The translations under genes and the position numbers were made by a program. Positions 1-62,180 of a stretch of 62,180 nt of DNA are shown piece after piece. How positions within the stretch are numbered: position 1 is the first letter of the stretch; the number at the start of each line of letters is the position of its first letter. Under the pieces are notes generated by a model, which worked only from the letters and a program-made list of their open reading frames with translations, was not told the DNA's origin and did not search any database. Source of the stretch: an uncultured Pelagibacteraceae bacterium (GTDB lineage Bacteria; Pseudomonadota; Alphaproteobacteria; Pelagibacterales; AG-422-B15); NCBI GenBank assembly GCA_902510025.1, contig CABWZX010000003.1:1-62180 (forward strand), read 5' to 3'.

Positions 1-1
1 T

Positions 2-1012
2 CTCGAGGAAGAGTACAAATCTCTTATTGAAGATGTAACTTTATGGGATGTTGCAGCAGAGCGTCAGGTGCAGGTTATAGGTGAAGATGCTGCTAAATTT
101 GTTCAATATTTAACACCTCGTAACTTATCAACTCTTAAAGATGGATTTTGTCGTTATGCATTCCTTACAGATGAGAATGGAGGAATAATTAATGACCCTC
201 TTATATTAAAATTTAATGATCAAAAATATTGGATCAGTTTAGCTGACTCAGACGCACTACTTTGGTGTAAGGGCGTTGCTTTATCAGGTCAGTTTAAGGT
301 TGAGATTAATGAACCAGAAGCTTGTCCACTATCTCTTCAAGGACCAAAATCGAAAGACTTGATGAAAAAAATATCTAACGATGATGAAGTGGTAATGGGT
401 CTCAAATATTATCAGTTTGTAGAAACAAGATTATTTGATTTAGATTTGGTTGTTGCAAGAAGCGGTTGGAGTAATCAATTTGGTTATGAAATATATATTA
501 CAAGAGAAGAAGATGGTGGTGCTCTATGGAGAGGTTTGATGGAAGCAGGTAAAGAATTTAAGATAGTACCTAGCTGTCCAAATCAGATTGATAGGATAGA
601 AGCAGGGATGATCTCTCATTTGGGAGATACCACCTTAGATGAAAATCCTTTAGAATTAAATTTGCCTAAATTTTATGATCTTGATCAAGAAGTTGATTTC
701 ATCGGTAAGAGGGCATTACAACAAATAAGAGAGAATGGTATTAAAAAACAATTTACAGGATTTAAAATATCTGGAAAAAAAATTGGATATAACATGTGTA
801 GAATTCCTGTAAAGGATGAGAATGATAAGCAATTTGGCTTTATTACAAGTTGTATCTATAGTCCAAACTTTGGTTGCAATATAGGACTTGGTTATATTGA
901 TATAGGATTGATTAATTCACAAAACAAATACATCAGTTTTCATGATGAAGAAAATAGAGAAGTTGAAGTTGTTCCCCTTCCATTCAGTTCTAGACTCGAA
1001 AAGATGAAATAA
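2..1012 (+). CDS. DMSP demethylase DmdA-like aminomethyltransferase (GcvT family), 5'-truncated by the window edge
   Basis: Frame is open from base 2 (LEEEYKSLIEDVTLWDVAAERQV), upstream of the ORF-track start at 68. Motifs WDVAAERQV, NDP, WISLADSD, QGPKS, ARSGWS, CPNQIDRIE and YSP are typical of DmdA/GcvT. Confidence 0.75.
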   Translation, partial: LEEEYKSLIEDVTLWDVAAERQVQVIGEDAAKFVQYLTPRNLSTLKDGFCRYAFLTDENGGIINDPLILKFNDQKYWISLADSDALLWCKGVALSGQFKVEINEPEACPLSLQGPKSKDLMKKISNDDEVVMGLKYYQFVETRLFDLDLVVARSGWSNQFGYEIYITREEDGGALWRGLMEAGKEFKIVPSCPNQIDRIEAGMISHLGDTTLDENPLELNLPKFYDLDQEVDFIGKRALQQIRENGIKKQFTGFKISGKKIGYNMCRIPVKDENDKQFGFITSCIYSPNFGCNIGLGYIDIGLINSQNKYISFHDEENREVEVVPLPFSSRLEKMK

Positions 1013-1025
1013 TAATTTTAATTAA

Positions 1026-1688
1026 TTATATTAATTCTTTTAATTTAGAGAAATTATTGATTACTAAATCAGCCTCATTATAGATTTCTGTATTTTCAGT
1101 GTATCCATATTCCATAAGCACTACAGGCATCCCAGCAGAGTGACCTGATTTTAAATCTGTAATACTATCACCAACCATTATTGATTCTGATGTTGAAATA
1201 TTTAGTTTTTCACAAATTTGAATTAACGGGAATGGGTCAGGCTTACTTTTTTGATAACTATCACCACCTGCCAAAAAATCAAATAGATGTAATACATCGA
1301 GTTTATCGAGCAATAAATTGCTAAGCTTTTCCATTTTATTTGTGCATACAGCAAGTTTGATATTTTTTTCTTTCAAATAAAGTAGAACATCTTCGACATT
1401 CTCAAAAAGTACACTATCATCATCAATATTATGAGTGTAATGAAGTAAAAAGATTTTAAGCATATCATTTATCTTTTTTTCATCGTGCTCTATTCCTTTG
1501 CTAACTGCAGTGCGTCTAATCAATTCTCTTGCGCCGTATCCTACTAAATTTCTAATTTCATCTAACTCAATTGTTTCTTCATTGATTTCACTCAACATAT
1601 AATTAAGAGAATTTTTGAAGTCTGGAGCAGTATCCACAAGGGTTCCATCCAGATCAAAAATGAAGAGTTTTTTGTTATAAAGATCCAT
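1026..1688 (-). CDS. gph: phosphoglycolate phosphatase (HAD family)
   Basis: FDLDGTLVDT, CTNK, KPDP and MVGDS HAD motifs. Divergent from glmU, as is usual in alphaproteobacteria. Start moved to MDLYNKK (1688). Confidence 0.85.
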   Translation of the reverse strand: MDLYNKKLFIFDLDGTLVDTAPDFKNSLNYMLSEINEETIELDEIRNLVGYGARELIRRTAVSKGIEHDEKKINDMLKIFLLHYTHNIDDDSVLFENVEDVLLYLKEKNIKLAVCTNKMEKLSNLLLDKLDVLHLFDFLAGGDSYQKSKPDPFPLIQICEKLNISTSESIMVGDSITDLKSGHSAGMPVVLMEYGYTENTEIYNEADLVINNFSKLKELI

Positions 1689-1763
1689 ATTTATGCGTAA
1701 GTCTTTGAAATAAATTTTTACGATACTTTTATTTTTATATTCGTTATTTTTCATCAAAATCCA

Positions 1764-3071
1764 ATGAAAAATTTAACTATTATTGTTCTTGCTGCTGGCA
1801 AAGGTACACGAATGAATTCATCTGTACCTAAAGTGTTCCAAACTCTAGGAGGAATACCACTAATTGAACATGCATTAAATTCTGCCAAAAAACTTAATCC
1901 CAAAGAGATTTTTCTTATTTTAAATAAAGATATAAGCAAAGAAAATTTTAAGAATGAAAAATTGGTTCATTGTTTTTACCAAAAGAAGCAATTAGGAACA
2001 GCAGATGCAGTTAAGGCATGTTTATCAGAACTAAAGAAAAGTAAAAATAAAATATTGGTAATGTACGCAGATGTCCCTTTTATTGATTCAAGAACTCTTA
2101 GGAATGTCATAAATATAAAATCTCCTAAAGAAATTAAATTATTAGCATTTAAAAAAGAGGAATATAATTCTTATGGAAAGATAATTCTTGGGACTAATGG
2201 TTTTGTTAATGAGATCATTGAACAAAGAGAATTAAGTACAAAAGATAGATATATTCTTTGCAATTCAGGAGTCTTCTGTAGCAATGCAAAGGTTTTTTCT
2301 CAATTATTACCAAAAATTAAGAATAATAATAAAAAGAAAGAATTTTATTTAACTGATATATTCAAAATTGCATCTCAAAATGATTTTTATACGAAAACGG
2401 TACTGGGAGAAGAAAAAGAGATTATGGGAATTAATGATAAAAAAGAACTAGCTCAGGCGGAAAAGATTTTACAAGAAAGTTTAAGAAATAAATTCTTAAA
2501 GAAGGGTGTAACTATGAAGGACCCGGATACTGTATATCTCTCAGCCGACACTAAGATTGGAAAAGATGTAACAATTTATCCTCATGTTTTTATTGGCGAG
2601 AATGTTTCAATATCAAGTGGAGCTATGATTTATTCCTTCAGTCATTTGGAAAATTGTAAAATAGGAAAAAATTCTAGTATTGGACCTTATGCAAGACTTA
2701 GACCTGGAGCAGATATTTCTGATGGAGCAAAAGTTGGAAATTTTGTAGAAGTAAAAAATTCAACTTTAGGTAAAGGCTCTAAAGCTAACCATTTAACATA
2801 TATTGGAGATGCGGTAATAGGTAAAAATGTAAATATTGGAGCAGGAACGATAACTTGTAATTATGATGGCAAGAAGAAACATAAGACAATCATAGAGGAT
2901 GATGCATTTATTGGATCGAATTCATCTATTATTGCGCCAGTTAAAATAGGAAAAAAATCATATATTGGTTCAGGCTCAGCTATTTCTAAAAATGTTAAAG
3001 ACAATTCATTAGCTGTTGAGCGCAGTACACAAATGGAAATAAAGAATTGGTCAAAAAAGGTTAAGAAGTAA
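1764..3071 (+). CDS. glmU: bifunctional UDP-GlcNAc pyrophosphorylase/GlcN-1-P acetyltransferase
   Basis: LAAGKGTRM, EFYLTD, GNFVEVK, HLTYIGDA, TCNYDG, hexapeptide repeats. Confidence 0.97.
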   Translation: MKNLTIIVLAAGKGTRMNSSVPKVFQTLGGIPLIEHALNSAKKLNPKEIFLILNKDISKENFKNEKLVHCFYQKKQLGTADAVKACLSELKKSKNKILVMYADVPFIDSRTLRNVINIKSPKEIKLLAFKKEEYNSYGKIILGTNGFVNEIIEQRELSTKDRYILCNSGVFCSNAKVFSQLLPKIKNNNKKKEFYLTDIFKIASQNDFYTKTVLGEEKEIMGINDKKELAQAEKILQESLRNKFLKKGVTMKDPDTVYLSADTKIGKDVTIYPHVFIGENVSISSGAMIYSFSHLENCKIGKNSSIGPYARLRPGADISDGAKVGNFVEVKNSTLGKGSKANHLTYIGDAVIGKNVNIGAGTITCNYDGKKKHKTIIEDDAFIGSNSSIIAPVKIGKKSYIGSGSAISKNVKDNSLAVERSTQMEIKNWSKKVKK

Positions 3072-4895
3072 ATGTGTGGCATTATAGGAATTGCAGGAAG
3101 TGAACCTGTATCTGCAAAAATAATTAAAGGTCTCAAAAAACTAGAGTACAGAGGGTATGACTCTGCTGGTCTTGCAATTTTTGACAATGATCAAATTAAA
3201 CAGAAGAAAGTTCAAGGAAAGTTATCAAATTTAATAAAATCTCTCGATGCTGATTCTATAGAAGGCTCTATTGGGATTGGGCATACTCGGTGGGCAACTC
3301 ATGGAGTTCCTTCAGAAACTAATGCGCACCCTCATTCATCCCCAGTAGTGTCGATAGTACATAATGGCATAATTGAAAATGCATCTGACCTAAAGAAAGA
3401 AGTAGAGGATAGTGATTATTTATTTATATCTGAAACTGATTCAGAAGTTATTACTGCTCTTCTTACAAGCTATTTAAATCAAAAGGTAAGTCATGTGGAT
3501 GCAGTCAAAAAAATGGTATCTAAATTAAAAGGATCATACGCTCTCGCCATTCTATTTAATGATTTAAAGGATACTATTGTAGGAGTAAAAAATGAAAGCC
3601 CACTGGTTGTTGGGCACGGCAAGTCAGGGTACTCAATCGGCTCAGATTCTATTGCTTTAAGTTCTATTGCAAACAAGGTTTGTTATCTTGAAGATGGAGA
3701 TATTGTTTTAATCAAAAACAATAACATAGAAATAATTAATCAATCTGGAGAAATTGCTAATCGAGAGTTTGTTGAAATAAATATATCTGAAGATGAAACA
3801 AATAAGGGTTCATACAATCATTTTATGGAAAAAGAGATCCATGAACATCCACAAGCTGTAGGTGAGACATTCAGGCAATTTATTGATCATGATAAAAGAA
3901 TCATTTCAGTAGACAGTATTGACTTAGATTTTTCTGATATTCCAAAAATACATTTAATTGCCTGTGGTACTGCATACTACTCATGTTTGGTAGCGAAGTA
4001 TTACTTCGAGCAATATGCAAGAATTTCAGTGGAGTGTGATATGGCTTCAGAATTTAGATATCGAGACCCTGTACTTGACTCTAAATCATTATGTATTTTT
4101 GTTTCACAATCTGGAGAAACAGCTGATACCAAGGCGGCATTAGATTATTGTAAGAGCGCAAAGATCAAAACACTAAGTATTGTAAATGTTAAAAACAGCT
4201 CAATTGCAAGGGAAAGTGACTACTGCCTATATACTAAAGCTGGAGTTGAAATAGGAGTAGCTTCTACAAAAGCATTTACAGCACAATTATCAGTGCTTTT
4301 ATCGATGGCAATCCATTGTGGAACAATCAATGAGAAGATCTCATTAGATGAAAATAAAAATATATGCCAAGAGATTATGCAGGCTCCTCAGTTAATAGAA
4401 AACGCAATAAAAAGATCATATGAGTTAAAAGAGACAGCAAAATCTATCGTTGATGCGAAGGGTGTTATGTATTTAGGTAGAGGGACCGCATTCCCATTGG
4501 CTTTAGAGGGAGCTCTTAAATTTAAAGAAATATCTTATATTCATGCTGAAGGATATCCCGCAGGAGAAATGAAACATGGACCTCTTGCTCTGATAGAAAA
4601 GGACCTCCCAGTTGTTTGTATTGTTCCTCCAGGTCCGTTATTCCATAAAACAATTTCCAACATTCAAGAAGTCATAGCTAGAGGGGGTAGAATTTTAATG
4701 ATTACTGATGACGATTCACTTCAGTCAGAATCTGAAAATATATGGCAAGTTTTTCGTCTACCTAACGTCCCCAAGTCTATCGAGTCTATTGTATATTCAA
4801 TTCCTATTCATATGCTTGCTTACTATACAGCAGTAGAACTTGGAAATGATGTTGACCAACCAAGAAATCTTGCCAAATCAGTCACAGTAGAATAA
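3072..4895 (+). CDS. glmS: glutamine-fructose-6-phosphate transaminase
   Basis: MCGI N-terminus, GHTRWATHG, SQSGET, C-terminal PRNLAKSVTVE. Confidence 0.98.
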   Translation: MCGIIGIAGSEPVSAKIIKGLKKLEYRGYDSAGLAIFDNDQIKQKKVQGKLSNLIKSLDADSIEGSIGIGHTRWATHGVPSETNAHPHSSPVVSIVHNGIIENASDLKKEVEDSDYLFISETDSEVITALLTSYLNQKVSHVDAVKKMVSKLKGSYALAILFNDLKDTIVGVKNESPLVVGHGKSGYSIGSDSIALSSIANKVCYLEDGDIVLIKNNNIEIINQSGEIANREFVEINISEDETNKGSYNHFMEKEIHEHPQAVGETFRQFIDHDKRIISVDSIDLDFSDIPKIHLIACGTAYYSCLVAKYYFEQYARISVECDMASEFRYRDPVLDSKSLCIFVSQSGETADTKAALDYCKSAKIKTLSIVNVKNSSIARESDYCLYTKAGVEIGVASTKAFTAQLSVLLSMAIHCGTINEKISLDENKNICQEIMQAPQLIENAIKRSYELKETAKSIVDAKGVMYLGRGTAFPLALEGALKFKEISYIHAEGYPAGEMKHGPLALIEKDLPVVCIVPPGPLFHKTISNIQEVIARGGRILMITDDDSLQSESENIWQVFRLPNVPKSIESIVYSIPIHMLAYYTAVELGNDVDQPRNLAKSVTVE

Positions 4896-4904
4896 ATTAC
4901 TCTT

Positions 4905-5600
4905 ATGGTAGCAACATTGACAAATGATGAAAATGTTTCGATCATCACTCTTGATGATGGAAAGGTAAATGTTTTTTCTCCTACAATGATAGAGGAGGTA
5001 AGTAATCTATTGGACAAAGTTCCGACTGATAAAGGGTCTCTTCTTATAGTTGGAAGAGAAGGAATTTTTTCAGCTGGATTTGATTTAAAAGTTTTGATGT
5101 CAGGTGATGCTGAAAAAGCTGTTGGCATGTTGAGGTCAGGCTTTGAAATGCTTTCAAGAATATTTTCTTTTCCAAGACCTGTCGTTGCAGCATGTTCTGG
5201 TCATGCAATTGCTTTGGGAGCTTTTTTATTATGTAGCTGTGATTACCGTGTTGGAACTAAAGGTAAATTTCAGATTGGAGCGAATGAAGTAAGAAACAAT
5301 ATGATTGTTCCGACACCAATTCTTGAGCTGGCAAAATTTAAACTTGCCAAGAATCATAAACAGAGAGCTCTTTTAAATGGAGAAATGTATTTAATAGAAG
5401 ATGCTGTTGCACCTGGTTATCTAGATGAAGTTGTTGAACCAGATAAACTAATAGAAACTGCTACAATCAAAGCAAAGGATTTATCTACGTTGGGTCATCC
5501 TTTCTATCACCAGACAAAGCAATTAGACCAAGAAGAGGTCATTAAGAAGATAAATTCAGGAATCGAGAAAATTACGGTTTCTGCGATAATGCCTAAATAA
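4905..5600 (+). CDS. crotonase/enoyl-CoA hydratase family protein
   Basis: DDGKVN, FSAGFDL, PVVAACSGHAIALG. Confidence 0.85.
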   Translation: MVATLTNDENVSIITLDDGKVNVFSPTMIEEVSNLLDKVPTDKGSLLIVGREGIFSAGFDLKVLMSGDAEKAVGMLRSGFEMLSRIFSFPRPVVAACSGHAIALGAFLLCSCDYRVGTKGKFQIGANEVRNNMIVPTPILELAKFKLAKNHKQRALLNGEMYLIEDAVAPGYLDEVVEPDKLIETATIKAKDLSTLGHPFYHQTKQLDQEEVIKKINSGIEKITVSAIMPK

Positions 5601-5688
5601 ATCAATAAAAATCAATAACTTTTGCTTCAATGCTAGAATTTTACTTTATTTAGTATTATAACCCACCCAAATCAAATAGTAGAAAAAT

Positions 5689-7068
5689 ATGGCTAAATGG
5701 TCTGTAAATAGTTGGAGAAATTTCGCAGCGAAACATCTGCCTGAATACCCTGATGCTGAAAAGCTAAAGAGTACGGAGGAGATGCTTAGAACCTATCCAC
5801 CTTTAGTATTTGCAGGTGAAGCAAGAGAATTAAAAAGAAATCTTGCTAAAGTTGCTGAAGGAAAAGCTTTTCTTTTACAGGGAGGTGATTGCGCTGAGAG
5901 TTTTGAAGATTTTAATGCAGATTACATAAGAGATACTTTTAAAGTTTTATTGCAAATGTCAGTGACATTAACTGCTGCAGGAAATTGTCCAGTAGTTAAA
6001 GTTGGAAGAATGGCAGGTCAATTTGCTAAACCGAGAAGTGCACCTAAAGAAGAAATAGATGGAGTAGAGTTAGACAGTTATAAGGGTGACATTATTAATG
6101 ATATGGAATTTACTACTGATTCAAGAGTTCCTGATCCTGAAAGAATGATCAGAGCTTATATGCAATCAGCTTCAACCTTAAACTTGCTTCGAGCATTTGC
6201 TAAGGGGGGTTTTTCTGATTTAAACAAAGTGCATCAGTGGAATATGGGTTTTGTCGATGATAGCTTACAAGGTCAGAAATATAGAGAGATTGCAAACAAA
6301 ATCTCAGACACTTTAGCTTTCATGGATGCTATTGGAATCTCATCAAAAAATACAAGAAGATTACGTGCAGTAGATTTTTATACAAGTCATGAAGCACTTT
6401 TACTTCCTTATGAAGAATGTTTAACAAGAACGGATAGTACTTCAGGTGAAGTATATGATACGTCAGCTCATATGGTTTGGATAGGCGATAGAACTCGTCA
6501 ACCTGATGGGGCGCATGTAGAGTTTTGTAGAGGTATTAAAAATCCAATTGGCATTAAGTGTGGACCAACACTGGATCCTAATGAGCTTAAAAAGCTAATT
6601 GATATACTTAATCCTGAAAATGAAGCAGGTAAGATCACTTTGATATGTCGTTTTGGTGCAGAAAAGGTTAATGAATTACTGCCTAAACTTATTAAGCCTT
6701 TTATCAAGACTGATTATAATCTTGTATGGTCTTGTGACCCAATGCATGGAAATACAACTAAATCAAATTCAGGCTTTAAAACTCGACCATTTGAGAGAGT
6801 TTTACATGAAGTTGAGTCATTCTTTGATATTCATCATGATATGGGAACATATCCTGGTGGAGTTCACTTAGAAATGACAGGACAGAATGTGACAGAATGT
6901 ATTGGGGGAGCTCAGGCTATTAAGGATGAGGATCTTTCAGCGCGTTATCATACACACTGTGATCCACGCTTAAATGCTAGCCAGGCAATTGAATTAGCCT
7001 TTTTAATATCTGATAAGCTTAGAGAATCCCAAGAACCAAGCAATTCTAAGATTACAATTGCCAAGTAA
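5689..7068 (+). CDS. class II 3-deoxy-7-phosphoheptulonate (DAHP) synthase
   Basis: [39 protein letters not shown]. Confidence 0.95.
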
Positions 7069-7094
7069 TTACAACTAAATTATCTAGTTGTAGT
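7068..7094 (+). other. intergenic stem-loop between DAHP synthase and nadE
   Basis: TACAACTA-aattatc-TAGTTGTA, a perfect 8-bp inverted repeat extendable by G-U/A-U pairs; no U-tract. Confidence 0.45.
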
Positions 7095-7103
7095 ATCAGT
7101 AAA

Positions 7104-8759
7104 ATGTCAGAAAAATTATCTATATTAATTGCTCAAGCAAACCCAATTGTAGGGGATATTGATTACAACAAGAATATTGTTCTAGAAACTATTAATAAAT
7201 ATCACGACGTAGATCTTATTATTTTTTCTGAATTAATGCTTACAGGATATCCACCTGAAGATTTGGTTTTAAAATCTGCTTTTAAAAATAAATTTATGAG
7301 AGCATTAAAAGAGATTAATCAAAATTTAGAAGGTAAACATTGTACAGTTATATTAGGAATGCCTTGGGAGGAAGAATGTGGCTTATACAATGCAGCTGTG
7401 GTTTTACAGAATGGAAGTGTAGTTTATAAACATTTTAAAAATGCTTTACCTAATTATGGTGTTTTTGATGAAAAAAGAATTTTCTTACATGGAGAGGATG
7501 TTAATTCATTTAATTTAAAAGGAATAAATCTTGGAATATTTGTTTGTGAAGATATATGGGTTCATAATACAATTTCAAAGTTAAATGGAACAGGAATTGA
7601 TTTAGCAATTTCAATTAATGCATCTCCATTCGATATCAATAAGATGAATGAACGCCTAGAAGCGGCAACTTGTTTTTCTAAGGAGACAGGCGCACCTATT
7701 ATTTATGTTAACCAAGTTGGAGGCCAAGATGAGATTGTCTTTGATGGAAATTCATTTTTAGCAGATAAGAATGGGCTCATTAAGAGATTAAATTATTGTC
7801 AATCAGTTAATGAAAGGATTGATTTTAATTCTAATGATAAATCATTCTCATTGAGAACTGATCTAGAAGGAGAAGTGGATAATAATGATCTTATTTATTC
7901 TAATTTGATCCTTGGACTAAGAGACTATGTAAATAAGAATAAGTTTCCAGGAGTTGTGATTGGTATTTCAGGAGGAATAGATAGTGCTTTTAGTGCATCT
8001 GTTGCAACAGATGCATTAGGTCCTGATAGAGTAAAGGGAATTCTGATGCCCTCAAAATTTACGAGCAATGAAAGCAATGAAGATGCAAATCAGCTTGGAG
8101 ATAATCTTGGAATTGAATTAAAGAGTATTTCAATTGAAGAAATTGTTAAAGCTTATGACAGCACCCTAGATCCTTTATTTAAAGAGTCAAAAAAAGATAT
8201 TACTGAGGAAAATATTCAATCTAGAGCAAGAGGTTCATTATTAATGGCTTATTCAAATAAATTTGGACATATGGTCCTAACTAATGGAAACAAATCTGAA
8301 GTATCGGTTGGTTACTCGACCTTGTATGGTGATATGTGTGGTGGGTTTTCAGTAGTAAAAGATTTATATAAAAGCGAGCTCTACAAATTAGCTGAATGGA
8401 GAAATAATAATATTCCATCAAACTCTGTATTAGATAAAAAATCTTTAATTCCAGGAAATATTTTAACTAAAGAGCCTACTGCTGAATTAAAGCCAAACCA
8501 AATGGATAAAGATACTTTACCTCCTTATGAAGTGCTTGATAAAATTTTATATCTTCTTGTTGAAAAGGAGAGTTCTATTTCAGAAATAGTTGATTCAGGT
8601 TTTGAGGTCGATGTTGTTACAAAAGTACAAAATATGCTTTACAATTCTGAATACAAAAGAAGACAAGCAGCTCCAGGAGTAAAGATTTCTGAAAGAAATT
8701 TTGGTTATGATAGAAGGTACCCAATTACCAATGCGTTTAGAGATAGTAAAGGTTCTTAG
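7104..8759 (+). CDS. nadE: glutamine-dependent NAD+ synthetase
   Basis: Nitrilase domain (GYPPEDL, LPNYGVFDEKR, CEDIW) plus SGGIDS, ENIQSR, GYSTLYGD. Confidence 0.95.
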   Translation: MSEKLSILIAQANPIVGDIDYNKNIVLETINKYHDVDLIIFSELMLTGYPPEDLVLKSAFKNKFMRALKEINQNLEGKHCTVILGMPWEEECGLYNAAVVLQNGSVVYKHFKNALPNYGVFDEKRIFLHGEDVNSFNLKGINLGIFVCEDIWVHNTISKLNGTGIDLAISINASPFDINKMNERLEAATCFSKETGAPIIYVNQVGGQDEIVFDGNSFLADKNGLIKRLNYCQSVNERIDFNSNDKSFSLRTDLEGEVDNNDLIYSNLILGLRDYVNKNKFPGVVIGISGGIDSAFSASVATDALGPDRVKGILMPSKFTSNESNEDANQLGDNLGIELKSISIEEIVKAYDSTLDPLFKESKKDITEENIQSRARGSLLMAYSNKFGHMVLTNGNKSEVSVGYSTLYGDMCGGFSVVKDLYKSELYKLAEWRNNNIPSNSVLDKKSLIPGNILTKEPTAELKPNQMDKDTLPPYEVLDKILYLLVEKESSISEIVDSGFEVDVVTKVQNMLYNSEYKRRQAAPGVKISERNFGYDRRYPITNAFRDSKGS

Positions 8760-8762
8760 TTT

Positions 8763-10091
8763 ATGACAGTAACGACAAGATTTGCTCCAAGTCCTACAGG
8801 TTTACTTCATCTTGGTAACATAAGAACAGCTTTAATTAATTGGTTGTTTGCACGAACAAATAATGGAAAATTTATTTTACGTATTGATGATACTGACACG
8901 GAAAGATCAAAAGATGAGTATGTTTCTAAGATTAAATATGACTTAGAATGGCTAGGTATTGATTACGATGAAACCTTTAATCAATCCTCTCGCTTCGATG
9001 TTTACAAAGAAAGATTTGAATCTTTAAAAGATCAAGGGAGGATTTATCCTTGCTATGAAACTCCTGAGGAATTAGAACGCAAAAGAAAGCTTCAACTTGC
9101 TGCTGGAGGTAAACAAGTTTATGACCGTTCAGCTTTAAAACTTTCAGATCAGGAAAAGAGAGGTTTTGAAAGCGAAGGAAGAAAGCCTCATTGGAGGTTT
9201 TTAATGAAATCTGAAAGCATTAAATGGAATGATATTTTAAAAGGGGATATAGAAATTGATTTAACAAGTCTATCAGATCCTGTTCTCTTTAGAGAAGATG
9301 GAGTTCCACTTTATACATTTAGCTCAGCAGTTGATGATATAGATTTTAATGTCACTAATGTAATTAGAGGAGATGATCATACCAGCAATACTGCCGTTCA
9401 AATTGAACTGATCAATGCTCTAGATAAAAATAATTTAATTTTTGCTCATCATGCGTTATTGAAAGCTTCTTCGGGAGATAAATTATCTAAAAGAGATAAT
9501 GTCATTTCAATTGAAAGTTTTAGAGATTTAAATATTGAGCCTTTAGCAATATTGAGTTTACTTGCAACAATAGGAACTTCAAATTCTATTGAACTCAAAG
9601 ACAGTATTGATCAAATTATTAATGAATTTAAGATTAAAACAATATCTACTTCACCTGGGCGTATTGAAACTGACCTTTTAAATGCACTCAATAGGAAACT
9701 AATTCAGAATTATGATTTTGATACAGTTAAAGATCGATTAGAGAAAGTTGATAAAAAGATTGATGAAAAATTTTGGACAGCAATACGTGGAAATTTAAAT
9801 ACTGTAGAAGAAATTAAACAATGGACAGATATTGTATATGACAGCAAGATTATTGAGCCGAAAGATAAAGAATTTATTAGTACAGCAATTGATCTAATGC
9901 CTGAAGAACCATGGGATGATGATACTTGGGACCAATGGACCTCAGCAATTAAAGAAAAGACAAATCGTAAGGGTAAAGAACTATTTTTACCTTTAAGGGA
10001 AGCTTTTACTGGAGTAAGTCAAGGCCCTGAGATGAAAAAACTCATTCAGTTAATTGGTAGGGATAAGATTATTGAAAGAGTGAAATTGTAG
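8763..10091 (+). CDS. gltX: glutamate--tRNA ligase
   Basis: RFAPSPTG-HLGN, LRIDDTD, IRGDDH, KLSKR. Confidence 0.95.
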   Translation: MTVTTRFAPSPTGLLHLGNIRTALINWLFARTNNGKFILRIDDTDTERSKDEYVSKIKYDLEWLGIDYDETFNQSSRFDVYKERFESLKDQGRIYPCYETPEELERKRKLQLAAGGKQVYDRSALKLSDQEKRGFESEGRKPHWRFLMKSESIKWNDILKGDIEIDLTSLSDPVLFREDGVPLYTFSSAVDDIDFNVTNVIRGDDHTSNTAVQIELINALDKNNLIFAHHALLKASSGDKLSKRDNVISIESFRDLNIEPLAILSLLATIGTSNSIELKDSIDQIINEFKIKTISTSPGRIETDLLNALNRKLIQNYDFDTVKDRLEKVDKKIDEKFWTAIRGNLNTVEEIKQWTDIVYDSKIIEPKDKEFISTAIDLMPEEPWDDDTWDQWTSAIKEKTNRKGKELFLPLREAFTGVSQGPEMKKLIQLIGRDKIIERVKL

Positions 10092-10092
10092 A

Positions 10093-11454
10093 ATGACATT
10101 ACATCTTTACGATACATTTAGTAAATCTAAACGATTATTCGAACCAATTGATCCAGCTAATGTTAGGATGTATGTATGTGGTCCAACCGTTTATGATTAT
10201 CCTCATGTAGGCAATGCTCGTCCAGTCATTGTCTTTGATATTTTATTTAGGATTCTTCAACATATTTATGGTGAAAAGAAAGTGACATATGTTCGAAATA
10301 TCACTGATGTAGATGATAAAATTATTGCTACAGCAAAAGAGAATAATGAAGAAGTCAGGGATCTTACTGAAAGAACAATAAGTTATTTTAATGATGATTC
10401 AAATTATGTAGGAACTTTAAAACCAACAGTAGAACCTAAAGCTACAGATCATATCAGTGAAATGATTGAAATTATTGAAATATTAATCCAAAAGGAACTT
10501 GCATATGAATCAGAAGGAAATGTTCTATTTTCAACAAGAAAATTTAATGACTATGGAAAACTCTCTGGAAAGAATCTTGAAGATTTAATCGCTGGAGCTA
10601 GAGTTGAAACTGAAAGTTTTAAAAAAGATCCATCTGATTTTGTTTTATGGAAACCTTCTAAAGAAGGAGAACCTCAATGGGATAGCCCTTGGGGAAAGGG
10701 ACGTCCTGGATGGCACATAGAATGCTCAGCAATGAGCAATAAGTACTTAGGAAATAATTTTGACATTCATGGAGGAGGACAAGATTTGATTTTTCCGCAT
10801 CACGAGAATGAAATTGCTCAAAGTCAATGTGCTCATGGAGAAGTTTTTTCTAATTACTGGGTTCATAATGGATTTGTGACCGTCGAAGGTGATAAAATGG
10901 CAAAGTCAGAGGGAAATTTTGTAACTGTTAATCAATTAAAAGACAGGTATCAAGGTGAGGTTATTAGGCTAACCATGATGCTGACTCATTACCGCCAGCC
11001 ATTAAACTGGACAGAAGAAAATTTAAAGGAATCAAAAAAAATATTGGATAAGTGGTATAATTTTATTTCTGACTTTGAAACAAAAAATCCTAAGTCAGAA
11101 AATGTATCGAATGAAGTATTAAATTCATTGTATGATGATATTAATACACCACAAGCAATTGCCGATCTTCATAAAATATTTAAGAACTGCAAGAATAATA
11201 ACCAAGATTCTATTGATTTATTTTTAAACTCAGCACAGTTCATTGGCTTAATGAACAATAATCCTTCTGACTGGGTTAATTGGGGGAAAGAAAGTTCGAT
11301 CGATGAGAAGCAGTTAGAAATTTTGATAAAAAAAAGAGATGAGGCAAGAGCAGAAGGAAAATATGAAGATGCTGATAAAATAAGAGATGAGATTGAAAAT
11401 ATGGGTATTATTTTAGAAGATAAAGATGGAAAAACTTCCTGGAGATTAAGATAG
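10093..11454 (+). CDS. cysS: cysteine--tRNA ligase
   Basis: [32 protein letters not shown]. Confidence 0.97.
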
Positions 11455-13053
11455 ATGAAGGAAAAGCTTTATATTTTTGATACAACTCTTCGAGATGGCG
11501 CTCAAACTTACGGAGTTGATTTTAATGTTGATGAGAAAAAGATTTTAGCCTCAAAGCTTGATGAGCTTGGCGTAGATTACATTGAAGGTGGTTGGCCAGG
11601 TGCAAACGCTACTGATACTCAATTTTTTAATGAAAAAATTGAATTTAAAAAGTCAACTTTTACATCTTTTGGTATGACAAAAAAATCTGGAAGAAGTGCT
11701 GAAAATGATCCAGGTCTTGCATCTTTAATGAATGCTAATACTTCGTCTGTGTGTGTAGTAGGAAAATCATGGGATTTTCATGTTGATGTTGCATTGGAAA
11801 TATCTAATGAAGAGAATTTAGAAAACATTGCTCAATCAGTTAGTTTTCTTTCAAAAAATAATAAAGAAGTTCATTTTGACGCTGAGCACTTTTTTGACGG
11901 ATATAAATCAAATCCTGATTATGCAATTCAATGTCTTAAGACAGCAATTGATAATGGTGCCCGCTGGGTAGTTCTATGTGATACTAACGGAGGAACGCTT
12001 CCTCACGAAGTAGAAACCATTGTTTCAAAAGTTGTGAATTCAATCCCTGGAGAAAAACTTGGCATCCATGCGCATAACGATACGGGTAATGCTGTAGCAA
12101 ATTCCTTAGCTGCTGTTCGATCAGGTGTTAGACAAATTCAAGGAACTATTAATGGATTGGGTGAAAGGTGTGGAAATGCAAATCTAATATCTTTAATACC
12201 AACATTCTTGCTAAAACCAGAATACGCTAAAACATATGATTTATCTATCGAAGCAGGAAAACTTGATCAATTAACAGAGCTTTCAAGACTTCTTGATGAA
12301 ATCCTTAATAGAGTTCCAAATCGAACTGCTCCATATGTAGGTTCCTCAGCATTTGCTCATAAAGGCGGGCTGCATGTTTCAGCTGTTAACAAAGACCCAA
12401 AAACATATGAGCATATTGATCCTCAGTTAGTGGGAAACAGAAGACAAATTATTATTTCAGAGCAATCTGGAAAATCTAATATTGTTTCTAGGTTAAAATC
12501 GACAGGAATTACAGTCGATGAAGATGATAAAACTATTCAGAAAATATTGGATCGTGTTAAGGAAAGAGAATTTAATGGGTATTCATATGATGGGGCAGAT
12601 GCATCATTTGAGATACTTGTAAAAAAAGTGCTTGGTGAAATGCCTAATTTTTTTGAAGTAATAAATTTCAATATCAATGTAAATAATTCAGGCAAAGAAG
12701 GAAAAACTGTTTCGCAAGCTGAAGTAAAGTTGAAAATTGGCAATGACGAGCTTACTGGAAAAGGCGAGGGAGTTGGTCCAGTAAACGCTTTAGATAACGC
12801 ATTGAGAAATAATTTTCAATCAAGTGGATATTCAGAGCTAATAAAAGATTTATCTTTAATTGATTATAAAGTCCGTATTTTAAATACCGGAACAGACGCT
12901 ACAACAAGAGTATCAATTGAGAGCTCAGACAGAAATAAAAAAAGCTGGTTCACTATAGGCGTTTCAGAGAATATTATTGAAGCTTCATTTAGAGCACTTA
13001 TCGACAGCGTTGAGTACAAATTAATGAAAGAGAAAGCAAAGTCTTTAAATTAA
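11455..13053 (+). CDS. cimA: citramalate synthase (2-isopropylmalate synthase family)
   Basis: DTTLRDG, YIEGGWPG, FDAEHFFDG, HAHND, AFAHKGG; follows cysS. Confidence 0.88.
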   Translation: MKEKLYIFDTTLRDGAQTYGVDFNVDEKKILASKLDELGVDYIEGGWPGANATDTQFFNEKIEFKKSTFTSFGMTKKSGRSAENDPGLASLMNANTSSVCVVGKSWDFHVDVALEISNEENLENIAQSVSFLSKNNKEVHFDAEHFFDGYKSNPDYAIQCLKTAIDNGARWVVLCDTNGGTLPHEVETIVSKVVNSIPGEKLGIHAHNDTGNAVANSLAAVRSGVRQIQGTINGLGERCGNANLISLIPTFLLKPEYAKTYDLSIEAGKLDQLTELSRLLDEILNRVPNRTAPYVGSSAFAHKGGLHVSAVNKDPKTYEHIDPQLVGNRRQIIISEQSGKSNIVSRLKSTGITVDEDDKTIQKILDRVKEREFNGYSYDGADASFEILVKKVLGEMPNFFEVINFNINVNNSGKEGKTVSQAEVKLKIGNDELTGKGEGVGPVNALDNALRNNFQSSGYSELIKDLSLIDYKVRILNTGTDATTRVSIESSDRNKKSWFTIGVSENIIEASFRALIDSVEYKLMKEKAKSLN

Positions 13054-13056
13054 TTT

Positions 13057-13791
13057 ATGATCAAAAACATTTCAATCATTTTGGTTGATGTTCAACTACC
13101 TGAGAATATTGGACTTGCAGCACGTGCGATGTTTAATTTTGGAATTTCTAATCTAATATTAGTTAATCCTAAAATAGATTTACCATCAGAAAAGGCTGAA
13201 GCTGTTGCTGTAGACGCACTTGATCTGGTTAAGAATGCTAAGGTTTATGATGAATTAAGAGATGCTTTAGAAGATTTTACTTATTCTTTTGCCTTCACTG
13301 CAAGACATAGAGATATGAATAAAGAGTTTATTAATAGCCAAGAGGTTATTTCAGAAATTCATAATAATTATATTGGAGAAAAGATAGCAATTGTTTTTGG
13401 CGGAGAGGCTTCAGGACTTACTAATGAACATTTATCTTTAGCATCTAAATGCGTTACAATTAATACACATTCTAATTTTTCTTCTTTAAATTTGTCTCAT
13501 GCTGTATCTGTATTCAGTTATTCACTTTTTTCTTATGCTAATTCTGCAGTTAATAATTCTTATTCGGAGGAGGTGGGTACTCCTTCAAAGAATGAGCTTA
13601 TTTATTTTTTTGAACATCTTGAGAATGAATTAGAAACCAGAGGATTTTTTGAACCACAGGAAAAAATGCCTAAAATGAAGCAAAATTTGAGGAATTTATT
13701 CCATCGGGCTGACTTAAATGAACGCGAAATTGCTACACTTAGAGGGGTAGTCACAGCTCTTACCTCGTATGATAAATCTCAGAAAACCTAG
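13057..13791 (+). CDS. trmJ: TrmJ/LasT family SPOUT RNA methyltransferase
   Basis: [30 protein letters not shown]. Confidence 0.8.
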
Positions 13792-13800
13792 GATTGTGGT

Positions 13801-13828
13801 TTGACAATATTGAAGAAACCAGTATAAA
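13801..13828 (+). promoter_or_regulatory. sigma70-type promoter of rpsD
   Basis: TTGACA-16 nt-TATAAA, ending 16 nt before the rpsD ATG. Confidence 0.6.
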
Positions 13829-13844
13829 CCACGGATCGTTATAT

Positions 13845-14462
13845 ATGACAAAAAGAATAGCACAAAAACATAAGATAGACAGACGTCTAAGCGTTAACTT
13901 ATGGGGAAGACCAAAAAGCCCCTTCAATCTAAGAAAATATAAACCAGGCCAACATGGTCAGAAGCACTCAGGAAAGCTTTCTGATTTTGGAGTGCAGCTT
14001 AATGCAAAACAAAAACTTAAGGGTTATTACGGCAACCTTAATGAAAGACAATTCCGAAATTGTTATAAAGAAGCGATTAGACAAAAAGGAGACACGGGAG
14101 AAAATCTTATTGCTCTCTTAGAACGTCGACTTGATACTATAGTTTACAGATCCAAGTTTGTACCAACGGTATTTGCAGCAAGACAATTCATTAATCACGG
14201 ACATGTTAAAGTAAACGGTAAAAGAATTAATATTGCAAGCTGTCTTCTAAGTGAGGGTGATGTTGTGGAAATAAAAGATAAATCAAAGGAAATAGCTCTT
14301 GTTGTTGAATCAATTAAAAGCCAAGAGAGAGATATTCCAGGTTACATTAGTGTTGATGAGAAAAAACTATCATCAACATTTGTTCGTGTTCCTCAATTTG
14401 CTGAGGTTCCTTACGCGACTCAAATGGACCCTAAACTCGTTATTGAGTATTACTCAAGATAA
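13845..14462 (+). CDS. rpsD: 30S ribosomal protein S4
   Basis: MTKR...[31 protein letters not shown]; start corrected to 13845. Confidence 0.97.
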
Positions 14463-14477
14463 TCTTACAATTACCTT

Positions 14478-15584
14478 ATGAGTGCAAAGCACTGGTTTTC
14501 TGATAACTATCGGGAAGCTAGAAATCGATTTTTAGATTCTATAGAAGAACTTAAGGAAAAAGGGTTCGAAATACTACAGGAAGAACTACCTTTAAACCTG
14601 AAGGGTCCTGAAGATGAAGATTTAATTATAGATCTTGCTGTGGCGGGTTCTTTAGAAAGTGAAAATTTATTACTCTATAGTTCAGGAATTCATGGCGTTG
14701 AGGGCTTTGCAGGTTCAGCTATTCAGTTATCTGTAATAGATAAATTAAAAAATCAATCTCCTTTCACAGATTATTGTATCGTCTTTATTCATATTATTAA
14801 TCCTTACGGAATGGCCTGGCATAGAAGAGTTAATGAAAATAATGTTGATCTGAACAGAAATTTTCTTACAAAGCATGAGGGAGAGCCCGAAGGATATAAA
14901 TTAATTGATAGTTTTATCAATCCAAAAAGCATCCCAAATAAATTTGATCCATTTTTTTTAATCCAAGGCGTAATATTGCTTTTGAAGTATGGATTTACAA
15001 ATGTTAAGCAATGGTTTGCTCAAGGGCAATATACAAGAGCTCAAAGTTTGCAATTTGGTGGAGATAAAATTCAAAAAGGACCTGAGTTACTCTTAGATTG
15101 GCTAGAAAAGAATCTTAAAAATATTAAGAAAGCTTTTGGTATTGATCTCCACACAGGACTAGGCCCATCTGGATATGATACAATCTTAGTCCCAGACGAT
15201 ATTTCTTCGAGTGACTATCAGATATTACAAAAATTGTTTGGAGATCATGTTGCCGCCTTAGACCCAAGTACAAGTGTAGGGTATAAAATTACAGGAGATA
15301 TTCATTCAGGAATTGTTAAACAATTTTCTTCAATTGAATGGCTTTGTATTACTCAAGAATTTGGAACATATAACCCAGCTAGAGTCTTTAAGAATCTTAG
15401 AGCAGAAAATAGATGGACACAAAATAACAATTTAAATGATGAAAAATTACTATTAGATCATTGGAGTAGAAAAAACTTGCTCAGTACATTTAATCCAGAA
15501 GATTCAGTTTGGCAGGAACAATTAATTAATAGGGGAAATGAGGTATTTCAAATAGCTCAAAGTTATATCGTAGCCAACAATTAG
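14478..15584 (+). CDS. M14 zinc metallopeptidase-like protein (DUF2817 type)
   Basis: SGIHGVEG, NPYG, NENNVDLNRNF, DLHTGLG, EFGT. Confidence 0.8.
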   Translation: MSAKHWFSDNYREARNRFLDSIEELKEKGFEILQEELPLNLKGPEDEDLIIDLAVAGSLESENLLLYSSGIHGVEGFAGSAIQLSVIDKLKNQSPFTDYCIVFIHIINPYGMAWHRRVNENNVDLNRNFLTKHEGEPEGYKLIDSFINPKSIPNKFDPFFLIQGVILLLKYGFTNVKQWFAQGQYTRAQSLQFGGDKIQKGPELLLDWLEKNLKNIKKAFGIDLHTGLGPSGYDTILVPDDISSSDYQILQKLFGDHVAALDPSTSVGYKITGDIHSGIVKQFSSIEWLCITQEFGTYNPARVFKNLRAENRWTQNNNLNDEKLLLDHWSRKNLLSTFNPEDSVWQEQLINRGNEVFQIAQSYIVANN

Positions 15585-15585
15585 T

Positions 15586-15915
15586 CTAGCTATGGGAAAT
15601 ATTTTTTGATTTTAATACTTCAGACAATTCACCGCTTTTGTGCATGTCTTGAATTATATCACAGCCACCAACAAACTCTCCTTTGACATATAATTGTGGA
15701 ATGGTCGGCCAATCAGTGAAGGCTTTAATTCCTTCTCGTAAATTATCATCTTCAAGAACATTTACATCTTTAAAATCTACGTTCATGAAAGATAGAGTAT
15801 TAACGACAGCGTTTGAAAAACCACATTGGGGTGTTTCTTTTGTACCCTTCATGAAGAGTACTACGTCATTATTTTCAACAACTTCTTTTATTGTAGTTTG
15901 AATTTCATCACTCAT
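15586..15915 (-). CDS. grxD: monothiol glutaredoxin Grx4
   Basis: FMKG, CGFS, WPTIPQLY, GGCDI. Confidence 0.96.
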   Translation of the reverse strand: MSDEIQTTIKEVVENNDVVLFMKGTKETPQCGFSNAVVNTLSFMNVDFKDVNVLEDDNLREGIKAFTDWPTIPQLYVKGEFVGGCDIIQDMHKSGELSEVLKSKNISHS

Positions 15916-15947
15916 AATCAAATATCTACACTTTATTTAATAATATT

Positions 15948-18152
15948 TCAATTTGTAAATTTCTTAAACCATGATTCATGAGCTTGAATTAACTCTTCAA
16001 CCTTGATTTTTCCAATATTTTTAATCTCAAATTGATCAGCTTGAGTAAACCCTATTTTCTCAAAAAAAACCTTATCTTTTTCTGCTTCCAGCAGAAGTTC
16101 TTCAAAACTATCTTTAGAAATTTCTACTAAGTATCTTGATTGATCTTCACCAAATAAATATTCAGTCAATGATGATTTATTAATATCTAAATTAACTCCT
16201 TTTTTCCCATAGATACTCATTTCTGCTAGAGCGATAAGTAAGCCTCCATCAGCAATATCATGAACAGCTTCAAATTTATTTTGTTCAATGCAATTAAGTA
16301 CAAATTTCCCATTTTTTAATTCTTCTTCTAAATCAATTGATGGAGTACTACCTATTTCTTTATTTTTTACTATGGACAAGTATTGAGAGTTTCCCAAGTG
16401 ATTATTGCTGTTGCCGATGACACATATATAGCTACCTTCTTTTTTTAAAGATATCGTCATTGTATTTGATAGATCCTTAATTAAACCAACTCCACCAATA
16501 GCAGGCGTAGGATATATTCCCTCCCCGTTTGTTTCATTGTAAAAAGAAACATTACCTGAGACGACAGGATAATTGAGTTTAGAGCAGGCTTCTCCCATAC
16601 CACGTATGCATTCAACAAACTGTCCCATGATTTCTGGTTTCTCTGGATTTCCAAAATTCATGCAATCTGTAATAGCGATTGGCAATGCACCTGACGCAAT
16701 GATATTTCTCCATGTTTCAACTACTGCATGCTTTCCTCCCTCAAAAGAATTATGCTTGCAGTAAGTTGGTGAACAATCTGTACTAATGGCAATTCCTTTA
16801 TTTGTGTCATGAACCCTAACTACAGCTGCATCTGATCCTGGTCTAACGATTGTATCAGCCATGACCATATGATCATATTGCTCCCAAATCCATTTTCTGC
16901 TGCAAAGATTAGGATGGCTTATCATCTTTAATAAGTCTTCAAGAATATTATTATCATCCAGTTCATCGTGATCTAATTCAACCAATGGACTTGGTTCATT
17001 GACAACATATTCTCTTTGATATTCAGGTGCATCTTCCACAAGAATATTAATAGGAATGCTAGCTTCTTCTTTATTATCCATGGTTAAGACAAGTTTCTTT
17101 GTATCAGTTACTTTTCCAATTACTTCAAATTCCAAATCCCATTTCTTAAATATTTTTCTGGCCATCTCTTCTTTAGTAGGGTCTAAAACCATCAACATTC
17201 GTTCTTGGCTCTCAGACAGCATAAGTTCGTAAGCTGACATATTTTTTGCTCGCATAGGAACTTTGGAAAGGTCAATTTCAATTCCTACATTTCCTTTTGA
17301 TGCCATTTCAATAGAAGAAGATGTTAATCCAGCTGCTCCCATATCCTGAATTGCAATAATGGCTTCCTCTTTCATTAGTTCTAAGCATGCTTCAAGTAGC
17401 AGCTTTTCTGTAAATGGATCTCCAACTTGAACAGTAGGTTTTTTATCTTCAGAGTCTTCATCGAATTCTGCAGAAGCCATAGTTGCACCGTGAATACCAT
17501 CCCGTCCTGTTTTTGATCCTACATAGACAACAGGATTTCCAATTCCAGCTGCAGCCGAATAAAATATTTTATCTTTTTTTGCAATACCTACAGTCATTGC
17601 ATTAACTAAGATGTTTCCATTATATGAAGAGTGAAAATTGACCTCTCCTCCAACTGTTGGAATACCAATGCAATTTCCATATCCGCCAATTCCTCCAACA
17701 ACTCCTGATAACAAGTGTTTCGTTTTTGGGTGACCAGGGTCGCCAAACCGAAGTGCATTTAGGTTTGCAACTGGACGAGCACCCATAGTAAAAACATCTC
17801 TAAGAATTCCACCAACACCTGTTGCTGCACCTTGATAAGGTTCGATGAATGAAGGGTGGTTATGACTTTCCATTTTAAATACAGCTACATCACCATCGTC
17901 TATGTCAATAACCCCGGCATTTTCTCCAGGACCTTGTACTACACGTTCCCCTGTAGTAGGCAATTTCTTTAGCCAGAATTTAGAAGATTTGTAAGAACAG
18001 TGCTCATTCCACATAGCACTAAAGATTCCAAGTTCAGTAAGGTTAGGTTCTCTTCCAAGTCCTTCTACAATCTTTGTAAATTCATCTAATTTTAAGCCGT
18101 GGTTTTCAACTAAAGATTGATCAGTCTGAAATTGCCAGATTGAATTGGTCAT
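15948..18152 (-). CDS. purL: FGAM synthase subunit PurL
   Basis: [36 protein letters not shown]. Confidence 0.97.
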
Positions 18153-18823
18153 TAATTAATGAAACTTTCAAAAATTGATTTACCATCATCACATCCTAGT
18201 ATTTTTTCTGCAGCCCTTTCAGGGTGTGGCATCATACCAAGTACATTTTTTTGTTTATTTAAAACACCTGCTATGTTTTTTAAGGATCCATTGGGATTAG
18301 ATGGATTATCTACGTTTCCATTTTGGTCACAATATTGAAAAGCAATTTGTTCGTTATCTTGAATTTTTTTTAATTGATCAGATGAAACAAAGTAGTTGCC
18401 TTCATTATGCGCTATAGGCATTCTTGCAATATTTGTGTTTTTAGTAAAAATTGAACTATTGTTTTTTGATTTTATAAAAATGTCTTTGCAAATGAAGCTT
18501 AAGCTTTCGTTTCGCATTAAGGCTCCATCAAGAAGAGAACTTTCGATTAATATTTGAAATCCATTACAGATACCAATTACAGGCACACCATCATTTGCTT
18601 TTTTAACAACATCTTTCATTATGGGCGATGTTGAAGCTATTGCTCCGCAGCGTAGGTAGTCACCATAAGAAAATCCACCTGGAACTACAATAAGGTCAGA
18701 AGTATTTATTGTTGTTTCTTTATGCCATACCATCTCTGGAGCGTTGCCAGAGATATTTTTTATTGATACAGCAATATCACGGTCACAGTTAGAGCCTGGA
18801 AAAACAATGACATGTGATTTCAT
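18152..18823 (-). CDS. purQ: FGAM synthase subunit PurQ
   Basis: [32 protein letters not shown]. Confidence 0.97.
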
Positions 18824-18828
18824 TATAC

Positions 18829-19068
18829 CTAATTTATCTCAACAGAATAATCTTCAATAACCATATTCGCCAAGAGTTTTTCACACATCTCATCAAGTCT
18901 TTTGATAGCTGAATCTTTGTCGTTATCATCAAGTGTAATTTCAATATACTTTCCTTGCCTGACATCTTTAACTCCATCAAATCCTAAAGATTTAAGTGAA
19001 TTGGCAATTACTGATCCTTGAGGATCGAGTACGTCTTTCTTAAGTGTGATGTGGATTTTGGCGAGCAT
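18829..19068 (-). CDS. purS: FGAM synthase subunit PurS
   Basis: VLDPQG, VRQGK, LLANMVIE. Confidence 0.96.
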   Translation of the reverse strand: MLAKIHITLKKDVLDPQGSVIANSLKSLGFDGVKDVRQGKYIEITLDDNDKDSAIKRLDEMCEKLLANMVIEDYSVEIN

Positions 19069-19074
19069 TAACCT

Positions 19075-19794
19075 TTAATGCACGATTCCTAACCTTGAAG
19101 CAACTTCTTCATAGGCCTTTATAAGACTTCCAAGGTTTCTTCTAAAAACGTCTTTATCAAGTTTCTTTTTAGATCTTTTATCCCATAACCTGCATGAGTC
19201 AGGACTAATTTCATCCGCTAAAACTATCTTTTTAGGATTTGAGGCTAGTCTTCCAAACTCAATTTTAAAATCTACTAATACAATTTTTTTCTTGGCAAAC
19301 AGGCTAATGAGAAGCTTATTTATTTTGGTAGACATCTTATCAATCTTTTTGAGCTCAGATTTTGTTGCCCATCCAAAAGCTTCAACATGATCTCTTGAAA
19401 TCATAGGGTCATCTAGACTGTCTTCTTTATAATAGTACTCAAGAAGAGGTTTTTTTAATTTATTACCTTCTTTGAGACCCAGCTTTTTCGCAATTGATCC
19501 AGCAACAACATTTCTAACAACAAATTCAATTGGTATAATTTCACATTTTTTAATCAGCTGTTCACGGTCATTCAGTCTCCTCTTAAAATGAGTTTCTATA
19601 CCTTTTGATCTTAGATATAGCATTATGTGCTCTGATATTTTGTTATTCAAAACTCCTTTACCACTAAAAATCTTATGTTTCTTTTTATTATAAGCGGTAG
19701 CGTCATCTTTAAAAACTTGGATTAGAGTATCTTTCGAAGGACCTTTTAAAATTTTTTTAGCTTTCCCTTCGTATAGAGTTTTGTTAGACGACAT
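19075..19794 (-). CDS. purC: SAICAR synthetase
   Basis: YEGKAK, FKDDATA, DFKIEFG, ADEISPDSCRLWD. Confidence 0.97.
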   Translation of the reverse strand: MSSNKTLYEGKAKKILKGPSKDTLIQVFKDDATAYNKKKHKIFSGKGVLNNKISEHIMLYLRSKGIETHFKRRLNDREQLIKKCEIIPIEFVVRNVVAGSIAKKLGLKEGNKLKKPLLEYYYKEDSLDDPMISRDHVEAFGWATKSELKKIDKMSTKINKLLISLFAKKKIVLVDFKIEFGRLASNPKKIVLADEISPDSCRLWDKRSKKKLDKDVFRRNLGSLIKAYEEVASRLGIVH

Positions 19795-19873
19795 TTAAGG
19801 TGACATTTAATTTTTGTTTAGATACAATAACTATACAGAAATTGTTTATTATTTAAAATACTAATTAATTATT

Positions 19874-20203
19874 ATGAAAAAACTGGATGAAAGAAAAAAG
19901 GGATTTGAAGGCAAGTTTGCAAGAGATCAAGAGCTTGAATTTAAAATTCTAGCGAGAAGAAATAAATATCTTGGAGTATGGGTAGCTGAAAAGCTTGGAC
20001 TATCAGGCGATTCAGTTCAAGAATATTGTTCTGAGGTGTTAAAATCTGATCTTGAAGAGGAAGGAGATATGGACGTTTTTCGAAAAGTAAAAAAAGATTT
20101 TGATGATAAAAAAGTTTCTATGTCTGATGATGAATTAAGGCAAAGTATGGACCAGTTCTTGCTTCAAGCTAAAGAAGAAATTATTGGGAAAGACAATATT
20201 TAA
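19874..20203 (+). CDS. DUF1476 protein (F1Fo ATPase inhibitor zeta subunit family)
   Basis: DERKKGFEGKFARDQELEFK..ARRNK..G.W signature; divergent from purC as in alphaproteobacteria. Confidence 0.85.
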   Translation: MKKLDERKKGFEGKFARDQELEFKILARRNKYLGVWVAEKLGLSGDSVQEYCSEVLKSDLEEEGDMDVFRKVKKDFDDKKVSMSDDELRQSMDQFLLQAKEEIIGKDNI

Positions 20204-20218
20204 AATGAGGGAATATTA

Positions 20219-20452
20219 ATGGCTATAATTCTGGCAAAAGTTAAGAAAAAAAGTCGAGCAAAAAAAACTGCTAAGAAAGTAATTGCTTCTAAAAGAAAGA
20301 AAACAATCAAAAAGAAAACTAATAAAGCTGCTTCAAAAAGTTTAGTTTCAAAATTTAAAATTGATAAAAACAATTGGATCGTGTTTTATTACGCGTTTGC
20401 TTATGTTGGAATATTTGGATTGTTTGCTTTAGCAATTTATTATTCGAATTAG
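20219..20452 (+). CDS. small Lys-rich protein with C-terminal transmembrane helix
   Basis: GAGGGA RBS upstream; fills the gap between DUF1476 and purB; basic N-terminus plus hydrophobic tail. Confidence 0.65.
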   Translation: MAIILAKVKKKSRAKKTAKKVIASKRKKTIKKKTNKAASKSLVSKFKIDKNNWIVFYYAFAYVGIFGLFALAIYYSN

Positions 20453-20457
20453 AATGT

Positions 20458-21750
20458 TTATTTAAATACTTTATTAAATATGTAATTGGTTCTTCGAACA
20501 GCATGTTTAAAGTCTAGTATTTTGTTTATTTCTTTTTTTGTTAATAATTTATTTATCTCTGGATCCTTTTCTAATACTTTTGCAAAGTCTTCACTGGTTT
20601 TCCAGACTTGCATTGCATTTTTTTGAACTATTTTGTATGCCTTTTCTCGAGCTATTCCTTTTTGAGTTAAAGTGAGCATTAACCCCTCAGACATTGGTAA
20701 TTTGTTAAGTCTATTTATATTTTTCATCATATTTTTTGGATAGACGATTAAGTTTTTAATAATCGCATTCATTCTTGATAATGCAAAATCCAACATAATA
20801 TTTGCATCGGGGGCCATTATTCTTTCAACACTTGAATGTGAAATATCTCTTTCATGCCACAAAGATATATTTTCCATTGAAGGTAACGCATAGCTTCTAA
20901 TTAATCGGGCTAGTCCCGTTAGATTTTCTGATAAAACAGGATTCCTTTTATGTGGCATGGCTGAAGAACCTTTTTGACCCTTTGAGAAAAATTCTTCTAC
21001 CTCTAATACTTCTGTGCGCTGCAGGTGCCTTATTTCAGTTGCTAAACGCTCTATTGAACTGGCAATTATTGCAAGTGTTGTGAAATATACCGCATGTTTA
21101 TCTCGAGGGATAATTTGAGTAGATATTTTTTCAGATTTCAGTCCAAGTTTTTTTGAAACATATTGTTCTACTCTAGGATCAATATTCGCATAATTTCCTA
21201 CGGCTCCAGAAATTGCGCAGCAAGATATTTCTTTAGTTGCTAATGATAAACGCTCTTTGTTTCTTTTAAATTCTTCATAGAACGAAGCCATTTTAATACC
21301 AAAAGTTGTAGGTTCAGCATGGATTCCATGACTTCTTCCAATGCATAATGTATTTTTATGTTTTATAGCTACTTTTTTAATTGATTTTAAAAGATTAGAT
21401 AATTCATCATCTATTATTTTTGCTGATTTTTTTAATTGAATATTAAATGCAGTATCTAATATATCTGAAGAAGTTAGACCTTGGTGTAGGAATCTTGCTG
21501 GGGGTCCAACATATTCAGAGATTGATGTAAGAAAGGCAATAACGTCGTGTTTTACCTTTTTTTCTATTTGGTCAATTCTTTTTTCATTTATCTTTGCTTT
21601 TGATTTAACTTTTCTAGCTGTACCTTTTGGAACAGTGCCTAACTTTTCCATTGCTTCACAAGCATAAAGCTCAATCTCAAGCCATATTTGAAATTTGCTT
21701 TTTGAACTCCATATTTCTGTCATTAGAGTTCGCGAGTATCGAGGGATCAT
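20458..21750 (-). CDS. purB: adenylosuccinate lyase
   Basis: MIPRYS, HDVIAF, GRSHGIHAEP, GSSAMPHKRNP. Confidence 0.97.
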   Translation of the reverse strand: MIPRYSRTLMTEIWSSKSKFQIWLEIELYACEAMEKLGTVPKGTARKVKSKAKINEKRIDQIEKKVKHDVIAFLTSISEYVGPPARFLHQGLTSSDILDTAFNIQLKKSAKIIDDELSNLLKSIKKVAIKHKNTLCIGRSHGIHAEPTTFGIKMASFYEEFKRNKERLSLATKEISCCAISGAVGNYANIDPRVEQYVSKKLGLKSEKISTQIIPRDKHAVYFTTLAIIASSIERLATEIRHLQRTEVLEVEEFFSKGQKGSSAMPHKRNPVLSENLTGLARLIRSYALPSMENISLWHERDISHSSVERIMAPDANIMLDFALSRMNAIIKNLIVYPKNMMKNINRLNKLPMSEGLMLTLTQKGIAREKAYKIVQKNAMQVWKTSEDFAKVLEKDPEINKLLTKKEINKILDFKHAVRRTNYIFNKVFK

Positions 21751-21774
21751 ATATCAGTTGTTTTAATCTTTTAT

Positions 21775-22545
21775 TTAAGGTTTATCAAGACCTGCTGGAG
21801 ATTTAGTAAATATTTCATAGCCTTGTGCAGTAACTCCAATGCTATGCTCAAATTGTGCAGATAGAGTCTTGTCTTTTGTTACAGCAGTCCAACCATCCTT
21901 TAGCATTCTGATATCGTATTTTCCAACATTTATCATTGGTTCAACTGTAAAGAACATTCCTTCTTCAATAGATTCCCCTTCATTCTTATCACCGTAATGA
22001 AGGATATTTGGATATTCATGGAATACTTTTCCTAGACCATGGCCACAAAAGTCTCTTACGACACTATAGTTAAGAGATTCAGCGTATGATTGAATAGCGT
22101 GACCTAAATCGCCAAGCTTTGCTCTTGGGGATATTTTTTCAATACCTTTATGCATTGCCTCAAAAGTGCAATCAATTAGACGTTGAGCTTTTGTACTAAT
22201 ATTTCCAACAGGAAACATTCTGCTCGTATCTCCATGCCAACCATCAAGGATCACAGTTACATCAATATTAACTATGTCACCAGATTCTAAAATTCTTGAT
22301 GATGGTATTCCATGACAGATTACATGATTAATAGAAGTACACACTGATTTTGGAAAACCTTTATAGAAAAGAGGTCCGATTAATCCTCCATTTTTATTAA
22401 TGAACTCAAAAGCTTTGTTATCTATTTCTTCTGTCGTAATTCCTGGCTTTACAACATCAACAAGCATATCCAAAGTTGACGCGGCTAAATGACCTGCTTT
22501 ACGCATGCCTTCAAAATCATCTTTATGATGTATTACTTTATTCAT
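21775..22545 (-). CDS. map: methionine aminopeptidase type I
   Basis: CHGIP, NIDVT, GDTSR, GHGLG..FHE, EPM, AQFEH. Confidence 0.97.
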   Translation of the reverse strand: MNKVIHHKDDFEGMRKAGHLAASTLDMLVDVVKPGITTEEIDNKAFEFINKNGGLIGPLFYKGFPKSVCTSINHVICHGIPSSRILESGDIVNIDVTVILDGWHGDTSRMFPVGNISTKAQRLIDCTFEAMHKGIEKISPRAKLGDLGHAIQSYAESLNYSVVRDFCGHGLGKVFHEYPNILHYGDKNEGESIEEGMFFTVEPMINVGKYDIRMLKDGWTAVTKDKTLSAQFEHSIGVTAQGYEIFTKSPAGLDKP

Positions 22546-23251
22546 TTTCTATAAACTTTATTTTCCTATCTATTTGAATTTTATTATTTTCAAACTTGCA
22601 ATTATAACAAAGTATCTCAACCCCAGATCTAATAGCTTCCTTTAGGTTTGAGTTATACTTTTCATCAATTTCTTTTGCAATCCGAAAATACTTACAATCA
22701 TCCCTTTGGATAAGATAAAGCATTATTGCTCGAGTTTTTTTGTTTTTAATTTTTTGAAGTTCTTTTAGATGCTTGCTTCCTCTTTCAGTAATTGCATCAG
22801 GAAATTCTGCTATTCCTTTCTTTAAAGACAAGGTGACATTCTTCACTTCTATATATATTTCTTCATCAATATTATTTTGAACCAAAAAATCTATGCGAGA
22901 ATTTTCTCCGTATTTAACTTCTCTTTTTAAATTTATTATTTTTTTTAGACTTCTAATCTTATTTGAGATCAATGCCTCTTCGACAATTCGATTTGCACGA
23001 TGAGTATTGACACCTACATTTGCACCGTCTTGTTTAATTATTTCTAATGTAAATTTAAGTTTTCGGTCTTTATTATCAACTTTGGTTAATTTTATAGAAT
23101 TACCTTCTTTCAGGAGTCCTAACATTGATCCAGTATTTGGACAATGGGCAGTAACTATCTGTTTTGTATTATCAAGTTGAACATCGGCAAAAAATCTCTT
23201 ATACCTTTTGATGAGTTTACCAGAAATAAATCTTTTATTTGGTTGATCCAT
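22538..23251 (-). CDS. sfsA: DNA/RNA nuclease SfsA
   Basis: RYKRFFAD, HCPNTGSM, SRIDF, EVKNVTL, FPDA.T.RG.KHL. Confidence 0.95.
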   Translation of the reverse strand: MDQPNKRFISGKLIKRYKRFFADVQLDNTKQIVTAHCPNTGSMLGLLKEGNSIKLTKVDNKDRKLKFTLEIIKQDGANVGVNTHRANRIVEEALISNKIRSLKKIINLKREVKYGENSRIDFLVQNNIDEEIYIEVKNVTLSLKKGIAEFPDAITERGSKHLKELQKIKNKKTRAIMLYLIQRDDCKYFRIAKEIDEKYNSNLKEAIRSGVEILCYNCKFENNKIQIDRKIKFIENE

Positions 23252-23257
23252 TAAATT

Positions 23258-23974
23258 ATGAAAGCAGCATTAATTATCATAGGCAATGAAATTTTATCTG
23301 GGCGCACCCAAGATAAGAACCTATCATATCTTGCAAATTGGTTGAATGAAATAGGTATTCAACTATCTGAAGTGAGAGTGATAAGAGATGAAGAGGAAGT
23401 TATTATTGAAACTGTAAATTATCTCAGAAAAACATACAATTATGTTTTTACAACAGGAGGAATAGGTCCTACCCATGATGACATAACTTCATTAAGCATT
23501 GCTAAAGCATTTAATGTTGACTTAGCAGTTAATGATAAAGCTTTATCTATATTAAAAGAATACTACAAGGATTCTGAACTAACTGACGCAAGAATGAAAA
23601 TGACAATGATTCCTAAAGGAGCAGAGTTAGTTGATAATCCAATAAGTAAAGCGCCAGGATTTAAAATGGAGAATGTCTTTGTAATGGCAGGAATTCCATC
23701 GATAATGCAGGGAATGCTTGAAGGAGCAAGGAAGCACCTTAAAGGTGGAGATATTATTAAATCTACCTCTGTTGATGTTTTTACACCGGAAAGTAATGTT
23801 GCTGAAGAGCTTACTGAACTTCAAAATAACTACCCTGGTGTTGAGATTGGAAGTTATCCATTTTCAAAGGAAAACAGATTTGGAACTTCCTTGGTTTTAA
23901 GGTGTGAAGATGTGACACTACTTAAAAAATGTGAGTTAGAATTATTAAAAATTGTAGATAAATTTAAGTCCTAA
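23258..23974 (+). CDS. CinA-like molybdopterin-binding-domain protein
   Basis: IGNEILSG, TTGGIGPTHDDIT, AGIP, IGSYP. Confidence 0.88.
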   Translation: MKAALIIIGNEILSGRTQDKNLSYLANWLNEIGIQLSEVRVIRDEEEVIIETVNYLRKTYNYVFTTGGIGPTHDDITSLSIAKAFNVDLAVNDKALSILKEYYKDSELTDARMKMTMIPKGAELVDNPISKAPGFKMENVFVMAGIPSIMQGMLEGARKHLKGGDIIKSTSVDVFTPESNVAEELTELQNNYPGVEIGSYPFSKENRFGTSLVLRCEDVTLLKKCELELLKIVDKFKS

Positions 23975-24103
23975 TTACGACTAATTATTAGATTGATTAT
24001 TAAGTTATTGATTCTAATAAATATTTATCCATATTAATGCTTTACTTACTTAATTTTAGAAATAAAATTTGCTTAATTTTATAAAATAAAAGGGGATTCA
24101 TTT

Positions 24104-24799
24104 ATGTCCAAAGTTTTAATACTAAACCCTAGTGATCATGTTGCCATTACTTTTTGGTTGATTTCTATGGCCATGGTTGCTGCAACTGCTTTTTTCTTTT
24201 TAGAAAGAGACAGAGTAGCTGGTAAATGGAAAACGTCACTTACAGTAGCTGGATTAGTTACTGGTGTAGCGGCGTGGCACTACTTCTATATGAGAGGCGT
24301 ATGGGTAGCTACTGGGGATTCACCTACAGTACTTCGATACATTGACTGGTTAATTACAGTACCTCTTCAAATTGTTGAATTTTACGTAATTCTTGCTGCT
24401 GTAACCACTGTAGCTGTTGGCTTATTCTGGAGATTGCTAGTTGCATCTCTAGTAATGCTTGTCTTCGGTTATGTTGGTGAAACAGGAGCATTAAATACAA
24501 CATTAGCGTTTGTCATCGGAATGGCAGCTTGGTTGTATATCGTTTACGAAATTTTTGCAGGTGAAGCTAGCAAAGCGAATGCTGGAAGTGGAAATGCTGC
24601 TGGACAAGCAGCGTTTAACGCTTTGAGATTAATTGTTACAGTTGGATGGGCAATTTATCCGCTTGGTTATGCTATTGGTTATTTTGGTGGCGGCGTAGAC
24701 GCTGGCAATCTTAACCTTATTTACAACGTTGCAGACTTTGTAAATAAAATTGCATTTGGTATGGCTATCTATGTAGCTGCTATATCTGACAGCAATTAA
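24104..24799 (+). CDS. proteorhodopsin, DTE proton pump with Gln at the 105-equivalent tuning site (blue type)
   Basis: HYFYMR, RYIDWLITVPLQIVEF, GWAIYP, ADFVNK (retinal-binding Lys); AGGGGA RBS. Confidence 0.96.
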   Translation: MSKVLILNPSDHVAITFWLISMAMVAATAFFFLERDRVAGKWKTSLTVAGLVTGVAAWHYFYMRGVWVATGDSPTVLRYIDWLITVPLQIVEFYVILAAVTTVAVGLFWRLLVASLVMLVFGYVGETGALNTTLAFVIGMAAWLYIVYEIFAGEASKANAGSGNAAGQAAFNALRLIVTVGWAIYPLGYAIGYFGGGVDAGNLNLIYNVADFVNKIAFGMAIYVAAISDSN

Positions 24800-24820
24800 T
24801 AACCTGCGATCTAACTATCT

Positions 24821-24850
24821 AAAAGGGGCCTCTTCGGGCCCCTTTTTTTT
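24821..24850 (+). terminator. intrinsic terminator after proteorhodopsin (bidirectional type)
   Basis: AAAAGGGGCCT-CTTC-GGGCCCCTTTTTTTT. Confidence 0.9.
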
Positions 24851-24924
24851 AACTATTTATTTCTTTGAGTGCTTATAAAGGACTAGTAGCTAATTCAATT
24901 AATCGATATAAAATAGTATTTAGT

Positions 24925-25012
24925 GGCCTCATGGCGGAATTGGTAGACGCAAAGGACTTAAAATCCTTTGGGATTTATTCCCGTCCCGGTTCGAGTCCGG
25001 GTGAGGCCACCA
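24925..25012 (+). tRNA. tRNA-Leu(UAA)
   Basis: GGCCTCA/TGAGGCC acceptor stem, CT-TAA-AA anticodon loop, long variable arm, GGTTCGAGTCC, encoded CCA. Confidence 0.96.
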
Positions 25013-25064
25013 ATTTTCCAATAGATATTTGACAATAAGATTGCTATAGTAAATTCCGCATATT

Positions 25065-25958
25065 ATGAAAAATACTAAATTAATTTTTTCCTCTTTTATT
25101 GTTTTCTGTTTGCTTGGCTCTATAAGCTTTGGTGGCAGTCTTGAGAATGCTTTTTTAAGCAAAACAAATCAGTTTATAGATAAGGTAACATCAAGTTTTA
25201 CCAACCTAATTAAAGGAAACGATCGAGTTAAGTATTTGGATTTTAAGGTTGATGTTCAGGAGAGCTTAAAACCTACAATTTCTATGACTAATGTGAATAG
25301 AATTATTGAGAATACAAATAGTGCTTTCTTTAATCAGAACTCTCTATCTCTTCATGATAATGATCAAACAATCAATTTTGGATTAGGGTATAGATCACTT
25401 ATTAACGATGACACGATAATGTTAGGAGGCAATGTTTTTCTAGATTATTCATTTGATGAACAGCATCAAAGACAGGGAGCGGGGGTAGAAGCTATTTCGA
25501 GCGTATTTGATGTTCGAGGAAATTATTATGATGCAACAAGTGGAATACAAACACTTGGAGACGGAAGTACAGAAGAAGCTTTAGATGGATGGGATGCGCG
25601 ACTTGATTATCATCTCCCAGTAGCAAATGATGTCAGAATATTTGCTGGACTTTTTGAATTTGAAAATGCAGCTGGCACTTATGAATTAGATGGTGAAAAA
25701 TACGGGCTTGCAGGAAGAATAGACAGATTAAGTTTTGAAGCAGGGTATATAGATGATAATAAAACTGGAGATGGTTCATTTGCAAATATTACCTATATAT
25801 TTCCTCTAGGAGCGAACAAAGCAACAAAGATAAATTCTGCTGGAAACTTTATGGAATATGTTAGCGTGCGTGATCGACTATATGAACCTGTTAAGAGAGA
25901 AAACAAAATCAGAGTAGTGAAAATTAGTGCTGCAAATATTGTAGTGAGTGGATTCTAA
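25065..25958 (+). CDS. inverse autotransporter (invasin/intimin-type) beta-barrel protein without passenger
   Basis: Signal peptide; TINFGLGYR, GGNVFLDY, HQRQGAGVE, NYY, LDGWD; linker-like RLYEPVKRENKIRV near the C-terminus. Confidence 0.8.
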   Translation: MKNTKLIFSSFIVFCLLGSISFGGSLENAFLSKTNQFIDKVTSSFTNLIKGNDRVKYLDFKVDVQESLKPTISMTNVNRIIENTNSAFFNQNSLSLHDNDQTINFGLGYRSLINDDTIMLGGNVFLDYSFDEQHQRQGAGVEAISSVFDVRGNYYDATSGIQTLGDGSTEEALDGWDARLDYHLPVANDVRIFAGLFEFENAAGTYELDGEKYGLAGRIDRLSFEAGYIDDNKTGDGSFANITYIFPLGANKATKINSAGNFMEYVSVRDRLYEPVKRENKIRVVKISAANIVVSGF

Positions 25959-25961
25959 ATT

Positions 25962-27074
25962 ATGAGTAGATTAATTTCGTATATCTTTTTATTTATAAGT
26001 CCGGTTGTTCTAAACTTAGCTTTTAGTTCTTATTCTTATGCAGTATTGAGTAATAGTGTTGAAAATCTTAAAACTTGTGGATCAGGAAAGACTTATAGTG
26101 AAGATTCTGACTCATGCGGTGGTTCATGTGCTGTAAACGAATCTGGTGCAATAATTATTGCAAGCAATGGGCTACCTTATGATGCTGAGACCTCAGACGC
26201 TTATCGAGACAGTTGCAATATGATACCTGACTTGTACCGTGTAACTCTTTACAAAGGAGGGCTTTGTACATCAGATCCATATTCAGCTTCAGGTACAACT
26301 GTTGATTATACTACTAGCTGTGATTTATTTTTTGATGACTCCTCTGGAAAAGCAATTACTTTAACTAATCAAGGTGATGGTACTGCAACCGCTAGCCCAT
26401 CTTTAGTTGATGATGGTGTTAATCTTGGAATTAAGACATATACACATGCTTTTATGGTAATGAGTAACCATTTGCAAATTAAGCATGATCAAACATATGA
26501 TTTTAGTGGTACTGCAACTGCTTCAGCAATGAAAGGTGGAGGTGATACAGTTTCATCAGGAACTACATGTTGGACAGTAGATAGAACATCTACTTATTCA
26601 AATTTAGACGGGACGACAGGAGCCAATCATGGTTCGGTCGCACTAAGAATTGGAGATGGAACTGTAGCAGAGGCGAGCACTAAGTGTGGTTCCGCAGTTG
26701 ATGGAACATTTGACTATGCTACAGAAATTATAGAAACTTTTGGTGAGGCAAGTGGCAATTGGAACGCTAGCGCTGTGACTTCAAGATGGCCATATGCAGA
26801 CTCATCGTTAGGCGGAGGAACAAAAGCTGCAATTCTATTACAGTCAGATTTAGAAACAGTTGCTACTACAATGGAAAATGGAGTAGCAATGTTATATGCA
26901 GTTGATTTAACAAATCCATTAGTTATTACAGAAAACACTACTCAGTTCAATATAGGTTTTGGCCTTTCAGGATCTGTGAGTGTTGATTTTACTACACAAG
27001 ATGGTGCAGATAATTTTCTTTTTATAACAAAGCATGGCGCTGATCCAGTAGATATTCTTTTTACTGCAAATTAA
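25962..27074 (+). CDS. secreted Cys-rich, Ser/Thr/Gly/Asp-rich hypothetical protein
   Basis: Signal peptide ending SYSYA; 8 Cys; starts 3 nt after the barrel gene. Confidence 0.8.
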   Translation: MSRLISYIFLFISPVVLNLAFSSYSYAVLSNSVENLKTCGSGKTYSEDSDSCGGSCAVNESGAIIIASNGLPYDAETSDAYRDSCNMIPDLYRVTLYKGGLCTSDPYSASGTTVDYTTSCDLFFDDSSGKAITLTNQGDGTATASPSLVDDGVNLGIKTYTHAFMVMSNHLQIKHDQTYDFSGTATASAMKGGGDTVSSGTTCWTVDRTSTYSNLDGTTGANHGSVALRIGDGTVAEASTKCGSAVDGTFDYATEIIETFGEASGNWNASAVTSRWPYADSSLGGGTKAAILLQSDLETVATTMENGVAMLYAVDLTNPLVITENTTQFNIGFGLSGSVSVDFTTQDGADNFLFITKHGADPVDILFTAN

Positions 27075-27838
27075 AATTTAAACTGTTCGTTTAAAATTCT
27101 CTCTTCAAATGAATGCTGGGCATCAAACAAAAGTTGAACAGATTTTTGATTATCTTGTTTTATTGTAACAGACTCAATATCTCTAAATTCAGTACTATCG
27201 GCAACAGCACTAACAGGTCTTTTTTTATTATCAATAATTTTAAACTTAACTTCTGAATTATTATTTAGTATGGCGCCTTTCCATCTTCTCGGTCTAAAAG
27301 CACTTATAGGAGTTAACGCTAAAACATCGGCATTAATTGGAAGAATAGGTCCATGAGCAGATAGATTGTAAGCTGTGCTACCAGATGGCGTTGATAATAA
27401 TACACCATCACATACTAGTTCTTCTAATCTAACATTTTTATCTATTGAAATTTTAATCTTAGCAGCTTGATGAGTTTCTCTAAGTAAAGATACTTCATTA
27501 ATTGCTATGGCACTATGTTCTGATCCATCTGTTGATTTAGCAGTCATTGATAGTGGTTTAATTTTTATTGATTGTGATGAATCTAATCTTTGTATTAGAT
27601 CTTCATCATTAACCATGTTCATTAAGAAACCAACACTACCGTAGTTTAAACCAAATAGAGGTAAATTTTTTTCCATTTGTTTTTTTATTACCTCAAGCAT
27701 GAATCCGTCACCGCCAAGCACAACTATAACATCGGCATTTTCAGCAGTATTGGTGCCAAATTTTTTCTCTAAACTTTCTTTTTTCTTTTGAGCTTCTTCA
27801 TTGTTAGAGGCTAAAAAGAATGGCTTTTGTAGTTTCAT
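27071..27838 (-). CDS. nadK: NAD kinase
   Basis: GGDGFML, GSVGFL, AINE, TPSGSTAYNLSAHGP. Confidence 0.95.
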   Translation of the reverse strand: MKLQKPFFLASNNEEAQKKKESLEKKFGTNTAENADVIVVLGGDGFMLEVIKKQMEKNLPLFGLNYGSVGFLMNMVNDEDLIQRLDSSQSIKIKPLSMTAKSTDGSEHSAIAINEVSLLRETHQAAKIKISIDKNVRLEELVCDGVLLSTPSGSTAYNLSAHGPILPINADVLALTPISAFRPRRWKGAILNNNSEVKFKIIDNKKRPVSAVADSTEFRDIESVTIKQDNQKSVQLLFDAQHSFEERILNEQFKF

Positions 27839-27918
27839 ATTTAATTATCTATAAAAAAATAATTGTTTATCTTAAAATAACTGTGAATTGAACCTCAAAA
27901 TAATATATTGCAAGTTAT

Positions 27919-29412
27919 ATGAGTAAAAACCACTATATTCTATCAATAGATCAGGGGACTACCAGTTCAAGAGCGATAATATTTGACATTAATGGCCAAA
28001 TTTTGGCTCAGAAGAATTTTGAATTTAAACAATATTATCCAAAAAATGGCTGGGTAGAACACGACCCTAATGAAATTTTAGATACAGTAATTAAAGCAAT
28101 TAAACATGCCATTACTGAATCTAAAATTAATGTTGAAGATATTTGCACTTCAGGCATAACAAATCAAAGAGAAACAATAGTAGCTTGGGACAAGTCAACG
28201 GGTCAGCCAATATATAATGCAATTGTTTGGCAAGACAGAAGAACAGAAGATATTTGTGAAAATTTAAGAGGCAAGAATTTAATCAAAGAAATTCAAAAAA
28301 AGACAGGACTCATCATTGATCCTTATTTTTCTGCAACTAAGATCAAATGGATCATCGAAAATGTTAATGAAGCAAAAAAAATCATTAGTAATAAAAATTT
28401 ATTGGTTGGAACAATAGATAGCTGGCTCATCTGGAATTTTACTAAGGGAGAATGTCATTTAACTGATGCAACCAACGCTTCAAGAACAATGCTATATAAT
28501 ATCAATAAAGACAAATGGGATTCTGAACTGCTAGAGCTACTAAATATTCCTCATGAAATTTTACCAGAAGTAAAAAATTCAACAGATAATTTTGGCCTGA
28601 TTAATAAAGAATTTTTTGGATCTGAAATCCCTATAGAAGGAGTTGCAGGAGATCAACAAGCTGCATCATTTGGTCAATTATGTTTTGATAAGGGAATGAT
28701 TAAGTCTACTTATGGAACCGGGTGTTTTATGTTAATGAATACAGGAATTGAAATGATGCTTTCTAAATCTAATCTTTTGTCTACTACAGCCTATAAAACA
28801 TCTTTAGAGAGAAAGTTTGCATTAGAAGGTAGCATATTTAATGCAGGAACAGTGGTTCAATGGATGAGAGATGAGCTTAATTTCATTAATGATTCCTCAG
28901 AGGTAGAAGAATTGGCAAGCAAGAGTAAGAATAGCATTTATTTTGTTCCTGCATTTACGGGTTTGGGTGCTCCGTATTGGCGTTCAGATATAAGAGGCTC
29001 AATTCATGGGATTACTAGAGACACAACAAAAGCTGATGTAGCTCTTGCAGCATTAAAATCAATTTGTTTTCAAACTAGGGACTTATTTGCTTGCCTAATC
29101 AAAGATACTGGAACAGAGGCTAAAGATTTTGTTATGCGTGTAGATGGCGGCATGTCTAGGAATAACCTTATGATGCAATATCTATCTGATATTTTAGGAA
29201 TAAAGGTTGAACGTCCATTAAACCAAGAATCTACTGCTACTGGGGCAGCATATTTAGCTGGTTTACAATCTGGGTTATATAAAGATATTGCAGACCTAAA
29301 GGAATTATGGAAAACTGACACCGTTTTTGAGCCAAATAAAACTACTGATCATCTAGAAGATGAATATGAGGGTTGGACTAAGACAATTAATAGATTGATA
29401 AATAATGGTTGA
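27919..29412 (+). CDS. glpK: glycerol kinase
   Basis: DQGTTSSR, TNQRET, WQDRRT, YFSATK, GDQQAA, TYGTG, PAFTGLGAPYW. Confidence 0.95.
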   Translation: MSKNHYILSIDQGTTSSRAIIFDINGQILAQKNFEFKQYYPKNGWVEHDPNEILDTVIKAIKHAITESKINVEDICTSGITNQRETIVAWDKSTGQPIYNAIVWQDRRTEDICENLRGKNLIKEIQKKTGLIIDPYFSATKIKWIIENVNEAKKIISNKNLLVGTIDSWLIWNFTKGECHLTDATNASRTMLYNINKDKWDSELLELLNIPHEILPEVKNSTDNFGLINKEFFGSEIPIEGVAGDQQAASFGQLCFDKGMIKSTYGTGCFMLMNTGIEMMLSKSNLLSTTAYKTSLERKFALEGSIFNAGTVVQWMRDELNFINDSSEVEELASKSKNSIYFVPAFTGLGAPYWRSDIRGSIHGITRDTTKADVALAALKSICFQTRDLFACLIKDTGTEAKDFVMRVDGGMSRNNLMMQYLSDILGIKVERPLNQESTATGAAYLAGLQSGLYKDIADLKELWKTDTVFEPNKTTDHLEDEYEGWTKTINRLINNG

Positions 29413-30154
29413 TGTAAAAAATTCAGTTTCAAAGGAAGAGTGGGAAGTAAGAACAGATCTTGCTGCGTTCTATAGAACTATTCCATATTTTGGATGGGAT
29501 GATTTAATTTTTACACACATTTCGGCTAAAGTTCCTGGAGCAGATAATGAATTCTTAATTAACCCGTATGGTTTCTTATTTGAAGAAATTACAGCCTCAA
29601 ATTTAGTAAAAGTAGACTTAAAGGGTAAAATTATAAGTGAAACAAATAATTTCATTAATCCTGCTGGATTTACAATTCATAGTGCAATTCATGAAGCAAG
29701 AGAAGATGCCCATTGTATCGTTCATCTACATTCAAATGATGGAGTTGCTGTTGCTTCATTAAAAGATGGACTATTGCCTCTTTCTCAGACTGGAATGTTA
29801 GTAAGAAATGAAATTGCTTATCATGATTATGAAGGGGTAGCATTATTTGAAGAGGAAAAAGAAAGGTTAGTAGATGATCTTGGTGAGAAGAAACTTATGA
29901 TTTTAAGAAACCATGGAACTCTTGCAGTTGGTGGAAATGTATCTGAAGCCTTTACAAGCATATACTTCTTAGAAAAGGCATGCACTTATCAGGTCCGAGC
30001 TATGGCTGGCAAGCTTGAGTTAAATGATCCTTCAGATGAAGCTAAGGAAACAACACGTCAGCAAGGAGAGGGTTCTACTTCTTTGGCAGCGGCATTAGTG
30101 TGGCCAGCCATAAGAAGGAAGATGGAAAAAATTGATCCATCTTTCATGAATTAA
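29405..30154 (+). CDS. class II aldolase/adducin family protein
   Basis: FTHIS, FLINPYG, GFTIHSAIH, H.H, LRNHG. Confidence 0.9.
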   Translation: MVDVKNSVSKEEWEVRTDLAAFYRTIPYFGWDDLIFTHISAKVPGADNEFLINPYGFLFEEITASNLVKVDLKGKIISETNNFINPAGFTIHSAIHEAREDAHCIVHLHSNDGVAVASLKDGLLPLSQTGMLVRNEIAYHDYEGVALFEEEKERLVDDLGEKKLMILRNHGTLAVGGNVSEAFTSIYFLEKACTYQVRAMAGKLELNDPSDEAKETTRQQGEGSTSLAAALVWPAIRRKMEKIDPSFMN

Positions 30155-30249
30155 TGTAAGTGAACTATATATATATTAAATACATAGTTTATATTTCATT
30201 AATGATATTAAACGTAATAAAATTTTTTAATAATATAGGGAGAAAATAA

Positions 30250-31449
30250 ATGAAAATATTATGTATTTTATATGATGATCCAAAGGGAGGAATGCCTAGC
30301 AAATATGCTTTAGACAGTATTCCAAAATTGGATAAATATCCAGATGGCATGACATTACCGTCGCCTAAGGCTATTGATTTTAATCCAGGCGATCTACTAG
30401 GATGTGTATCTGGTGAATTAGGTTTAAGAAAATTCTTAGAAGATGCTGGACATACATTGGTTGTTACTTCAGATAAAGATGGTGATGGCTGTCAGGCTGA
30501 TAAAGAATTGGTTGATGCAGATGTTGTAATATCTCAACCGTTCTTTCCTTATTATTTAACAAGAGAAAAAATGGAGACTGCTCCAAATTTAAAAATGGCA
30601 ATTACTGCCGGTATTGGATCTGACCACGTAGATTTACAGGCTGCAATGGACAGAAAAATTGATGTCGTTGAAGTAACTTTCTGTAATTCAAGATCTGTTG
30701 CTGAACATATTGTCATGATGATTTTATCTCTTGTGAGAGACTATCATAATCAGCACAAGATTATTAATGACGGTGGTTGGAACATTGCTGATGCTGTTCA
30801 ACGTTCATACGATCTTGAAGGTATGCACGTAGGTACTGTTGCTGCCGGTAGAATTGGTCTAGATGCATTAAGAAAATTAAAACATTTCGATGTTAATATG
30901 CATTACTTTGATAGACACAAATTGCCAGATGAAGTTGAAAAAGAATTAAACTTAACTTTTCATGATTCAGTAGAATCTCTAGTTGCAGTATGTGATGTAG
31001 TAACAATCAACTGCCCACTTCATCCTGAAACTGAGCATATGTTTAATGATGAACTGATTAGCAAGATGAAACGAGGTGCTTACATTGTAAACACTGCTCG
31101 AGGTAAAATCTGTGATAAAGATGCTATTGCACGTGCTCTAGAGTCTGGTCAATTGAGTGGATATGCAGGAGACGTTTGGTTTCCTCAACCAGCTCCAAAT
31201 GATCATGTTTGGAGATCAATGCCTCACCATGGAATGACACCTCACACTTCAGGAACATCATTATCTGCTCAGGCAAGGTATGCTGCTGGTGTAAGAGAAA
31301 TACTAGAATGTTTCTTTGATGGTACTCCAATTAGAGATCCATATCTTATTGTTCAAAATGGTGAACTAGCTGGAATGGGCGCGCACTCTTATAGTAAAGG
31401 AACAGCTACAGGCGGTTCTGAAGAAGCGGCTAAATATAAAAAACAATAA
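30250..31449 (+). CDS. fdh: NAD-dependent formate dehydrogenase
   Basis: SQPF, TAGIGSDH, AAGRIG, NTARG, GDVWFPQP, TPHTSG; GGGAG RBS. Confidence 0.96.
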   Translation: MKILCILYDDPKGGMPSKYALDSIPKLDKYPDGMTLPSPKAIDFNPGDLLGCVSGELGLRKFLEDAGHTLVVTSDKDGDGCQADKELVDADVVISQPFFPYYLTREKMETAPNLKMAITAGIGSDHVDLQAAMDRKIDVVEVTFCNSRSVAEHIVMMILSLVRDYHNQHKIINDGGWNIADAVQRSYDLEGMHVGTVAAGRIGLDALRKLKHFDVNMHYFDRHKLPDEVEKELNLTFHDSVESLVAVCDVVTINCPLHPETEHMFNDELISKMKRGAYIVNTARGKICDKDAIARALESGQLSGYAGDVWFPQPAPNDHVWRSMPHHGMTPHTSGTSLSAQARYAAGVREILECFFDGTPIRDPYLIVQNGELAGMGAHSYSKGTATGGSEEAAKYKKQ

Positions 31450-31459
31450 TTTAAATTTC

Positions 31460-31489
31460 ATATAGGACGGATGAAAATCCGTCCTATAT
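31460..31489 (+). terminator. strong stem-loop after fdh (terminator or 3' stabiliser)
   Basis: ATATAGGACGGAT-GAAA-ATCCGTCCTATAT, a perfect 13-bp stem; no U-tract. Confidence 0.6.
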
Positions 31490-31498
31490 AATGAGAAT

Positions 31499-32119
31499 AT
31501 GCTTAGCGTATTCAAAAATTACTTTGCACATTCAACGATTATTGGTTTTCTAATCATGGCAGCTGCTGGGCTGTACTATATTTTTTCTACAAATTTAATT
31601 ATCGAGAACATCTATTGGTTTTTTATTCCAATTATTCTTGCGCCTTTTTATGAGTGGTATGTTCATAAATATCAACTTCATAAGCAATTAAAAAAAAAAG
31701 ATGGATGGTATCGGAGGTATCAAATTATTCTTCATCATGGACATCATAGAGATCCAGATAATATTAACCTTCAATTCGCTCCTTGGAGGTATTTGATCTA
31801 TACATACGGACAAGTTTATCTTCTATATTCATTAATTTTCTTTAACTTTTCAACTTCTATGGTCCCGTTTACTGGACATCTTGTTTATCATTTGTGGTAT
31901 GAATGGATACATCTAGCCCACCATTCAAAAGATTACAAACCAGTAACTACTGTTGGAAAAAATTTAAGAGAATCTCATATGAGTCATCACTTTCATAATG
32001 AGAATTATAATTGGGGTATTACTAATATGATAGGGGATTATTTTTTTGGTTCTTTAAAAGATAATAAATCAATTAAAAAAAGCTCTACAACAAAATCTAT
32101 AGCAGGTTACACTGATTAA
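31499..32119 (+). CDS. sterol desaturase/fatty acid hydroxylase family membrane di-iron protein
   Basis: His boxes EWYVHKYQLH, HHGHH, EWIHLAHH, HMSHHF; TM segments. Confidence 0.85.
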   Translation: MLSVFKNYFAHSTIIGFLIMAAAGLYYIFSTNLIIENIYWFFIPIILAPFYEWYVHKYQLHKQLKKKDGWYRRYQIILHHGHHRDPDNINLQFAPWRYLIYTYGQVYLLYSLIFFNFSTSMVPFTGHLVYHLWYEWIHLAHHSKDYKPVTTVGKNLRESHMSHHFHNENYNWGITNMIGDYFFGSLKDNKSIKKSSTTKSIAGYTD

Positions 32120-32155
32120 TCCTATATGATGGATTAGCATAAAAAATATATAAAA

Positions 32156-32231
32156 TGGTGCCCTCACACGGACTTGAACCGCGAACCTATTGATTACAAA
32201 TCAATTGCTCTACCAATTGAGCTATGAGGGC
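32156..32231 (-). tRNA. tRNA-Thr(UGU)
   Basis: Reverse complement GCCCTCATAGCTCAATTGG...TT-TGT-AA...GGTTCAAGTCC...GAGGGCACCA. Confidence 0.96.
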
Positions 32232-32248
32232 AAAAAGGTCTTTCGAGG

Positions 32249-32277
32249 TTTATAATTTACCATATTCATGCAGTCAA
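32249..32277 (-). promoter_or_regulatory. sigma70 promoter of tRNA-Thr
   Basis: Minus strand TTGACT-17 nt-TATAAA. Confidence 0.7.
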
Positions 32278-32325
32278 TTAAAAGCTGTCTAATTGTATTT
32301 TTAAAGAAATATATTGATTTTAGAC

Positions 32326-33501
32326 TTACATATTTTTAACTAGGAAACCCATTTGTTTCACTAGAATTTCATGAGCTTGTGGTCCAACATGACAAAAATC
32401 AATGTAGCAATCATTACAGCCATCATAAGTTCTTGAAAGGTCAATAAAATTTATTTTTGAATCAAGTGCATATGACCTAATGAGAGGATAAACCGTCTTG
32501 TATTGGTTAGACATCTCCTGAATACTTCGATCACTTACACCTTCTTTTAAAATATTAAGATAGTCAATATTTGGGGTTCCAATATATGATACAGGTTGGA
32601 GTATAGCAAAAAATTCTAGATTATTCGCCTCTGATAATTGAGCAGCTTGTTTCCATGTTTCTACAAGTACACGAGCAACGTAATGAGCTCGATTTTTATC
32701 ATCAGCACAAGAGTAGTAGAGCTCTGCTTTTTTATTTTTAGAAGTGTTAATAGAAGGTTTAAGTTTTCTTTTTACAACTTGGAACATATCAATTAATTGT
32801 GAAAAAGTTCTTTTAAAACTCCACTTGTTATCTCGATCCCCAGGCATCCATAGATTTATTACTTTTTCCTTTTCCAATGTATTTCTTATTTTTTCTTCAT
32901 ATACAGTGTTTAATCCTAAAACTTCTGATCTGCAAAGAGATGCGATATCATTAACTCCATCATAAAAAACAACAGTACTTTTTTTGTTAGAACCATTAAT
33001 TTTTTTCTGAATTAATAGATTTTGCAAATATGCTAAAGATTGCCTAGCTGAATAACCATCTTCACCAAAATTAAAAGACTTAATATGATATTCTTTAGAA
33101 AATAAAGAAGGAAAAGTATTCTCGTCATTAACACCAGTACCCCAAGTGGTTGAGCCTCCAAAAAACAAAACTTCTTGATTTGAAGATTTTATATTAGCCT
33201 CTAAAGTTATACGATTGCCGTTTTTTATATTTATTGTTTCGCCATTAAAATCATCTCTTCTCCACGTTATAAAATCATAATATTTTACAGGTATAATAGA
33301 TAATTCTTCAAAGTGTTTTTTTGCCCAATTATGTTCAGAATATAAATGCACATCTGACCTTTTGTCATTAAAAGATTGAGTTAAATTATCATTAAGAAAA
33401 ATTTTCCATATTCCAAAAATTATAGGTGGTGAAATAATTAATAAAAACAATAAAGAAAAAATTAGGGAAATGTTTATTGCTAAAATTTTAATCCAGTTCA
33501 T
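32326..33501 (-). CDS. membrane-anchored SGNH/GDSL hydrolase family protein
   Basis: N-terminal TM; FFGGSTTWG (block I), FYDGVND (block III), DFCH (block V). Confidence 0.8.
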   Translation of the reverse strand: MNWIKILAINISLIFSLLFLLIISPPIIFGIWKIFLNDNLTQSFNDKRSDVHLYSEHNWAKKHFEELSIIPVKYYDFITWRRDDFNGETINIKNGNRITLEANIKSSNQEVLFFGGSTTWGTGVNDENTFPSLFSKEYHIKSFNFGEDGYSARQSLAYLQNLLIQKKINGSNKKSTVVFYDGVNDIASLCRSEVLGLNTVYEEKIRNTLEKEKVINLWMPGDRDNKWSFKRTFSQLIDMFQVVKRKLKPSINTSKNKKAELYYSCADDKNRAHYVARVLVETWKQAAQLSEANNLEFFAILQPVSYIGTPNIDYLNILKEGVSDRSIQEMSNQYKTVYPLIRSYALDSKINFIDLSRTYDGCNDCYIDFCHVGPQAHEILVKQMGFLVKNM

Positions 33502-35326
33502 ATTTTTCCTTATAGTTTTCTTTAAGGCTTTTATCTTGATCTTCTTTATAAAGAAGAAAATCTTCGACTATTAGAATATCTAGTTCTGTGCCCATAAAGC
33601 ATTTAAACGCATCTTCTGGGGAGCAGACGATTGGTTCTCCGCGAACATTAAATGATGTATTTACTATTAAAGGACAATTCGTTAGTTCTTTAAATTGAGA
33701 AATAAGAGAATAATAGCGAGGATTGGTATCTTTGTGAACTGTTTGGATTCGTGCACTATAATCTACGTGTGTAACAGCGGGGACACTAGAACGTGGAATA
33801 TTTAGTTTATCAATTCCAAATAAAGATTTTTGGTCATTAGTCATATTTAAACATTTATCTTTCTTAACACCAGCTACTATCATCATGTATGGACTGTCTT
33901 CGGTTAATGTAAACCAATCACTAACGTTTTCACTTATAATGCTTGGCGCAAAGGGTCGGAAACTTTCCCTATATTTAACTTTGAGATTAAGTTGTTTTTG
34001 CATAACTTTAGATCTTGGATCGGCAATAATACTTCTAGCTCCCAATGCTCTTGGTCCAAACTCCATTCTTCCTTGCATCCATCCTATTGCCTTTCCTTTT
34101 GATAATTCAATAGCAGTTCTTTCTATAAGATTTGCTTCATCTAATTTATGATAGCTTGCCCCAGTATTTTTAAGAAATAGTTCTATCTCATTATTTGAAT
34201 ATTTAGGTCCTAATAGAGAACCTTTCATCATATCACCTTGAGGATTTTGATTTCGAGGCTTATTATACATAATATAGTAAGCACCCATAGCTGCCCCAAG
34301 AGCTCCTCCTGCATCTCCAGCGGCTGGTTGTATCCAAATTTTATCAAATATTTTTTCTGATTGAAGAATACCATTAGCAACACAGTTCAATGCTACTCCT
34401 CCAGCTAAACATAAATTTTTTTCCCCAGTTTCTTTAGAAATAGATTTTGCTAATTTTATTAAAACTTCTTCAGTTACTTTTTGTACTGAAGATGCAAGAT
34501 CCATTTCTTTTTGTGTAATTGATTCCTCAGATTTTCGTGGTGGGCCACCAAATAAATTATCAAACTTCTTATTTGTCATTTTTAATCCAGTGCAGTAATC
34601 AAAATAATCCATATTCAGATGAAAACTTCCATCTTCTTTTATGTCTATTAGTTTTTCTTTTATTAATTTTGTATATTTAGGCTCTCCATATGGAGCTAGT
34701 CCCATAACTTTATATTCACCAGAATTTACTTTAAAACCAATGTAATATGTAAAAGCAGAATACAGTAGACCTAGAGAGTGAGGGAAATGGATCTCCTTAT
34801 GGACTGATATTTTGTTTTGATGTCCAATTGCAAGTGATGTTGTCGTCCATTCTCCAACTCCATCTAATGTAAGTATAGCTGCTTTATTAAAAGGGGATGG
34901 AAAGAATGCACTAGCTGCATGAGATAAGTGGTGTTCAGAGAATAATAAACGATTATGCCAATTTATTTTTTCTTTAAATGTATTCTCTAATTCTCTTACG
35001 AGCAAAGATTTCTGGAAAAGTTTATCTCTTATCCATAATGGCATTGCTTTAAAGAAGCTACGAAAACCACGTGGTGCAAAAGCAAGATAAGTCTCAATTA
35101 ATCTTTCAAATTTAAGGAAAGGTTTTTCATAAAAAACTACTGATTCTAATTTTGAAGGTAAAATTTTTGCTTCTTTTAAACAATATTTAATAGCATTTCT
35201 AGGAAAGTCTTGATCATGTTTTTTCCTTGTAAAACGTTCTTCTTGAGCTGCAGCTACAATAATTCCATCTTTTAGGATACAAGCTGCACTATCATGATAC
35301 CAAGCTGATATTCCAAGTATGTACAT
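33488..35326 (-). CDS. O-carbamoyltransferase (NodU/CmcH/SxtI family)
   Basis: YHDSAA, EHHLSHAAS, TLDGVGE, EYKVMGLAPYG, GGVALN, EFGPRALG, NTSFNVRGEP. Confidence 0.95.
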   Translation of the reverse strand: MYILGISAWYHDSAACILKDGIIVAAAQEERFTRKKHDQDFPRNAIKYCLKEAKILPSKLESVVFYEKPFLKFERLIETYLAFAPRGFRSFFKAMPLWIRDKLFQKSLLVRELENTFKEKINWHNRLLFSEHHLSHAASAFFPSPFNKAAILTLDGVGEWTTTSLAIGHQNKISVHKEIHFPHSLGLLYSAFTYYIGFKVNSGEYKVMGLAPYGEPKYTKLIKEKLIDIKEDGSFHLNMDYFDYCTGLKMTNKKFDNLFGGPPRKSEESITQKEMDLASSVQKVTEEVLIKLAKSISKETGEKNLCLAGGVALNCVANGILQSEKIFDKIWIQPAAGDAGGALGAAMGAYYIMYNKPRNQNPQGDMMKGSLLGPKYSNNEIELFLKNTGASYHKLDEANLIERTAIELSKGKAIGWMQGRMEFGPRALGARSIIADPRSKVMQKQLNLKVKYRESFRPFAPSIISENVSDWFTLTEDSPYMMIVAGVKKDKCLNMTNDQKSLFGIDKLNIPRSSVPAVTHVDYSARIQTVHKDTNPRYYSLISQFKELTNCPLIVNTSFNVRGEPIVCSPEDAFKCFMGTELDILIVEDFLLYKEDQDKSLKENYKEKYELD

Positions 35327-35329
35327 AGT

Positions 35330-35737
35330 TTAAAATTGCTGTTTAAAAGATTGTGGATTCAGTTCCTTTGATTCTCTTTTTCTCCAATAGGATTTTTTTG
35401 TTGGACTTTTTAGAAGGAGTTCATCGCGTTTAAATAATCTCATAAAAATTCCTACAGGAGTGAAGATAAGTAAGAAAATAATACCCATAACTACGGGGCT
35501 AACTATTTTTCCTAAGACTATACCTATATATATCCAAAATTTATTTAGTGGTAAAAGTAGCGTATCTTTAAATAATGCTAAAAAGAAAAAAAGAGTACTT
35601 AAACAAATAAATATTGTTGCAATAAATAGATTGTTGTTAAGATAAAAATAGATAGCTATAACTATGAATATTATAGAGAAAAAAATTCCAAATTTTCGAT
35701 TAGAAGGAAGTTCTATTTCATTTTGATTAATAAGCAT
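35330..35737 (-). CDS. SxtJ-family membrane protein
   Basis: SNRKFG, TM helices, PLNKFW...LGKIVSP...FTP.G, SYW, ends KQQF; directly upstream of the carbamoyltransferase. Confidence 0.8.
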   Translation of the reverse strand: MLINQNEIELPSNRKFGIFFSIIFIVIAIYFYLNNNLFIATIFICLSTLFFFLALFKDTLLLPLNKFWIYIGIVLGKIVSPVVMGIIFLLIFTPVGIFMRLFKRDELLLKSPTKKSYWRKRESKELNPQSFKQQF

Positions 35738-35806
35738 TTTACGAATTTTAATTTATATTTAGGTTATGAATATTATTTAACCTTATAGAATATATATGTA
35801 TTAAAC

Positions 35807-35959
35807 TCAAAAAATTGTGTAAATGAATGGTGCAATAATTGGTTGACCTTGAACAAAAATCAATAAACCGCCAATAATCAAAGAAAAAGCAATAATTGGC
35901 GCTAGCCATAGTTTTTTTCTTACTTTTAAAAATTGCCAAAGCTCTGAAATAAAACTCAT
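35807..35959 (-). CDS. SxtK/DUF5989-like 50-aa membrane microprotein (not in ORF track)
   Basis: Manual translation MSFISELWQFLKVRKKLWLAPIIAFSLIIGGLLIFVQGQPIIAPFIYTIF*; RKK.WL.P and APFIYT.F signature. Confidence 0.85.
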   Translation of the reverse strand: MSFISELWQFLKVRKKLWLAPIIAFSLIIGGLLIFVQGQPIIAPFIYTIF

Positions 35960-36064
35960 TTGCTACACTTTATAAAATTATAGTTAAGTTGTCTCGAAAG
36001 AAAAAAACTTTTTGAATTTTTGTAAAACAGGTTTAACCTTTTTCTTCATATACCGGAGTAAATA

Positions 36065-37123
36065 ATGGCAAAAAACTTAATTGAAAGATTAGATTCTGGG
36101 ATTTTACTATGTGCTGAGGGTTACCTTTTTGCAATGGAGCGGAGAGGTTATTTATCAGCAGGAGCATTTGTCCCTGAGGTTGTACTAGAACATCCAGAAG
36201 TTGTAAGTCAGTTACATAGAGAATTTATAAGGGCTGGCTCTGATATCGTTCAAGCATTTACATATTATGGTCATAGAGAAAAACTACGTTTAATTGGGAA
36301 AGAAGAACTTCTAGAACCAATGCAAAAGAACGCTCTGCAGATTGCAAAAGATGCTGCTAAAGAATTTAAAGATTTAGATTTAATGGTTTGTGGTGATGTT
36401 GCGAATACAAATATTTACGATCCTAACGATAAACAAACACATGTCGAATGTCAGAGGATGTTTGAAGAACAAGTTAAATGGGCAAAGGAAGCCGGTGTAG
36501 ATTTTATTATTGCAGAAACTATTAACTGGACTGGTGAGATGGAGATTGCATTAAAAGCAATTAAACAAGAAGGAATTATTGCAATTACAAATTTTGCAAT
36601 TCCAAAAGGTGATGTTACTAGAGAAGGTCATAGCCCTGAAGATGCGTGCAAGATGATGGAAGATCAGGGCGCTGATGTTGTTGGATTGAATTGTTATAGA
36701 GGTCCAGAAATGATGATGAAGTTATTAACAAAGATCAGAGACAAAGTTTCTTGTCATGTTTCAGCTCTACCTGTTCCTTACAGGACAACAGAAGATTACC
36801 CAGGATTTTTAAATCAGCCAGCAGATGTTGTAGATAGTCAGTGCTCATGTATTCCAGGTGAAAATGCATTTCCAGTTGCTTTAGATAATCTTTATTGTAA
36901 TAGATTTGAAATGGCTGAGTTTGCTAAACAATGTGAAAGTCAAAATATTAACTTTATTGGAATATGCTGTGGAGCTGAACCTCATCATGTTAGAGAAATG
37001 GCTGTAGCTCTTGGCAGAAAACCAATATCATACAAATATTACCCTGACATCAGTAGACATTGGTTGCACGGAAAAGATGATTCATTTCTTGATATCAACA
37101 CAAGTATGAGCAAAAAATATTAG
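36065..37123 (+). CDS. bhmT: betaine-homocysteine S-methyltransferase
   Basis: EF.RAGSD..QAFTYY, IAET, Zn ligands GLNC and GICCG; GGAG RBS. Confidence 0.85.
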   Translation: MAKNLIERLDSGILLCAEGYLFAMERRGYLSAGAFVPEVVLEHPEVVSQLHREFIRAGSDIVQAFTYYGHREKLRLIGKEELLEPMQKNALQIAKDAAKEFKDLDLMVCGDVANTNIYDPNDKQTHVECQRMFEEQVKWAKEAGVDFIIAETINWTGEMEIALKAIKQEGIIAITNFAIPKGDVTREGHSPEDACKMMEDQGADVVGLNCYRGPEMMMKLLTKIRDKVSCHVSALPVPYRTTEDYPGFLNQPADVVDSQCSCIPGENAFPVALDNLYCNRFEMAEFAKQCESQNINFIGICCGAEPHHVREMAVALGRKPISYKYYPDISRHWLHGKDDSFLDINTSMSKKY

Positions 37124-37126
37124 TTT

Positions 37127-39535
37127 ATGGAAAGTCACGCCAAGGTAGTAGTTATTGGCGGAGGTGTTGTCGGATGCTCAATTCTTTATCATTTATCTAA
37201 ATTTGGATTGAAAGATTGTATTTTACTTGAGCGTAAGGAATTAACTTCCGGATCCTCTTGGCATGCTGCGGGCAATGTTCATGTGATTTCTTCTGATCCA
37301 AATATTTCTCGGATGATGGCTTATACAATTGGTCTGTATAAAGAGATTGAGCAAGAGTCAGGCCACTCCGTTGGATTTAAAGCAAGCGGGGGATTTTATT
37401 TAGCGTCGAATGATGTATGGGCTGATTATTTAAAAAGAGAAAGGTCTAAAGCACGTTACATGGGCCTAGATCAGGAATTTATTTCATTAGAAGAGGTTAA
37501 AAAAAAACACCCTTTGATTGATCCTAACAAATACCTCTTGGCTTTATGGGATCCAATTGATGGTGAAGTTGATCCTTCAGGAGTAACTTACGCCTTTGCA
37601 AAAGCTGCAAAGGTACATGGTGGAAAATATTATACAAATACAGTGGTTACAGATACTCAACAAAAAACTGATGGGTCTTGGGATGTAATCACTGATAAAG
37701 GAAATATTAATGCAGAAATAGTTATAAATGCAGGAGGTTTATGGGCTAGAGAGGTCGGCAAATTAGCTGGAATTAATTTACCAGTACAACCAATGGAGCA
37801 CCACTATTTAATTACAGAGCCCATTCCTGAAATAGAGGCAATGGGAAACGAAAAAAGGTTGCCTATTGGAACAGATTTTGAAGGCAACATATATTTTAGA
37901 CAAGAGGGGCAAGGTATGTTGCTTGGAACGTATGAACAAAAATCAACTCCTTGGAAAGTTGATGGAACACCTTTAGATTTTGGCCAAGAATTATTAGAAC
38001 CTAAATTAGAAAATATTCAGGATAGATTAGCTATAGGATTTAAGAGGATGCCAGCTTTAGAGAAGGCAGGAATAAAAAACATTGTTAATGGGCCTTTTAC
38101 TTTTGGTCCTGACGGCAGTCCTTTAATAGGTCCAGTGCCTGGAATGAAGAATTACTGGGTTGCAGTTGGTGTGATGGCTGGTTTTTGCCAGGGAGGTGGA
38201 GTAGGAAAATGCATTGCTGAATGGATTATTGATGGTGAACCATCGATAGATGTTTGGGCAATGGACGTTGCTAGGTTTGGTGAATATGCATCACCACATT
38301 ATGGCACGATAAAATCTTCTGAGAATTATGAAAGAAGATTCATTATGACGTTTCCAAATGAAACATTACCTAAAGGAAGAAAACAAAAAACGACAGCATT
38401 GTATGATCGATTTGTATCACAAGGTGCAGTCATGGGTGATAGTTTTGGATTGGAGAATGCCTTATGGTTTGCTAATGACAAAGAAGATGCTTATGAGGAT
38501 CCAACCATCAAACGATCAAGATCACATGAATATGTATCAAAAGAAGTAACTAATGTAAGAGAAAATGTTGGAGTAATTGAATTAGCAAATTTTTCTAAAC
38601 ATGAATTTAAAGGAAAAGAATCAAGAAAATATTTAGATTTTGTACTAGCTGGGCGAATTCCAAAACCAGGTCGAATTTCTTTATGTCCAATGTTGACCAT
38701 GAAGGGCAAATTGTGTGGAGACCTGACTGTGGCTTGTCTTAATGAAGAAGAATTTATTGTTTTTGGATCTGGTGCAGCTCAAGAGGCACATCGCAGGTGG
38801 TTTGAAAGTCATTTTGGCTCTCTAGATGTAAAATATAAAAATAGGTCTGATGATTTTCATGGACTGGCTATAGCAGGGCCAAGATCAAGAGATTTATTAC
38901 AAAAGATAGTTAATGAGGATGTTTCAAATGATACATTTAAATTTAGAGATACGAAGAGGATGTTTGTTGCTGGAGTCCCTGCAATTGTGAACAGGATTTC
39001 TTTTACTGGAGAACTTGGATATGAAATTTATGTAGCTCCCCATTACCAGTTAAAGTTATATGAAGAAATTGAGAGTGCAGGAAAGGAATTTAGCATTAAA
39101 CCTTTTGGCTCTAGAGCTTTGATGTCTATGAGGTTAGAAAAAAATTGGGGAGCATGGACTCTTGATTACAGACCTGATTTTACAGCAAAAGAATCTGGCC
39201 TAGATATTTTTGTAGACTGGAACAAAGATTTTATAGGGAAAGAGAGCGCTATGAATGATAATAGCAATTTAAAGCTAACCTCTCTTCTAATAAAAACCAG
39301 TGATATTGATGTTACAAATAATGAGGCTGTGATGAAAAAAGATAAGAGTATCGGGTATATTACTTCGGGCGGATATGCTCATTATGTAGGACAAAGCATT
39401 GCCTTTTCTTATTTAGATGAAACAGATATAAATTCTGGAGAAAGTATTCAAGTAGAAATCAATGGAGATTTGTACGACTCTATTATTATTAATAAGCCAC
39501 TTTATGACCCTAGTGGTAAAAAGATGAGAATATGA
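37127..39535 (+). CDS. dimethylglycine/sarcosine dehydrogenase-like FAD oxidoreductase with GcvT C-terminal domain
   Basis: GGGVVG, SSWHAAG, EHHY, GPFTFGPDG, RISFTGELGYE, RLEK. Confidence 0.88.
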   Translation: MESHAKVVVIGGGVVGCSILYHLSKFGLKDCILLERKELTSGSSWHAAGNVHVISSDPNISRMMAYTIGLYKEIEQESGHSVGFKASGGFYLASNDVWADYLKRERSKARYMGLDQEFISLEEVKKKHPLIDPNKYLLALWDPIDGEVDPSGVTYAFAKAAKVHGGKYYTNTVVTDTQQKTDGSWDVITDKGNINAEIVINAGGLWAREVGKLAGINLPVQPMEHHYLITEPIPEIEAMGNEKRLPIGTDFEGNIYFRQEGQGMLLGTYEQKSTPWKVDGTPLDFGQELLEPKLENIQDRLAIGFKRMPALEKAGIKNIVNGPFTFGPDGSPLIGPVPGMKNYWVAVGVMAGFCQGGGVGKCIAEWIIDGEPSIDVWAMDVARFGEYASPHYGTIKSSENYERRFIMTFPNETLPKGRKQKTTALYDRFVSQGAVMGDSFGLENALWFANDKEDAYEDPTIKRSRSHEYVSKEVTNVRENVGVIELANFSKHEFKGKESRKYLDFVLAGRIPKPGRISLCPMLTMKGKLCGDLTVACLNEEEFIVFGSGAAQEAHRRWFESHFGSLDVKYKNRSDDFHGLAIAGPRSRDLLQKIVNEDVSNDTFKFRDTKRMFVAGVPAIVNRISFTGELGYEIYVAPHYQLKLYEEIESAGKEFSIKPFGSRALMSMRLEKNWGAWTLDYRPDFTAKESGLDIFVDWNKDFIGKESAMNDNSNLKLTSLLIKTSDIDVTNNEAVMKKDKSIGYITSGGYAHYVGQSIAFSYLDETDINSGESIQVEINGDLYDSIIINKPLYDPSGKKMRI

Positions 39536-40722
39536 AAAAGGAAGATGAAAAAAAATTATCTGATGTATTAGATCTTGCGAAGATAAAGGTAGTTACAAAA
39601 CCTATAGCTGAATCTCACGGTCTTCCTAACGAATGTTATATGAGTGATGAGTATGCTAAGATTGAGAGAAAAAAATTATTTGAAGAAAAATGGTCTGTTA
39701 TTGGTGTTGCAAGTTCTACTCCCAACCCTGGAGATATAAGGCCATTTGATTTATTAGATATTCCACTAATAGTTTTAAGAGATAAAAATAATAAGATCAG
39801 AGTCTTTCATAATGTATGTAGCCATAGAGGATTTAAACTTGTTCAACAGTCAGAAAAATTAAAAAAATTTATAAGATGCCCTTATCATTCATGGTCATAC
39901 GATTTAGAAGGTGAATTAATTTCAACGCCGCATATTGGCGGAGTCGGTACGCATGAGTCAGATGATTTTGATAAATCATGCAATGGATTAAAAGAAGTAA
40001 GGTCTTACGTATGGATGGACCTTATTTTTGTAAATATATCTGCAAAAGCAGAACCATTTGATAAATTTATTAAGCCACTTGATAACCGATGGTCAGAATT
40101 CTTAACGAAGGAAGATAGAAAGTTAATTAGACATGCAATTGATCATGGATATTTTCAATTTAGGGTTAAAAGTAATTGGAAATTTGCCATTGAAAACTAT
40201 TGTGAAAGTTATCATTTGCCTTGGATTCATCCAGATTTAAATTCTTATTCTAAGTTAGAAGATCATTACATGATTCTATCCAATAATAATGGATTTGCTG
40301 GACAAGGCAGTGTTACCTATAATCCAAATTTTATTTCTAAGGAGAAATTTAGTTGTTTTCCAAATTGGCCTAAGGACAAATTAGATCACGCCGAATATAT
40401 TGCACTTTTTCCTAACGTAATGTTAGGAATTCATAGAGATCATTATTTTGCTTTTTGGTTAGAGCCAATTAATCATTCATCTACTATAGAACATATGGAA
40501 GTTTATTATGTTGGAGATGATTCAGCATATTCAGATCAATATAAAGAAATTAGAGAAGAGAATAGTAGTTTGTGGTTTAAGGTGTTATCAGAAGATATTA
40601 ATGCAATTGAAGGAATGCAAGCAGGAAGAAATTCTCCTTCTTATACTGGTGGAAAATTTTCACCAGTAATGGATACAGCAGCCCATCATTTTCACAAGTG
40701 GGTAGCAACAAATATAATTTAA
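39532..40722 (+). CDS. Rieske non-heme iron oxygenase alpha subunit (choline monooxygenase/betaine demethylase-like)
   Basis: CSHRG...CPYHSW Rieske motif; NWK..ENYCESYHLPWIH and ED iron ligands. Confidence 0.88.
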   Translation: MKKEDEKKLSDVLDLAKIKVVTKPIAESHGLPNECYMSDEYAKIERKKLFEEKWSVIGVASSTPNPGDIRPFDLLDIPLIVLRDKNNKIRVFHNVCSHRGFKLVQQSEKLKKFIRCPYHSWSYDLEGELISTPHIGGVGTHESDDFDKSCNGLKEVRSYVWMDLIFVNISAKAEPFDKFIKPLDNRWSEFLTKEDRKLIRHAIDHGYFQFRVKSNWKFAIENYCESYHLPWIHPDLNSYSKLEDHYMILSNNNGFAGQGSVTYNPNFISKEKFSCFPNWPKDKLDHAEYIALFPNVMLGIHRDHYFAFWLEPINHSSTIEHMEVYYVGDDSAYSDQYKEIREENSSLWFKVLSEDINAIEGMQAGRNSPSYTGGKFSPVMDTAAHHFHKWVATNII

Positions 40723-41501
40723 TGTGAAGATTGTAAATCTTTATTGCTTAAATGATAGAATGCAACTGCAGCAGTATTAGATACGTTTAAACTTTCTAAT
40801 TTATCACTAATTTTTATCTTAATTAATTCATCACAGAATGAAGAAGTAATTTTTCTCATCCCATCTGATTCAGATCCTAAAACTAAAACAGTTTTATTCG
40901 GAAAATCTATTTCACTTATTAATTTATTTGCTTTACCATCAAGTCCATATACCCAGTAACCATTATCTTTTAGCGTTTTGATTGCTGAAGATAAGTTGTT
41001 AATATAAGTAAATGGAACTTTATCCAATCCACCACATGCTGATTTCGCTATGAATCCATTTTCATTTACTGATTGGTTTTCTGTAAGAATGATACCGTCA
41101 ATATTAAATGCCAGTGCTGACCTAAAAATTGCCCCAACATTTTGTGAGTCCTCGAGCTGATCAAGAAATACAAGTGTTGAATTATTTTTATCCTGATCAC
41201 TTAAGAATTCTTTAATAGTTTTCTTTTGTATCTTTTCTACACTTAAACATATTCCTTGGTGGTTTATATTTTTGCCAATCAAGTTATCTATTTCTGTTCG
41301 CATTAGAATTTTTTGCTTTACCTTATTTAAGATATCAAGACCTTTTTCTTGTGCCATCCTCTTTTGAGCATCAGCTGTCAACAAGAGCTCATTTTTTCTT
41401 CTATTAGGGTTTTTTAAGGCAGCAACTGTTGCATGATAGCCATAAACCCAAAAGATCGAATTTTGTTGCCTTTTCGCGACTTTTTTGGATTTATTCTTCA
41501 T
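40719..41501 (-). CDS. rlmB: 23S rRNA (Gm2251) 2'-O-methyltransferase
   Basis: YGYH, HQG, NVGAIFRS, LGSE..G, SLNVS. Confidence 0.9.
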   Translation of the reverse strand: MKNKSKKVAKRQQNSIFWVYGYHATVAALKNPNRRKNELLLTADAQKRMAQEKGLDILNKVKQKILMRTEIDNLIGKNINHQGICLSVEKIQKKTIKEFLSDQDKNNSTLVFLDQLEDSQNVGAIFRSALAFNIDGIILTENQSVNENGFIAKSACGGLDKVPFTYINNLSSAIKTLKDNGYWVYGLDGKANKLISEIDFPNKTVLVLGSESDGMRKITSSFCDELIKIKISDKLESLNVSNTAAVAFYHLSNKDLQSSH

Positions 41502-41556
41502 AAGATTCCTAATTTATCAGCTAATTATATCTTGAGGTTAAAATTATTAATATTTA

Positions 41557-41585
41557 TTGATTTAGCCTCATTTTTTAAATATAAG
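41557..41585 (+). promoter_or_regulatory. putative sigma70 promoter of the tRNA-Tyr-Gly-tuf transcript
   Basis: TTGATT-17 nt-TATAAG. Confidence 0.45.
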
Positions 41586-41699
41586 TCACCCCTTAAGCTT
41601 CATTAGGCAGTGATGTTTAGTGGGACTTATCTTGAGATATTTTTAGAAATAAAGAAACATTTGTTTTCTTTATTTTTTGTAAATATAAAGACTATCTCG

Positions 41700-41784
41700 G
41701 GAGGGGTGCCCGAGTGGTTAAAGGGGACGGGCTGTAAACCCGTTAGCTATGCTTACGTTGGTTCGAATCCAACCCCCTCCACCA
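41700..41784 (+). tRNA. tRNA-Tyr(GUA)
   Basis: GGAGGGG/CCCCTCC acceptor, CT-GTA-AA loop, long variable arm, CCA. Confidence 0.97.
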
Positions 41785-41818
41785 CGAAAAGGTACCTTAA
41801 GGTAGCTTGAAGGAGTAA

Positions 41819-41892
41819 GCGGGTGTAGCTTAGTGGTAAAGCTCCAGCCTTCCAAGCTGATTACGAGGGTTCGATTCCCTTCACCCGCTCCA
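41819..41892 (+). tRNA. tRNA-Gly(UCC)
   Basis: GCGGGTG/CACCCGC acceptor, CT-TCC-AA loop, CCA. Confidence 0.97.
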
Positions 41893-41934
41893 AAATTAAA
41901 TAACTTTGTTTTTAAATTGAGAGGAACAAACAAA

Positions 41935-43125
41935 ATGGCTAAAGAAAAATTCGATCGAAGTAAACCACACTGTAACGTTGGAACTATCGGTCACGTGGAT
42001 CATGGTAAAACTACTTTGACTGCGGCAATTACAAAAGTATTATCTGAAACAGGTGGAGCTGAATTTACAGCTTATGATTCTATCGATAAGGCACCAGAAG
42101 AAAAAGAACGTGGGATTACAATTTCTACAGCTCACGTTGAATATACAACTGATGCAAGGCACTATGCTCACGTTGACTGTCCTGGTCACGCGGACTATGT
42201 AAAAAATATGATTACTGGAGCAGCTCAAATGGATGGAGCTATTCTTGTTGTTAATGCCGCTGATGGTCCAATGCCTCAAACAAGAGAGCATATCCTTCTT
42301 GCTCGTCAAGTTGGCGTTCCTGCAATTGTTGTTTATTTAAACAAAGTTGATCAAGTTGATGACGCTGAGTTGCTTGAATTAGTTGAAGTGGAAATCAGAG
42401 ACATATTAAATGAATATGAATTTCCTGGAGACACAACTCCAATCGTAAAAGGATCAGCTCTAGCGGCAGTTGAAGGTAGAGATGATGAAATGGGAAAGAA
42501 TTCAATCAATGAGTTAATGAAGGCTGTAGACGAACATATTCCTCAACCTGAAAGAGATAAGGATAAGCCATTCCTTATGCCTATTGAGGACGTTTTCTCA
42601 ATTTCTGGTCGTGGTACAGTTTGCACTGGAAGAGTTGAAAGCGGAGTTGTTAAAGTTGGAGAAGAACTTGAGATCGTAGGTATCAAGGATACTCAAAAAA
42701 CGACTTGTACTGGAGTAGAGATGTTCAGAAAGCTTCTTGATACAGGAGAAGCAGGAGACAATATTGGAGCTCTTCTAAGGGGAGTTGAGAGAGATCAAGT
42801 TGAGAGAGGCCAAGTGCTTGCTCACCCTGGATCTATTACTCCTCATACTAAATTTAAATGTGAAGCTTATGTTTTAAAGAAAGAAGAAGGCGGACGTCAT
42901 ACACCTTTCTTTACAAATTATAGACCTCAGTTTTATTTCAGAACAACTGATGTAACTGGTGTGTGTCAGCTTCCTGAAGGAACAGAGATGGTTATGCCTG
43001 GTGACAACATTGCGATGGAAGTTGAATTAATAGCTCCAATTGCAATGGACAAAGGAGTTCGTTTTGCGATTAGAGAAGGTGGTCGTACAGTGGGTTCTGG
43101 AGTAGTAACAGACATTATCTCATAA
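41935..43125 (+). CDS. tuf: elongation factor Tu
   Basis: [23 protein letters not shown]; GAGG RBS; start corrected. Confidence 0.99.
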
Positions 43126-43129
43126 CTGG

Positions 43130-43205
43130 AGGAGTGTAGCTCAACTGGTAGAGCACCGGTCTCCAAAACCGGGGGTTGGGGGTTCGAGTCCCTTCGCTCC
43201 TGCCA
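43130..43205 (+). tRNA. tRNA-Trp(CCA)
   Basis: AGGAGTG/CGCTCCT acceptor, CT-CCA-AA loop, CCA. Confidence 0.97.
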
Positions 43206-43220
43206 TTTAGGTGAAAAACT

Positions 43221-43409
43221 ATGAAACCATTTAAGTTTATTCAAGAAGTGAGAAGAGAAGGAGCCAAAGTAACTTGGCCAACTTCTAGAGAAACCTTTAC
43301 GGGCTCAATTATGGTTGTAATTATGACAATTATTGCTGCTATTTTTTTTCTGATTATTGATCAAATTTTTAGTTTTGGCTTAGATAAATTAATAGGATTA
43401 GCAACATAA
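43221..43409 (+). CDS. secE: preprotein translocase SecE
   Basis: E..KVTWP plus TM helix; conserved position. Confidence 0.95.
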   Translation: MKPFKFIQEVRREGAKVTWPTSRETFTGSIMVVIMTIIAAIFFLIIDQIFSFGLDKLIGLAT

Positions 43410-43943
43410 ATGTCACATAAGTGGTACATAGTTCATGCATATTCAGGCTTTGAAAAGAAGGTTGCCGCTACAATAATTGAACAGGCAAAGTCTAAGAGTA
43501 TTGATTCAAGTTTTAGTGAAGTAATTGTTCCCACTGAAGAAGTGATAGAGGTAAAAAAAGGAAAAAAAAGAAATTCTGAAAGAAAATTTTTTCCTGGATA
43601 TGTTTTAGCAAAAATGGAAATGAATGATCAAACCTATCATATGGTTAAAAGCTTGCCAAAAGTAAGTGGGTTTTTAGGCCACACGCAGGGAAAACCTTCG
43701 CCAGTATCTGAAACTGAGATAAATAAAATTTTACAAGATATCGAAGATGGTGTAGCTAAACCAAAGCCATCAATTACTTTTGAGATAGGAGAGCAAATAA
43801 GGGTAAGCGACGGTCCATTTGCATCATTTAATGGTTTAATAGAAGAGATAGACGAAGAGAGGTCGCGGATTAAAGTATCTGTATCAATTTTTGGAAGATC
43901 GACACCAGTAGAACTTGAATATACACAAGTGGAGAAAGTGTAA
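43410..43943 (+). CDS. nusG: transcription factor NusG
   Basis: WY..HAYSG.E, FFPGYV, KOW DGPF, IFGRSTP. Confidence 0.98.
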   Translation: MSHKWYIVHAYSGFEKKVAATIIEQAKSKSIDSSFSEVIVPTEEVIEVKKGKKRNSERKFFPGYVLAKMEMNDQTYHMVKSLPKVSGFLGHTQGKPSPVSETEINKILQDIEDGVAKPKPSITFEIGEQIRVSDGPFASFNGLIEEIDEERSRIKVSVSIFGRSTPVELEYTQVEKV

Positions 43944-43946
43944 CTT

Positions 43947-44375
43947 ATGGCAAAAGAAGTAGAAGGTAAATTAAAATTGCAGGTACCTGCAGGCCAAGCG
44001 AATCCATCCCCACCTGTTGGACCCGCATTAGGACAACGGGGTTTGAATATAATGGACTTTTGCAAAGTTTTTAATGATAAAAGCAAAGGAGAACAGCCTG
44101 GAGTAATGCTTCCAGTTGTAGTTACTTATTACACTGATAAGAGCTTCACAATGGAGATCAAATTACCTCCTGCATCATTTTTCATAAAAGAGGCTTTAAA
44201 AATTAAAAAAGGATCTAAAGAGCCAGGGCGAGATATTATTTCTTCTATATCTATGAGCCAGTGTAAAGATATTGCTGAGAAGAAACTAAAAGATCTGAAT
44301 GCCAACACTGTAGAACAAGGTTTAAAAATTATTGTAGGTTCAGCTCGATCTATGGGAATTGAGGTAACAAAATAA
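43947..44375 (+). CDS. rplK: 50S ribosomal protein L11
   Basis: [17 protein letters not shown]. Confidence 0.98.
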
Positions 44376-44376
44376 A

Positions 44377-45060
44377 ATGAATAAGAGATTAAAGAAGATT
44401 TTTAGTGAAAATGATTTTGAAAAAAAATTTAATATCGATGAAGCTATAGAACTAGCAATAAATGCTGCTACGACTAAATTTGATGAAACAATTGATATCT
44501 GCGTGAATTTAAATATTGATCCTAAAAATGGAGAACAAAATGTTCGAGGTACAATAAAATTGCCAAAAAGTTTAGGTAAAAAAGTCAGAGTTTGTGTTTT
44601 CTCTAAAGAAGATAAACATCAAGAAGCAAAAGATGCAGGAGCAGATATTGTTGGGGGCGATGAACTGATAGAAAAAGTTGAAGGTGGTTTTACCGATTTT
44701 GATCGATGTATCTCTACTCCAGATATGATGTCAAAAGTTGGAAAATTAGGAAAGGTTCTAGGTCCACGCAGTTTGATGCCAAACCCAAAATTAGGGAGCG
44801 TGACGAATGATCTAAAGAAAGCAGTAGAAGATGCGAAAGCAGGAGAAATTGAATATAAAAATAGTGACACTCTAGTTCAAGCTGGTGTTGGAAAATCAAG
44901 TTTTGATAAAGAAGAAATTAAAAAGAATATTATTTTTTTTGTTGAAAAAATTTCTAAAGATAGACCTTCTGGAATCAAGGGTGATTTTATTAAAACAATA
45001 TTTATAAGTTCAACCATGGGTCCAGGAATTAATGTTGATTTAGGATCAATTGGAAATTAA
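44377..45060 (+). CDS. rplA: 50S ribosomal protein L1
   Basis: KFDET, LGPRSLMPNPKLG, SSTMGPG. Confidence 0.97.
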   Translation: MNKRLKKIFSENDFEKKFNIDEAIELAINAATTKFDETIDICVNLNIDPKNGEQNVRGTIKLPKSLGKKVRVCVFSKEDKHQEAKDAGADIVGGDELIEKVEGGFTDFDRCISTPDMMSKVGKLGKVLGPRSLMPNPKLGSVTNDLKKAVEDAKAGEIEYKNSDTLVQAGVGKSSFDKEEIKKNIIFFVEKISKDRPSGIKGDFIKTIFISSTMGPGINVDLGSIGN

Positions 45061-45065
45061 AAGCT

Positions 45066-45572
45066 ATGAAGAGAGAAGAAAAAAAGAATTTTGTAGAAAA
45101 CCTAAAGACTACTTTAAGTGAAAATAGCCTTGTATTGGTCTTTCATTATCGTGGTATGTCTATGACTGATATGACTGATTTAAGAGTGCAATCATTTAAT
45201 GCGGGTTGCAACATCAAAGTAACAAAGAATAGATTAACTAAGTTAGCATTAGCAGACACTGAAAAATCAGAGTTAGCGAGTTTCTTTGATGGTCCTACTG
45301 CAATAGCATATTCAAATGATCCTGTAGAATTAACTAAATTACTTTCAAATTTTGCGAAAAATAACAGTAACTTAGTTATTCTAGGCGGAATAATGAATAA
45401 TGAAATTTTAAGTGTTGAAAAAATTGAAATTTTATCTAAATTGCCATCTCTCGAAGAAGCAAGGGCACAATTGATAGGATTATTACAGACACCGGCGCAA
45501 AGAATTGCAACTATTTTGAATGCGCCATCAGGTGATCTAGCTAGAGTATTTAATGCTTATGGATCAAAGTAA
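45066..45572 (+). CDS. rplJ: 50S ribosomal protein L10
   Basis: HYRG, KNRL, GPTAIA, LPSLEE. Confidence 0.95.
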   Translation: MKREEKKNFVENLKTTLSENSLVLVFHYRGMSMTDMTDLRVQSFNAGCNIKVTKNRLTKLALADTEKSELASFFDGPTAIAYSNDPVELTKLLSNFAKNNSNLVILGGIMNNEILSVEKIEILSKLPSLEEARAQLIGLLQTPAQRIATILNAPSGDLARVFNAYGSK

Positions 45573-45595
45573 TTTAATTATGAAAGGGAAATAAT

Positions 45596-45973
45596 ATGGC
45601 TGACCTCCAACAAATCGTAGATAATCTTTCTGACTTAACAGTCATTGAGGCTGCGGAATTATCAAAAATGTTAGAAGAAAAGTGGGGAGTTAGCGCTGCT
45701 GCTCCTGTTGCTGCAGCTGCAGCTGGCGTTGCGCCTGCTGGTGAAGCTGCCGCTGAAGAAAAAGATGAATTTACAATCGTTCTAGCTGCTGCAGGAGATA
45801 AGAAGATTAATGTTATTAAGGAAGTAAGAACAATTACTGGACTTGGGTTAAAAGAAGCAAAAGATCTTGTTGAAGGAGCTCCAAAAGAATTGAAGACTGG
45901 AGTTTCGAAAGATGATGCTAATAGTTTCAAGGAAAAGCTTGAAGCTGCTGGTGCAACAGTAGAACTTAAATAA
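45596..45973 (+). CDS. rplL: 50S ribosomal protein L7/L12
   Basis: Ala-rich hinge, [16 protein letters not shown]. Confidence 0.98.
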
Positions 45974-45995
45974 CAAATATTAGTTTTAATTTTAG

Positions 45996-46018
45996 AGTAG
46001 TTTGTAATGCAAACTATT
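45996..46018 (+). other. stem-loop in the rplL-rpoB spacer (possible attenuator or processing site)
   Basis: AGTAGTTTGT-AAT-GCAAACTATT with G-U pairs. Confidence 0.4.
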
Positions 46019-46037
46019 ATTGGGTGAGTTTACATTA

Positions 46038-49000
46038 ATGGTTAATACGTTATCTTTTACTGAACGAAAGAGAGTTCGTAAAAATTTTGGGAAACTAAAA
46101 GAAGTATCTACTTTCCCTAATCTGATTGAAATTCAGAAAAATTCCTACAATGAGTTTTTGCTAGAGGAATATAATCCTTCAGATAGACCTGATAGGGGTC
46201 TTGAGAAAGTGTTTAAAAGTGTTTTTCCTCTCGAAGACTTTTCTGGTTCAGCGCGTATTGAATATATGGAATATGATTTTCAGGAACCAAAATTTGATGT
46301 AGATGAATGTAGACAAAGAGATAAGACATATGCTGCTCCACTTAATGTAAAACTTAGGTTAATTGTCTTTGATATTGATGAGGAAACAGAATCTAGGACA
46401 GTTAAGGATATTAAAGAACAAGAGATATATTTATGTGATCTACCCTTAATGACTCAAAAAGGTACATTTATTACGAATGGAACTGAACGAGTAGTAGTAA
46501 GTCAAATGCATAGAAGTCCAGGCGTTTTCTTCGATCATGATAATGGGAAGACGCATTCAAGTGGGAAATTATTATTTGGAGCAAGAGTAATACCATATAG
46601 AGGATCATGGCTAGATATAGAATTTGATCATAAAGACATTCTTCATTGTAGAATCGATAGAAAAAAGAAAATTCCTGTAACAACTTTTTTAATGGCTATG
46701 GGGGTAAATAGAGATGATATTCTAGGTTTATTTTATAAAACAGAAAGCTATTCATTTGTTTCAAAAGATAAGAAGTGGAAAATACCTTTTAATCCAAAGA
46801 ATATAAAAACAGGGAAATTGCAAAAAAACTTAATTAATGCAGCAAGCAATAAAATAGCAATCAAACAGGGAACAAAGATTAATCCTGCAATAGCAAATAA
46901 ATTATTTAATGATGGATTAAAAAATATTTTAGTTGATGACGATGATTTGATAGGCCGTTTTGTTTCTGAAGATATTATTAATGAAAAAACTGGTGAAATT
47001 TATCTTGAGGCTTCTGATGAGATTACACTAGAATCTATTGAAAAGTTAAAAGAAGTGAAAGTTACAAAGATACCTATTCTTGAAATTGATGGAATAAATG
47101 TAGGTTCTTTTATTAGAGACACATTAAGAATTGATAAAAACTTTTCACCTGATGAAGCGGTTGTTGAAATATATAAAGTTTTAAGACCTGGTGAACCACC
47201 CAATATTGAAGCAGCATTTGAAGTTTTTAATTCATTATTTTTTAAATCAGAAAAATATGATCTTTCTGATGTTGGACGTGTCAAGATGAATTATAGGTTA
47301 AAATTGAAATGTTCAGATTCTATAACTGTTTTAAGAAGTGAAGATGTTATTTCAGTCATCAAAACTGTCACTGATTTAAGAACAGGAAAAGGAGAAGTAG
47401 ATGACATCGACCACCTTGGAAATAGAAGGGTTAGATCTGTTGGAGAACTAGTAGAAAATCAGTTTAGGATGGGTCTTATAAGAATGGAAAGATCTATTAA
47501 AGAAAGAATGAATTCTCTTGAAGTGGATGCTGCAACTCCGCAAGACATAATTAATGCTAAACCTCTAGTTGCTGCTCTTAAGGAATTTTTCGGAACATCA
47601 CAATTATCTCAGTTTATGGACCAGACAAATCCTTTAGCAGAAATTACTCATAAAAGAAGATTGTCTGCTTTAGGGCCTGGTGGGCTAAGCAGAGAAAGAG
47701 CAGGTTTTGAAGTACGTGATGTGCATCCAACTCATTATGGAAGAATTTGTCCAATTGAAACCCCTGAAGGTCCAAATATTGGGCTCATAAATAGTCTTGC
47801 TTCACATGCAAGGGTTAATAAATACGGCTTCATCGAGAGTCCATATAGAAAAGTTGTGAGTGGAAAAGTTTCTAATCAGGTTGAATATCTACCAGCTATG
47901 GAAGAGTCTAATTTTACAATAGCTCAAGCAAATAGTGAGTTAGACGAAAAAAATTGTTTTGCTACCAAATTAGTTTCATGTAGGAAGAATGGTGATTTTG
48001 TTATGACAACACCTGATGAGATAGAATATATGGATGTATCTCCTAAACAGGTTGTTTCTTGTGCTGCTTCATTAATTCCTTTTTTGGAAAATGATGATGC
48101 TAACAGAGCTTTAATGGGTTCAAACATGATGAGACAGGCAGTTCCACTAATCCAAGCTGAGTCTCCATTAGTTGGCACAGGCGTTGAGAAAACAGTAGCA
48201 GTTGATTCAGGGGTCACTATTGTGGCGAATAGAGATGGCATAGTTGATAAAATTGATGGAAAAAGGATTGTTGTAAGAGTTACTGAAAATATAAGTACAA
48301 CAGAATCTGGTGTAGATATTTACACTTTGCAAAAATTTCAAAGATCAAATCAGAGTACTTGTATTAACCAACGACCGCTGGTTAAAGTTGGAGATCAAGT
48401 TTCAAAAGGAGATATTATTGCCGATGGGCCTTCTACTCATTTTGGAGAATTAGGTTTAGGCAGAAATGTTGTGGTAGCATTCATGCCTTGGCGTGGATAT
48501 AATTTTGAGGATTCTATTTTAATTTCTGAAAAAATTGTGCAAGAAGATAAGTTTACTTCAATTCATATTGAAGAATTTGAAGTGATGTCTAGAGATACGA
48601 AATTAGGAACTGAAGAAATTACTAGAGACATTCCTAACGCAGGAGACGAAGTGCTTAGAAACTTAGATGAGGCTGGAATTGTTTATGTAGGCGCTGATGT
48701 TAATCCAGGAGATATCTTGGTGGGCAAAGTGACTCCAAAAGGAGAAAGTCCAGTTACACCTGAGGAAAAATTATTGAGAGCTATTTTTGGAGAAAAAGCA
48801 ACCGATGTTAAAGACACTTCTCTTAAGTTACCTCCTGGATCTAGCGGTACTATTGTAGATGTGAAGGTTTTCAATAGATACGGTATAGAGAAAGATGATA
48901 GAGCATTATCAATTGAAAGAGATGAGATTGAGAAATTAGCTAATGATAGAGAGGCAGAACTAGGAATATTAAATAGAAATATCAAAGAACGACTAATAAA

Positions 49001-50141
49001 ATTAATTGAAAAAAGGAATATTTCTGATGTTCCAAGTGATGTAAATAAAAATAAGACTTTTGAAAAAAATGAATTAAATGAAATTAAACTTGATAGTCTA
49101 TGGAAATTTAATTTAGAAATTGAAAAAGATCAAAATGAAATAAATGCCTTGAAGAAACAATATGACGTTGCCAGATCTGCAATCCAATCTAGGTTTGATA
49201 ATAAAGTAGATAAAGTCCAAAGAGGAGACGAGCTTCTTCCTGGAGTTATGAAAATGGTTAAAGTTTTTGTTGCAGTGAAAAGAAAGCTTCAACCAGGAGA
49301 TAAAATGGCTGGTAGACACGGAAATAAAGGAGTAATAAGTAAAATAGCGCCTGTTGAAGATATGCCTTATCTTAATGACGGAAGAACAGTTGATATTGTT
49401 TTAAACCCACTTGGAGTTCCTAGTCGAATGAATGTTGGCCAAATTCTTGAAACACATCTTGGATGGGCATGTGCAGGTATAGGTGAGATTATTAATAAGT
49501 CTTTAGCTAAATATAACCAAAGTAAAGACTTCGATTGTGTCACAGAATCGCTTGAAAAAGTTTACGGAGCAGAGCAATTTAAAAATGAAATTTCTTTGCT
49601 TTCCAAAGCAGATCAAGTGGAGTTGGCTAAAAATATTTCAAATGGCATTCCAATTAAAACACCAGTATTTGATGGAGCGACCGAATCAGAAATTACTAAG
49701 ATGTTAGGAGAAGCTGGGTTTGATAAGAGTGGGCAAACAGAGCTTTGGGATGGATTAACTGGTGAAAAGTTTGAGAGAAAAGTCACAGTTGGATACATAT
49801 ATATGCTTAAGCTTCACCATCTAGTTGATGACAAGATTCATGCGAGATCAATAGGACCTTATAGTTTAGTTACACAGCAACCTTTAGGTGGAAAGGCACA
49901 GTTTGGAGGTCAAAGATTTGGAGAGATGGAAGTTTGGGCATTAGAAGCTTATGGTGCAGCATATACTCTGCAAGAAATTTTAACTGTTAAATCTGATGAT
50001 GTTGCCGGAAGAACCAAAGTCTATGAAACAATTATCAGGGGTGAAGATGTATTTCAGTCAGGGACACCAGAGTCATTCAATGTTTTGATTAAAGAAATTA
50101 GGTCTTTAGGTCTGAATATAGAACTCTCTAATATTAATTAG
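46038..50141 (+). CDS. rpoB: RNA polymerase beta subunit
   Basis: [39 protein letters not shown]; start corrected to ATG 46038. Confidence 0.99.
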
Positions 50142-50151
50142 GAAAATAATT

Positions 50152-53100
50152 ATGAGTCAATCTTTAATGAATATATTTAATCCTGCGGCATCAAGAGATG
50201 ACTTTAATCAGGTAAAGATTTCAATTGCTAGTCCTGAAAGAATTTTATCATGGTCTTATGGCGAAATAAAAAAACCTGAAACAATTAATTATAGGACATT
50301 TAAACCAGAAAGAGATGGCTTGTTCTGTGCAAGAATATTTGGACCAATTAAAGATTACGAGTGCTTGTGCGGTAAATATAAGAGAATGAAGTTTAAAGGC
50401 ATTATATGTGAGAAATGTGGAGTAGAAGTAACTAAAAAAGATGTAAGAAGGGAAAGAATGGGACATATCCAATTAGCTGCCCCAGTTGCCCATATTTGGT
50501 TTCTTAAATCTTTGCCAAGCCGAATTTCATTAATGATGGATATGAAACTTAAGGATTTGGAAAAAGTTTTATATTTTGAAAAATTCATGGTTACAGAGCC
50601 AGGGTTAACTCCGCTATTCCAAAACCAATTATTGGATGAAGAAGAATTAGAATCTGCAAAGGAAGAGCATGGAGAAGATTCTTTTTCAGCTGGAATAGGA
50701 GCTGAGGCAGTAAGGAAAGTTTTAGAAAAAATTGACCTTCAGATTGAATTAGAAAATCTAAAGGTAAAATTATCTGAAACTAAAGCTGTAGCACTTTCTG
50801 AGAAGTTAATTAAGAGAATTAAGTTATTTGAAGCATTTATTAATTCTGGAAATAGGCCTGAATGGATGATTTTAACTTCAGTTCCTGTTATTCCACCTGA
50901 ATTACGACCTTTAGTTCCACTTGATGGAGGACGATTTGCATCATCTGATCTAAATGACCTCTATAGAAGAGTTATTAATAGAAATAATCGTCTCTCTCGA
51001 CTAATAGAATTAAGAGCACCTGATATTATTATTAGAAATGAAAAAAGGATGCTACAAGAATCTGTTGATGCTCTTTTTGATAATGGTAGAAGAGGAAGAA
51101 TAATTACAGGAACAAATAAAAGACCTCTGAAGTCTTTAGCGGAAATGTTAAAAGGAAAACAGGGGAGGTTTAGGCAAAATCTCTTGGGTAAAAGAGTTGA
51201 TTATTCAGGAAGATCTGTAATTGTTGTTGGTCCAGAACTTAAACTTCATCAATGTGGTCTTCCTAAGAAGATGGCAATTGAATTATTTAAACCATTTATA
51301 TATGCAAGACTTGAAGCTCTTGGATTAGCTACTACTTTAAAGCAAGCTAAGAAATTAGTTGAGAAGGAAAGGCCCGAGGTATGGGATGTACTTGATAGGG
51401 TGATTAGAGAGCATCCTATTATACTTAATAGAGCTCCTACGCTTCACAGACTTGGTGTTCAGGCCTTTGAACCAATTTTAATTGAAGGTAAAGCAATTCA
51501 ACTCCACCCATTAGTTTGCACTGCATTTAATGCAGATTTTGATGGAGACCAAATGGCAGTACATGTTCCCCTAAGTCTTGAGGCTCAATTAGAAGCAAGG
51601 GTTTTAATGATGTCCACTAATAATATTCTTAACCCTGCGAATGGAAAGCCTGTAATTGTTCCGAGTCAGGATATTGTTTTGGGAATTTATTATTTATCTC
51701 AAGAAAAAGAAAATGAGCCAGGAGAAGGATCAATTTATAAAGATATCAATGAGATCCAACAATCCTTAGAAAATAAAGCAGCAACTGTTCATACAAAAAT
51801 ATCTGTACGTATAGAACTATTTAATGATGAAGGCGTCCTTGAAACAAAAAGAGTAGATACTACTGCAGGTAGGATGCTCATATGGAATTTGCTTCCTAAA
51901 CATCCAGGCTTAAGCTTAAAGCTAGTAAATAGGTTAATTGGGAAAAAAGAGATTTCACAATTGATAGATACTGTTTACAGATATTGTGGTCAGAAAGAAA
52001 CGGTAATTTTTGCTGATCAGATTATGTCGCTTGGTTTTCACTATGCATATAAAGCAGGTATTTCTTTTGGCAAAGATGATATGATTGTCCCTGAAACAAA
52101 AACTCAACTTGTTTCTGAGACAGGAGGTCAGATAGAGAAATATGAAAAACAATATAATGATGGCCTTATAACTAATAGAGAGAAGTATAATAAGGTAATT
52201 GATGCTTGGGCAAAATGTACTGACAGAGTGGCACAAGAGATGATGAAAGAAATTTCATCAAAGAAGATTCATCCAGAAACGAAAAGGGAACAGCCTATTA
52301 ACTCTATTTATATGATGGCCAATTCAGGAGCAAGAGGATCTGCGGCTCAAATGAAACAACTATCAGGTATGAGGGGATTAATGGCCAAGCCATCAGGGGA
52401 TATTATTGAAACACCAATAATTTCAAATTTTAAGGAAGGTTTAAATGTTCTTGAATATTTTAATTCTACTCATGGAGCAAGAAAAGGGTTGGCAGATACT
52501 GCATTAAAAACAGCTAATTCTGGATACTTGACAAGAAGGCTATGTGATGTTGCACAAGATTGCACAATTTCAGAAGAAGATTGTAAAACTGATAAAGGTG
52601 TATGGGTAACGGATGTTGTTGAAGGAGGAGAAGTAATCATCTCTATTGCAGACAGAATATTAGGAAGATTTTTATTGAAGGACATAAATCATCCCTTAGA
52701 AAATAAAAATATTGTTAAAGAAGGGGATTATATTGATGAAATAATAGCTGAAAAGATTCAAGATGCTGGAGTCCAAACTGTCTATATAAGATCCCCATTA
52801 ACATGTGATTCAAGAAAAGGGATATGTGTAAAGTGTTATGGAAGAGATTTGGCTAGAGGTTTCCTAGTTAACCAAGGTGAGGCTGTTGGAATGATTGCCG
52901 CTCAATCAATAGGTGAACCAGGAACTCAGCTTACTATGAGAACTTTTCATATAGGTGGAGCTGCCCAAATAAATGATCAGTCATTCATAGAGATCAATTC
53001 TGAAGGAGTATTTAAAATTTTGAACAAGAATACTGTTGAGGATTCAAATGGAGATCTTATTGTAATGGGAAGAAATTGCCAATTGGCAATTCATGATGAT

Positions 53101-54342
53101 AACGGAAGAGAGCTTGCTAATTATAAGGTACCTTATGGTGCAAGAATTTTGGTTTCTGAAGATGAACAAATAAAAAAAGGAACTAAGATATGTGAATGGG
53201 ATCCATTTACGAATCCAGTTATTTCTGAAAAGTCTGGATTTGCAAATTACGTCGATTTAGAAGAAGGTACATCTTTAATTGAAGAGACTGAGGAAAAAAC
53301 TGGACTAACTTACACAAAGGTTAAGGATTGGAAATCTGATCCAAAAGGGTCTGATTTGAAGCCTAGGATAACGCTAAGAGATGAAAAGAGCGATGTAATA
53401 CTTCTTGCAAATGGTAATGAAGCTAGATATTTCTTACCCCCAGATTCAATTTTATCTGTAACGGACGGTCAAGAAGTTCACGCAGGTGATGTATTAGCAA
53501 GAACTCCAAAAGCAGCATCGAAAACTAAAGATATTACTGGTGGGTTACCTCGTGTTGCTGAATTATTTGAAGCAAGAAAACCAAAAGATCATGCTATCAT
53601 TTCTGAAATTTCTGGAACAATTTCTTTTGGCAAAGATATTAGAGGAAAGCAAAAAGTAATAATTGATCCAGATGATGGGGGATCACAACCCGTCGAAGTA
53701 TTAATACCTAAAGGAAAACACATATCTTATCAAGAAGGTGAAAAAATCGAAAAAGGTGATTATTTACTTGATGGGAATCCAGATCCTCATGATATTTTAC
53801 AAATACTTGGTATTGAAGCATTAGCTGAGTACTTGATCAATGAAGTTCAAGAGGTTTATCGTTTACAGGGAGTTCTTATTAACGACAAACATATTGAGGT
53901 GCTTTGTAGACAAATGCTTCAAAAAGTTCACATAATAGAATCCGGTGATAGTCAACTTGTTGTAGGTGAAGAAATTGATAGATATGAATTTTTAATGATT
54001 AATGATGAACTTAATTCTCAAAATAAGAAACCTGCTGTCTCAAAGCCAGTATTATTAGGGATTACTAAAGCTTCATTGTTAACTAGATCATTTATATCTG
54101 CGGCTTCTTTCCAAGAGACTACTAGAATACTAACTGACGCAGCTATAAAAGGTAAAGCAGATCGGCTCGAAGGGTTAAAAGAGAATGTTATTGTAGGAAG
54201 GTTAATTCCAGCAGGTACAGGAAGAACCTTCAGCCAGATAGAAAATCAGGCAAAAAAACTTGATAAGGAAGCAAAAATAGAGATAGATGCCATTCAAGCA
54301 AAAAAAGACCTAGAATCTGCTGAAATTCAGGAAAAATCATAA
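50152..54342 (+). CDS. rpoC: RNA polymerase beta' subunit
   Basis: Zn finger, [21 protein letters not shown]. Confidence 0.99.
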
Positions 54343-54351
54343 TAAATTTAG

Positions 54352-54379
54352 TTGACCTTAACTATTGATTAAGTATTAT
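54352..54379 (+). promoter_or_regulatory. putative promoter of the rpsL operon
   Basis: TTGACC-16 nt-TATTAT. Confidence 0.5.
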
Positions 54380-54394
54380 GCGGCATTCTTAAAT

Positions 54395-54429
54395 AGTAGG
54401 CGGTAGAGAAATCTAAACGCTACTTTTTT
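54395..54429 (+). promoter_or_regulatory. structured hairpin plus U-tract upstream of rpsL (leader/attenuator or rpoC terminator)
   Basis: AGTAG-g-CG-g-TAGA-GAAA-TCTA-aa-CG-CTACT followed by TTTTT. Confidence 0.55.
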
Positions 54430-54482
54430 AAAACTTTTTATAAAAACAAATAATTTTTGTTTATTTAATACTGGAGATTTTT

Positions 54483-55330
<848 letters not shown>

Positions 55331-55334
55331 TCAT

Positions 55335-57410
55335 ATGACAAGAGAATATCCCTTAAAAAAATATAGAAATATTGGAATTATGGCTCATATTGATGCAGGT
55401 AAGACTACAACTACCGAAAGAATATTATATTACACGGGTAAAAGTCATAAGATAGGAGAAGTTCATGATGGTGCTGCCACAATGGATTGGATGGAGCAAG
55501 AGCAAGAAAGAGGAATAACTATAACCTCTGCCGCTACAACATGTTTTTGGAAGGATCATAGAATTAATATTATTGATACACCTGGCCATGTTGATTTTAC
55601 AATTGAAGTTGAAAGGTCTTTAAGGGTTCTTGATGGTGCAGTAGCAGTATTTGATGGAGTTGCAGGTGTTGAGCCTCAGACAGAGACAGTTTGGAGACAG
55701 GCAAATAGGTACAAGGTTCCTCGAATGTGTTTTATCAATAAGATGGATCGTACTGGGGCTGATTTCTACAAATGTCTTGAGATGATAAAAGATAGACTTC
55801 AGGCTAATGCTCTAGTTTTACAGATACCTTATGGAAGTGAATCAAATTTAAAAGGTGTAATTGACTTAGTAAAAAATCAGGCAATTGTTTGGGCAAATGA
55901 AGATTTGGGAGCAAATTATGAATATGTTGATATTCCTGAAGACCTAAAAGAGATATCAGAGAAGTATCGTTCAGAAATGGTCGAGATGGCCGTAGAACAA
56001 GATGAAGAAGTTCTAGAGAAATATTTAGATGGAGTAGAGCCAGACGAAGAAACTTTAAATAGATGCATAAGAAAAGGAACTATTAATTTTGAATTTGTTC
56101 CTATACTAACTGGTAGTGCCTTTAAGAATAAAGGGGTTCAGCCACTCTTGGATGCAGTTGTTAGTTTTATGCCTGATCCAAGTGAAGTACAACAAGCCAC
56201 GGGAACGATACCAGGAAAAGAAGAAGAAGAATCTCGAAAAGCCTCAGATGAAGAACCGTTCTCAGCATTGGCTTTTAAAGTAGCAAACGATCCATTTGTT
56301 GGATCACTTACATTTACAAGAATATATTCAGGTAAACTTGAAACTGGATCAACAATTCTTAACTCTGTAAAAGATGACAAAGAACGAATTGGAAGGATGC
56401 TCTTGATGCATGCAAATAACAGAGAAGACATCAAAATTGCATATGCTGGTGATATAGTCGCAATTGCTGGTTTAAAAGACACTATCACTGGTGAAACTTT
56501 ATCAGATCCTCAAAAACCAATTGTTCTTGAGTCAATGGATTTTCCCGATCCTGTAATTGAGATTGCAGTAGAACCTAAAACAAAAGCAGACCAGGAAAAG
56601 ATGGGTGAGGCACTAGCAAGACTTGCGAAAGAAGACCCTTCCTTTAGGGTCACATCAGATGAAGAGTCAGGACAAACAGTTATTAAAGGAATGGGTGAAC
56701 TTCATTTAGATATTATTGTTGATAGAATGAAAAGAGAATTTAATGTTGAAGCAAACATTGGTGCCCCACAAGTTGCTTATCGGGAAACAGTTTCGAAAGA
56801 AGTAGATGTTACATACACACATAAAAAGCAAAGTGGAGGAGCCGGACAGTTTGCTGAAGTTAATATAATTGTTGAAAGTGGAGAACCAGGAAGTGGAAGG
56901 ATTTTTGAAGATAAAATTAAAGGCGGTAATATTCCAAAAGAATACATACCTGGAGTTCAAAAGGGTATTGAAGGAGTTGCAGATACTGGTGTAATTGCAG
57001 GTTTCCCAATTATAGATTACAAAGTTACTTTAGTTGATGGAAAGTATCATGATGTTGATTCAAGTAGTTTAGCATTTGAAATCGCCGGTAGAATGGCTTT
57101 TAAAGATGCCTGTCTAAAAGCGGGTCCAAAATTACTGGAGCCTATCATGAGAGTGGAAGTTGTGACTCCTGAAGAATTTATGGGCGACGTAATTGGTGAT
57201 CTAAGTAGTAGAAGAGGTCAAGTGAGTGGCAGTGAGGCTCGAGGAAATACTACTGCAATAAGTTCAATGGTGCCTCTAGCTAATATGTTTGGATATGTAA
57301 ACACATTGAGATCTATGACTCAAGGAAGAGCTCAATATTCAATGTTTTTTGATCACTATGAACAAGTACCACAAGCCGTACAAGATGAGGTGAAAGCTAA
57401 ATTTGCTTAA
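55335..57410 (+). CDS. fusA: elongation factor G
   Basis: [25 protein letters not shown]; start corrected to MTREY. Confidence 0.99.
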
Positions 57411-57418
57411 TTAAATTT

Positions 57419-57727
57419 ATGGATAATCAGAATATAAAAATAAGATTAAAAGCATTTGACCATAGTATTTTGGATAAATCCTCAATAGAAATTGTGGATA
57501 CGGCTAAGAGAACTGGAGCCTTAGTTAAGGGGCCTATACCTTTGCCTACCAATAATGAGAAGTTTACAGTTTTAAGATCACCTCATGTAAATAAAAAGAG
57601 TAGGGAACAATTTGAAATTAGAACTCATAAAAGATTAATTGAGATTGTAGATCCAACCCCACAAACAGTTGATGCCTTAATGAAGTTAGATTTAGCTTCT
57701 GGAGTTGACGTAGAAATAAAACTTTAA
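57419..57727 (+). CDS. rpsJ: 30S ribosomal protein S10
   Basis: IRLKAFD, GPIPLPT, RSPH, SREQFE. Confidence 0.98.
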
Positions 57728-57731
57728 GATT

Positions 57732-58451
57732 ATGAGAGCAGGGATAATAGCAAAAAAAATTGGAATGAGTAATTTATTTACACCTAACGGTGTAAATATA
57801 CCTATAACAGTTTTACATGTCGATGAATGTAAGGTCATCGAAAGAACAACAGATGTCGATGATTCTGATAAAGATAAAGTAATATTAGGTGCTTGCGAAC
57901 TTAAGAAAGTAAAAAATTCTACCAAGGGATATTTTGATAAGAAAAAAACTAAACCATATAAGCTAATTAAAGAATTTATAATTGAAAAATCTGAAGTAGT
58001 AAAATCGGGAGATGAAATTACTGTTGATCACTTCAAAGAAGGGCAGTTTATTGATATTTCAGGCGTATCAAAAGGAAAAGGTTTTGCGGGAGTTATGAAA
58101 AGACATAACTTTTCTGGATTGCGCGCAACTCATGGAGTATCTGCCGCACATAGAAGTGCAGGGTCTACTGGACAGTGCCAAGATCCTGGAAAAGTCTTTA
58201 AAGGTAAGAAGATGGCAGGGCAGTTAGGAAATGTTCATAAAACCATGCAGAGTTTACAAGTAGTAAAGATTGATCCAAATAAAAAGATTATTTGTATAAA
58301 AGGATCTACTCCAGGTAGCAGAGGCTCATGGTTAGTAATAGAAGATTCAATTAAACAAAAAGAAATAAAAGATATAGATGTAGTGTTTTCTGCCACGAAG
58401 AATAAGCCTGGAAAGAAAGAAGAATCTGGGAAGAAAGAGGAGAAAGAATAA
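57732..58451 (+). CDS. rplC: 50S ribosomal protein L3
   Basis: KKIGM, GKGFAGVMKRHNF, PGKVFKGKKMAG. Confidence 0.97.
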   Translation: MRAGIIAKKIGMSNLFTPNGVNIPITVLHVDECKVIERTTDVDDSDKDKVILGACELKKVKNSTKGYFDKKKTKPYKLIKEFIIEKSEVVKSGDEITVDHFKEGQFIDISGVSKGKGFAGVMKRHNFSGLRATHGVSAAHRSAGSTGQCQDPGKVFKGKKMAGQLGNVHKTMQSLQVVKIDPNKKIICIKGSTPGSRGSWLVIEDSIKQKEIKDIDVVFSATKNKPGKKEESGKKEEKE

Positions 58452-58456
58452 ATAAA

Positions 58457-59080
58457 ATGAATATCGAGACTTATCATTTAGATGGAAAAAAATCTGGGAC
58501 AGTAGATTTAAGCGATTCTATTTTTAGTTTAGATCCAGATTCATCAATCATGAGTACTTTAATATTGTGGAGTGAATCTAATCAGAAACCTTTAAGGGCA
58601 AGAACAAAAAATAGGTCCGAAGTAAAAGGAACAACGCAAAAATTTGGAAGGCAAAAAGGTGGAGGTGGGGCAAGACATGGATCTAAGAAAGCAAATATAT
58701 TTCGAAGCGGAGGAATGGCACATAATCTAAGAGGAAAAAGATCTGATAAAAAACTATCAAAAAATTTTAGAGAGCTTGCACTTAGGCACGTTTTATCATC
58801 AAAAATGAAAAATAAAGAAATTGTCTTGTATGATAAGCTTGCCTTGGAAGAACCTAAAACAAAAACTCTACAAAAAAACCTATCAAAGCTTGATATCTCT
58901 TCTGCTCTTATAATTGAAGGAGATTCACCTGATAAAAATTTTGCACTTGCGACACGAAATTTAAAGAATGTTAGATTTACTAATGCAGATGGGTTCGGTG
59001 CTTTGGATGTACTTAAGTATGATAAGTTTATAATGAGTAAAGATGCAATAGCCAATTTAGAAAAGAGAATCTTAAAATAA
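58457..59080 (+). CDS. rplD: 50S ribosomal protein L4
   Basis: RSEV, RQKG..GARHGS, PKTK; conserved position. Confidence 0.95.
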   Translation: MNIETYHLDGKKSGTVDLSDSIFSLDPDSSIMSTLILWSESNQKPLRARTKNRSEVKGTTQKFGRQKGGGGARHGSKKANIFRSGGMAHNLRGKRSDKKLSKNFRELALRHVLSSKMKNKEIVLYDKLALEEPKTKTLQKNLSKLDISSALIIEGDSPDKNFALATRNLKNVRFTNADGFGALDVLKYDKFIMSKDAIANLEKRILK

Positions 59081-59373
59081 TGAGCAATATAAAGAATTAC
59101 AAAATAATTGTTAAGCCAATAGTCACTGAAAAATCTTCACTTGGTTCTGAATTTAATCAAGTTACATTTAAGGTTGATAATCATTCCACTAAGAAAGAAA
59201 TTAAGATTGCAATTGAAGAGATCTTCAAGGTTAAAGTGAAGAAAGTTAATACGAGCAATGTTAAAGGAAAGCTAAAATCTTTTAGAGGTTCCCTTGGAAA
59301 AAGATCTAATTATAAAAAAGCTTTTGTTACACTTGAAGATGGTCAAACAATAGATATTAATGCAGGAGTATAG
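59080..59373 (+). CDS. rplW: 50S ribosomal protein L23
   Basis: PIVTEKS, F.VKV..VNT, KKAFVTL. Confidence 0.96.
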
Positions 59374-59384
59374 ATTTAAGAAAT

Positions 59385-60230
59385 ATGCCTTTAAAGAAAT
59401 TTAGACCAAATACCCCTGGAACAAGAGGTCTCTCTCTTATAGATCGGAAGGGATTATGGACTGGTAAGCCACTAAAATCTTTGACATCCGGACTCTCGAA
59501 AAAGAGTGGAAGAAATAATAGTGGAAGAATTACGATGAGGAGAAGAGGAGGAGGTCATAAAAACAAATATAGACTTATTGATTTTAAGAGGTCCAAAGAC
59601 GATATTACTGCAGTTGTTGAAAGAATAGAGTATGATCCTAATCGTTCTACTTACATAGCTTTAATTAAATATGTAGACGGCATTTATTCTTATATATTGG
59701 CTCCTAAAGATTTAAAAAAAGGAGATGAAATTGTTTCAGGTAACAAAAAGGAAATAAAAGTTGGAAACAGCACTCCTATGTCTGATATTCCAGTAGGAAT
59801 AGATATTCATAATATCGAACTAAAACCTGGTTGCGGAGGTCAATTAGCAAGGTCTGCAGGTTCTTCAACTCAGATTATGGGAAAATCAGAAGGATATGTA
59901 GCAGTTAAACTACCGTCAGGAGAGCAGAGAAAGATTAGGGAAGATTGTAGAGCAACTATTGGAGTTTTATCAAATATTGATAAGAAGAATCAAAAGTTAG
60001 GAAAAGCTGGGAGAAGAAGATGGTTGGGCATAAGACCTTCAGTTAGAGGAGTTGCAATGAACCCAATTGACCATCCTCATGGAGGAGGAGAAGGTAAAAC
60101 TTCTGGTGGTAGAGATCCAGTAACACCTTGGGGTAAATCAACAAAAGGTAAGAAAACTAGAAATAATAAAAGAACTGATAAGTTTATTATTAAAAGAAAA
60201 ACAGATAAAAAAGCGAGAATAGAAGTATAG
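59385..60230 (+). CDS. rplB: 50S ribosomal protein L2
   Basis: [24 protein letters not shown]. Confidence 0.98.
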
Positions 60231-60233
60231 AAG

Positions 60234-60512
60234 ATGACTAGATCAATTTGGAAAGGACCATTCGTAGATGCACACCTATTAAAGAAAGTAAAAGCCTCTA
60301 TTGATTCAAATAAAAACACAGTAATTAAAACATGGTCAAGAAGATCAACAATTCTTCCTGAATTTGTAGGAGTTAATTTTGCAGTGCACAATGGTAAAAG
60401 ATTTATTCCAGTTAATGTTACTGAAGATATGGTTGGACATAAACTTGGAGAGTTCTCTCCAACCAGAACTTTTAATGGGCATACATCGGGCGATAAGAAG
60501 GCAAAATTATAA
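60234..60512 (+). CDS. rpsS: 30S ribosomal protein S19
   Basis: KGPFVD, WSRRSTI, GHKLGEF. Confidence 0.98.
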
Positions 60513-60892
60513 TGAAACACCTCAAAAACAATGACAATGCAGCTTATGCAATTTTAAAAAATATGAGAACTAGTCCATCAAAGGCTAATATTGTCTTAGA
60601 GATGATACGTGGAAAAAAAGCATCTGAGGCAATAAATATTTTAAAGTTTTCTCAAAGAGCTATTGCTAAAGATATAAGTAAGGTGCTGCATAGCGCAATA
60701 TCAAATGCAGAGAATAACCATCAATTAGATATTGATATTTTGAAAGTAAGTGAGGCCTATTGTGGAAAAGGAATGGTAATGAAAAGATGGCGACCTCGAG
60801 CAAAAGGTAGAGCGGGACGTATAAATAAATTTTTTACCAATGTAACAATTAAAGTTGCTGAAGAACAAAAAGAAAGAAAATTAGAAGAGTAA
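60512..60892 (+). CDS. rplV: 50S ribosomal protein L22
   Basis: [24 protein letters not shown]. Confidence 0.96.
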
Positions 60893-60896
60893 TAAT

Positions 60897-61568
60897 ATGG
60901 GTCAGAAGGTAAATCCAATAGGTCTAAGGTTAATTCTTAATAAAAAATGGCAATCTAAATGGTATGCTAATAAGAAAGACTTTGGTAATTTTCTTCAAGA
61001 AGATATCAAAATTAGAGAATATCTTAAAAAGAAATTAAAAAATTGTGCTGTTGCCAAAGTACAAATTGAAAGACCTGCAAAGAAAGCACAAGTAACTATA
61101 TACTCTGCTAGGCCAGGTTTGATTATTGGTAAAAAAGGAAGTGATATTGAAAAACTTAAAAGAAAAATATCTGAATTTACCTCGGATGAGATTAATATTA
61201 ACTTAGTTGAGATTAGAAAGCCTGAAGTTGAGGCGCAGTTAATTGCAGATGCAATTGCAGAACAACTTGAAAGAAGAGTTTCTTTTAGAAGAGCTATGAA
61301 GAGAGCAGTTCAATCTGCAATTCGGCTTGGAGCTGATGGGATAAGAGTAAATTGTGGAGGCAGATTGGGCGGAACCGAAATAGCTAGGACAGAATGGTAT
61401 AGAGAAGGAAGAGTACCACTTCATACATTTAGAGCTAATGTTGATTATGCAGTTTCTACAGCAAAAACAACATATGGTGCATGTGGAATTAAGGTTTGGA
61501 TTTATAAAGGGGAGATTGATGATCATGCTCCCCATGAACTTGATAATAAATCAAATAAATTGGGATAA
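60897..61568 (+). CDS. rpsC: 30S ribosomal protein S3
   Basis: MGQKVNP, RPGLIIG, GRVPLHT. Confidence 0.98.
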
Positions 61569-61572
61569 AATA

Positions 61573-61986
61573 ATGCTTCAACCAAAAAAAACTAAATATC
61601 GAAAAGCCCACAAAGGAAGAATCAAGGGTGTTGCGTCCTCTGCAACAACTTTAAACTATGGGACTTTTGGATTAAAAGCTATTGAGGCAGATCGTATAAC
61701 TGCACGTCAGATAGAGGCGGCTCGTGTTGCAATGACTAGATTTATGAAAAGAGCAGGAAGAGTTTGGGTAAGAATATTTCCAGATGTGCCTGTATCTAAA
61801 AAGCCTACAGAAGTAAGAATGGGTAAAGGGAAAGGATCTCCAGAATTCTGGGCATGTAGAGTAAAGCCAGGAAAAATATTATTTGAAGTTGATGGTGTCT
61901 CATATGCAATCGCAGTAGAGGCTTTCAGCAGAGCATCTTCGAAGCTACCTATCAAGACAAAAGTTGTTGAGCAATTAGTTAAATAG
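61573..61986 (+). CDS. rplP: 50S ribosomal protein L16
   Basis: MLQPK, RMGKGKG, KLP; start corrected to 61573. Confidence 0.98.
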
Positions 61987-61991
61987 ATATT

Positions 61992-62180
61992 ATGAGAACT
62001 GAAGAAATAAGAAAAAAAACGCCAGATCAGCTAAAAGTTGAACTTGAAAATCTTTACAAGGAGTCTTTTAACTTAAGATTCCAAAAGTCTTCGGGGCAGC
62101 TTGAAAATACATCGCGTATATACAAAGTCAGGAAGTTAATAGCAAGAATCAAGACTATTATTAATCAAAAGATAAAAGAG
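61992..62180 (+). CDS. rpmC: 50S ribosomal protein L29, 3'-truncated (not in ORF track)
   Basis: MRTEEIRKK...FNLRFQ..GQLEN...IARIKT. Confidence 0.95.

Follow-up and report, generated by a model that had tools for sequence, protein, structure and literature searches.

Two adjacent genes of an uncultured Pelagibacteraceae bacterium raise the question of whether an outer-membrane barrel without a passenger could serve a second, separately encoded protein. The window analyzed here is a stretch of 62,180 nucleotides of contig CABWZX010000003.1, in which ORFs of 297 and 370 amino acids lie 3 nt apart, as described in the initial annotation. There, the first was read as an intimin/invasin-type barrel without a passenger and the second as a protein exported or anchored by it in trans. 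All motifs quoted for the barrel (NFGLGYR, GGNVFLDY, HQRQGAGVE, NYY and DGWD) are present in the translation, as is the linker-like sequence RLYEPVKRENKIRV, which is followed by 13 residues ending in ANIVVSGF. The positions of both genes, their parts and their surroundings are listed in Table 1.

Table 1. Positions of the barrel gene, the partner gene and neighbouring features in the window.
Feature	Position	Strand	Basis
Upstream tRNA-Leu(taa), shown for context and outside the module	24925..25012	+	ARAGORN
Promoter-like site between tRNA and barrel gene, weak	25022..25050	+	TAGATA-17-TATAGT with TG, 9/12 consensus matches
Barrel-only inverse autotransporter gene, 297 aa	25065..25958	+	PF11924 match; model vs. 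4e1s/4e1t Z 25.9
Signal-peptide-like N-terminus of the barrel, approx. residues 1-23	25065..25133	+	Cleavage site by eye
Predicted N-terminal (periplasmic-side) helix, residues 26-49	25140..25211	+	DSSP on model, low confidence
Predicted barrel strands, residues 55-246	25227..25802	+	Model; align to intimin and invasin beta-domains
Linker, residues 247-282, with conserved V-K/R-R-x-N motif	25803..25910	+	Counterpart of the pore-filling linker of intimin
C-terminal tail, predicted beta-hairpin, ending in ANIVVSGF	25911..25955	+	Model
Spacer of 3 nt, barrel stop to partner start	25959..25961		ORF coordinates
Partner gene, 370 aa; putatively exported, predicted all-beta, 8 Cys, unnamed family	25962..27074	+	No Pfam/NCBIfam family; model
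Signal-peptide-like N-terminus of the partner, approx. residues 1-27	25962..26042	+	By eye

The first protein was assigned to the Pfam family IAT_beta (PF11924) with an E-value of 3.8e-30 and 105.8 bits, compared to a cut-off of 22.3. The match extends from residue 37 to 280 of the protein and from position 30 to the end (279) of the profile. The AlphaFold2 model (pLDDT 80.8) could be superposed on the solved beta-domains of intimin and invasin, with which the sequence identity is 18%. Residues 53-287 correspond to residues 208-449 of intimin (4e1s; Z 25.9, rmsd 2.4, 223 residues) and an identical Z of 25.9 was obtained for invasin (4e1t), whereas Z drops to 18.0 for the next barrel, which is unrelated. 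Profile and fold thus both bear out the type of barrel that had been proposed. Since only 10 residues remain after the last position aligned to intimin (449), the protein carries no passenger, and Pfam detected no domain beyond IAT_beta, neither a passenger nor a LysM or other periplasmic domain. All NCBIfam matches are far below their respective cut-offs (e.g., SinH with 46.7 bits vs. 999). Homologues were found in a number of 1,145 at E <= 0.001, ranging between 163 and 520 aa in length; the best 120 of them measure 199-341 aa and all contain PF11924. The gene therefore encodes a true inverse-autotransporter beta-domain without a passenger.

By eye, the N-terminus shows basic residues, a hydrophobic stretch and a small-residue site, and the model places a helix at residues 2-21, followed by a segment (21-28) with a pLDDT below 50. 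The predicted helix 26-49 is of low confidence, because it was modelled at a pLDDT of 46-57 only. In intimin, the linker fills the pore of the barrel. The counterpart in this protein lies within the stretch of the predicted model that superposes on intimin 208-449, and is predicted to run back inside the pore in the manner of intimin and invasin. Across an alignment of 37 barrels, V276 and R278 of the linker do not vary, and at least 90% of the sequences retain N280. The modelled hairpin of the tail consists of the strands 283-287 and 292-296.

The partner likewise has basic residues, a hydrophobic stretch and a small-residue site at its N-terminus, as judged by eye, and in its model a helix (residues 2-20) precedes residues 22-34 with a pLDDT below 50. 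This signal-peptide-like start and the 8 Cys agree with the initial annotation; 6 of the 8 Cys are kept in at least 90% of the relatives. Searches with the partner gave 59 close homologues and 165 representatives at E <= 0.001, and the family occurs mostly in Pelagibacterales. Neither Pfam nor NCBIfam assigned the partner to a family, and Pfam found none for five more full-length proteins of the partner family (P0060, P0093, P0125 and the partner ORFs of loci L016 and L004). For the partner in the second copy of the pair, Pfam returned only Hia_Tpr_ring_dom (E 0.045, 13.9 bits), far below the cut-off of 27. A multidomain, adhesin-like protein of 3,288 aa (P0176; VWA, Big_9, PKD and others) with 27 partner-matching stretches was set aside as a compositional or repeat match.

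The predicted structure of the partner is all-beta (pLDDT 88, pTM 0.83). Using the whole model, no clear match was found in the PDB with Foldseek (best E 0.086). The best of 48,161 chains in VIA-align was a Bacteroides fimbrial protein with Z 4.6 (3sy6_B), with none at Z >= 5, the best E in the viral library BFVD was 0.094, and the ESM Atlas returned unnamed clusters only. Such searches with the whole model do leave room for a possible Ig-like core in the partner.

The arrangement of the two genes was then compared across genomes. A first set of 31 loci consisted of the 30 loci of the best-scoring matches in the order and the second copy from this genome. The partner ORF directly follows the barrel on the same strand in all 31, with a gap of −14 to +14 nt. 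For a second set, 20 loci were picked by hand from the lower-scoring rows of the matches in the order; here, 20 of the 21 assessable barrel ORFs are followed by an ORF of the partner family. Outside the order, all three alphaproteobacterial genomes with a partner match contain a barrel-only ORF directly upstream of it. The homologues are therefore co-located, as the initial annotation had implied, and the pairing is not due to chance. Considering a barrel with a constant, separately exported neighbour, it is very likely that the two form a functional pair. Just 79 of 201 genomes sampled from the order contain a barrel, in one to three copies; when restricted to the 154 genomes with a completeness of at least 90%, the number is 45. 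The module is therefore dispensable.

Several loci deviate from the simple pair. A second, diverged pair is located on contig 11 of the same genome; the two barrels are 27% identical and BLASTP gave no alignment between the two partners. Genome G049 contains two barrels and five ORFs of the partner family within 11 kb, and genome G116 one barrel with two partners. Broken versions were found at locus L044 (a 270-aa chimera of a barrel N-terminal half and a partner-like C-terminal end) and at L058 (a pair in which the barrel is short and the partner is divided between two ORFs). One long relative of the barrel, 510 aa in length, combines IAT_beta with two Ig-like Big_12 stretches, yet is followed by two partner genes. 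This does not fit a "split" origin of the pair, as suggested initially, and a search with the partner among proteins of 649-2,000 aa found no fused form, which is weak evidence. The barrel matches listed for the order include no open frame above 513 aa.

In a barrel tree of the 31 loci, the two classes of partners (A and B) require a single change, with support of 100/98. The two barrel clades equal the partner classes and each contains both families of the order, which points to an ancient duplication of the barrel/partner pair as one unit. Comparing the partner classes with hhalign resulted in a probability of 86% over only 67 C-terminal columns, so that a shared ancestry of the classes is likely rather than established. 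The barrel tail ends in GF in all 13 class A loci and differently in all 18 class B loci; common descent explains this correspondence equally well. In comparison with the orthologues of the nearest relative, from the same genus, dN/dS amounts to 0.10 in the barrel gene and 0.08 in the partner gene, and values for the distant orthologues L024 and L025 are unreliable due to a dS above 1. Both genes are under purifying selection with a dN/dS of approximately 0.1. These values and the single class change do not support the swappable, hypervariable partner envisaged in the initial annotation.

The location of the pair directly after the tRNA-Leu gene had been stated correctly, with 52 nt between the end of tRNA-Leu(taa) and the ATG of the barrel gene. 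It represents ordinary synteny within the genus, since the order rhodopsin, tRNA-Leu, barrel, partner, NAD kinase and FGGY kinase is common to a genome of the same genus (G106), and in other families the pair is located elsewhere. No repeat of the tRNA 3′-end was found beyond the pair, and the GC content at the pair is 0.33-0.39 compared to 0.27-0.40 across the window. Lacking both a direct repeat downstream and a break in composition, an origin from a genomic island was rejected. The promoter-like site upstream of the barrel gene is merely a candidate, because 7 such sites were found in the region compared to 10.8 expected from shuffled sequences.

Pairs of this kind are known from other bacteria. 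The secretion of ZirS depends on ZirT (Gal-Mor 2008, PMC2270342). Heinz 2016 (PMC4943183) describes both "two-partner inverse autotransporters" and an "invasin_beta-only" architecture, and states that ZirT bears Ig-like domains, which its substrates ZirS and ZirU resemble. Tables S5 and S6 of that study, covering the operons of its Figure 8A, include B6BQN0 of Ca. Pelagibacter sp. HTCC7211 together with the downstream gene B6BQM9. The word "Pelagibacter" is absent from the main text, and no description of the partner family, its constancy, its classes or its structure was found in the parts of the study that were searched. Export or anchoring in trans, as a counterpart of two-partner secretion within type Ve, is thus a reasonable idea, but it is not new. 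The concept is already published, and what the present locus adds is detail and not a new kind of system.

As far as these sources describe them, ZirT/ZirS(/ZirU) of Salmonella, SinH/SinI and Yfr4 share with this locus a barrel gene followed by one or more genes in the same orientation for Sec-exported proteins without a barrel. The loci with more than one downstream partner paralogue resemble ZirT with ZirS and ZirU in the same respect. In contrast to ZirT, the barrel ends 10 residues past the beta-domain and has no Ig-like domains. It thereby also lacks the extracellular domain which receives the substrate in the model of Heinz 2016 (PMC4943183). Unlike ZirS and ZirU, the partner is rich in Cys and belongs to an unnamed family with no Pfam family, no detectable Ig-like domain and no clear structural match. 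The closest published architecture is the "invasin_beta-only" or "very short C-terminal extension" group, which includes B6BQN0 of HTCC7211 and consists of IAT_beta alone. Intimin and invasin (type Ve; PDB 4E1S and 4E1T) have the same Pfam domain and, judged from the model, the same predicted fold including the linker, but the present barrel carries no C-terminal passenger of Ig-like or lectin domains and neither a LysM nor another periplasmic domain, and its sequence identity to the solved domains is low (18%). In its idea, the locus may also be likened to classical two-partner secretion (type Vb; FhaC/FHA), in which a barrel gene adjoins the gene of the protein that it exports; here, however, the barrel is not of the Omp85/POTRA type and a TPS domain is missing from the partner, IAT_beta being the only Pfam match.

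In our estimation, the chances are about even that the two genes constitute one operon-like envelope module that is related to, but simpler than, the "two-partner" inverse autotransporters of the ZirT/ZirS type. The 297-aa protein would be exported by Sec and inserted into the outer membrane as an intimin-type barrel, with its own linker plugging the pore and the short C-terminal beta-hairpin at the outer face. The 370-aa partner would be exported separately by Sec and be stabilized by disulfides, and it may then rely on the barrel to arrive at the surface, to be retained there, or to be released. Physical contact between the proteins is our inference, as are the partner topology and a possible role for the tail, such as the strand complementation through ANIVVSGF considered in the initial annotation. 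A prediction of the complex (barrel residues 24-297 and partner residues 28-370, with separate alignments) gave scores of 0.01 and 0.20 compared to a mark of 0.32, and speaks neither for nor against binding. Several points weigh against this reading: no Ig-like domain was detected in the partner, the barrel offers no extracellular domain to receive a substrate, and most genomes of the order do without the module. Moreover, a folded protein of approximately 340 residues with up to four disulfides would be hard to thread through a 12-stranded pore in type V secretion.

A more far-reaching version, which we hold to be rather unlikely, would see the pair as a minimal form of type V secretion that branched off long ago and stands apart from the others. 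In such a branch, a passenger-less and POTRA-less barrel would dock or export a dedicated, disulfide-rich family of no recognised fold by means of its C-terminal hairpin and its conserved linker. The result would be a two-piece surface display with at least two to three co-evolving barrel/partner classes in the most abundant bacteria of the ocean.

The conserved adjacency alone also fits a partner that remains in the periplasm. The barrel could be an anchor and not a translocator, with the partner either staying periplasmic or exiting through a different pathway, for instance type II secretion, and binding the periplasmic face of the barrel, e.g., at the predicted helix 26-49. The Sec-type start and the conserved Cys pairs of the partner suit the periplasm as well as the surface, and the pore is predicted to be filled by the barrel's own linker, as in intimin. 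For InvL, an adhesin resembling invasin, secretion by a type II system has been reported. Nevertheless, this arrangement appears unlikely to us, because the N-terminal helix is poorly conserved as well as poorly modelled, while outside the barrel conservation is highest in the linker motif and in the C-terminal tail, whose intimin equivalents are located in the pore and at the outer face.

We consider it quite improbable that the two proteins are co-expressed without any contact. In that case, the barrel would be a structural protein or a small channel of the outer membrane, and the partner would act on its own in the same physiological pathway, as an enzyme or binding protein that is either periplasmic or secreted. 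The next structural neighbours of the barrel are the 12-stranded porins KdgM and NanC with Z 16-17, and as the partner could not be placed in any family, it may be an enzyme or a binding protein. The match to intimin and invasin, linker included, is far above that to the porins. In addition, the adjacency is near-perfect, often with overlapping stop and start codons, and persists over deep divergence together with the co-divergence of both genes, which is more than usual for genes that are merely co-regulated.

The integrity of the junction could be assessed with RNA-library data. A contig of 151 nt spans positions 25875-26025 and bridges the barrel stop and the partner start with 0 differences; the contigs of the four RNA-library runs cover just parts of both genes, and the uncovered parts are uninformative. 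A single fused inverse autotransporter gene broken by a sequencing or assembly error, or a pseudogene remnant, as the broken loci L044 and L058 might suggest, can practically be dismissed: all 31 loci show two intact ORFs, each with a signal-peptide-like start, this independent contig is identical across the junction, both genes have a dN/dS near 0.1 and a fused form was not detected in the size range searched (weak evidence), and so the initial annotation was right to treat the junction as genuine.

The genomes of SAR11-type bacteria are very small, yet 79 of the 201 genomes of the order retain the pair, with both genes under purifying selection. As to its role in SAR11, our guess would be a display at the surface that serves to adhere, to capture nutrients or to interact with phages or grazers. 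If the barrel indeed exports or holds the partner, this would mean that an inverse-autotransporter barrel can serve a separate protein even when it carries no Ig-like domain itself, with implications for the mechanism of type Ve secretion. Moreover, one of the few candidates for a surface protein in a hugely abundant marine bacterium would thereby be named, with relevance for phage adsorption, grazing and contact with particles.

The 297-aa product was assigned to the inverse autotransporter beta-barrel family (Pfam PF11924 IAT_beta, E 3.8e-30; profile positions 30–279 of 279), as the initial annotation had proposed, and all barrel motifs quoted there were found in the translation. The named inverse-autotransporter models of NCBIfam matched the central part of the barrel alone and stayed far under their cut-offs, for example SinH with 46.7 bits (cut-off 999). 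The sole solved relative by sequence was the invasin beta-domain 4e1t (E 9.8e-5). An AlphaFold2 model was built from 37 sequences (pLDDT 80.8, pTM 0.73) and compared using VIA-align. It matched intimin 4e1s with a Z of 25.9 and an rmsd of 2.4 over 223 residues (model 53–287, intimin 208–449) and invasin 4e1t with the same Z of 25.9; the next entry reached 18.0. By this match, the protein is a complete intimin-type translocation unit. It ends 10 residues past the equivalent of the crystallised intimin domain and, as noted earlier, carries no passenger. Within the linker, V276 and R278 are the same in all 37 barrels and N280 is kept in at least 90% of them, and a short strand-like tail always follows.

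Features of the barrel/partner locus, the second pair of the same genome and the barrel model
Feature	Position	Strand	Remarks
Bacteriorhodopsin-family (proteorhodopsin-like) gene	24104–24799		PF01036, E 5.3e-45; upstream of pair
Terminator-like hairpin, strong	24821–24846		11 pairs, 6 G-C; 3′ of rhodopsin gene, just upstream of tRNA-Leu
tRNA-Leu(taa)	24925–25012		upstream of barrel gene
Barrel ORF	25065–25958	+	297 aa; window translation
Spacer			3 nt, between barrel and partner ORFs
Partner ORF	25962–27074	+	370 aa; window translation
NAD kinase gene	27071–27838	-	convergent, downstream of partner
FGGY-family carbohydrate kinase gene			beyond NAD kinase gene
Contig 11 (L002), HlyD-family membrane-fusion gene	17–1180		PF13437, E 5.6e-19
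Contig 11 (L002), second pair	1246–2175, 2181–3176		
Barrel model, helix	residues 2–21		
Barrel model, helix	residues 26–49		low confidence
Barrel model, barrel strands	residues 55–246		
Barrel model, linker with short helix			after barrel strands
Barrel model, terminal hairpin	residues 283–287 and 292–296		

The partner, which does have the 8 cysteines noted earlier, matched no family in Pfam or NCBIfam. Its 59 close homologues are about 360–378 aa long; those that bear a name are listed as hypothetical proteins from Pelagibacterales, Pelagibacteraceae or Candidatus Pelagibacter. The exhaustive search gave 165 representatives at E ≤ 0.001, 76 at ≤ 1e-10 and 11 at ≤ 1e-30. An alignment of 70 sequences shows no exception at C102 and C203, while C56, C85, C120 and C242 are kept in at least 90%. 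AlphaFold2 gave a confident model (pLDDT 88, pTM 0.83) that is all-beta after a helix at residues 2–20.

The PF11924 profile matched 79 of 201 sampled genomes of the same order (42/59 in the family of the window, 36/141 in the other family; 45 of the 154 genomes that are at least 90% complete), always in open frames of 201–513 aa. A first set of 31 loci comprised 30 loci of the best-scoring matches and the second copy of the window's own genome. At all 31, a same-strand ORF lies −14 to +14 nt behind the barrel ORF (280–357 aa). These downstream ORFs (232–377 aa) begin with a hydrophobic stretch and encode 4, 6, 8, 9 or 10 cysteines, the number being even in 30 of them. Another 20 loci, picked from lower-scoring matches, contained 22 barrel ORFs, one of which is cut by a contig end. 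An ORF matching a partner profile follows 20 of the remaining 21, including a visibly broken pair. The exception (L044; G011:C1, 3436–4248, minus) is a decayed 270-aa chimera of a barrel N-half (profile 25–154) and a partner-like C-end. In the broken pair (L058; G022:C14, 2161–4190) the barrel is shortened, and two ORFs stand in place of one partner gene. Beyond the order, searching 400 other genomes of the class with the partner profile gave matches in 3, each with a barrel-only ORF directly upstream; another sample of 400 genomes gave one weak match.

An error within a single fused ORF, already regarded as less likely in the initial annotation, is ruled out by the many independent two-ORF loci and by a 151-nt RNA-library contig (25875–26025) that spans the barrel stop and the partner start with no difference from the window. 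The RNA-library matches are contigs and thus no proof of transcription. No fused form of the partner was found among proteins of 649–2000 aa, which is weak evidence.

In the first set of 31 loci, BLAST divided the partners into two classes, A (13 loci, the window among them) and B (18 loci), which a profile comparison linked over 67 C-terminal columns alone (86% probability). One change is enough to explain the two partner classes on a maximum-likelihood tree built from the 31 barrels (branch support 100/98), and each barrel clade includes genomes from both families of the order. This points to an old duplication of the pair, which has since been passed on as a unit; the tree showed no case in which a barrel clade had switched partner class. 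The barrel tail ends in GF at 13/13 class A loci and otherwise at 18/18 class B loci, a match that is not independent evidence of co-adaptation because relatives share labels. Compared with the same-genus orthologue, the barrel had a dN/dS of 0.10 and the partner one of 0.08, more distant comparisons being saturated. At short range, this contradicts the hypervariable partner suggested earlier.

A third pair subclass was noted at loci L043, L045, L047–L051 and L059. Its partners (about 307–311 aa, 4–5 cysteines, ending in QF.MEFE or QFDIEFE) matched the class A profile weakly, and its barrels end in IVGY or IAGY.

The second pair of the window's genome (309 and 331 aa) directly follows an HlyD-family gene on contig 11. 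The two barrels share 27% identity (E 8e-19); the two partners gave no alignment by BLASTP. The type I secretion component beside a type V-like pair may be a coincidence or a functional link. The number of copies differs between genomes, and two pairs stand in tandem in G147. Locus L040 (G049:C1:962000–977000, minus, 3239–14217) looks like a variable surface-protein island, where 11 kb hold two genes for barrels of 290 and 319 aa together with five partner-family ORFs (332–406 aa); a FecR-domain ORF, a DUF2860 ORF and an ORF without family lie between them. In G116 (L042, C1, 2141–3673, minus), a 510-aa barrel protein combines IAT_beta with two Big_12 Ig-like stretches, and behind it lie two genes of the partner family (305 and 299 aa). 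Its architecture is ZirT-like and serves the same partner family. This locus is an intermediate of the ZirT-like and barrel-only layouts, and speaks for a partner that is a companion in its own right and not a detached passenger.

Gene order around the pair is identical in G106, a genome of the same genus, and neither a repeat of the tRNA end nor a composition break at the pair was found. The place beside tRNA-Leu thus appears to reflect common local synteny and no integrated island. Two genomes of the other family have the pair in a different neighbourhood. The N-terminal extension of P0227, a 341-aa database homologue of the barrel in the 37-barrel alignment, is translated upstream tRNA-Leu; the start was called wrongly in the source, which incidentally confirms that this relative shares the tRNA context. 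The 3′ ends of the partner and NAD kinase genes overlap by 4 nt (27071–27074), partner stop codon included, leaving no space for a terminator between them.

The initial annotation was correct in its observation of the pair. The principle of a partner in trans, inferred there, was already known. Gal-Mor et al. (2008; PMC2270342) showed for Salmonella that secretion of the adjacent ZirS requires ZirT, which is an outer-membrane relative of intimin and invasin. 'Two-partner inverse autotransporters' were proposed by Heinz et al. (2016; PMC4943183), whose Tables S5 and S6 list B6BQN0 of Ca. Pelagibacter sp. HTCC7211 with its downstream gene B6BQM9; the main text contains no occurrence of 'Pelagibacter'. 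Literature searches on SAR11 inverse autotransporters gave a single paper, on a sponge microbiome, and those on SAR11 surface or hypervariable proteins nothing relevant. Among the papers listed for Pelagibacter with invasin, intimin or autotransporter, none mentions Pelagibacter, and the two HTCC7211 accessions gave no paper. Thus, no description of the partner family was found.

The most likely mechanism, with about an even chance of being right, is that the two proteins form a minimal partnership of the ZirT/ZirS kind at the outer membrane. A periplasmic partner appears improbable, and mere co-expression of the two proteins slightly more so. The barrel and its partner are a real, conserved and selected module. 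The new part is the variant itself, in which the passenger is wholly absent and a dedicated, unnamed Cys-rich partner family accompanies the barrel in co-diverging classes.

Follow-up and report, generated by a model that had tools for sequence, protein, structure and literature searches.

A mobile, widespread four-gene module at positions 32,326 to 35,959 of the window (the whole 62,180-nucleotide stretch of an uncultured Pelagibacteraceae genome analysed here) may move carbamoyl groups across the inner membrane by way of a single tyrosine in a 50-residue membrane protein. The reading that we favour, with a probability of roughly 0.55, is a relay that operates without an MBOAT protein and leads from a carbamoyltransferase to a tyrosine of the microprotein K, then to a serine of a periplasmic SGNH enzyme and finally to an acceptor in the envelope. 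The carbamoyltransferase (I), probably kept at the inner membrane by the SxtJ-family protein (J), would load carbamoyl onto the invariant C-terminal tyrosine of K, an SxtK-type protein; this carbamoyl-tyrosine would pass the group to the serine of the predicted periplasmic SGNH enzyme (L), which would carbamoylate an envelope acceptor, most likely a glycan. We infer each of these transfer steps, and with them that the 13-residue hydrophobic tail of K reaches both the cytoplasmic I and the periplasmic SGNH domain, perhaps along J, and that the conserved I-J-K set would be the donor unit while the variable SGNH enzyme would select the acceptor. A broader formulation, that the module represents a third trans-membrane acylation architecture after MBOAT-SGNH and AT3-SGNH, in which a soluble carbamoyltransferase takes the place of the MBOAT tunnel in charging a DltX-like tyrosine shuttle, exchangeable SGNH enzymes carbamoylate envelope glycans and the same tyrosine tail recurs in soluble form beside phage carbamoyltransferases, is offered tentatively and at somewhat less than even odds. 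In the literature searched, whose scope left out most subscription papers and bioRxiv supplements, no paper tied SxtK/DUF5989 to FXYXXF or to a carbamoyl relay.

All four genes lie on the minus strand: K (35,807 to 35,959), J (35,330 to 35,737; 135 residues), I (33,488 to 35,326; 612 residues) and L (32,326 to 33,501; 391 residues), the last overlapping the I gene by 14 nt. A sequence-only reading of this DNA had already described four co-oriented genes of these families with this overlap, and both the ORF coordinates and the Pfam scores above cut-off (DUF5989, SxtJ, Carbam_trans_N/C and Lipase_GDSL) bear it out. Its description of the genes as visibly AT-rich was too strong, the bias being mild (GC 0.303, the genome averaging 0.326, with 16% of 629 equal-sized windows as low or lower). 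The I-L junction is spanned by contigs from other sequencing runs (X2 and X3), and the J-K junction by a contig from X1, possibly the source sample itself. The cassette does lie beside a tRNA-Thr(tgt) gene (32,156 to 32,231, minus strand; found with ARAGORN), as had been noticed; this host gene stands downstream of the cassette, outside the insertion, and is kept at the same position in 9 of 11 relatives' loci. The locus is not a classic att-site island, because the cassette lies 5' of the tRNA gene and no duplicate of either tRNA end is present in the assembly, and we rejected att-type integration on these grounds. It is nonetheless an insertion, because one relative (genome G306, locus L199) has an empty site in which a BHMT-like gene directly follows tRNA-Thr, and because one X1 contig (depth 3.8) connects position 32,286 with 36,001, with 15 other letters between them, which puts the approximate extent at about 3.7 kb (32,287 to 36,000). 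A neighbouring fatty-acid-hydroxylase gene (31,499 to 32,119) was considered as an sxtD-like member and rejected, since 23 of 24 genomes in the family carry it, and a scan found promoters and terminators about as often as chance would give them (18 against 22.1 and 2 against 1.6).

The genome, which is 55% complete, has no match to the PF02274 amidinotransferases, the family of SxtG, nor to MBOAT (PF03062) or GT2, and its sole GT4 match is on another contig; no sxtA-like gene was apparent by eye among the ORFs between 24 and 44 kb. The earlier statements that neither sxtG nor a glycosyltransferase lies nearby thus hold for this partial genome, and, with no PF02274 match in it, the locus is not an sxt cluster in the sense of sxtA and sxtG beside sxtIJKL. 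We count the lack of an MBOAT match in the 55%-complete genome in favour of a relay free of MBOAT.

The microprotein K scores 74.8 bits against DUF5989 (PF19451; gathering cut-off 27 bits), and 5892 cluster representatives match it. We take DUF5989 to be SxtK, in part because DUF5989 genes adjoin SxtJ-family genes. Hydropathy divides K into a basic N-terminal helix, a single hydrophobic segment and a C-terminal tail that ends in FIYTIF immediately before the stop codon (35,810 to 35,827, minus strand), a match to the FXYXXF acyl-shuttle motif of DltX and PatA, in which the tyrosine hands acyl groups to SGNH serines (PMC12148441). Tyr47 of K (35,819 to 35,821, minus strand) is therefore the predicted carbamoyl carrier. 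Among K homologues that were partly chosen by their tail, the tyrosine stands at position -4 in all 117 unique tails, and again in 120 of 120 in a second set; it is never replaced by Phe (0/117), while the flanking Phe positions vary slightly, so that FxYxxF-stop is found in 109 of the 117. K itself is the only one of 1629 ORFs of the genome to have an FxYxxF C-terminus. It is single-copy in most genomes and strongly conserved along its full length. Two points about the tail count against the relay: a hydrophobic hexapeptide motif can converge, and all 70 aligned K proteins have more K and R residues ahead of the membrane segment than among their final 14 positions, so that the positive-inside rule would place the tail outside, whereas the carbamoyltransferase is cytoplasmic. 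A K profile run against the PDB recovered neither DltX nor MBOAT chains, and a search of the Atlas for K outside its own family gave no usable match. C-terminally extended K entries were set aside, since the extensions are unconserved and read as stop-codon errors, as was a J-K fusion suggested by one Atlas cluster (185 residues, score 0.75, with 11% of its members carrying DUF5989), which was unconfirmed and absent both from 30 second-phylum loci and from 150 K representatives.

The carbamoyltransferase I belongs to the NodU/CmcH/TobZ type, with matches to Carbam_trans_N (362.8 bits) and Carbam_trans_C (241.7 bits); its nearest PDB sequences are NovN-type (311 bits), GdmN and TobZ, and it falls far short of the NodU equivalog NCBIfam NF041651 (139 bits against a cut-off of 1000). 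TobZ-type enzymes use carbamoyl phosphate and ATP to form carbamoyl-adenylate. Residues H11, D12, H132, H133, H136, D155, D338, R426, K451, R453 and T557 do not vary among the 85 clade members aligned, and the two-domain architecture and the His/Asp metal-site residues are shared with TobZ, NovN, GdmN, NodU and WapO. Those enzymes are described as modifying the acceptor directly. The K-linked clade differs from them in its small membrane partners and in a distinct, conserved amphipathic segment; 27 typical K-linked carbamoyltransferases form one clade (SH-aLRT 99 in a quick tree). The segment (residues 65-104; 35,015 to 35,134, minus strand) is better conserved than the protein as a whole (column identity 0.83 against 0.74), holds all four of the 11-mers with the highest hydrophobic moment and is different in three carbamoyltransferases without K; from these sequence features we predict that it is a docking surface for the membrane or for J/K. 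J, at 25.9 bits, is just above the SxtJ cut-off (PF19588; 24.4 bits) and is modelled by AF2 as three helices (13-33, 37-56 and 58-101; pLDDT 89). A fold search with J gave no PDB match at E<=0.001, and J has neither a channel-like fold nor an invariant catalytic residue, which counts against the relay. One natural I-J fusion exists (locus L187), and longer J forms numbered zero among 7999 scored candidates, which is weak evidence. We predict that J anchors the carbamoyltransferase to the membrane or acts as its scaffold.

L carries a Lipase_GDSL match (24.5 bits; cut-off 23.6) behind a hydrophobic segment at residues 1-37, and its blocks S117, G146, N184, D368 and H371, together with its SGNH fold (AF2 model, pLDDT 87.6), place it in the SGNH hydrolase superfamily. 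The catalytic residues are kept across 57 family rows (S117 in 56, N184 in 52, H371 in 56), and a hydrophobic segment precedes the catalytic serine in every one of them. A periplasmic SGNH domain is suggested because net charge is higher on the N side of the segment in 43 of 53 single-segment rows; counting K and R alone, N-in is favoured in 28 of the 53, with 16 ties. The expectation of an anchored, outward-facing SGNH protein found agreement, the orientation as a prediction, and the triad is intact. Four Cys are invariant in 39 close homologues of L, in which the usual count is five. The best PDB match is CgnD (8A2N; sequence E 1.8e-18, fold E 2.6e-12), at an identity of only 14-16%. Compared with the SGNH protein beside an sxtJ/sxtK-family pair on a Planktothrix plasmid, L gave E 0.14, a weak match that makes L at most a candidate SxtL orthologue, and that Planktothrix protein, used as a query for cyanobacterial sxt loci, returned its own locus only. 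The SGNH partners share 12-48% identity with L, in contrast to the conserved I, J and K, as would be expected if the SGNH enzymes choose the acceptors. Co-conservation of the SGNH gene with the other three, on which the sequence-only reading had made its relay depend, stands at the level of genomes: of 46 genomes with K, 43 have the anchored family, as do 14 of 255 without K, kin among them not being independent, and the family is still present in 30 of 33 K-positive genomes once the 13 used to build the profile are removed (three of the 46 lack it at E<=1e-15). It is weaker at the level of adjacency: no more than 45 of 80 I-anchored and 14 of 40 K-anchored loci have an SGNH gene at a distance of 1.5 kb or less. 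The relay idea gains a concrete carrier that it had not named before, the C-terminal tyrosine of K, and is weakened by this partial adjacency.

The same partial adjacency fits an alternative in which J and K do no more than anchor or activate I at the membrane. Working from the cytoplasmic side, I would then directly modify a membrane-bound molecule such as a lipid-linked sugar; the tyrosine of K would serve for binding, and the SGNH protein would be an auxiliary enzyme, an esterase or decarbamoylase, that acts outside to edit what I has made. The topology problem then disappears, the I-J fusion and the amphipathic segment of I are consistent with simple anchoring, and precedents exist: SxtL has been proposed in the literature as a decarbamoylase, and Pseudomonas LPS carbamoylation is credited to WapO alone (putative). 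Soluble DPFxY-tailed peptides that accompany phage carbamoyltransferases without J in 11 of 80 loci point the same way, suggesting that the tail needs only the enzyme to function; a tail of this kind can evidently be of use where no membrane is crossed, and the peptides therefore count against the relay. K itself was found in no annotated phage and in four loci on viral contigs, one of them with I. What simple anchoring leaves unexplained is the FXYXXF match at the extreme C-terminus, a tyrosine never swapped for Phe and the tracking of K by the SGNH family across genomes, and we regard it as unlikely.

The distribution of the cassette agrees with the earlier suggestion of a stand-alone module outside toxin clusters. 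K is present in 46 of 301 Pseudomonadota genomes (about 15%), 42% of the genomes sampled in a second phylum have the cassette, and hosts include SAR11-like bacteria, rhizobia and Nitrospira. Linkage of the core is tight by the neighbourhood statistics that the sequence-only reading had called for: I adjoins K in 40 of 40 K-anchored loci and J is present in 36, and the 80 I-anchored loci, many of which end at contig edges, have J in 75 and K in 72; locus L057 has I in a genome that gave no K match. Among plasmids, 476 records have a carbamoyltransferase, which in 41 shares 60% identity or more with I; K is present in 46 records, and in the model organism Sinorhizobium meliloti 1021 the module is on pSymB. 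The order K-J-I-L is absent from 117 other loci with all three core genes, which have J-K-I or I-J-K. Housekeeping genes flank most loci, the present one included, which tells against the relay. Glycan-pathway neighbours, which favour it, were counted by hand in 13 of 40 K-anchored loci (a raw count, 7 of the 13 from a single family), and in two loci (L180 and L185) glycan genes sit between J and K; the informative contexts are mostly glycan biosynthesis. In 7 loci a SAM-methyltransferase of one recurrent family lies within the cassette or next to it, and in locus L192 a gene resembling it comes after K.

These contexts bear on a second alternative, that the module tailors a small secondary metabolite whose substrate is made elsewhere in the genome or imported, with no envelope polymer involved and the relay optional. 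The named precedents (saxitoxin, suomilide and crocagin) are all natural-product clusters, the nearest solved enzymes (NovN-type, GdmN and TobZ) use small molecules, and the methyltransferase recurs. Against this, the 80 loci show no conserved biosynthetic core beside the cassette, the cassette is found in streamlined genomes of 1.2-1.5 Mb and glycan biosynthesis dominates where context is informative, which makes a metabolite-tailoring role improbable.

The preferred relay can be set beside known systems. With DltX-DltB-DltD (teichoic-acid D-alanylation) and PatA-PatB (peptidoglycan O-acetylation) the cassette shares the C-terminal FXYXXF with its invariant tyrosine, a DltX-like membrane microprotein and an anchored SGNH partner, extracytoplasmic here by prediction, in which Ser and His are catalytic. 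It differs in having neither an MBOAT nor a donor of the carrier-protein or acyl-CoA kind; the proposed loader is a soluble carbamoyltransferase with SxtJ, and the proposed group is carbamoyl. The cassette may thus work like the MBOAT-SGNH systems while, having no MBOAT loader, it is not one of them. The saxitoxin genes sxtI-sxtJ-sxtK-sxtL (PMC2679770, PMC12300590) are of the same four kinds, including Pfam SxtJ, with I, J and K at 1839, 408 and 153 bp against 1839, 405 and 165 bp for sxtI, sxtJ and sxtK; the present locus differs in its order K-J-I-L, its lack of a detected sxtG-type gene and its marine alphaproteobacterial host. Papers on sxt clusters list the function of SxtJ and SxtK as unknown, and a 2025 review mentions them only as acting with SxtI. 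That toxin clusters borrowed the module, as had been suggested earlier, is plausible because the module is widespread. In the crocagin cluster, CgnD likewise shares a cluster with a carbamoyltransferase, CgnI, its source being the one crocagin-type cluster to have such an enzyme (PMC10070186), which we count in favour of the relay; the cluster table lists no SxtJ or SxtK, and the cassette has no precursor and no CgnB/C/E. That K might be the end substrate, its tail carbamoylated by I and the modified peptide cleaved or processed by a CgnD-like SGNH protein in RiPP fashion, gains something from CgnD as the best structural match, cutting a modified precursor with an aromatic tripeptide end, and from soluble phage peptides that look like short precursors, and is nevertheless very improbable given that K is mostly single-copy and conserved throughout, unlike variable RiPP cores, that CgnD is a very slow leader protease in vitro (PMC10070186) and that no conserved exporter or other tailoring gene stands beside the cassette in 80 loci.

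If the relay is real, the tyrosine shuttle would not be tied to MBOAT proteins, and carbamoylation would be possible outside the cytoplasm. SxtJ and SxtK would gain functions, and SxtL- and CgnD-like proteins would be recast as carbamoyl transferases. The question turns on one conserved tyrosine and is thus directly testable with the methods used on DltX and PatA. For the many bacteria that carry it, this very common cassette would then be an overlooked surface-modification system.

On the minus strand, the cassette runs from K (35807-35959), a 50-aa SxtK/DUF5989 microprotein, through J (35330-35737), an SxtJ-family protein of 135 aa, and I (33488-35326), a NodU/CmcH-type carbamoyltransferase of 612 aa, to L (32326-33501), an anchored SGNH protein of 391 aa, and then to tRNA-Thr. 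All four open reading frames lie where the sequence-only reading had placed them, and its family assignments hold: DUF5989, SxtJ, Carbam_trans_N/C and Lipase_GDSL all score above the Pfam cut-off, J and L by a narrow margin. The AT-richness it remarked on is mild (GC 0.303 against 0.326 for the genome) and counts for little, since 16% of the 629 windows of that size have a GC content at or below this value. The host, whose assembly is 55% complete, is a marine alphaproteobacterium with relatives of 1.2-1.5 Mb, and we infer that it is SAR11-like. The cassette is an insertion, since in the relative G306 a BHMT-like gene directly follows tRNA-Thr with no cassette between, and one contig of sequencing run X1 connects 32286 with 36001. 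The region behind tRNA-Thr varies among relatives, and 11 of 40 relatives carry a close homologue of I, at differing sites. Genes of C1 and betaine metabolism, partly read by eye, flank the cassette (30250-40722; formate-dehydrogenase-like, fatty-acid-hydroxylase family, BHMT-like, dimethylglycine-dehydrogenase-like and Rieske oxygenase types), and 24104-27074 encodes, besides tRNA-Leu and a proteorhodopsin-type protein, an inverse-autotransporter beta-domain (25065-25958) and a protein of 370 aa (25962-27074) that looks secreted and matches nothing in Pfam. Elsewhere, guaA (GMP synthase), an integration hotspot, lies near the cassette in loci L012, L016, L018, L028, L031, L036, L071 and L073.

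The module is real and widespread. A GTDB scan returned at least 594 relatives of I. Of the best 80 of these loci, from several phyla, 75 hold J, 72 hold K and 45 have an SGNH gene no farther than 1.5 kb away, counts affected by the many loci that end at contig edges; among these best 80 of at least 594, no family beyond I, J, K and SGNH is a widely kept neighbour. So as not to anchor on I, DUF5989 was searched in 301 genomes of the Pseudomonadota, 46 of which carry K above the cut-off. I adjoins K in all 40 regions analysed (41 of the 49 matches outside the host genome; 8 near contig ends were excluded); J is present in 36 of these regions and an adjacent SGNH gene in 14. In a second phylum, Acidobacteriota to judge by locus L018, K occurs in 63 of 151 genomes, and 30 short loci with K include I in 26 and J in 24. 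A quick tree of 55 enzymes unites the 27 typical K-linked ones in one clade (SH-aLRT 99), leaves the divergent L192 enzyme unplaced and places the window's I among enzymes from other alphaproteobacteria, apart from the copy in its own family (L136). The commonest orders are J-K-I and I-J-K; K-J-I appears in none of 117 other loci holding all three core genes.

The I clade keeps the His/Asp residues of the carbamoyltransferase family in 85 of 85 members, and residues 65-104 of I form a well-conserved amphipathic segment that is different in three enzymes without K. J, with a predicted fold of three helices, no PDB fold match and no invariant residue, is read by us as a scaffold. A single MAG (G130:C273, L187:8202-10418) encodes a 738-aa carbamoyltransferase-SxtJ fusion with K directly downstream; its SxtJ domain scores 23.7 bits in Pfam, just below the cut-off, and 78.6 bits with our own profile.

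K begins with a basic N-terminal helix, continues with a single hydrophobic segment and closes with a tail of 13 residues, the last six being FIYTIF. Tyrosine stands at -4 in all 117 unique K tails, 109 of which end F-x-Y-x-x-F; in a separate set the figures are 120/120 and 116/120. W18, P21 and Y47 are the only invariant positions in a 70-row alignment, and K alone has this ending among the host genome's 1629 ORFs. PMC12148441 defines FXYXXF as a C-terminal acyl-shuttle motif: an MBOAT acylates the tyrosine, which sits in the membrane microprotein DltX or in the tail of PatA, and from there the acyl group goes to the serine of an SGNH protein (DltD, PatB). A term search of that paper found neither "carbamoyl" nor "sxt", and our literature search found no link of SxtK/DUF5989 to an acyl shuttle.

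We favour, at roughly 55%, a relay from I, kept at the membrane by J, to Tyr47 of K, Ser117 of L and an envelope acceptor. Enzymes of I's family form carbamoyl-adenylate, and I would do so while held at the membrane by J, as the linkage, the I-J fusion and the amphipathic segment suggest; it would then carbamoylate Tyr47, to judge by the FxYxxF motif. By analogy with DltD and PatB, K would hand the carbamoyl to Ser117 in the periplasm, and L would pass it to the acceptor. Membrane crossing is the weak point: there is no MBOAT tunnel, and K's hydrophobic tail would therefore need to reach both membrane faces, perhaps along J. The cassette is not a member of the MBOAT-SGNH systems, an MBOAT match being absent from the host genome (55% complete), though its mode of action is likely similar.

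L carries the catalytic-type residues S117, G146, N184, D368 and H371. Serine and histidine are each retained in 56 of 57 SGNH family rows, and a hydrophobic segment lies N-terminal of the serine in all 57; among the 53 single-segment rows, net charge favours N-in in 43, while K/R counts alone do so in 28 and are tied in 16. In 39 close homologues, four cysteines never vary. The segment, charge bias and cysteines together make the predicted periplasmic location likely. At E<=1e-15, a profile built from 57 SGNH proteins linked to cassettes matches 43 of 46 K-positive versus 14 of 255 K-negative genomes (30 of 33 K-positive without 13 training genomes), a contrast inflated by kinship. Multiple copies, six at most, occur in several genomes; the host's second member (L196, G000:C9:11054-12214, E 9e-30), which adjoins an FkbM methyltransferase gene, is possibly a second acceptor enzyme. 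SxtL is described as a putative decarbamoylase, and SxtJ and SxtK as of unknown function or acting with SxtI, in PMC2684587, PMC2679770, PMC12300590 and bioRxiv 2026.06.11.731795; that J and K are an anchor beside an editing esterase we consider unlikely. By both sequence and fold, the best solved relative of L is CgnD, reported as a very slow leader protease from the crocagin cluster, an outlier in which a carbamoyltransferase replaces the glycosyltransferase and whose supplementary gene table, unlike the cassette, has no SxtJ or SxtK (PMC10070186, in part). By analogy, that carbamoyltransferase beside CgnD would fit a transferase role.

Nor is the cassette a saxitoxin cluster: in line with the sequence-only reading, no toxin core was found, with no sxtG-type match in the host genome (55% complete) and no sxtA seen by eye among the ORFs at 24-44 kb. 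These genes were probably already known to be associated, because the 2008 sxt cluster paper reportedly noted sxtJ/K beside carbamoyltransferases in other bacteria. Genes like sxtJ, K and L also occur in the suomilide cluster (PMC10157211, in part), and WapO is a putative LPS carbamoyltransferase (PMC8005017, in part). Small-molecule tailoring as the cassette's role strikes us as quite improbable.

Several loci depart from the common plan. On a Sphingobium plasmid (L192:3420-7112), a 247-aa gene whose C-terminus resembles by eye the end of J is followed by a carbamoyltransferase labelled nolO, a 70-aa K-like gene ending PFVYSIF and a methyltransferase. A single family of class I SAM-methyltransferases turns up repeatedly within the cassette or next to it, in two cases between J and K (L140:7840-8739, L146:12719-13648, L169:8342-9382, L185:5439-6404, L186:2276-3400, L187:10485-11504, L188:5012-5884 and L192:6144-7112; mutual identity 28-51% among all except L192), and is possibly an optional fifth member; it was not found in the host genome. 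A Planktothrix plasmid (L190:11582-13421) has J, K and SGNH genes with sterol-desaturase and methyltransferase genes, and no carbamoyltransferase within 12 kb on either side. On pSymB of S. meliloti 1021 (L083:6631-10833), a full cassette with a divergent SGNH gene lies behind a two-component pair, and its carbamoyltransferase is presumably SM_b20472. That gene, named ornithine carbamoyltransferase arcB2, was essential for symbiosis by TnSeq (PMC7268258, in part).

Soluble peptides with a DPFxY tail stand beside phage carbamoyltransferases in 11 of 80 viral loci (L215, L219, L236, L241, L246, L248, L254, L257, L258, L264 and L289), without J. They are hydrophilic, 36-40 aa long and end DPFxY(x1-3), 8 of them FxYxxF; ten lie directly behind the carbamoyltransferase, and weak SGNH-like genes occur in 4 of the 11 loci. 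These soluble peptides beside J-less phage carbamoyltransferases suggest that the enzyme itself recognises the tail. They support tail loading, yet show that the tail need not imply membrane crossing; that K is the end substrate we hold to be very improbable.

On the acceptor of the proposed relay, the window itself is uninformative: no glycosyltransferase lies nearby, as already remarked from the sequence, with no GT2 match in the host genome (55% complete) and the sole GT4 on another contig. In a raw hand count of about one neighbour per side without background control, glycan genes adjoin the cassette in 13 of the 40 K-anchored loci, 7 of which come from a single family; the 123 of 213 selected neighbours scanned in the I-anchored set are equally mixed, and housekeeping genes surround the majority of loci. 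On plasmids of Paludisphaera, Leisingera and Ensifer, the cassette likewise lies among polysaccharide genes. Glycans are the acceptor class we predict as most likely.
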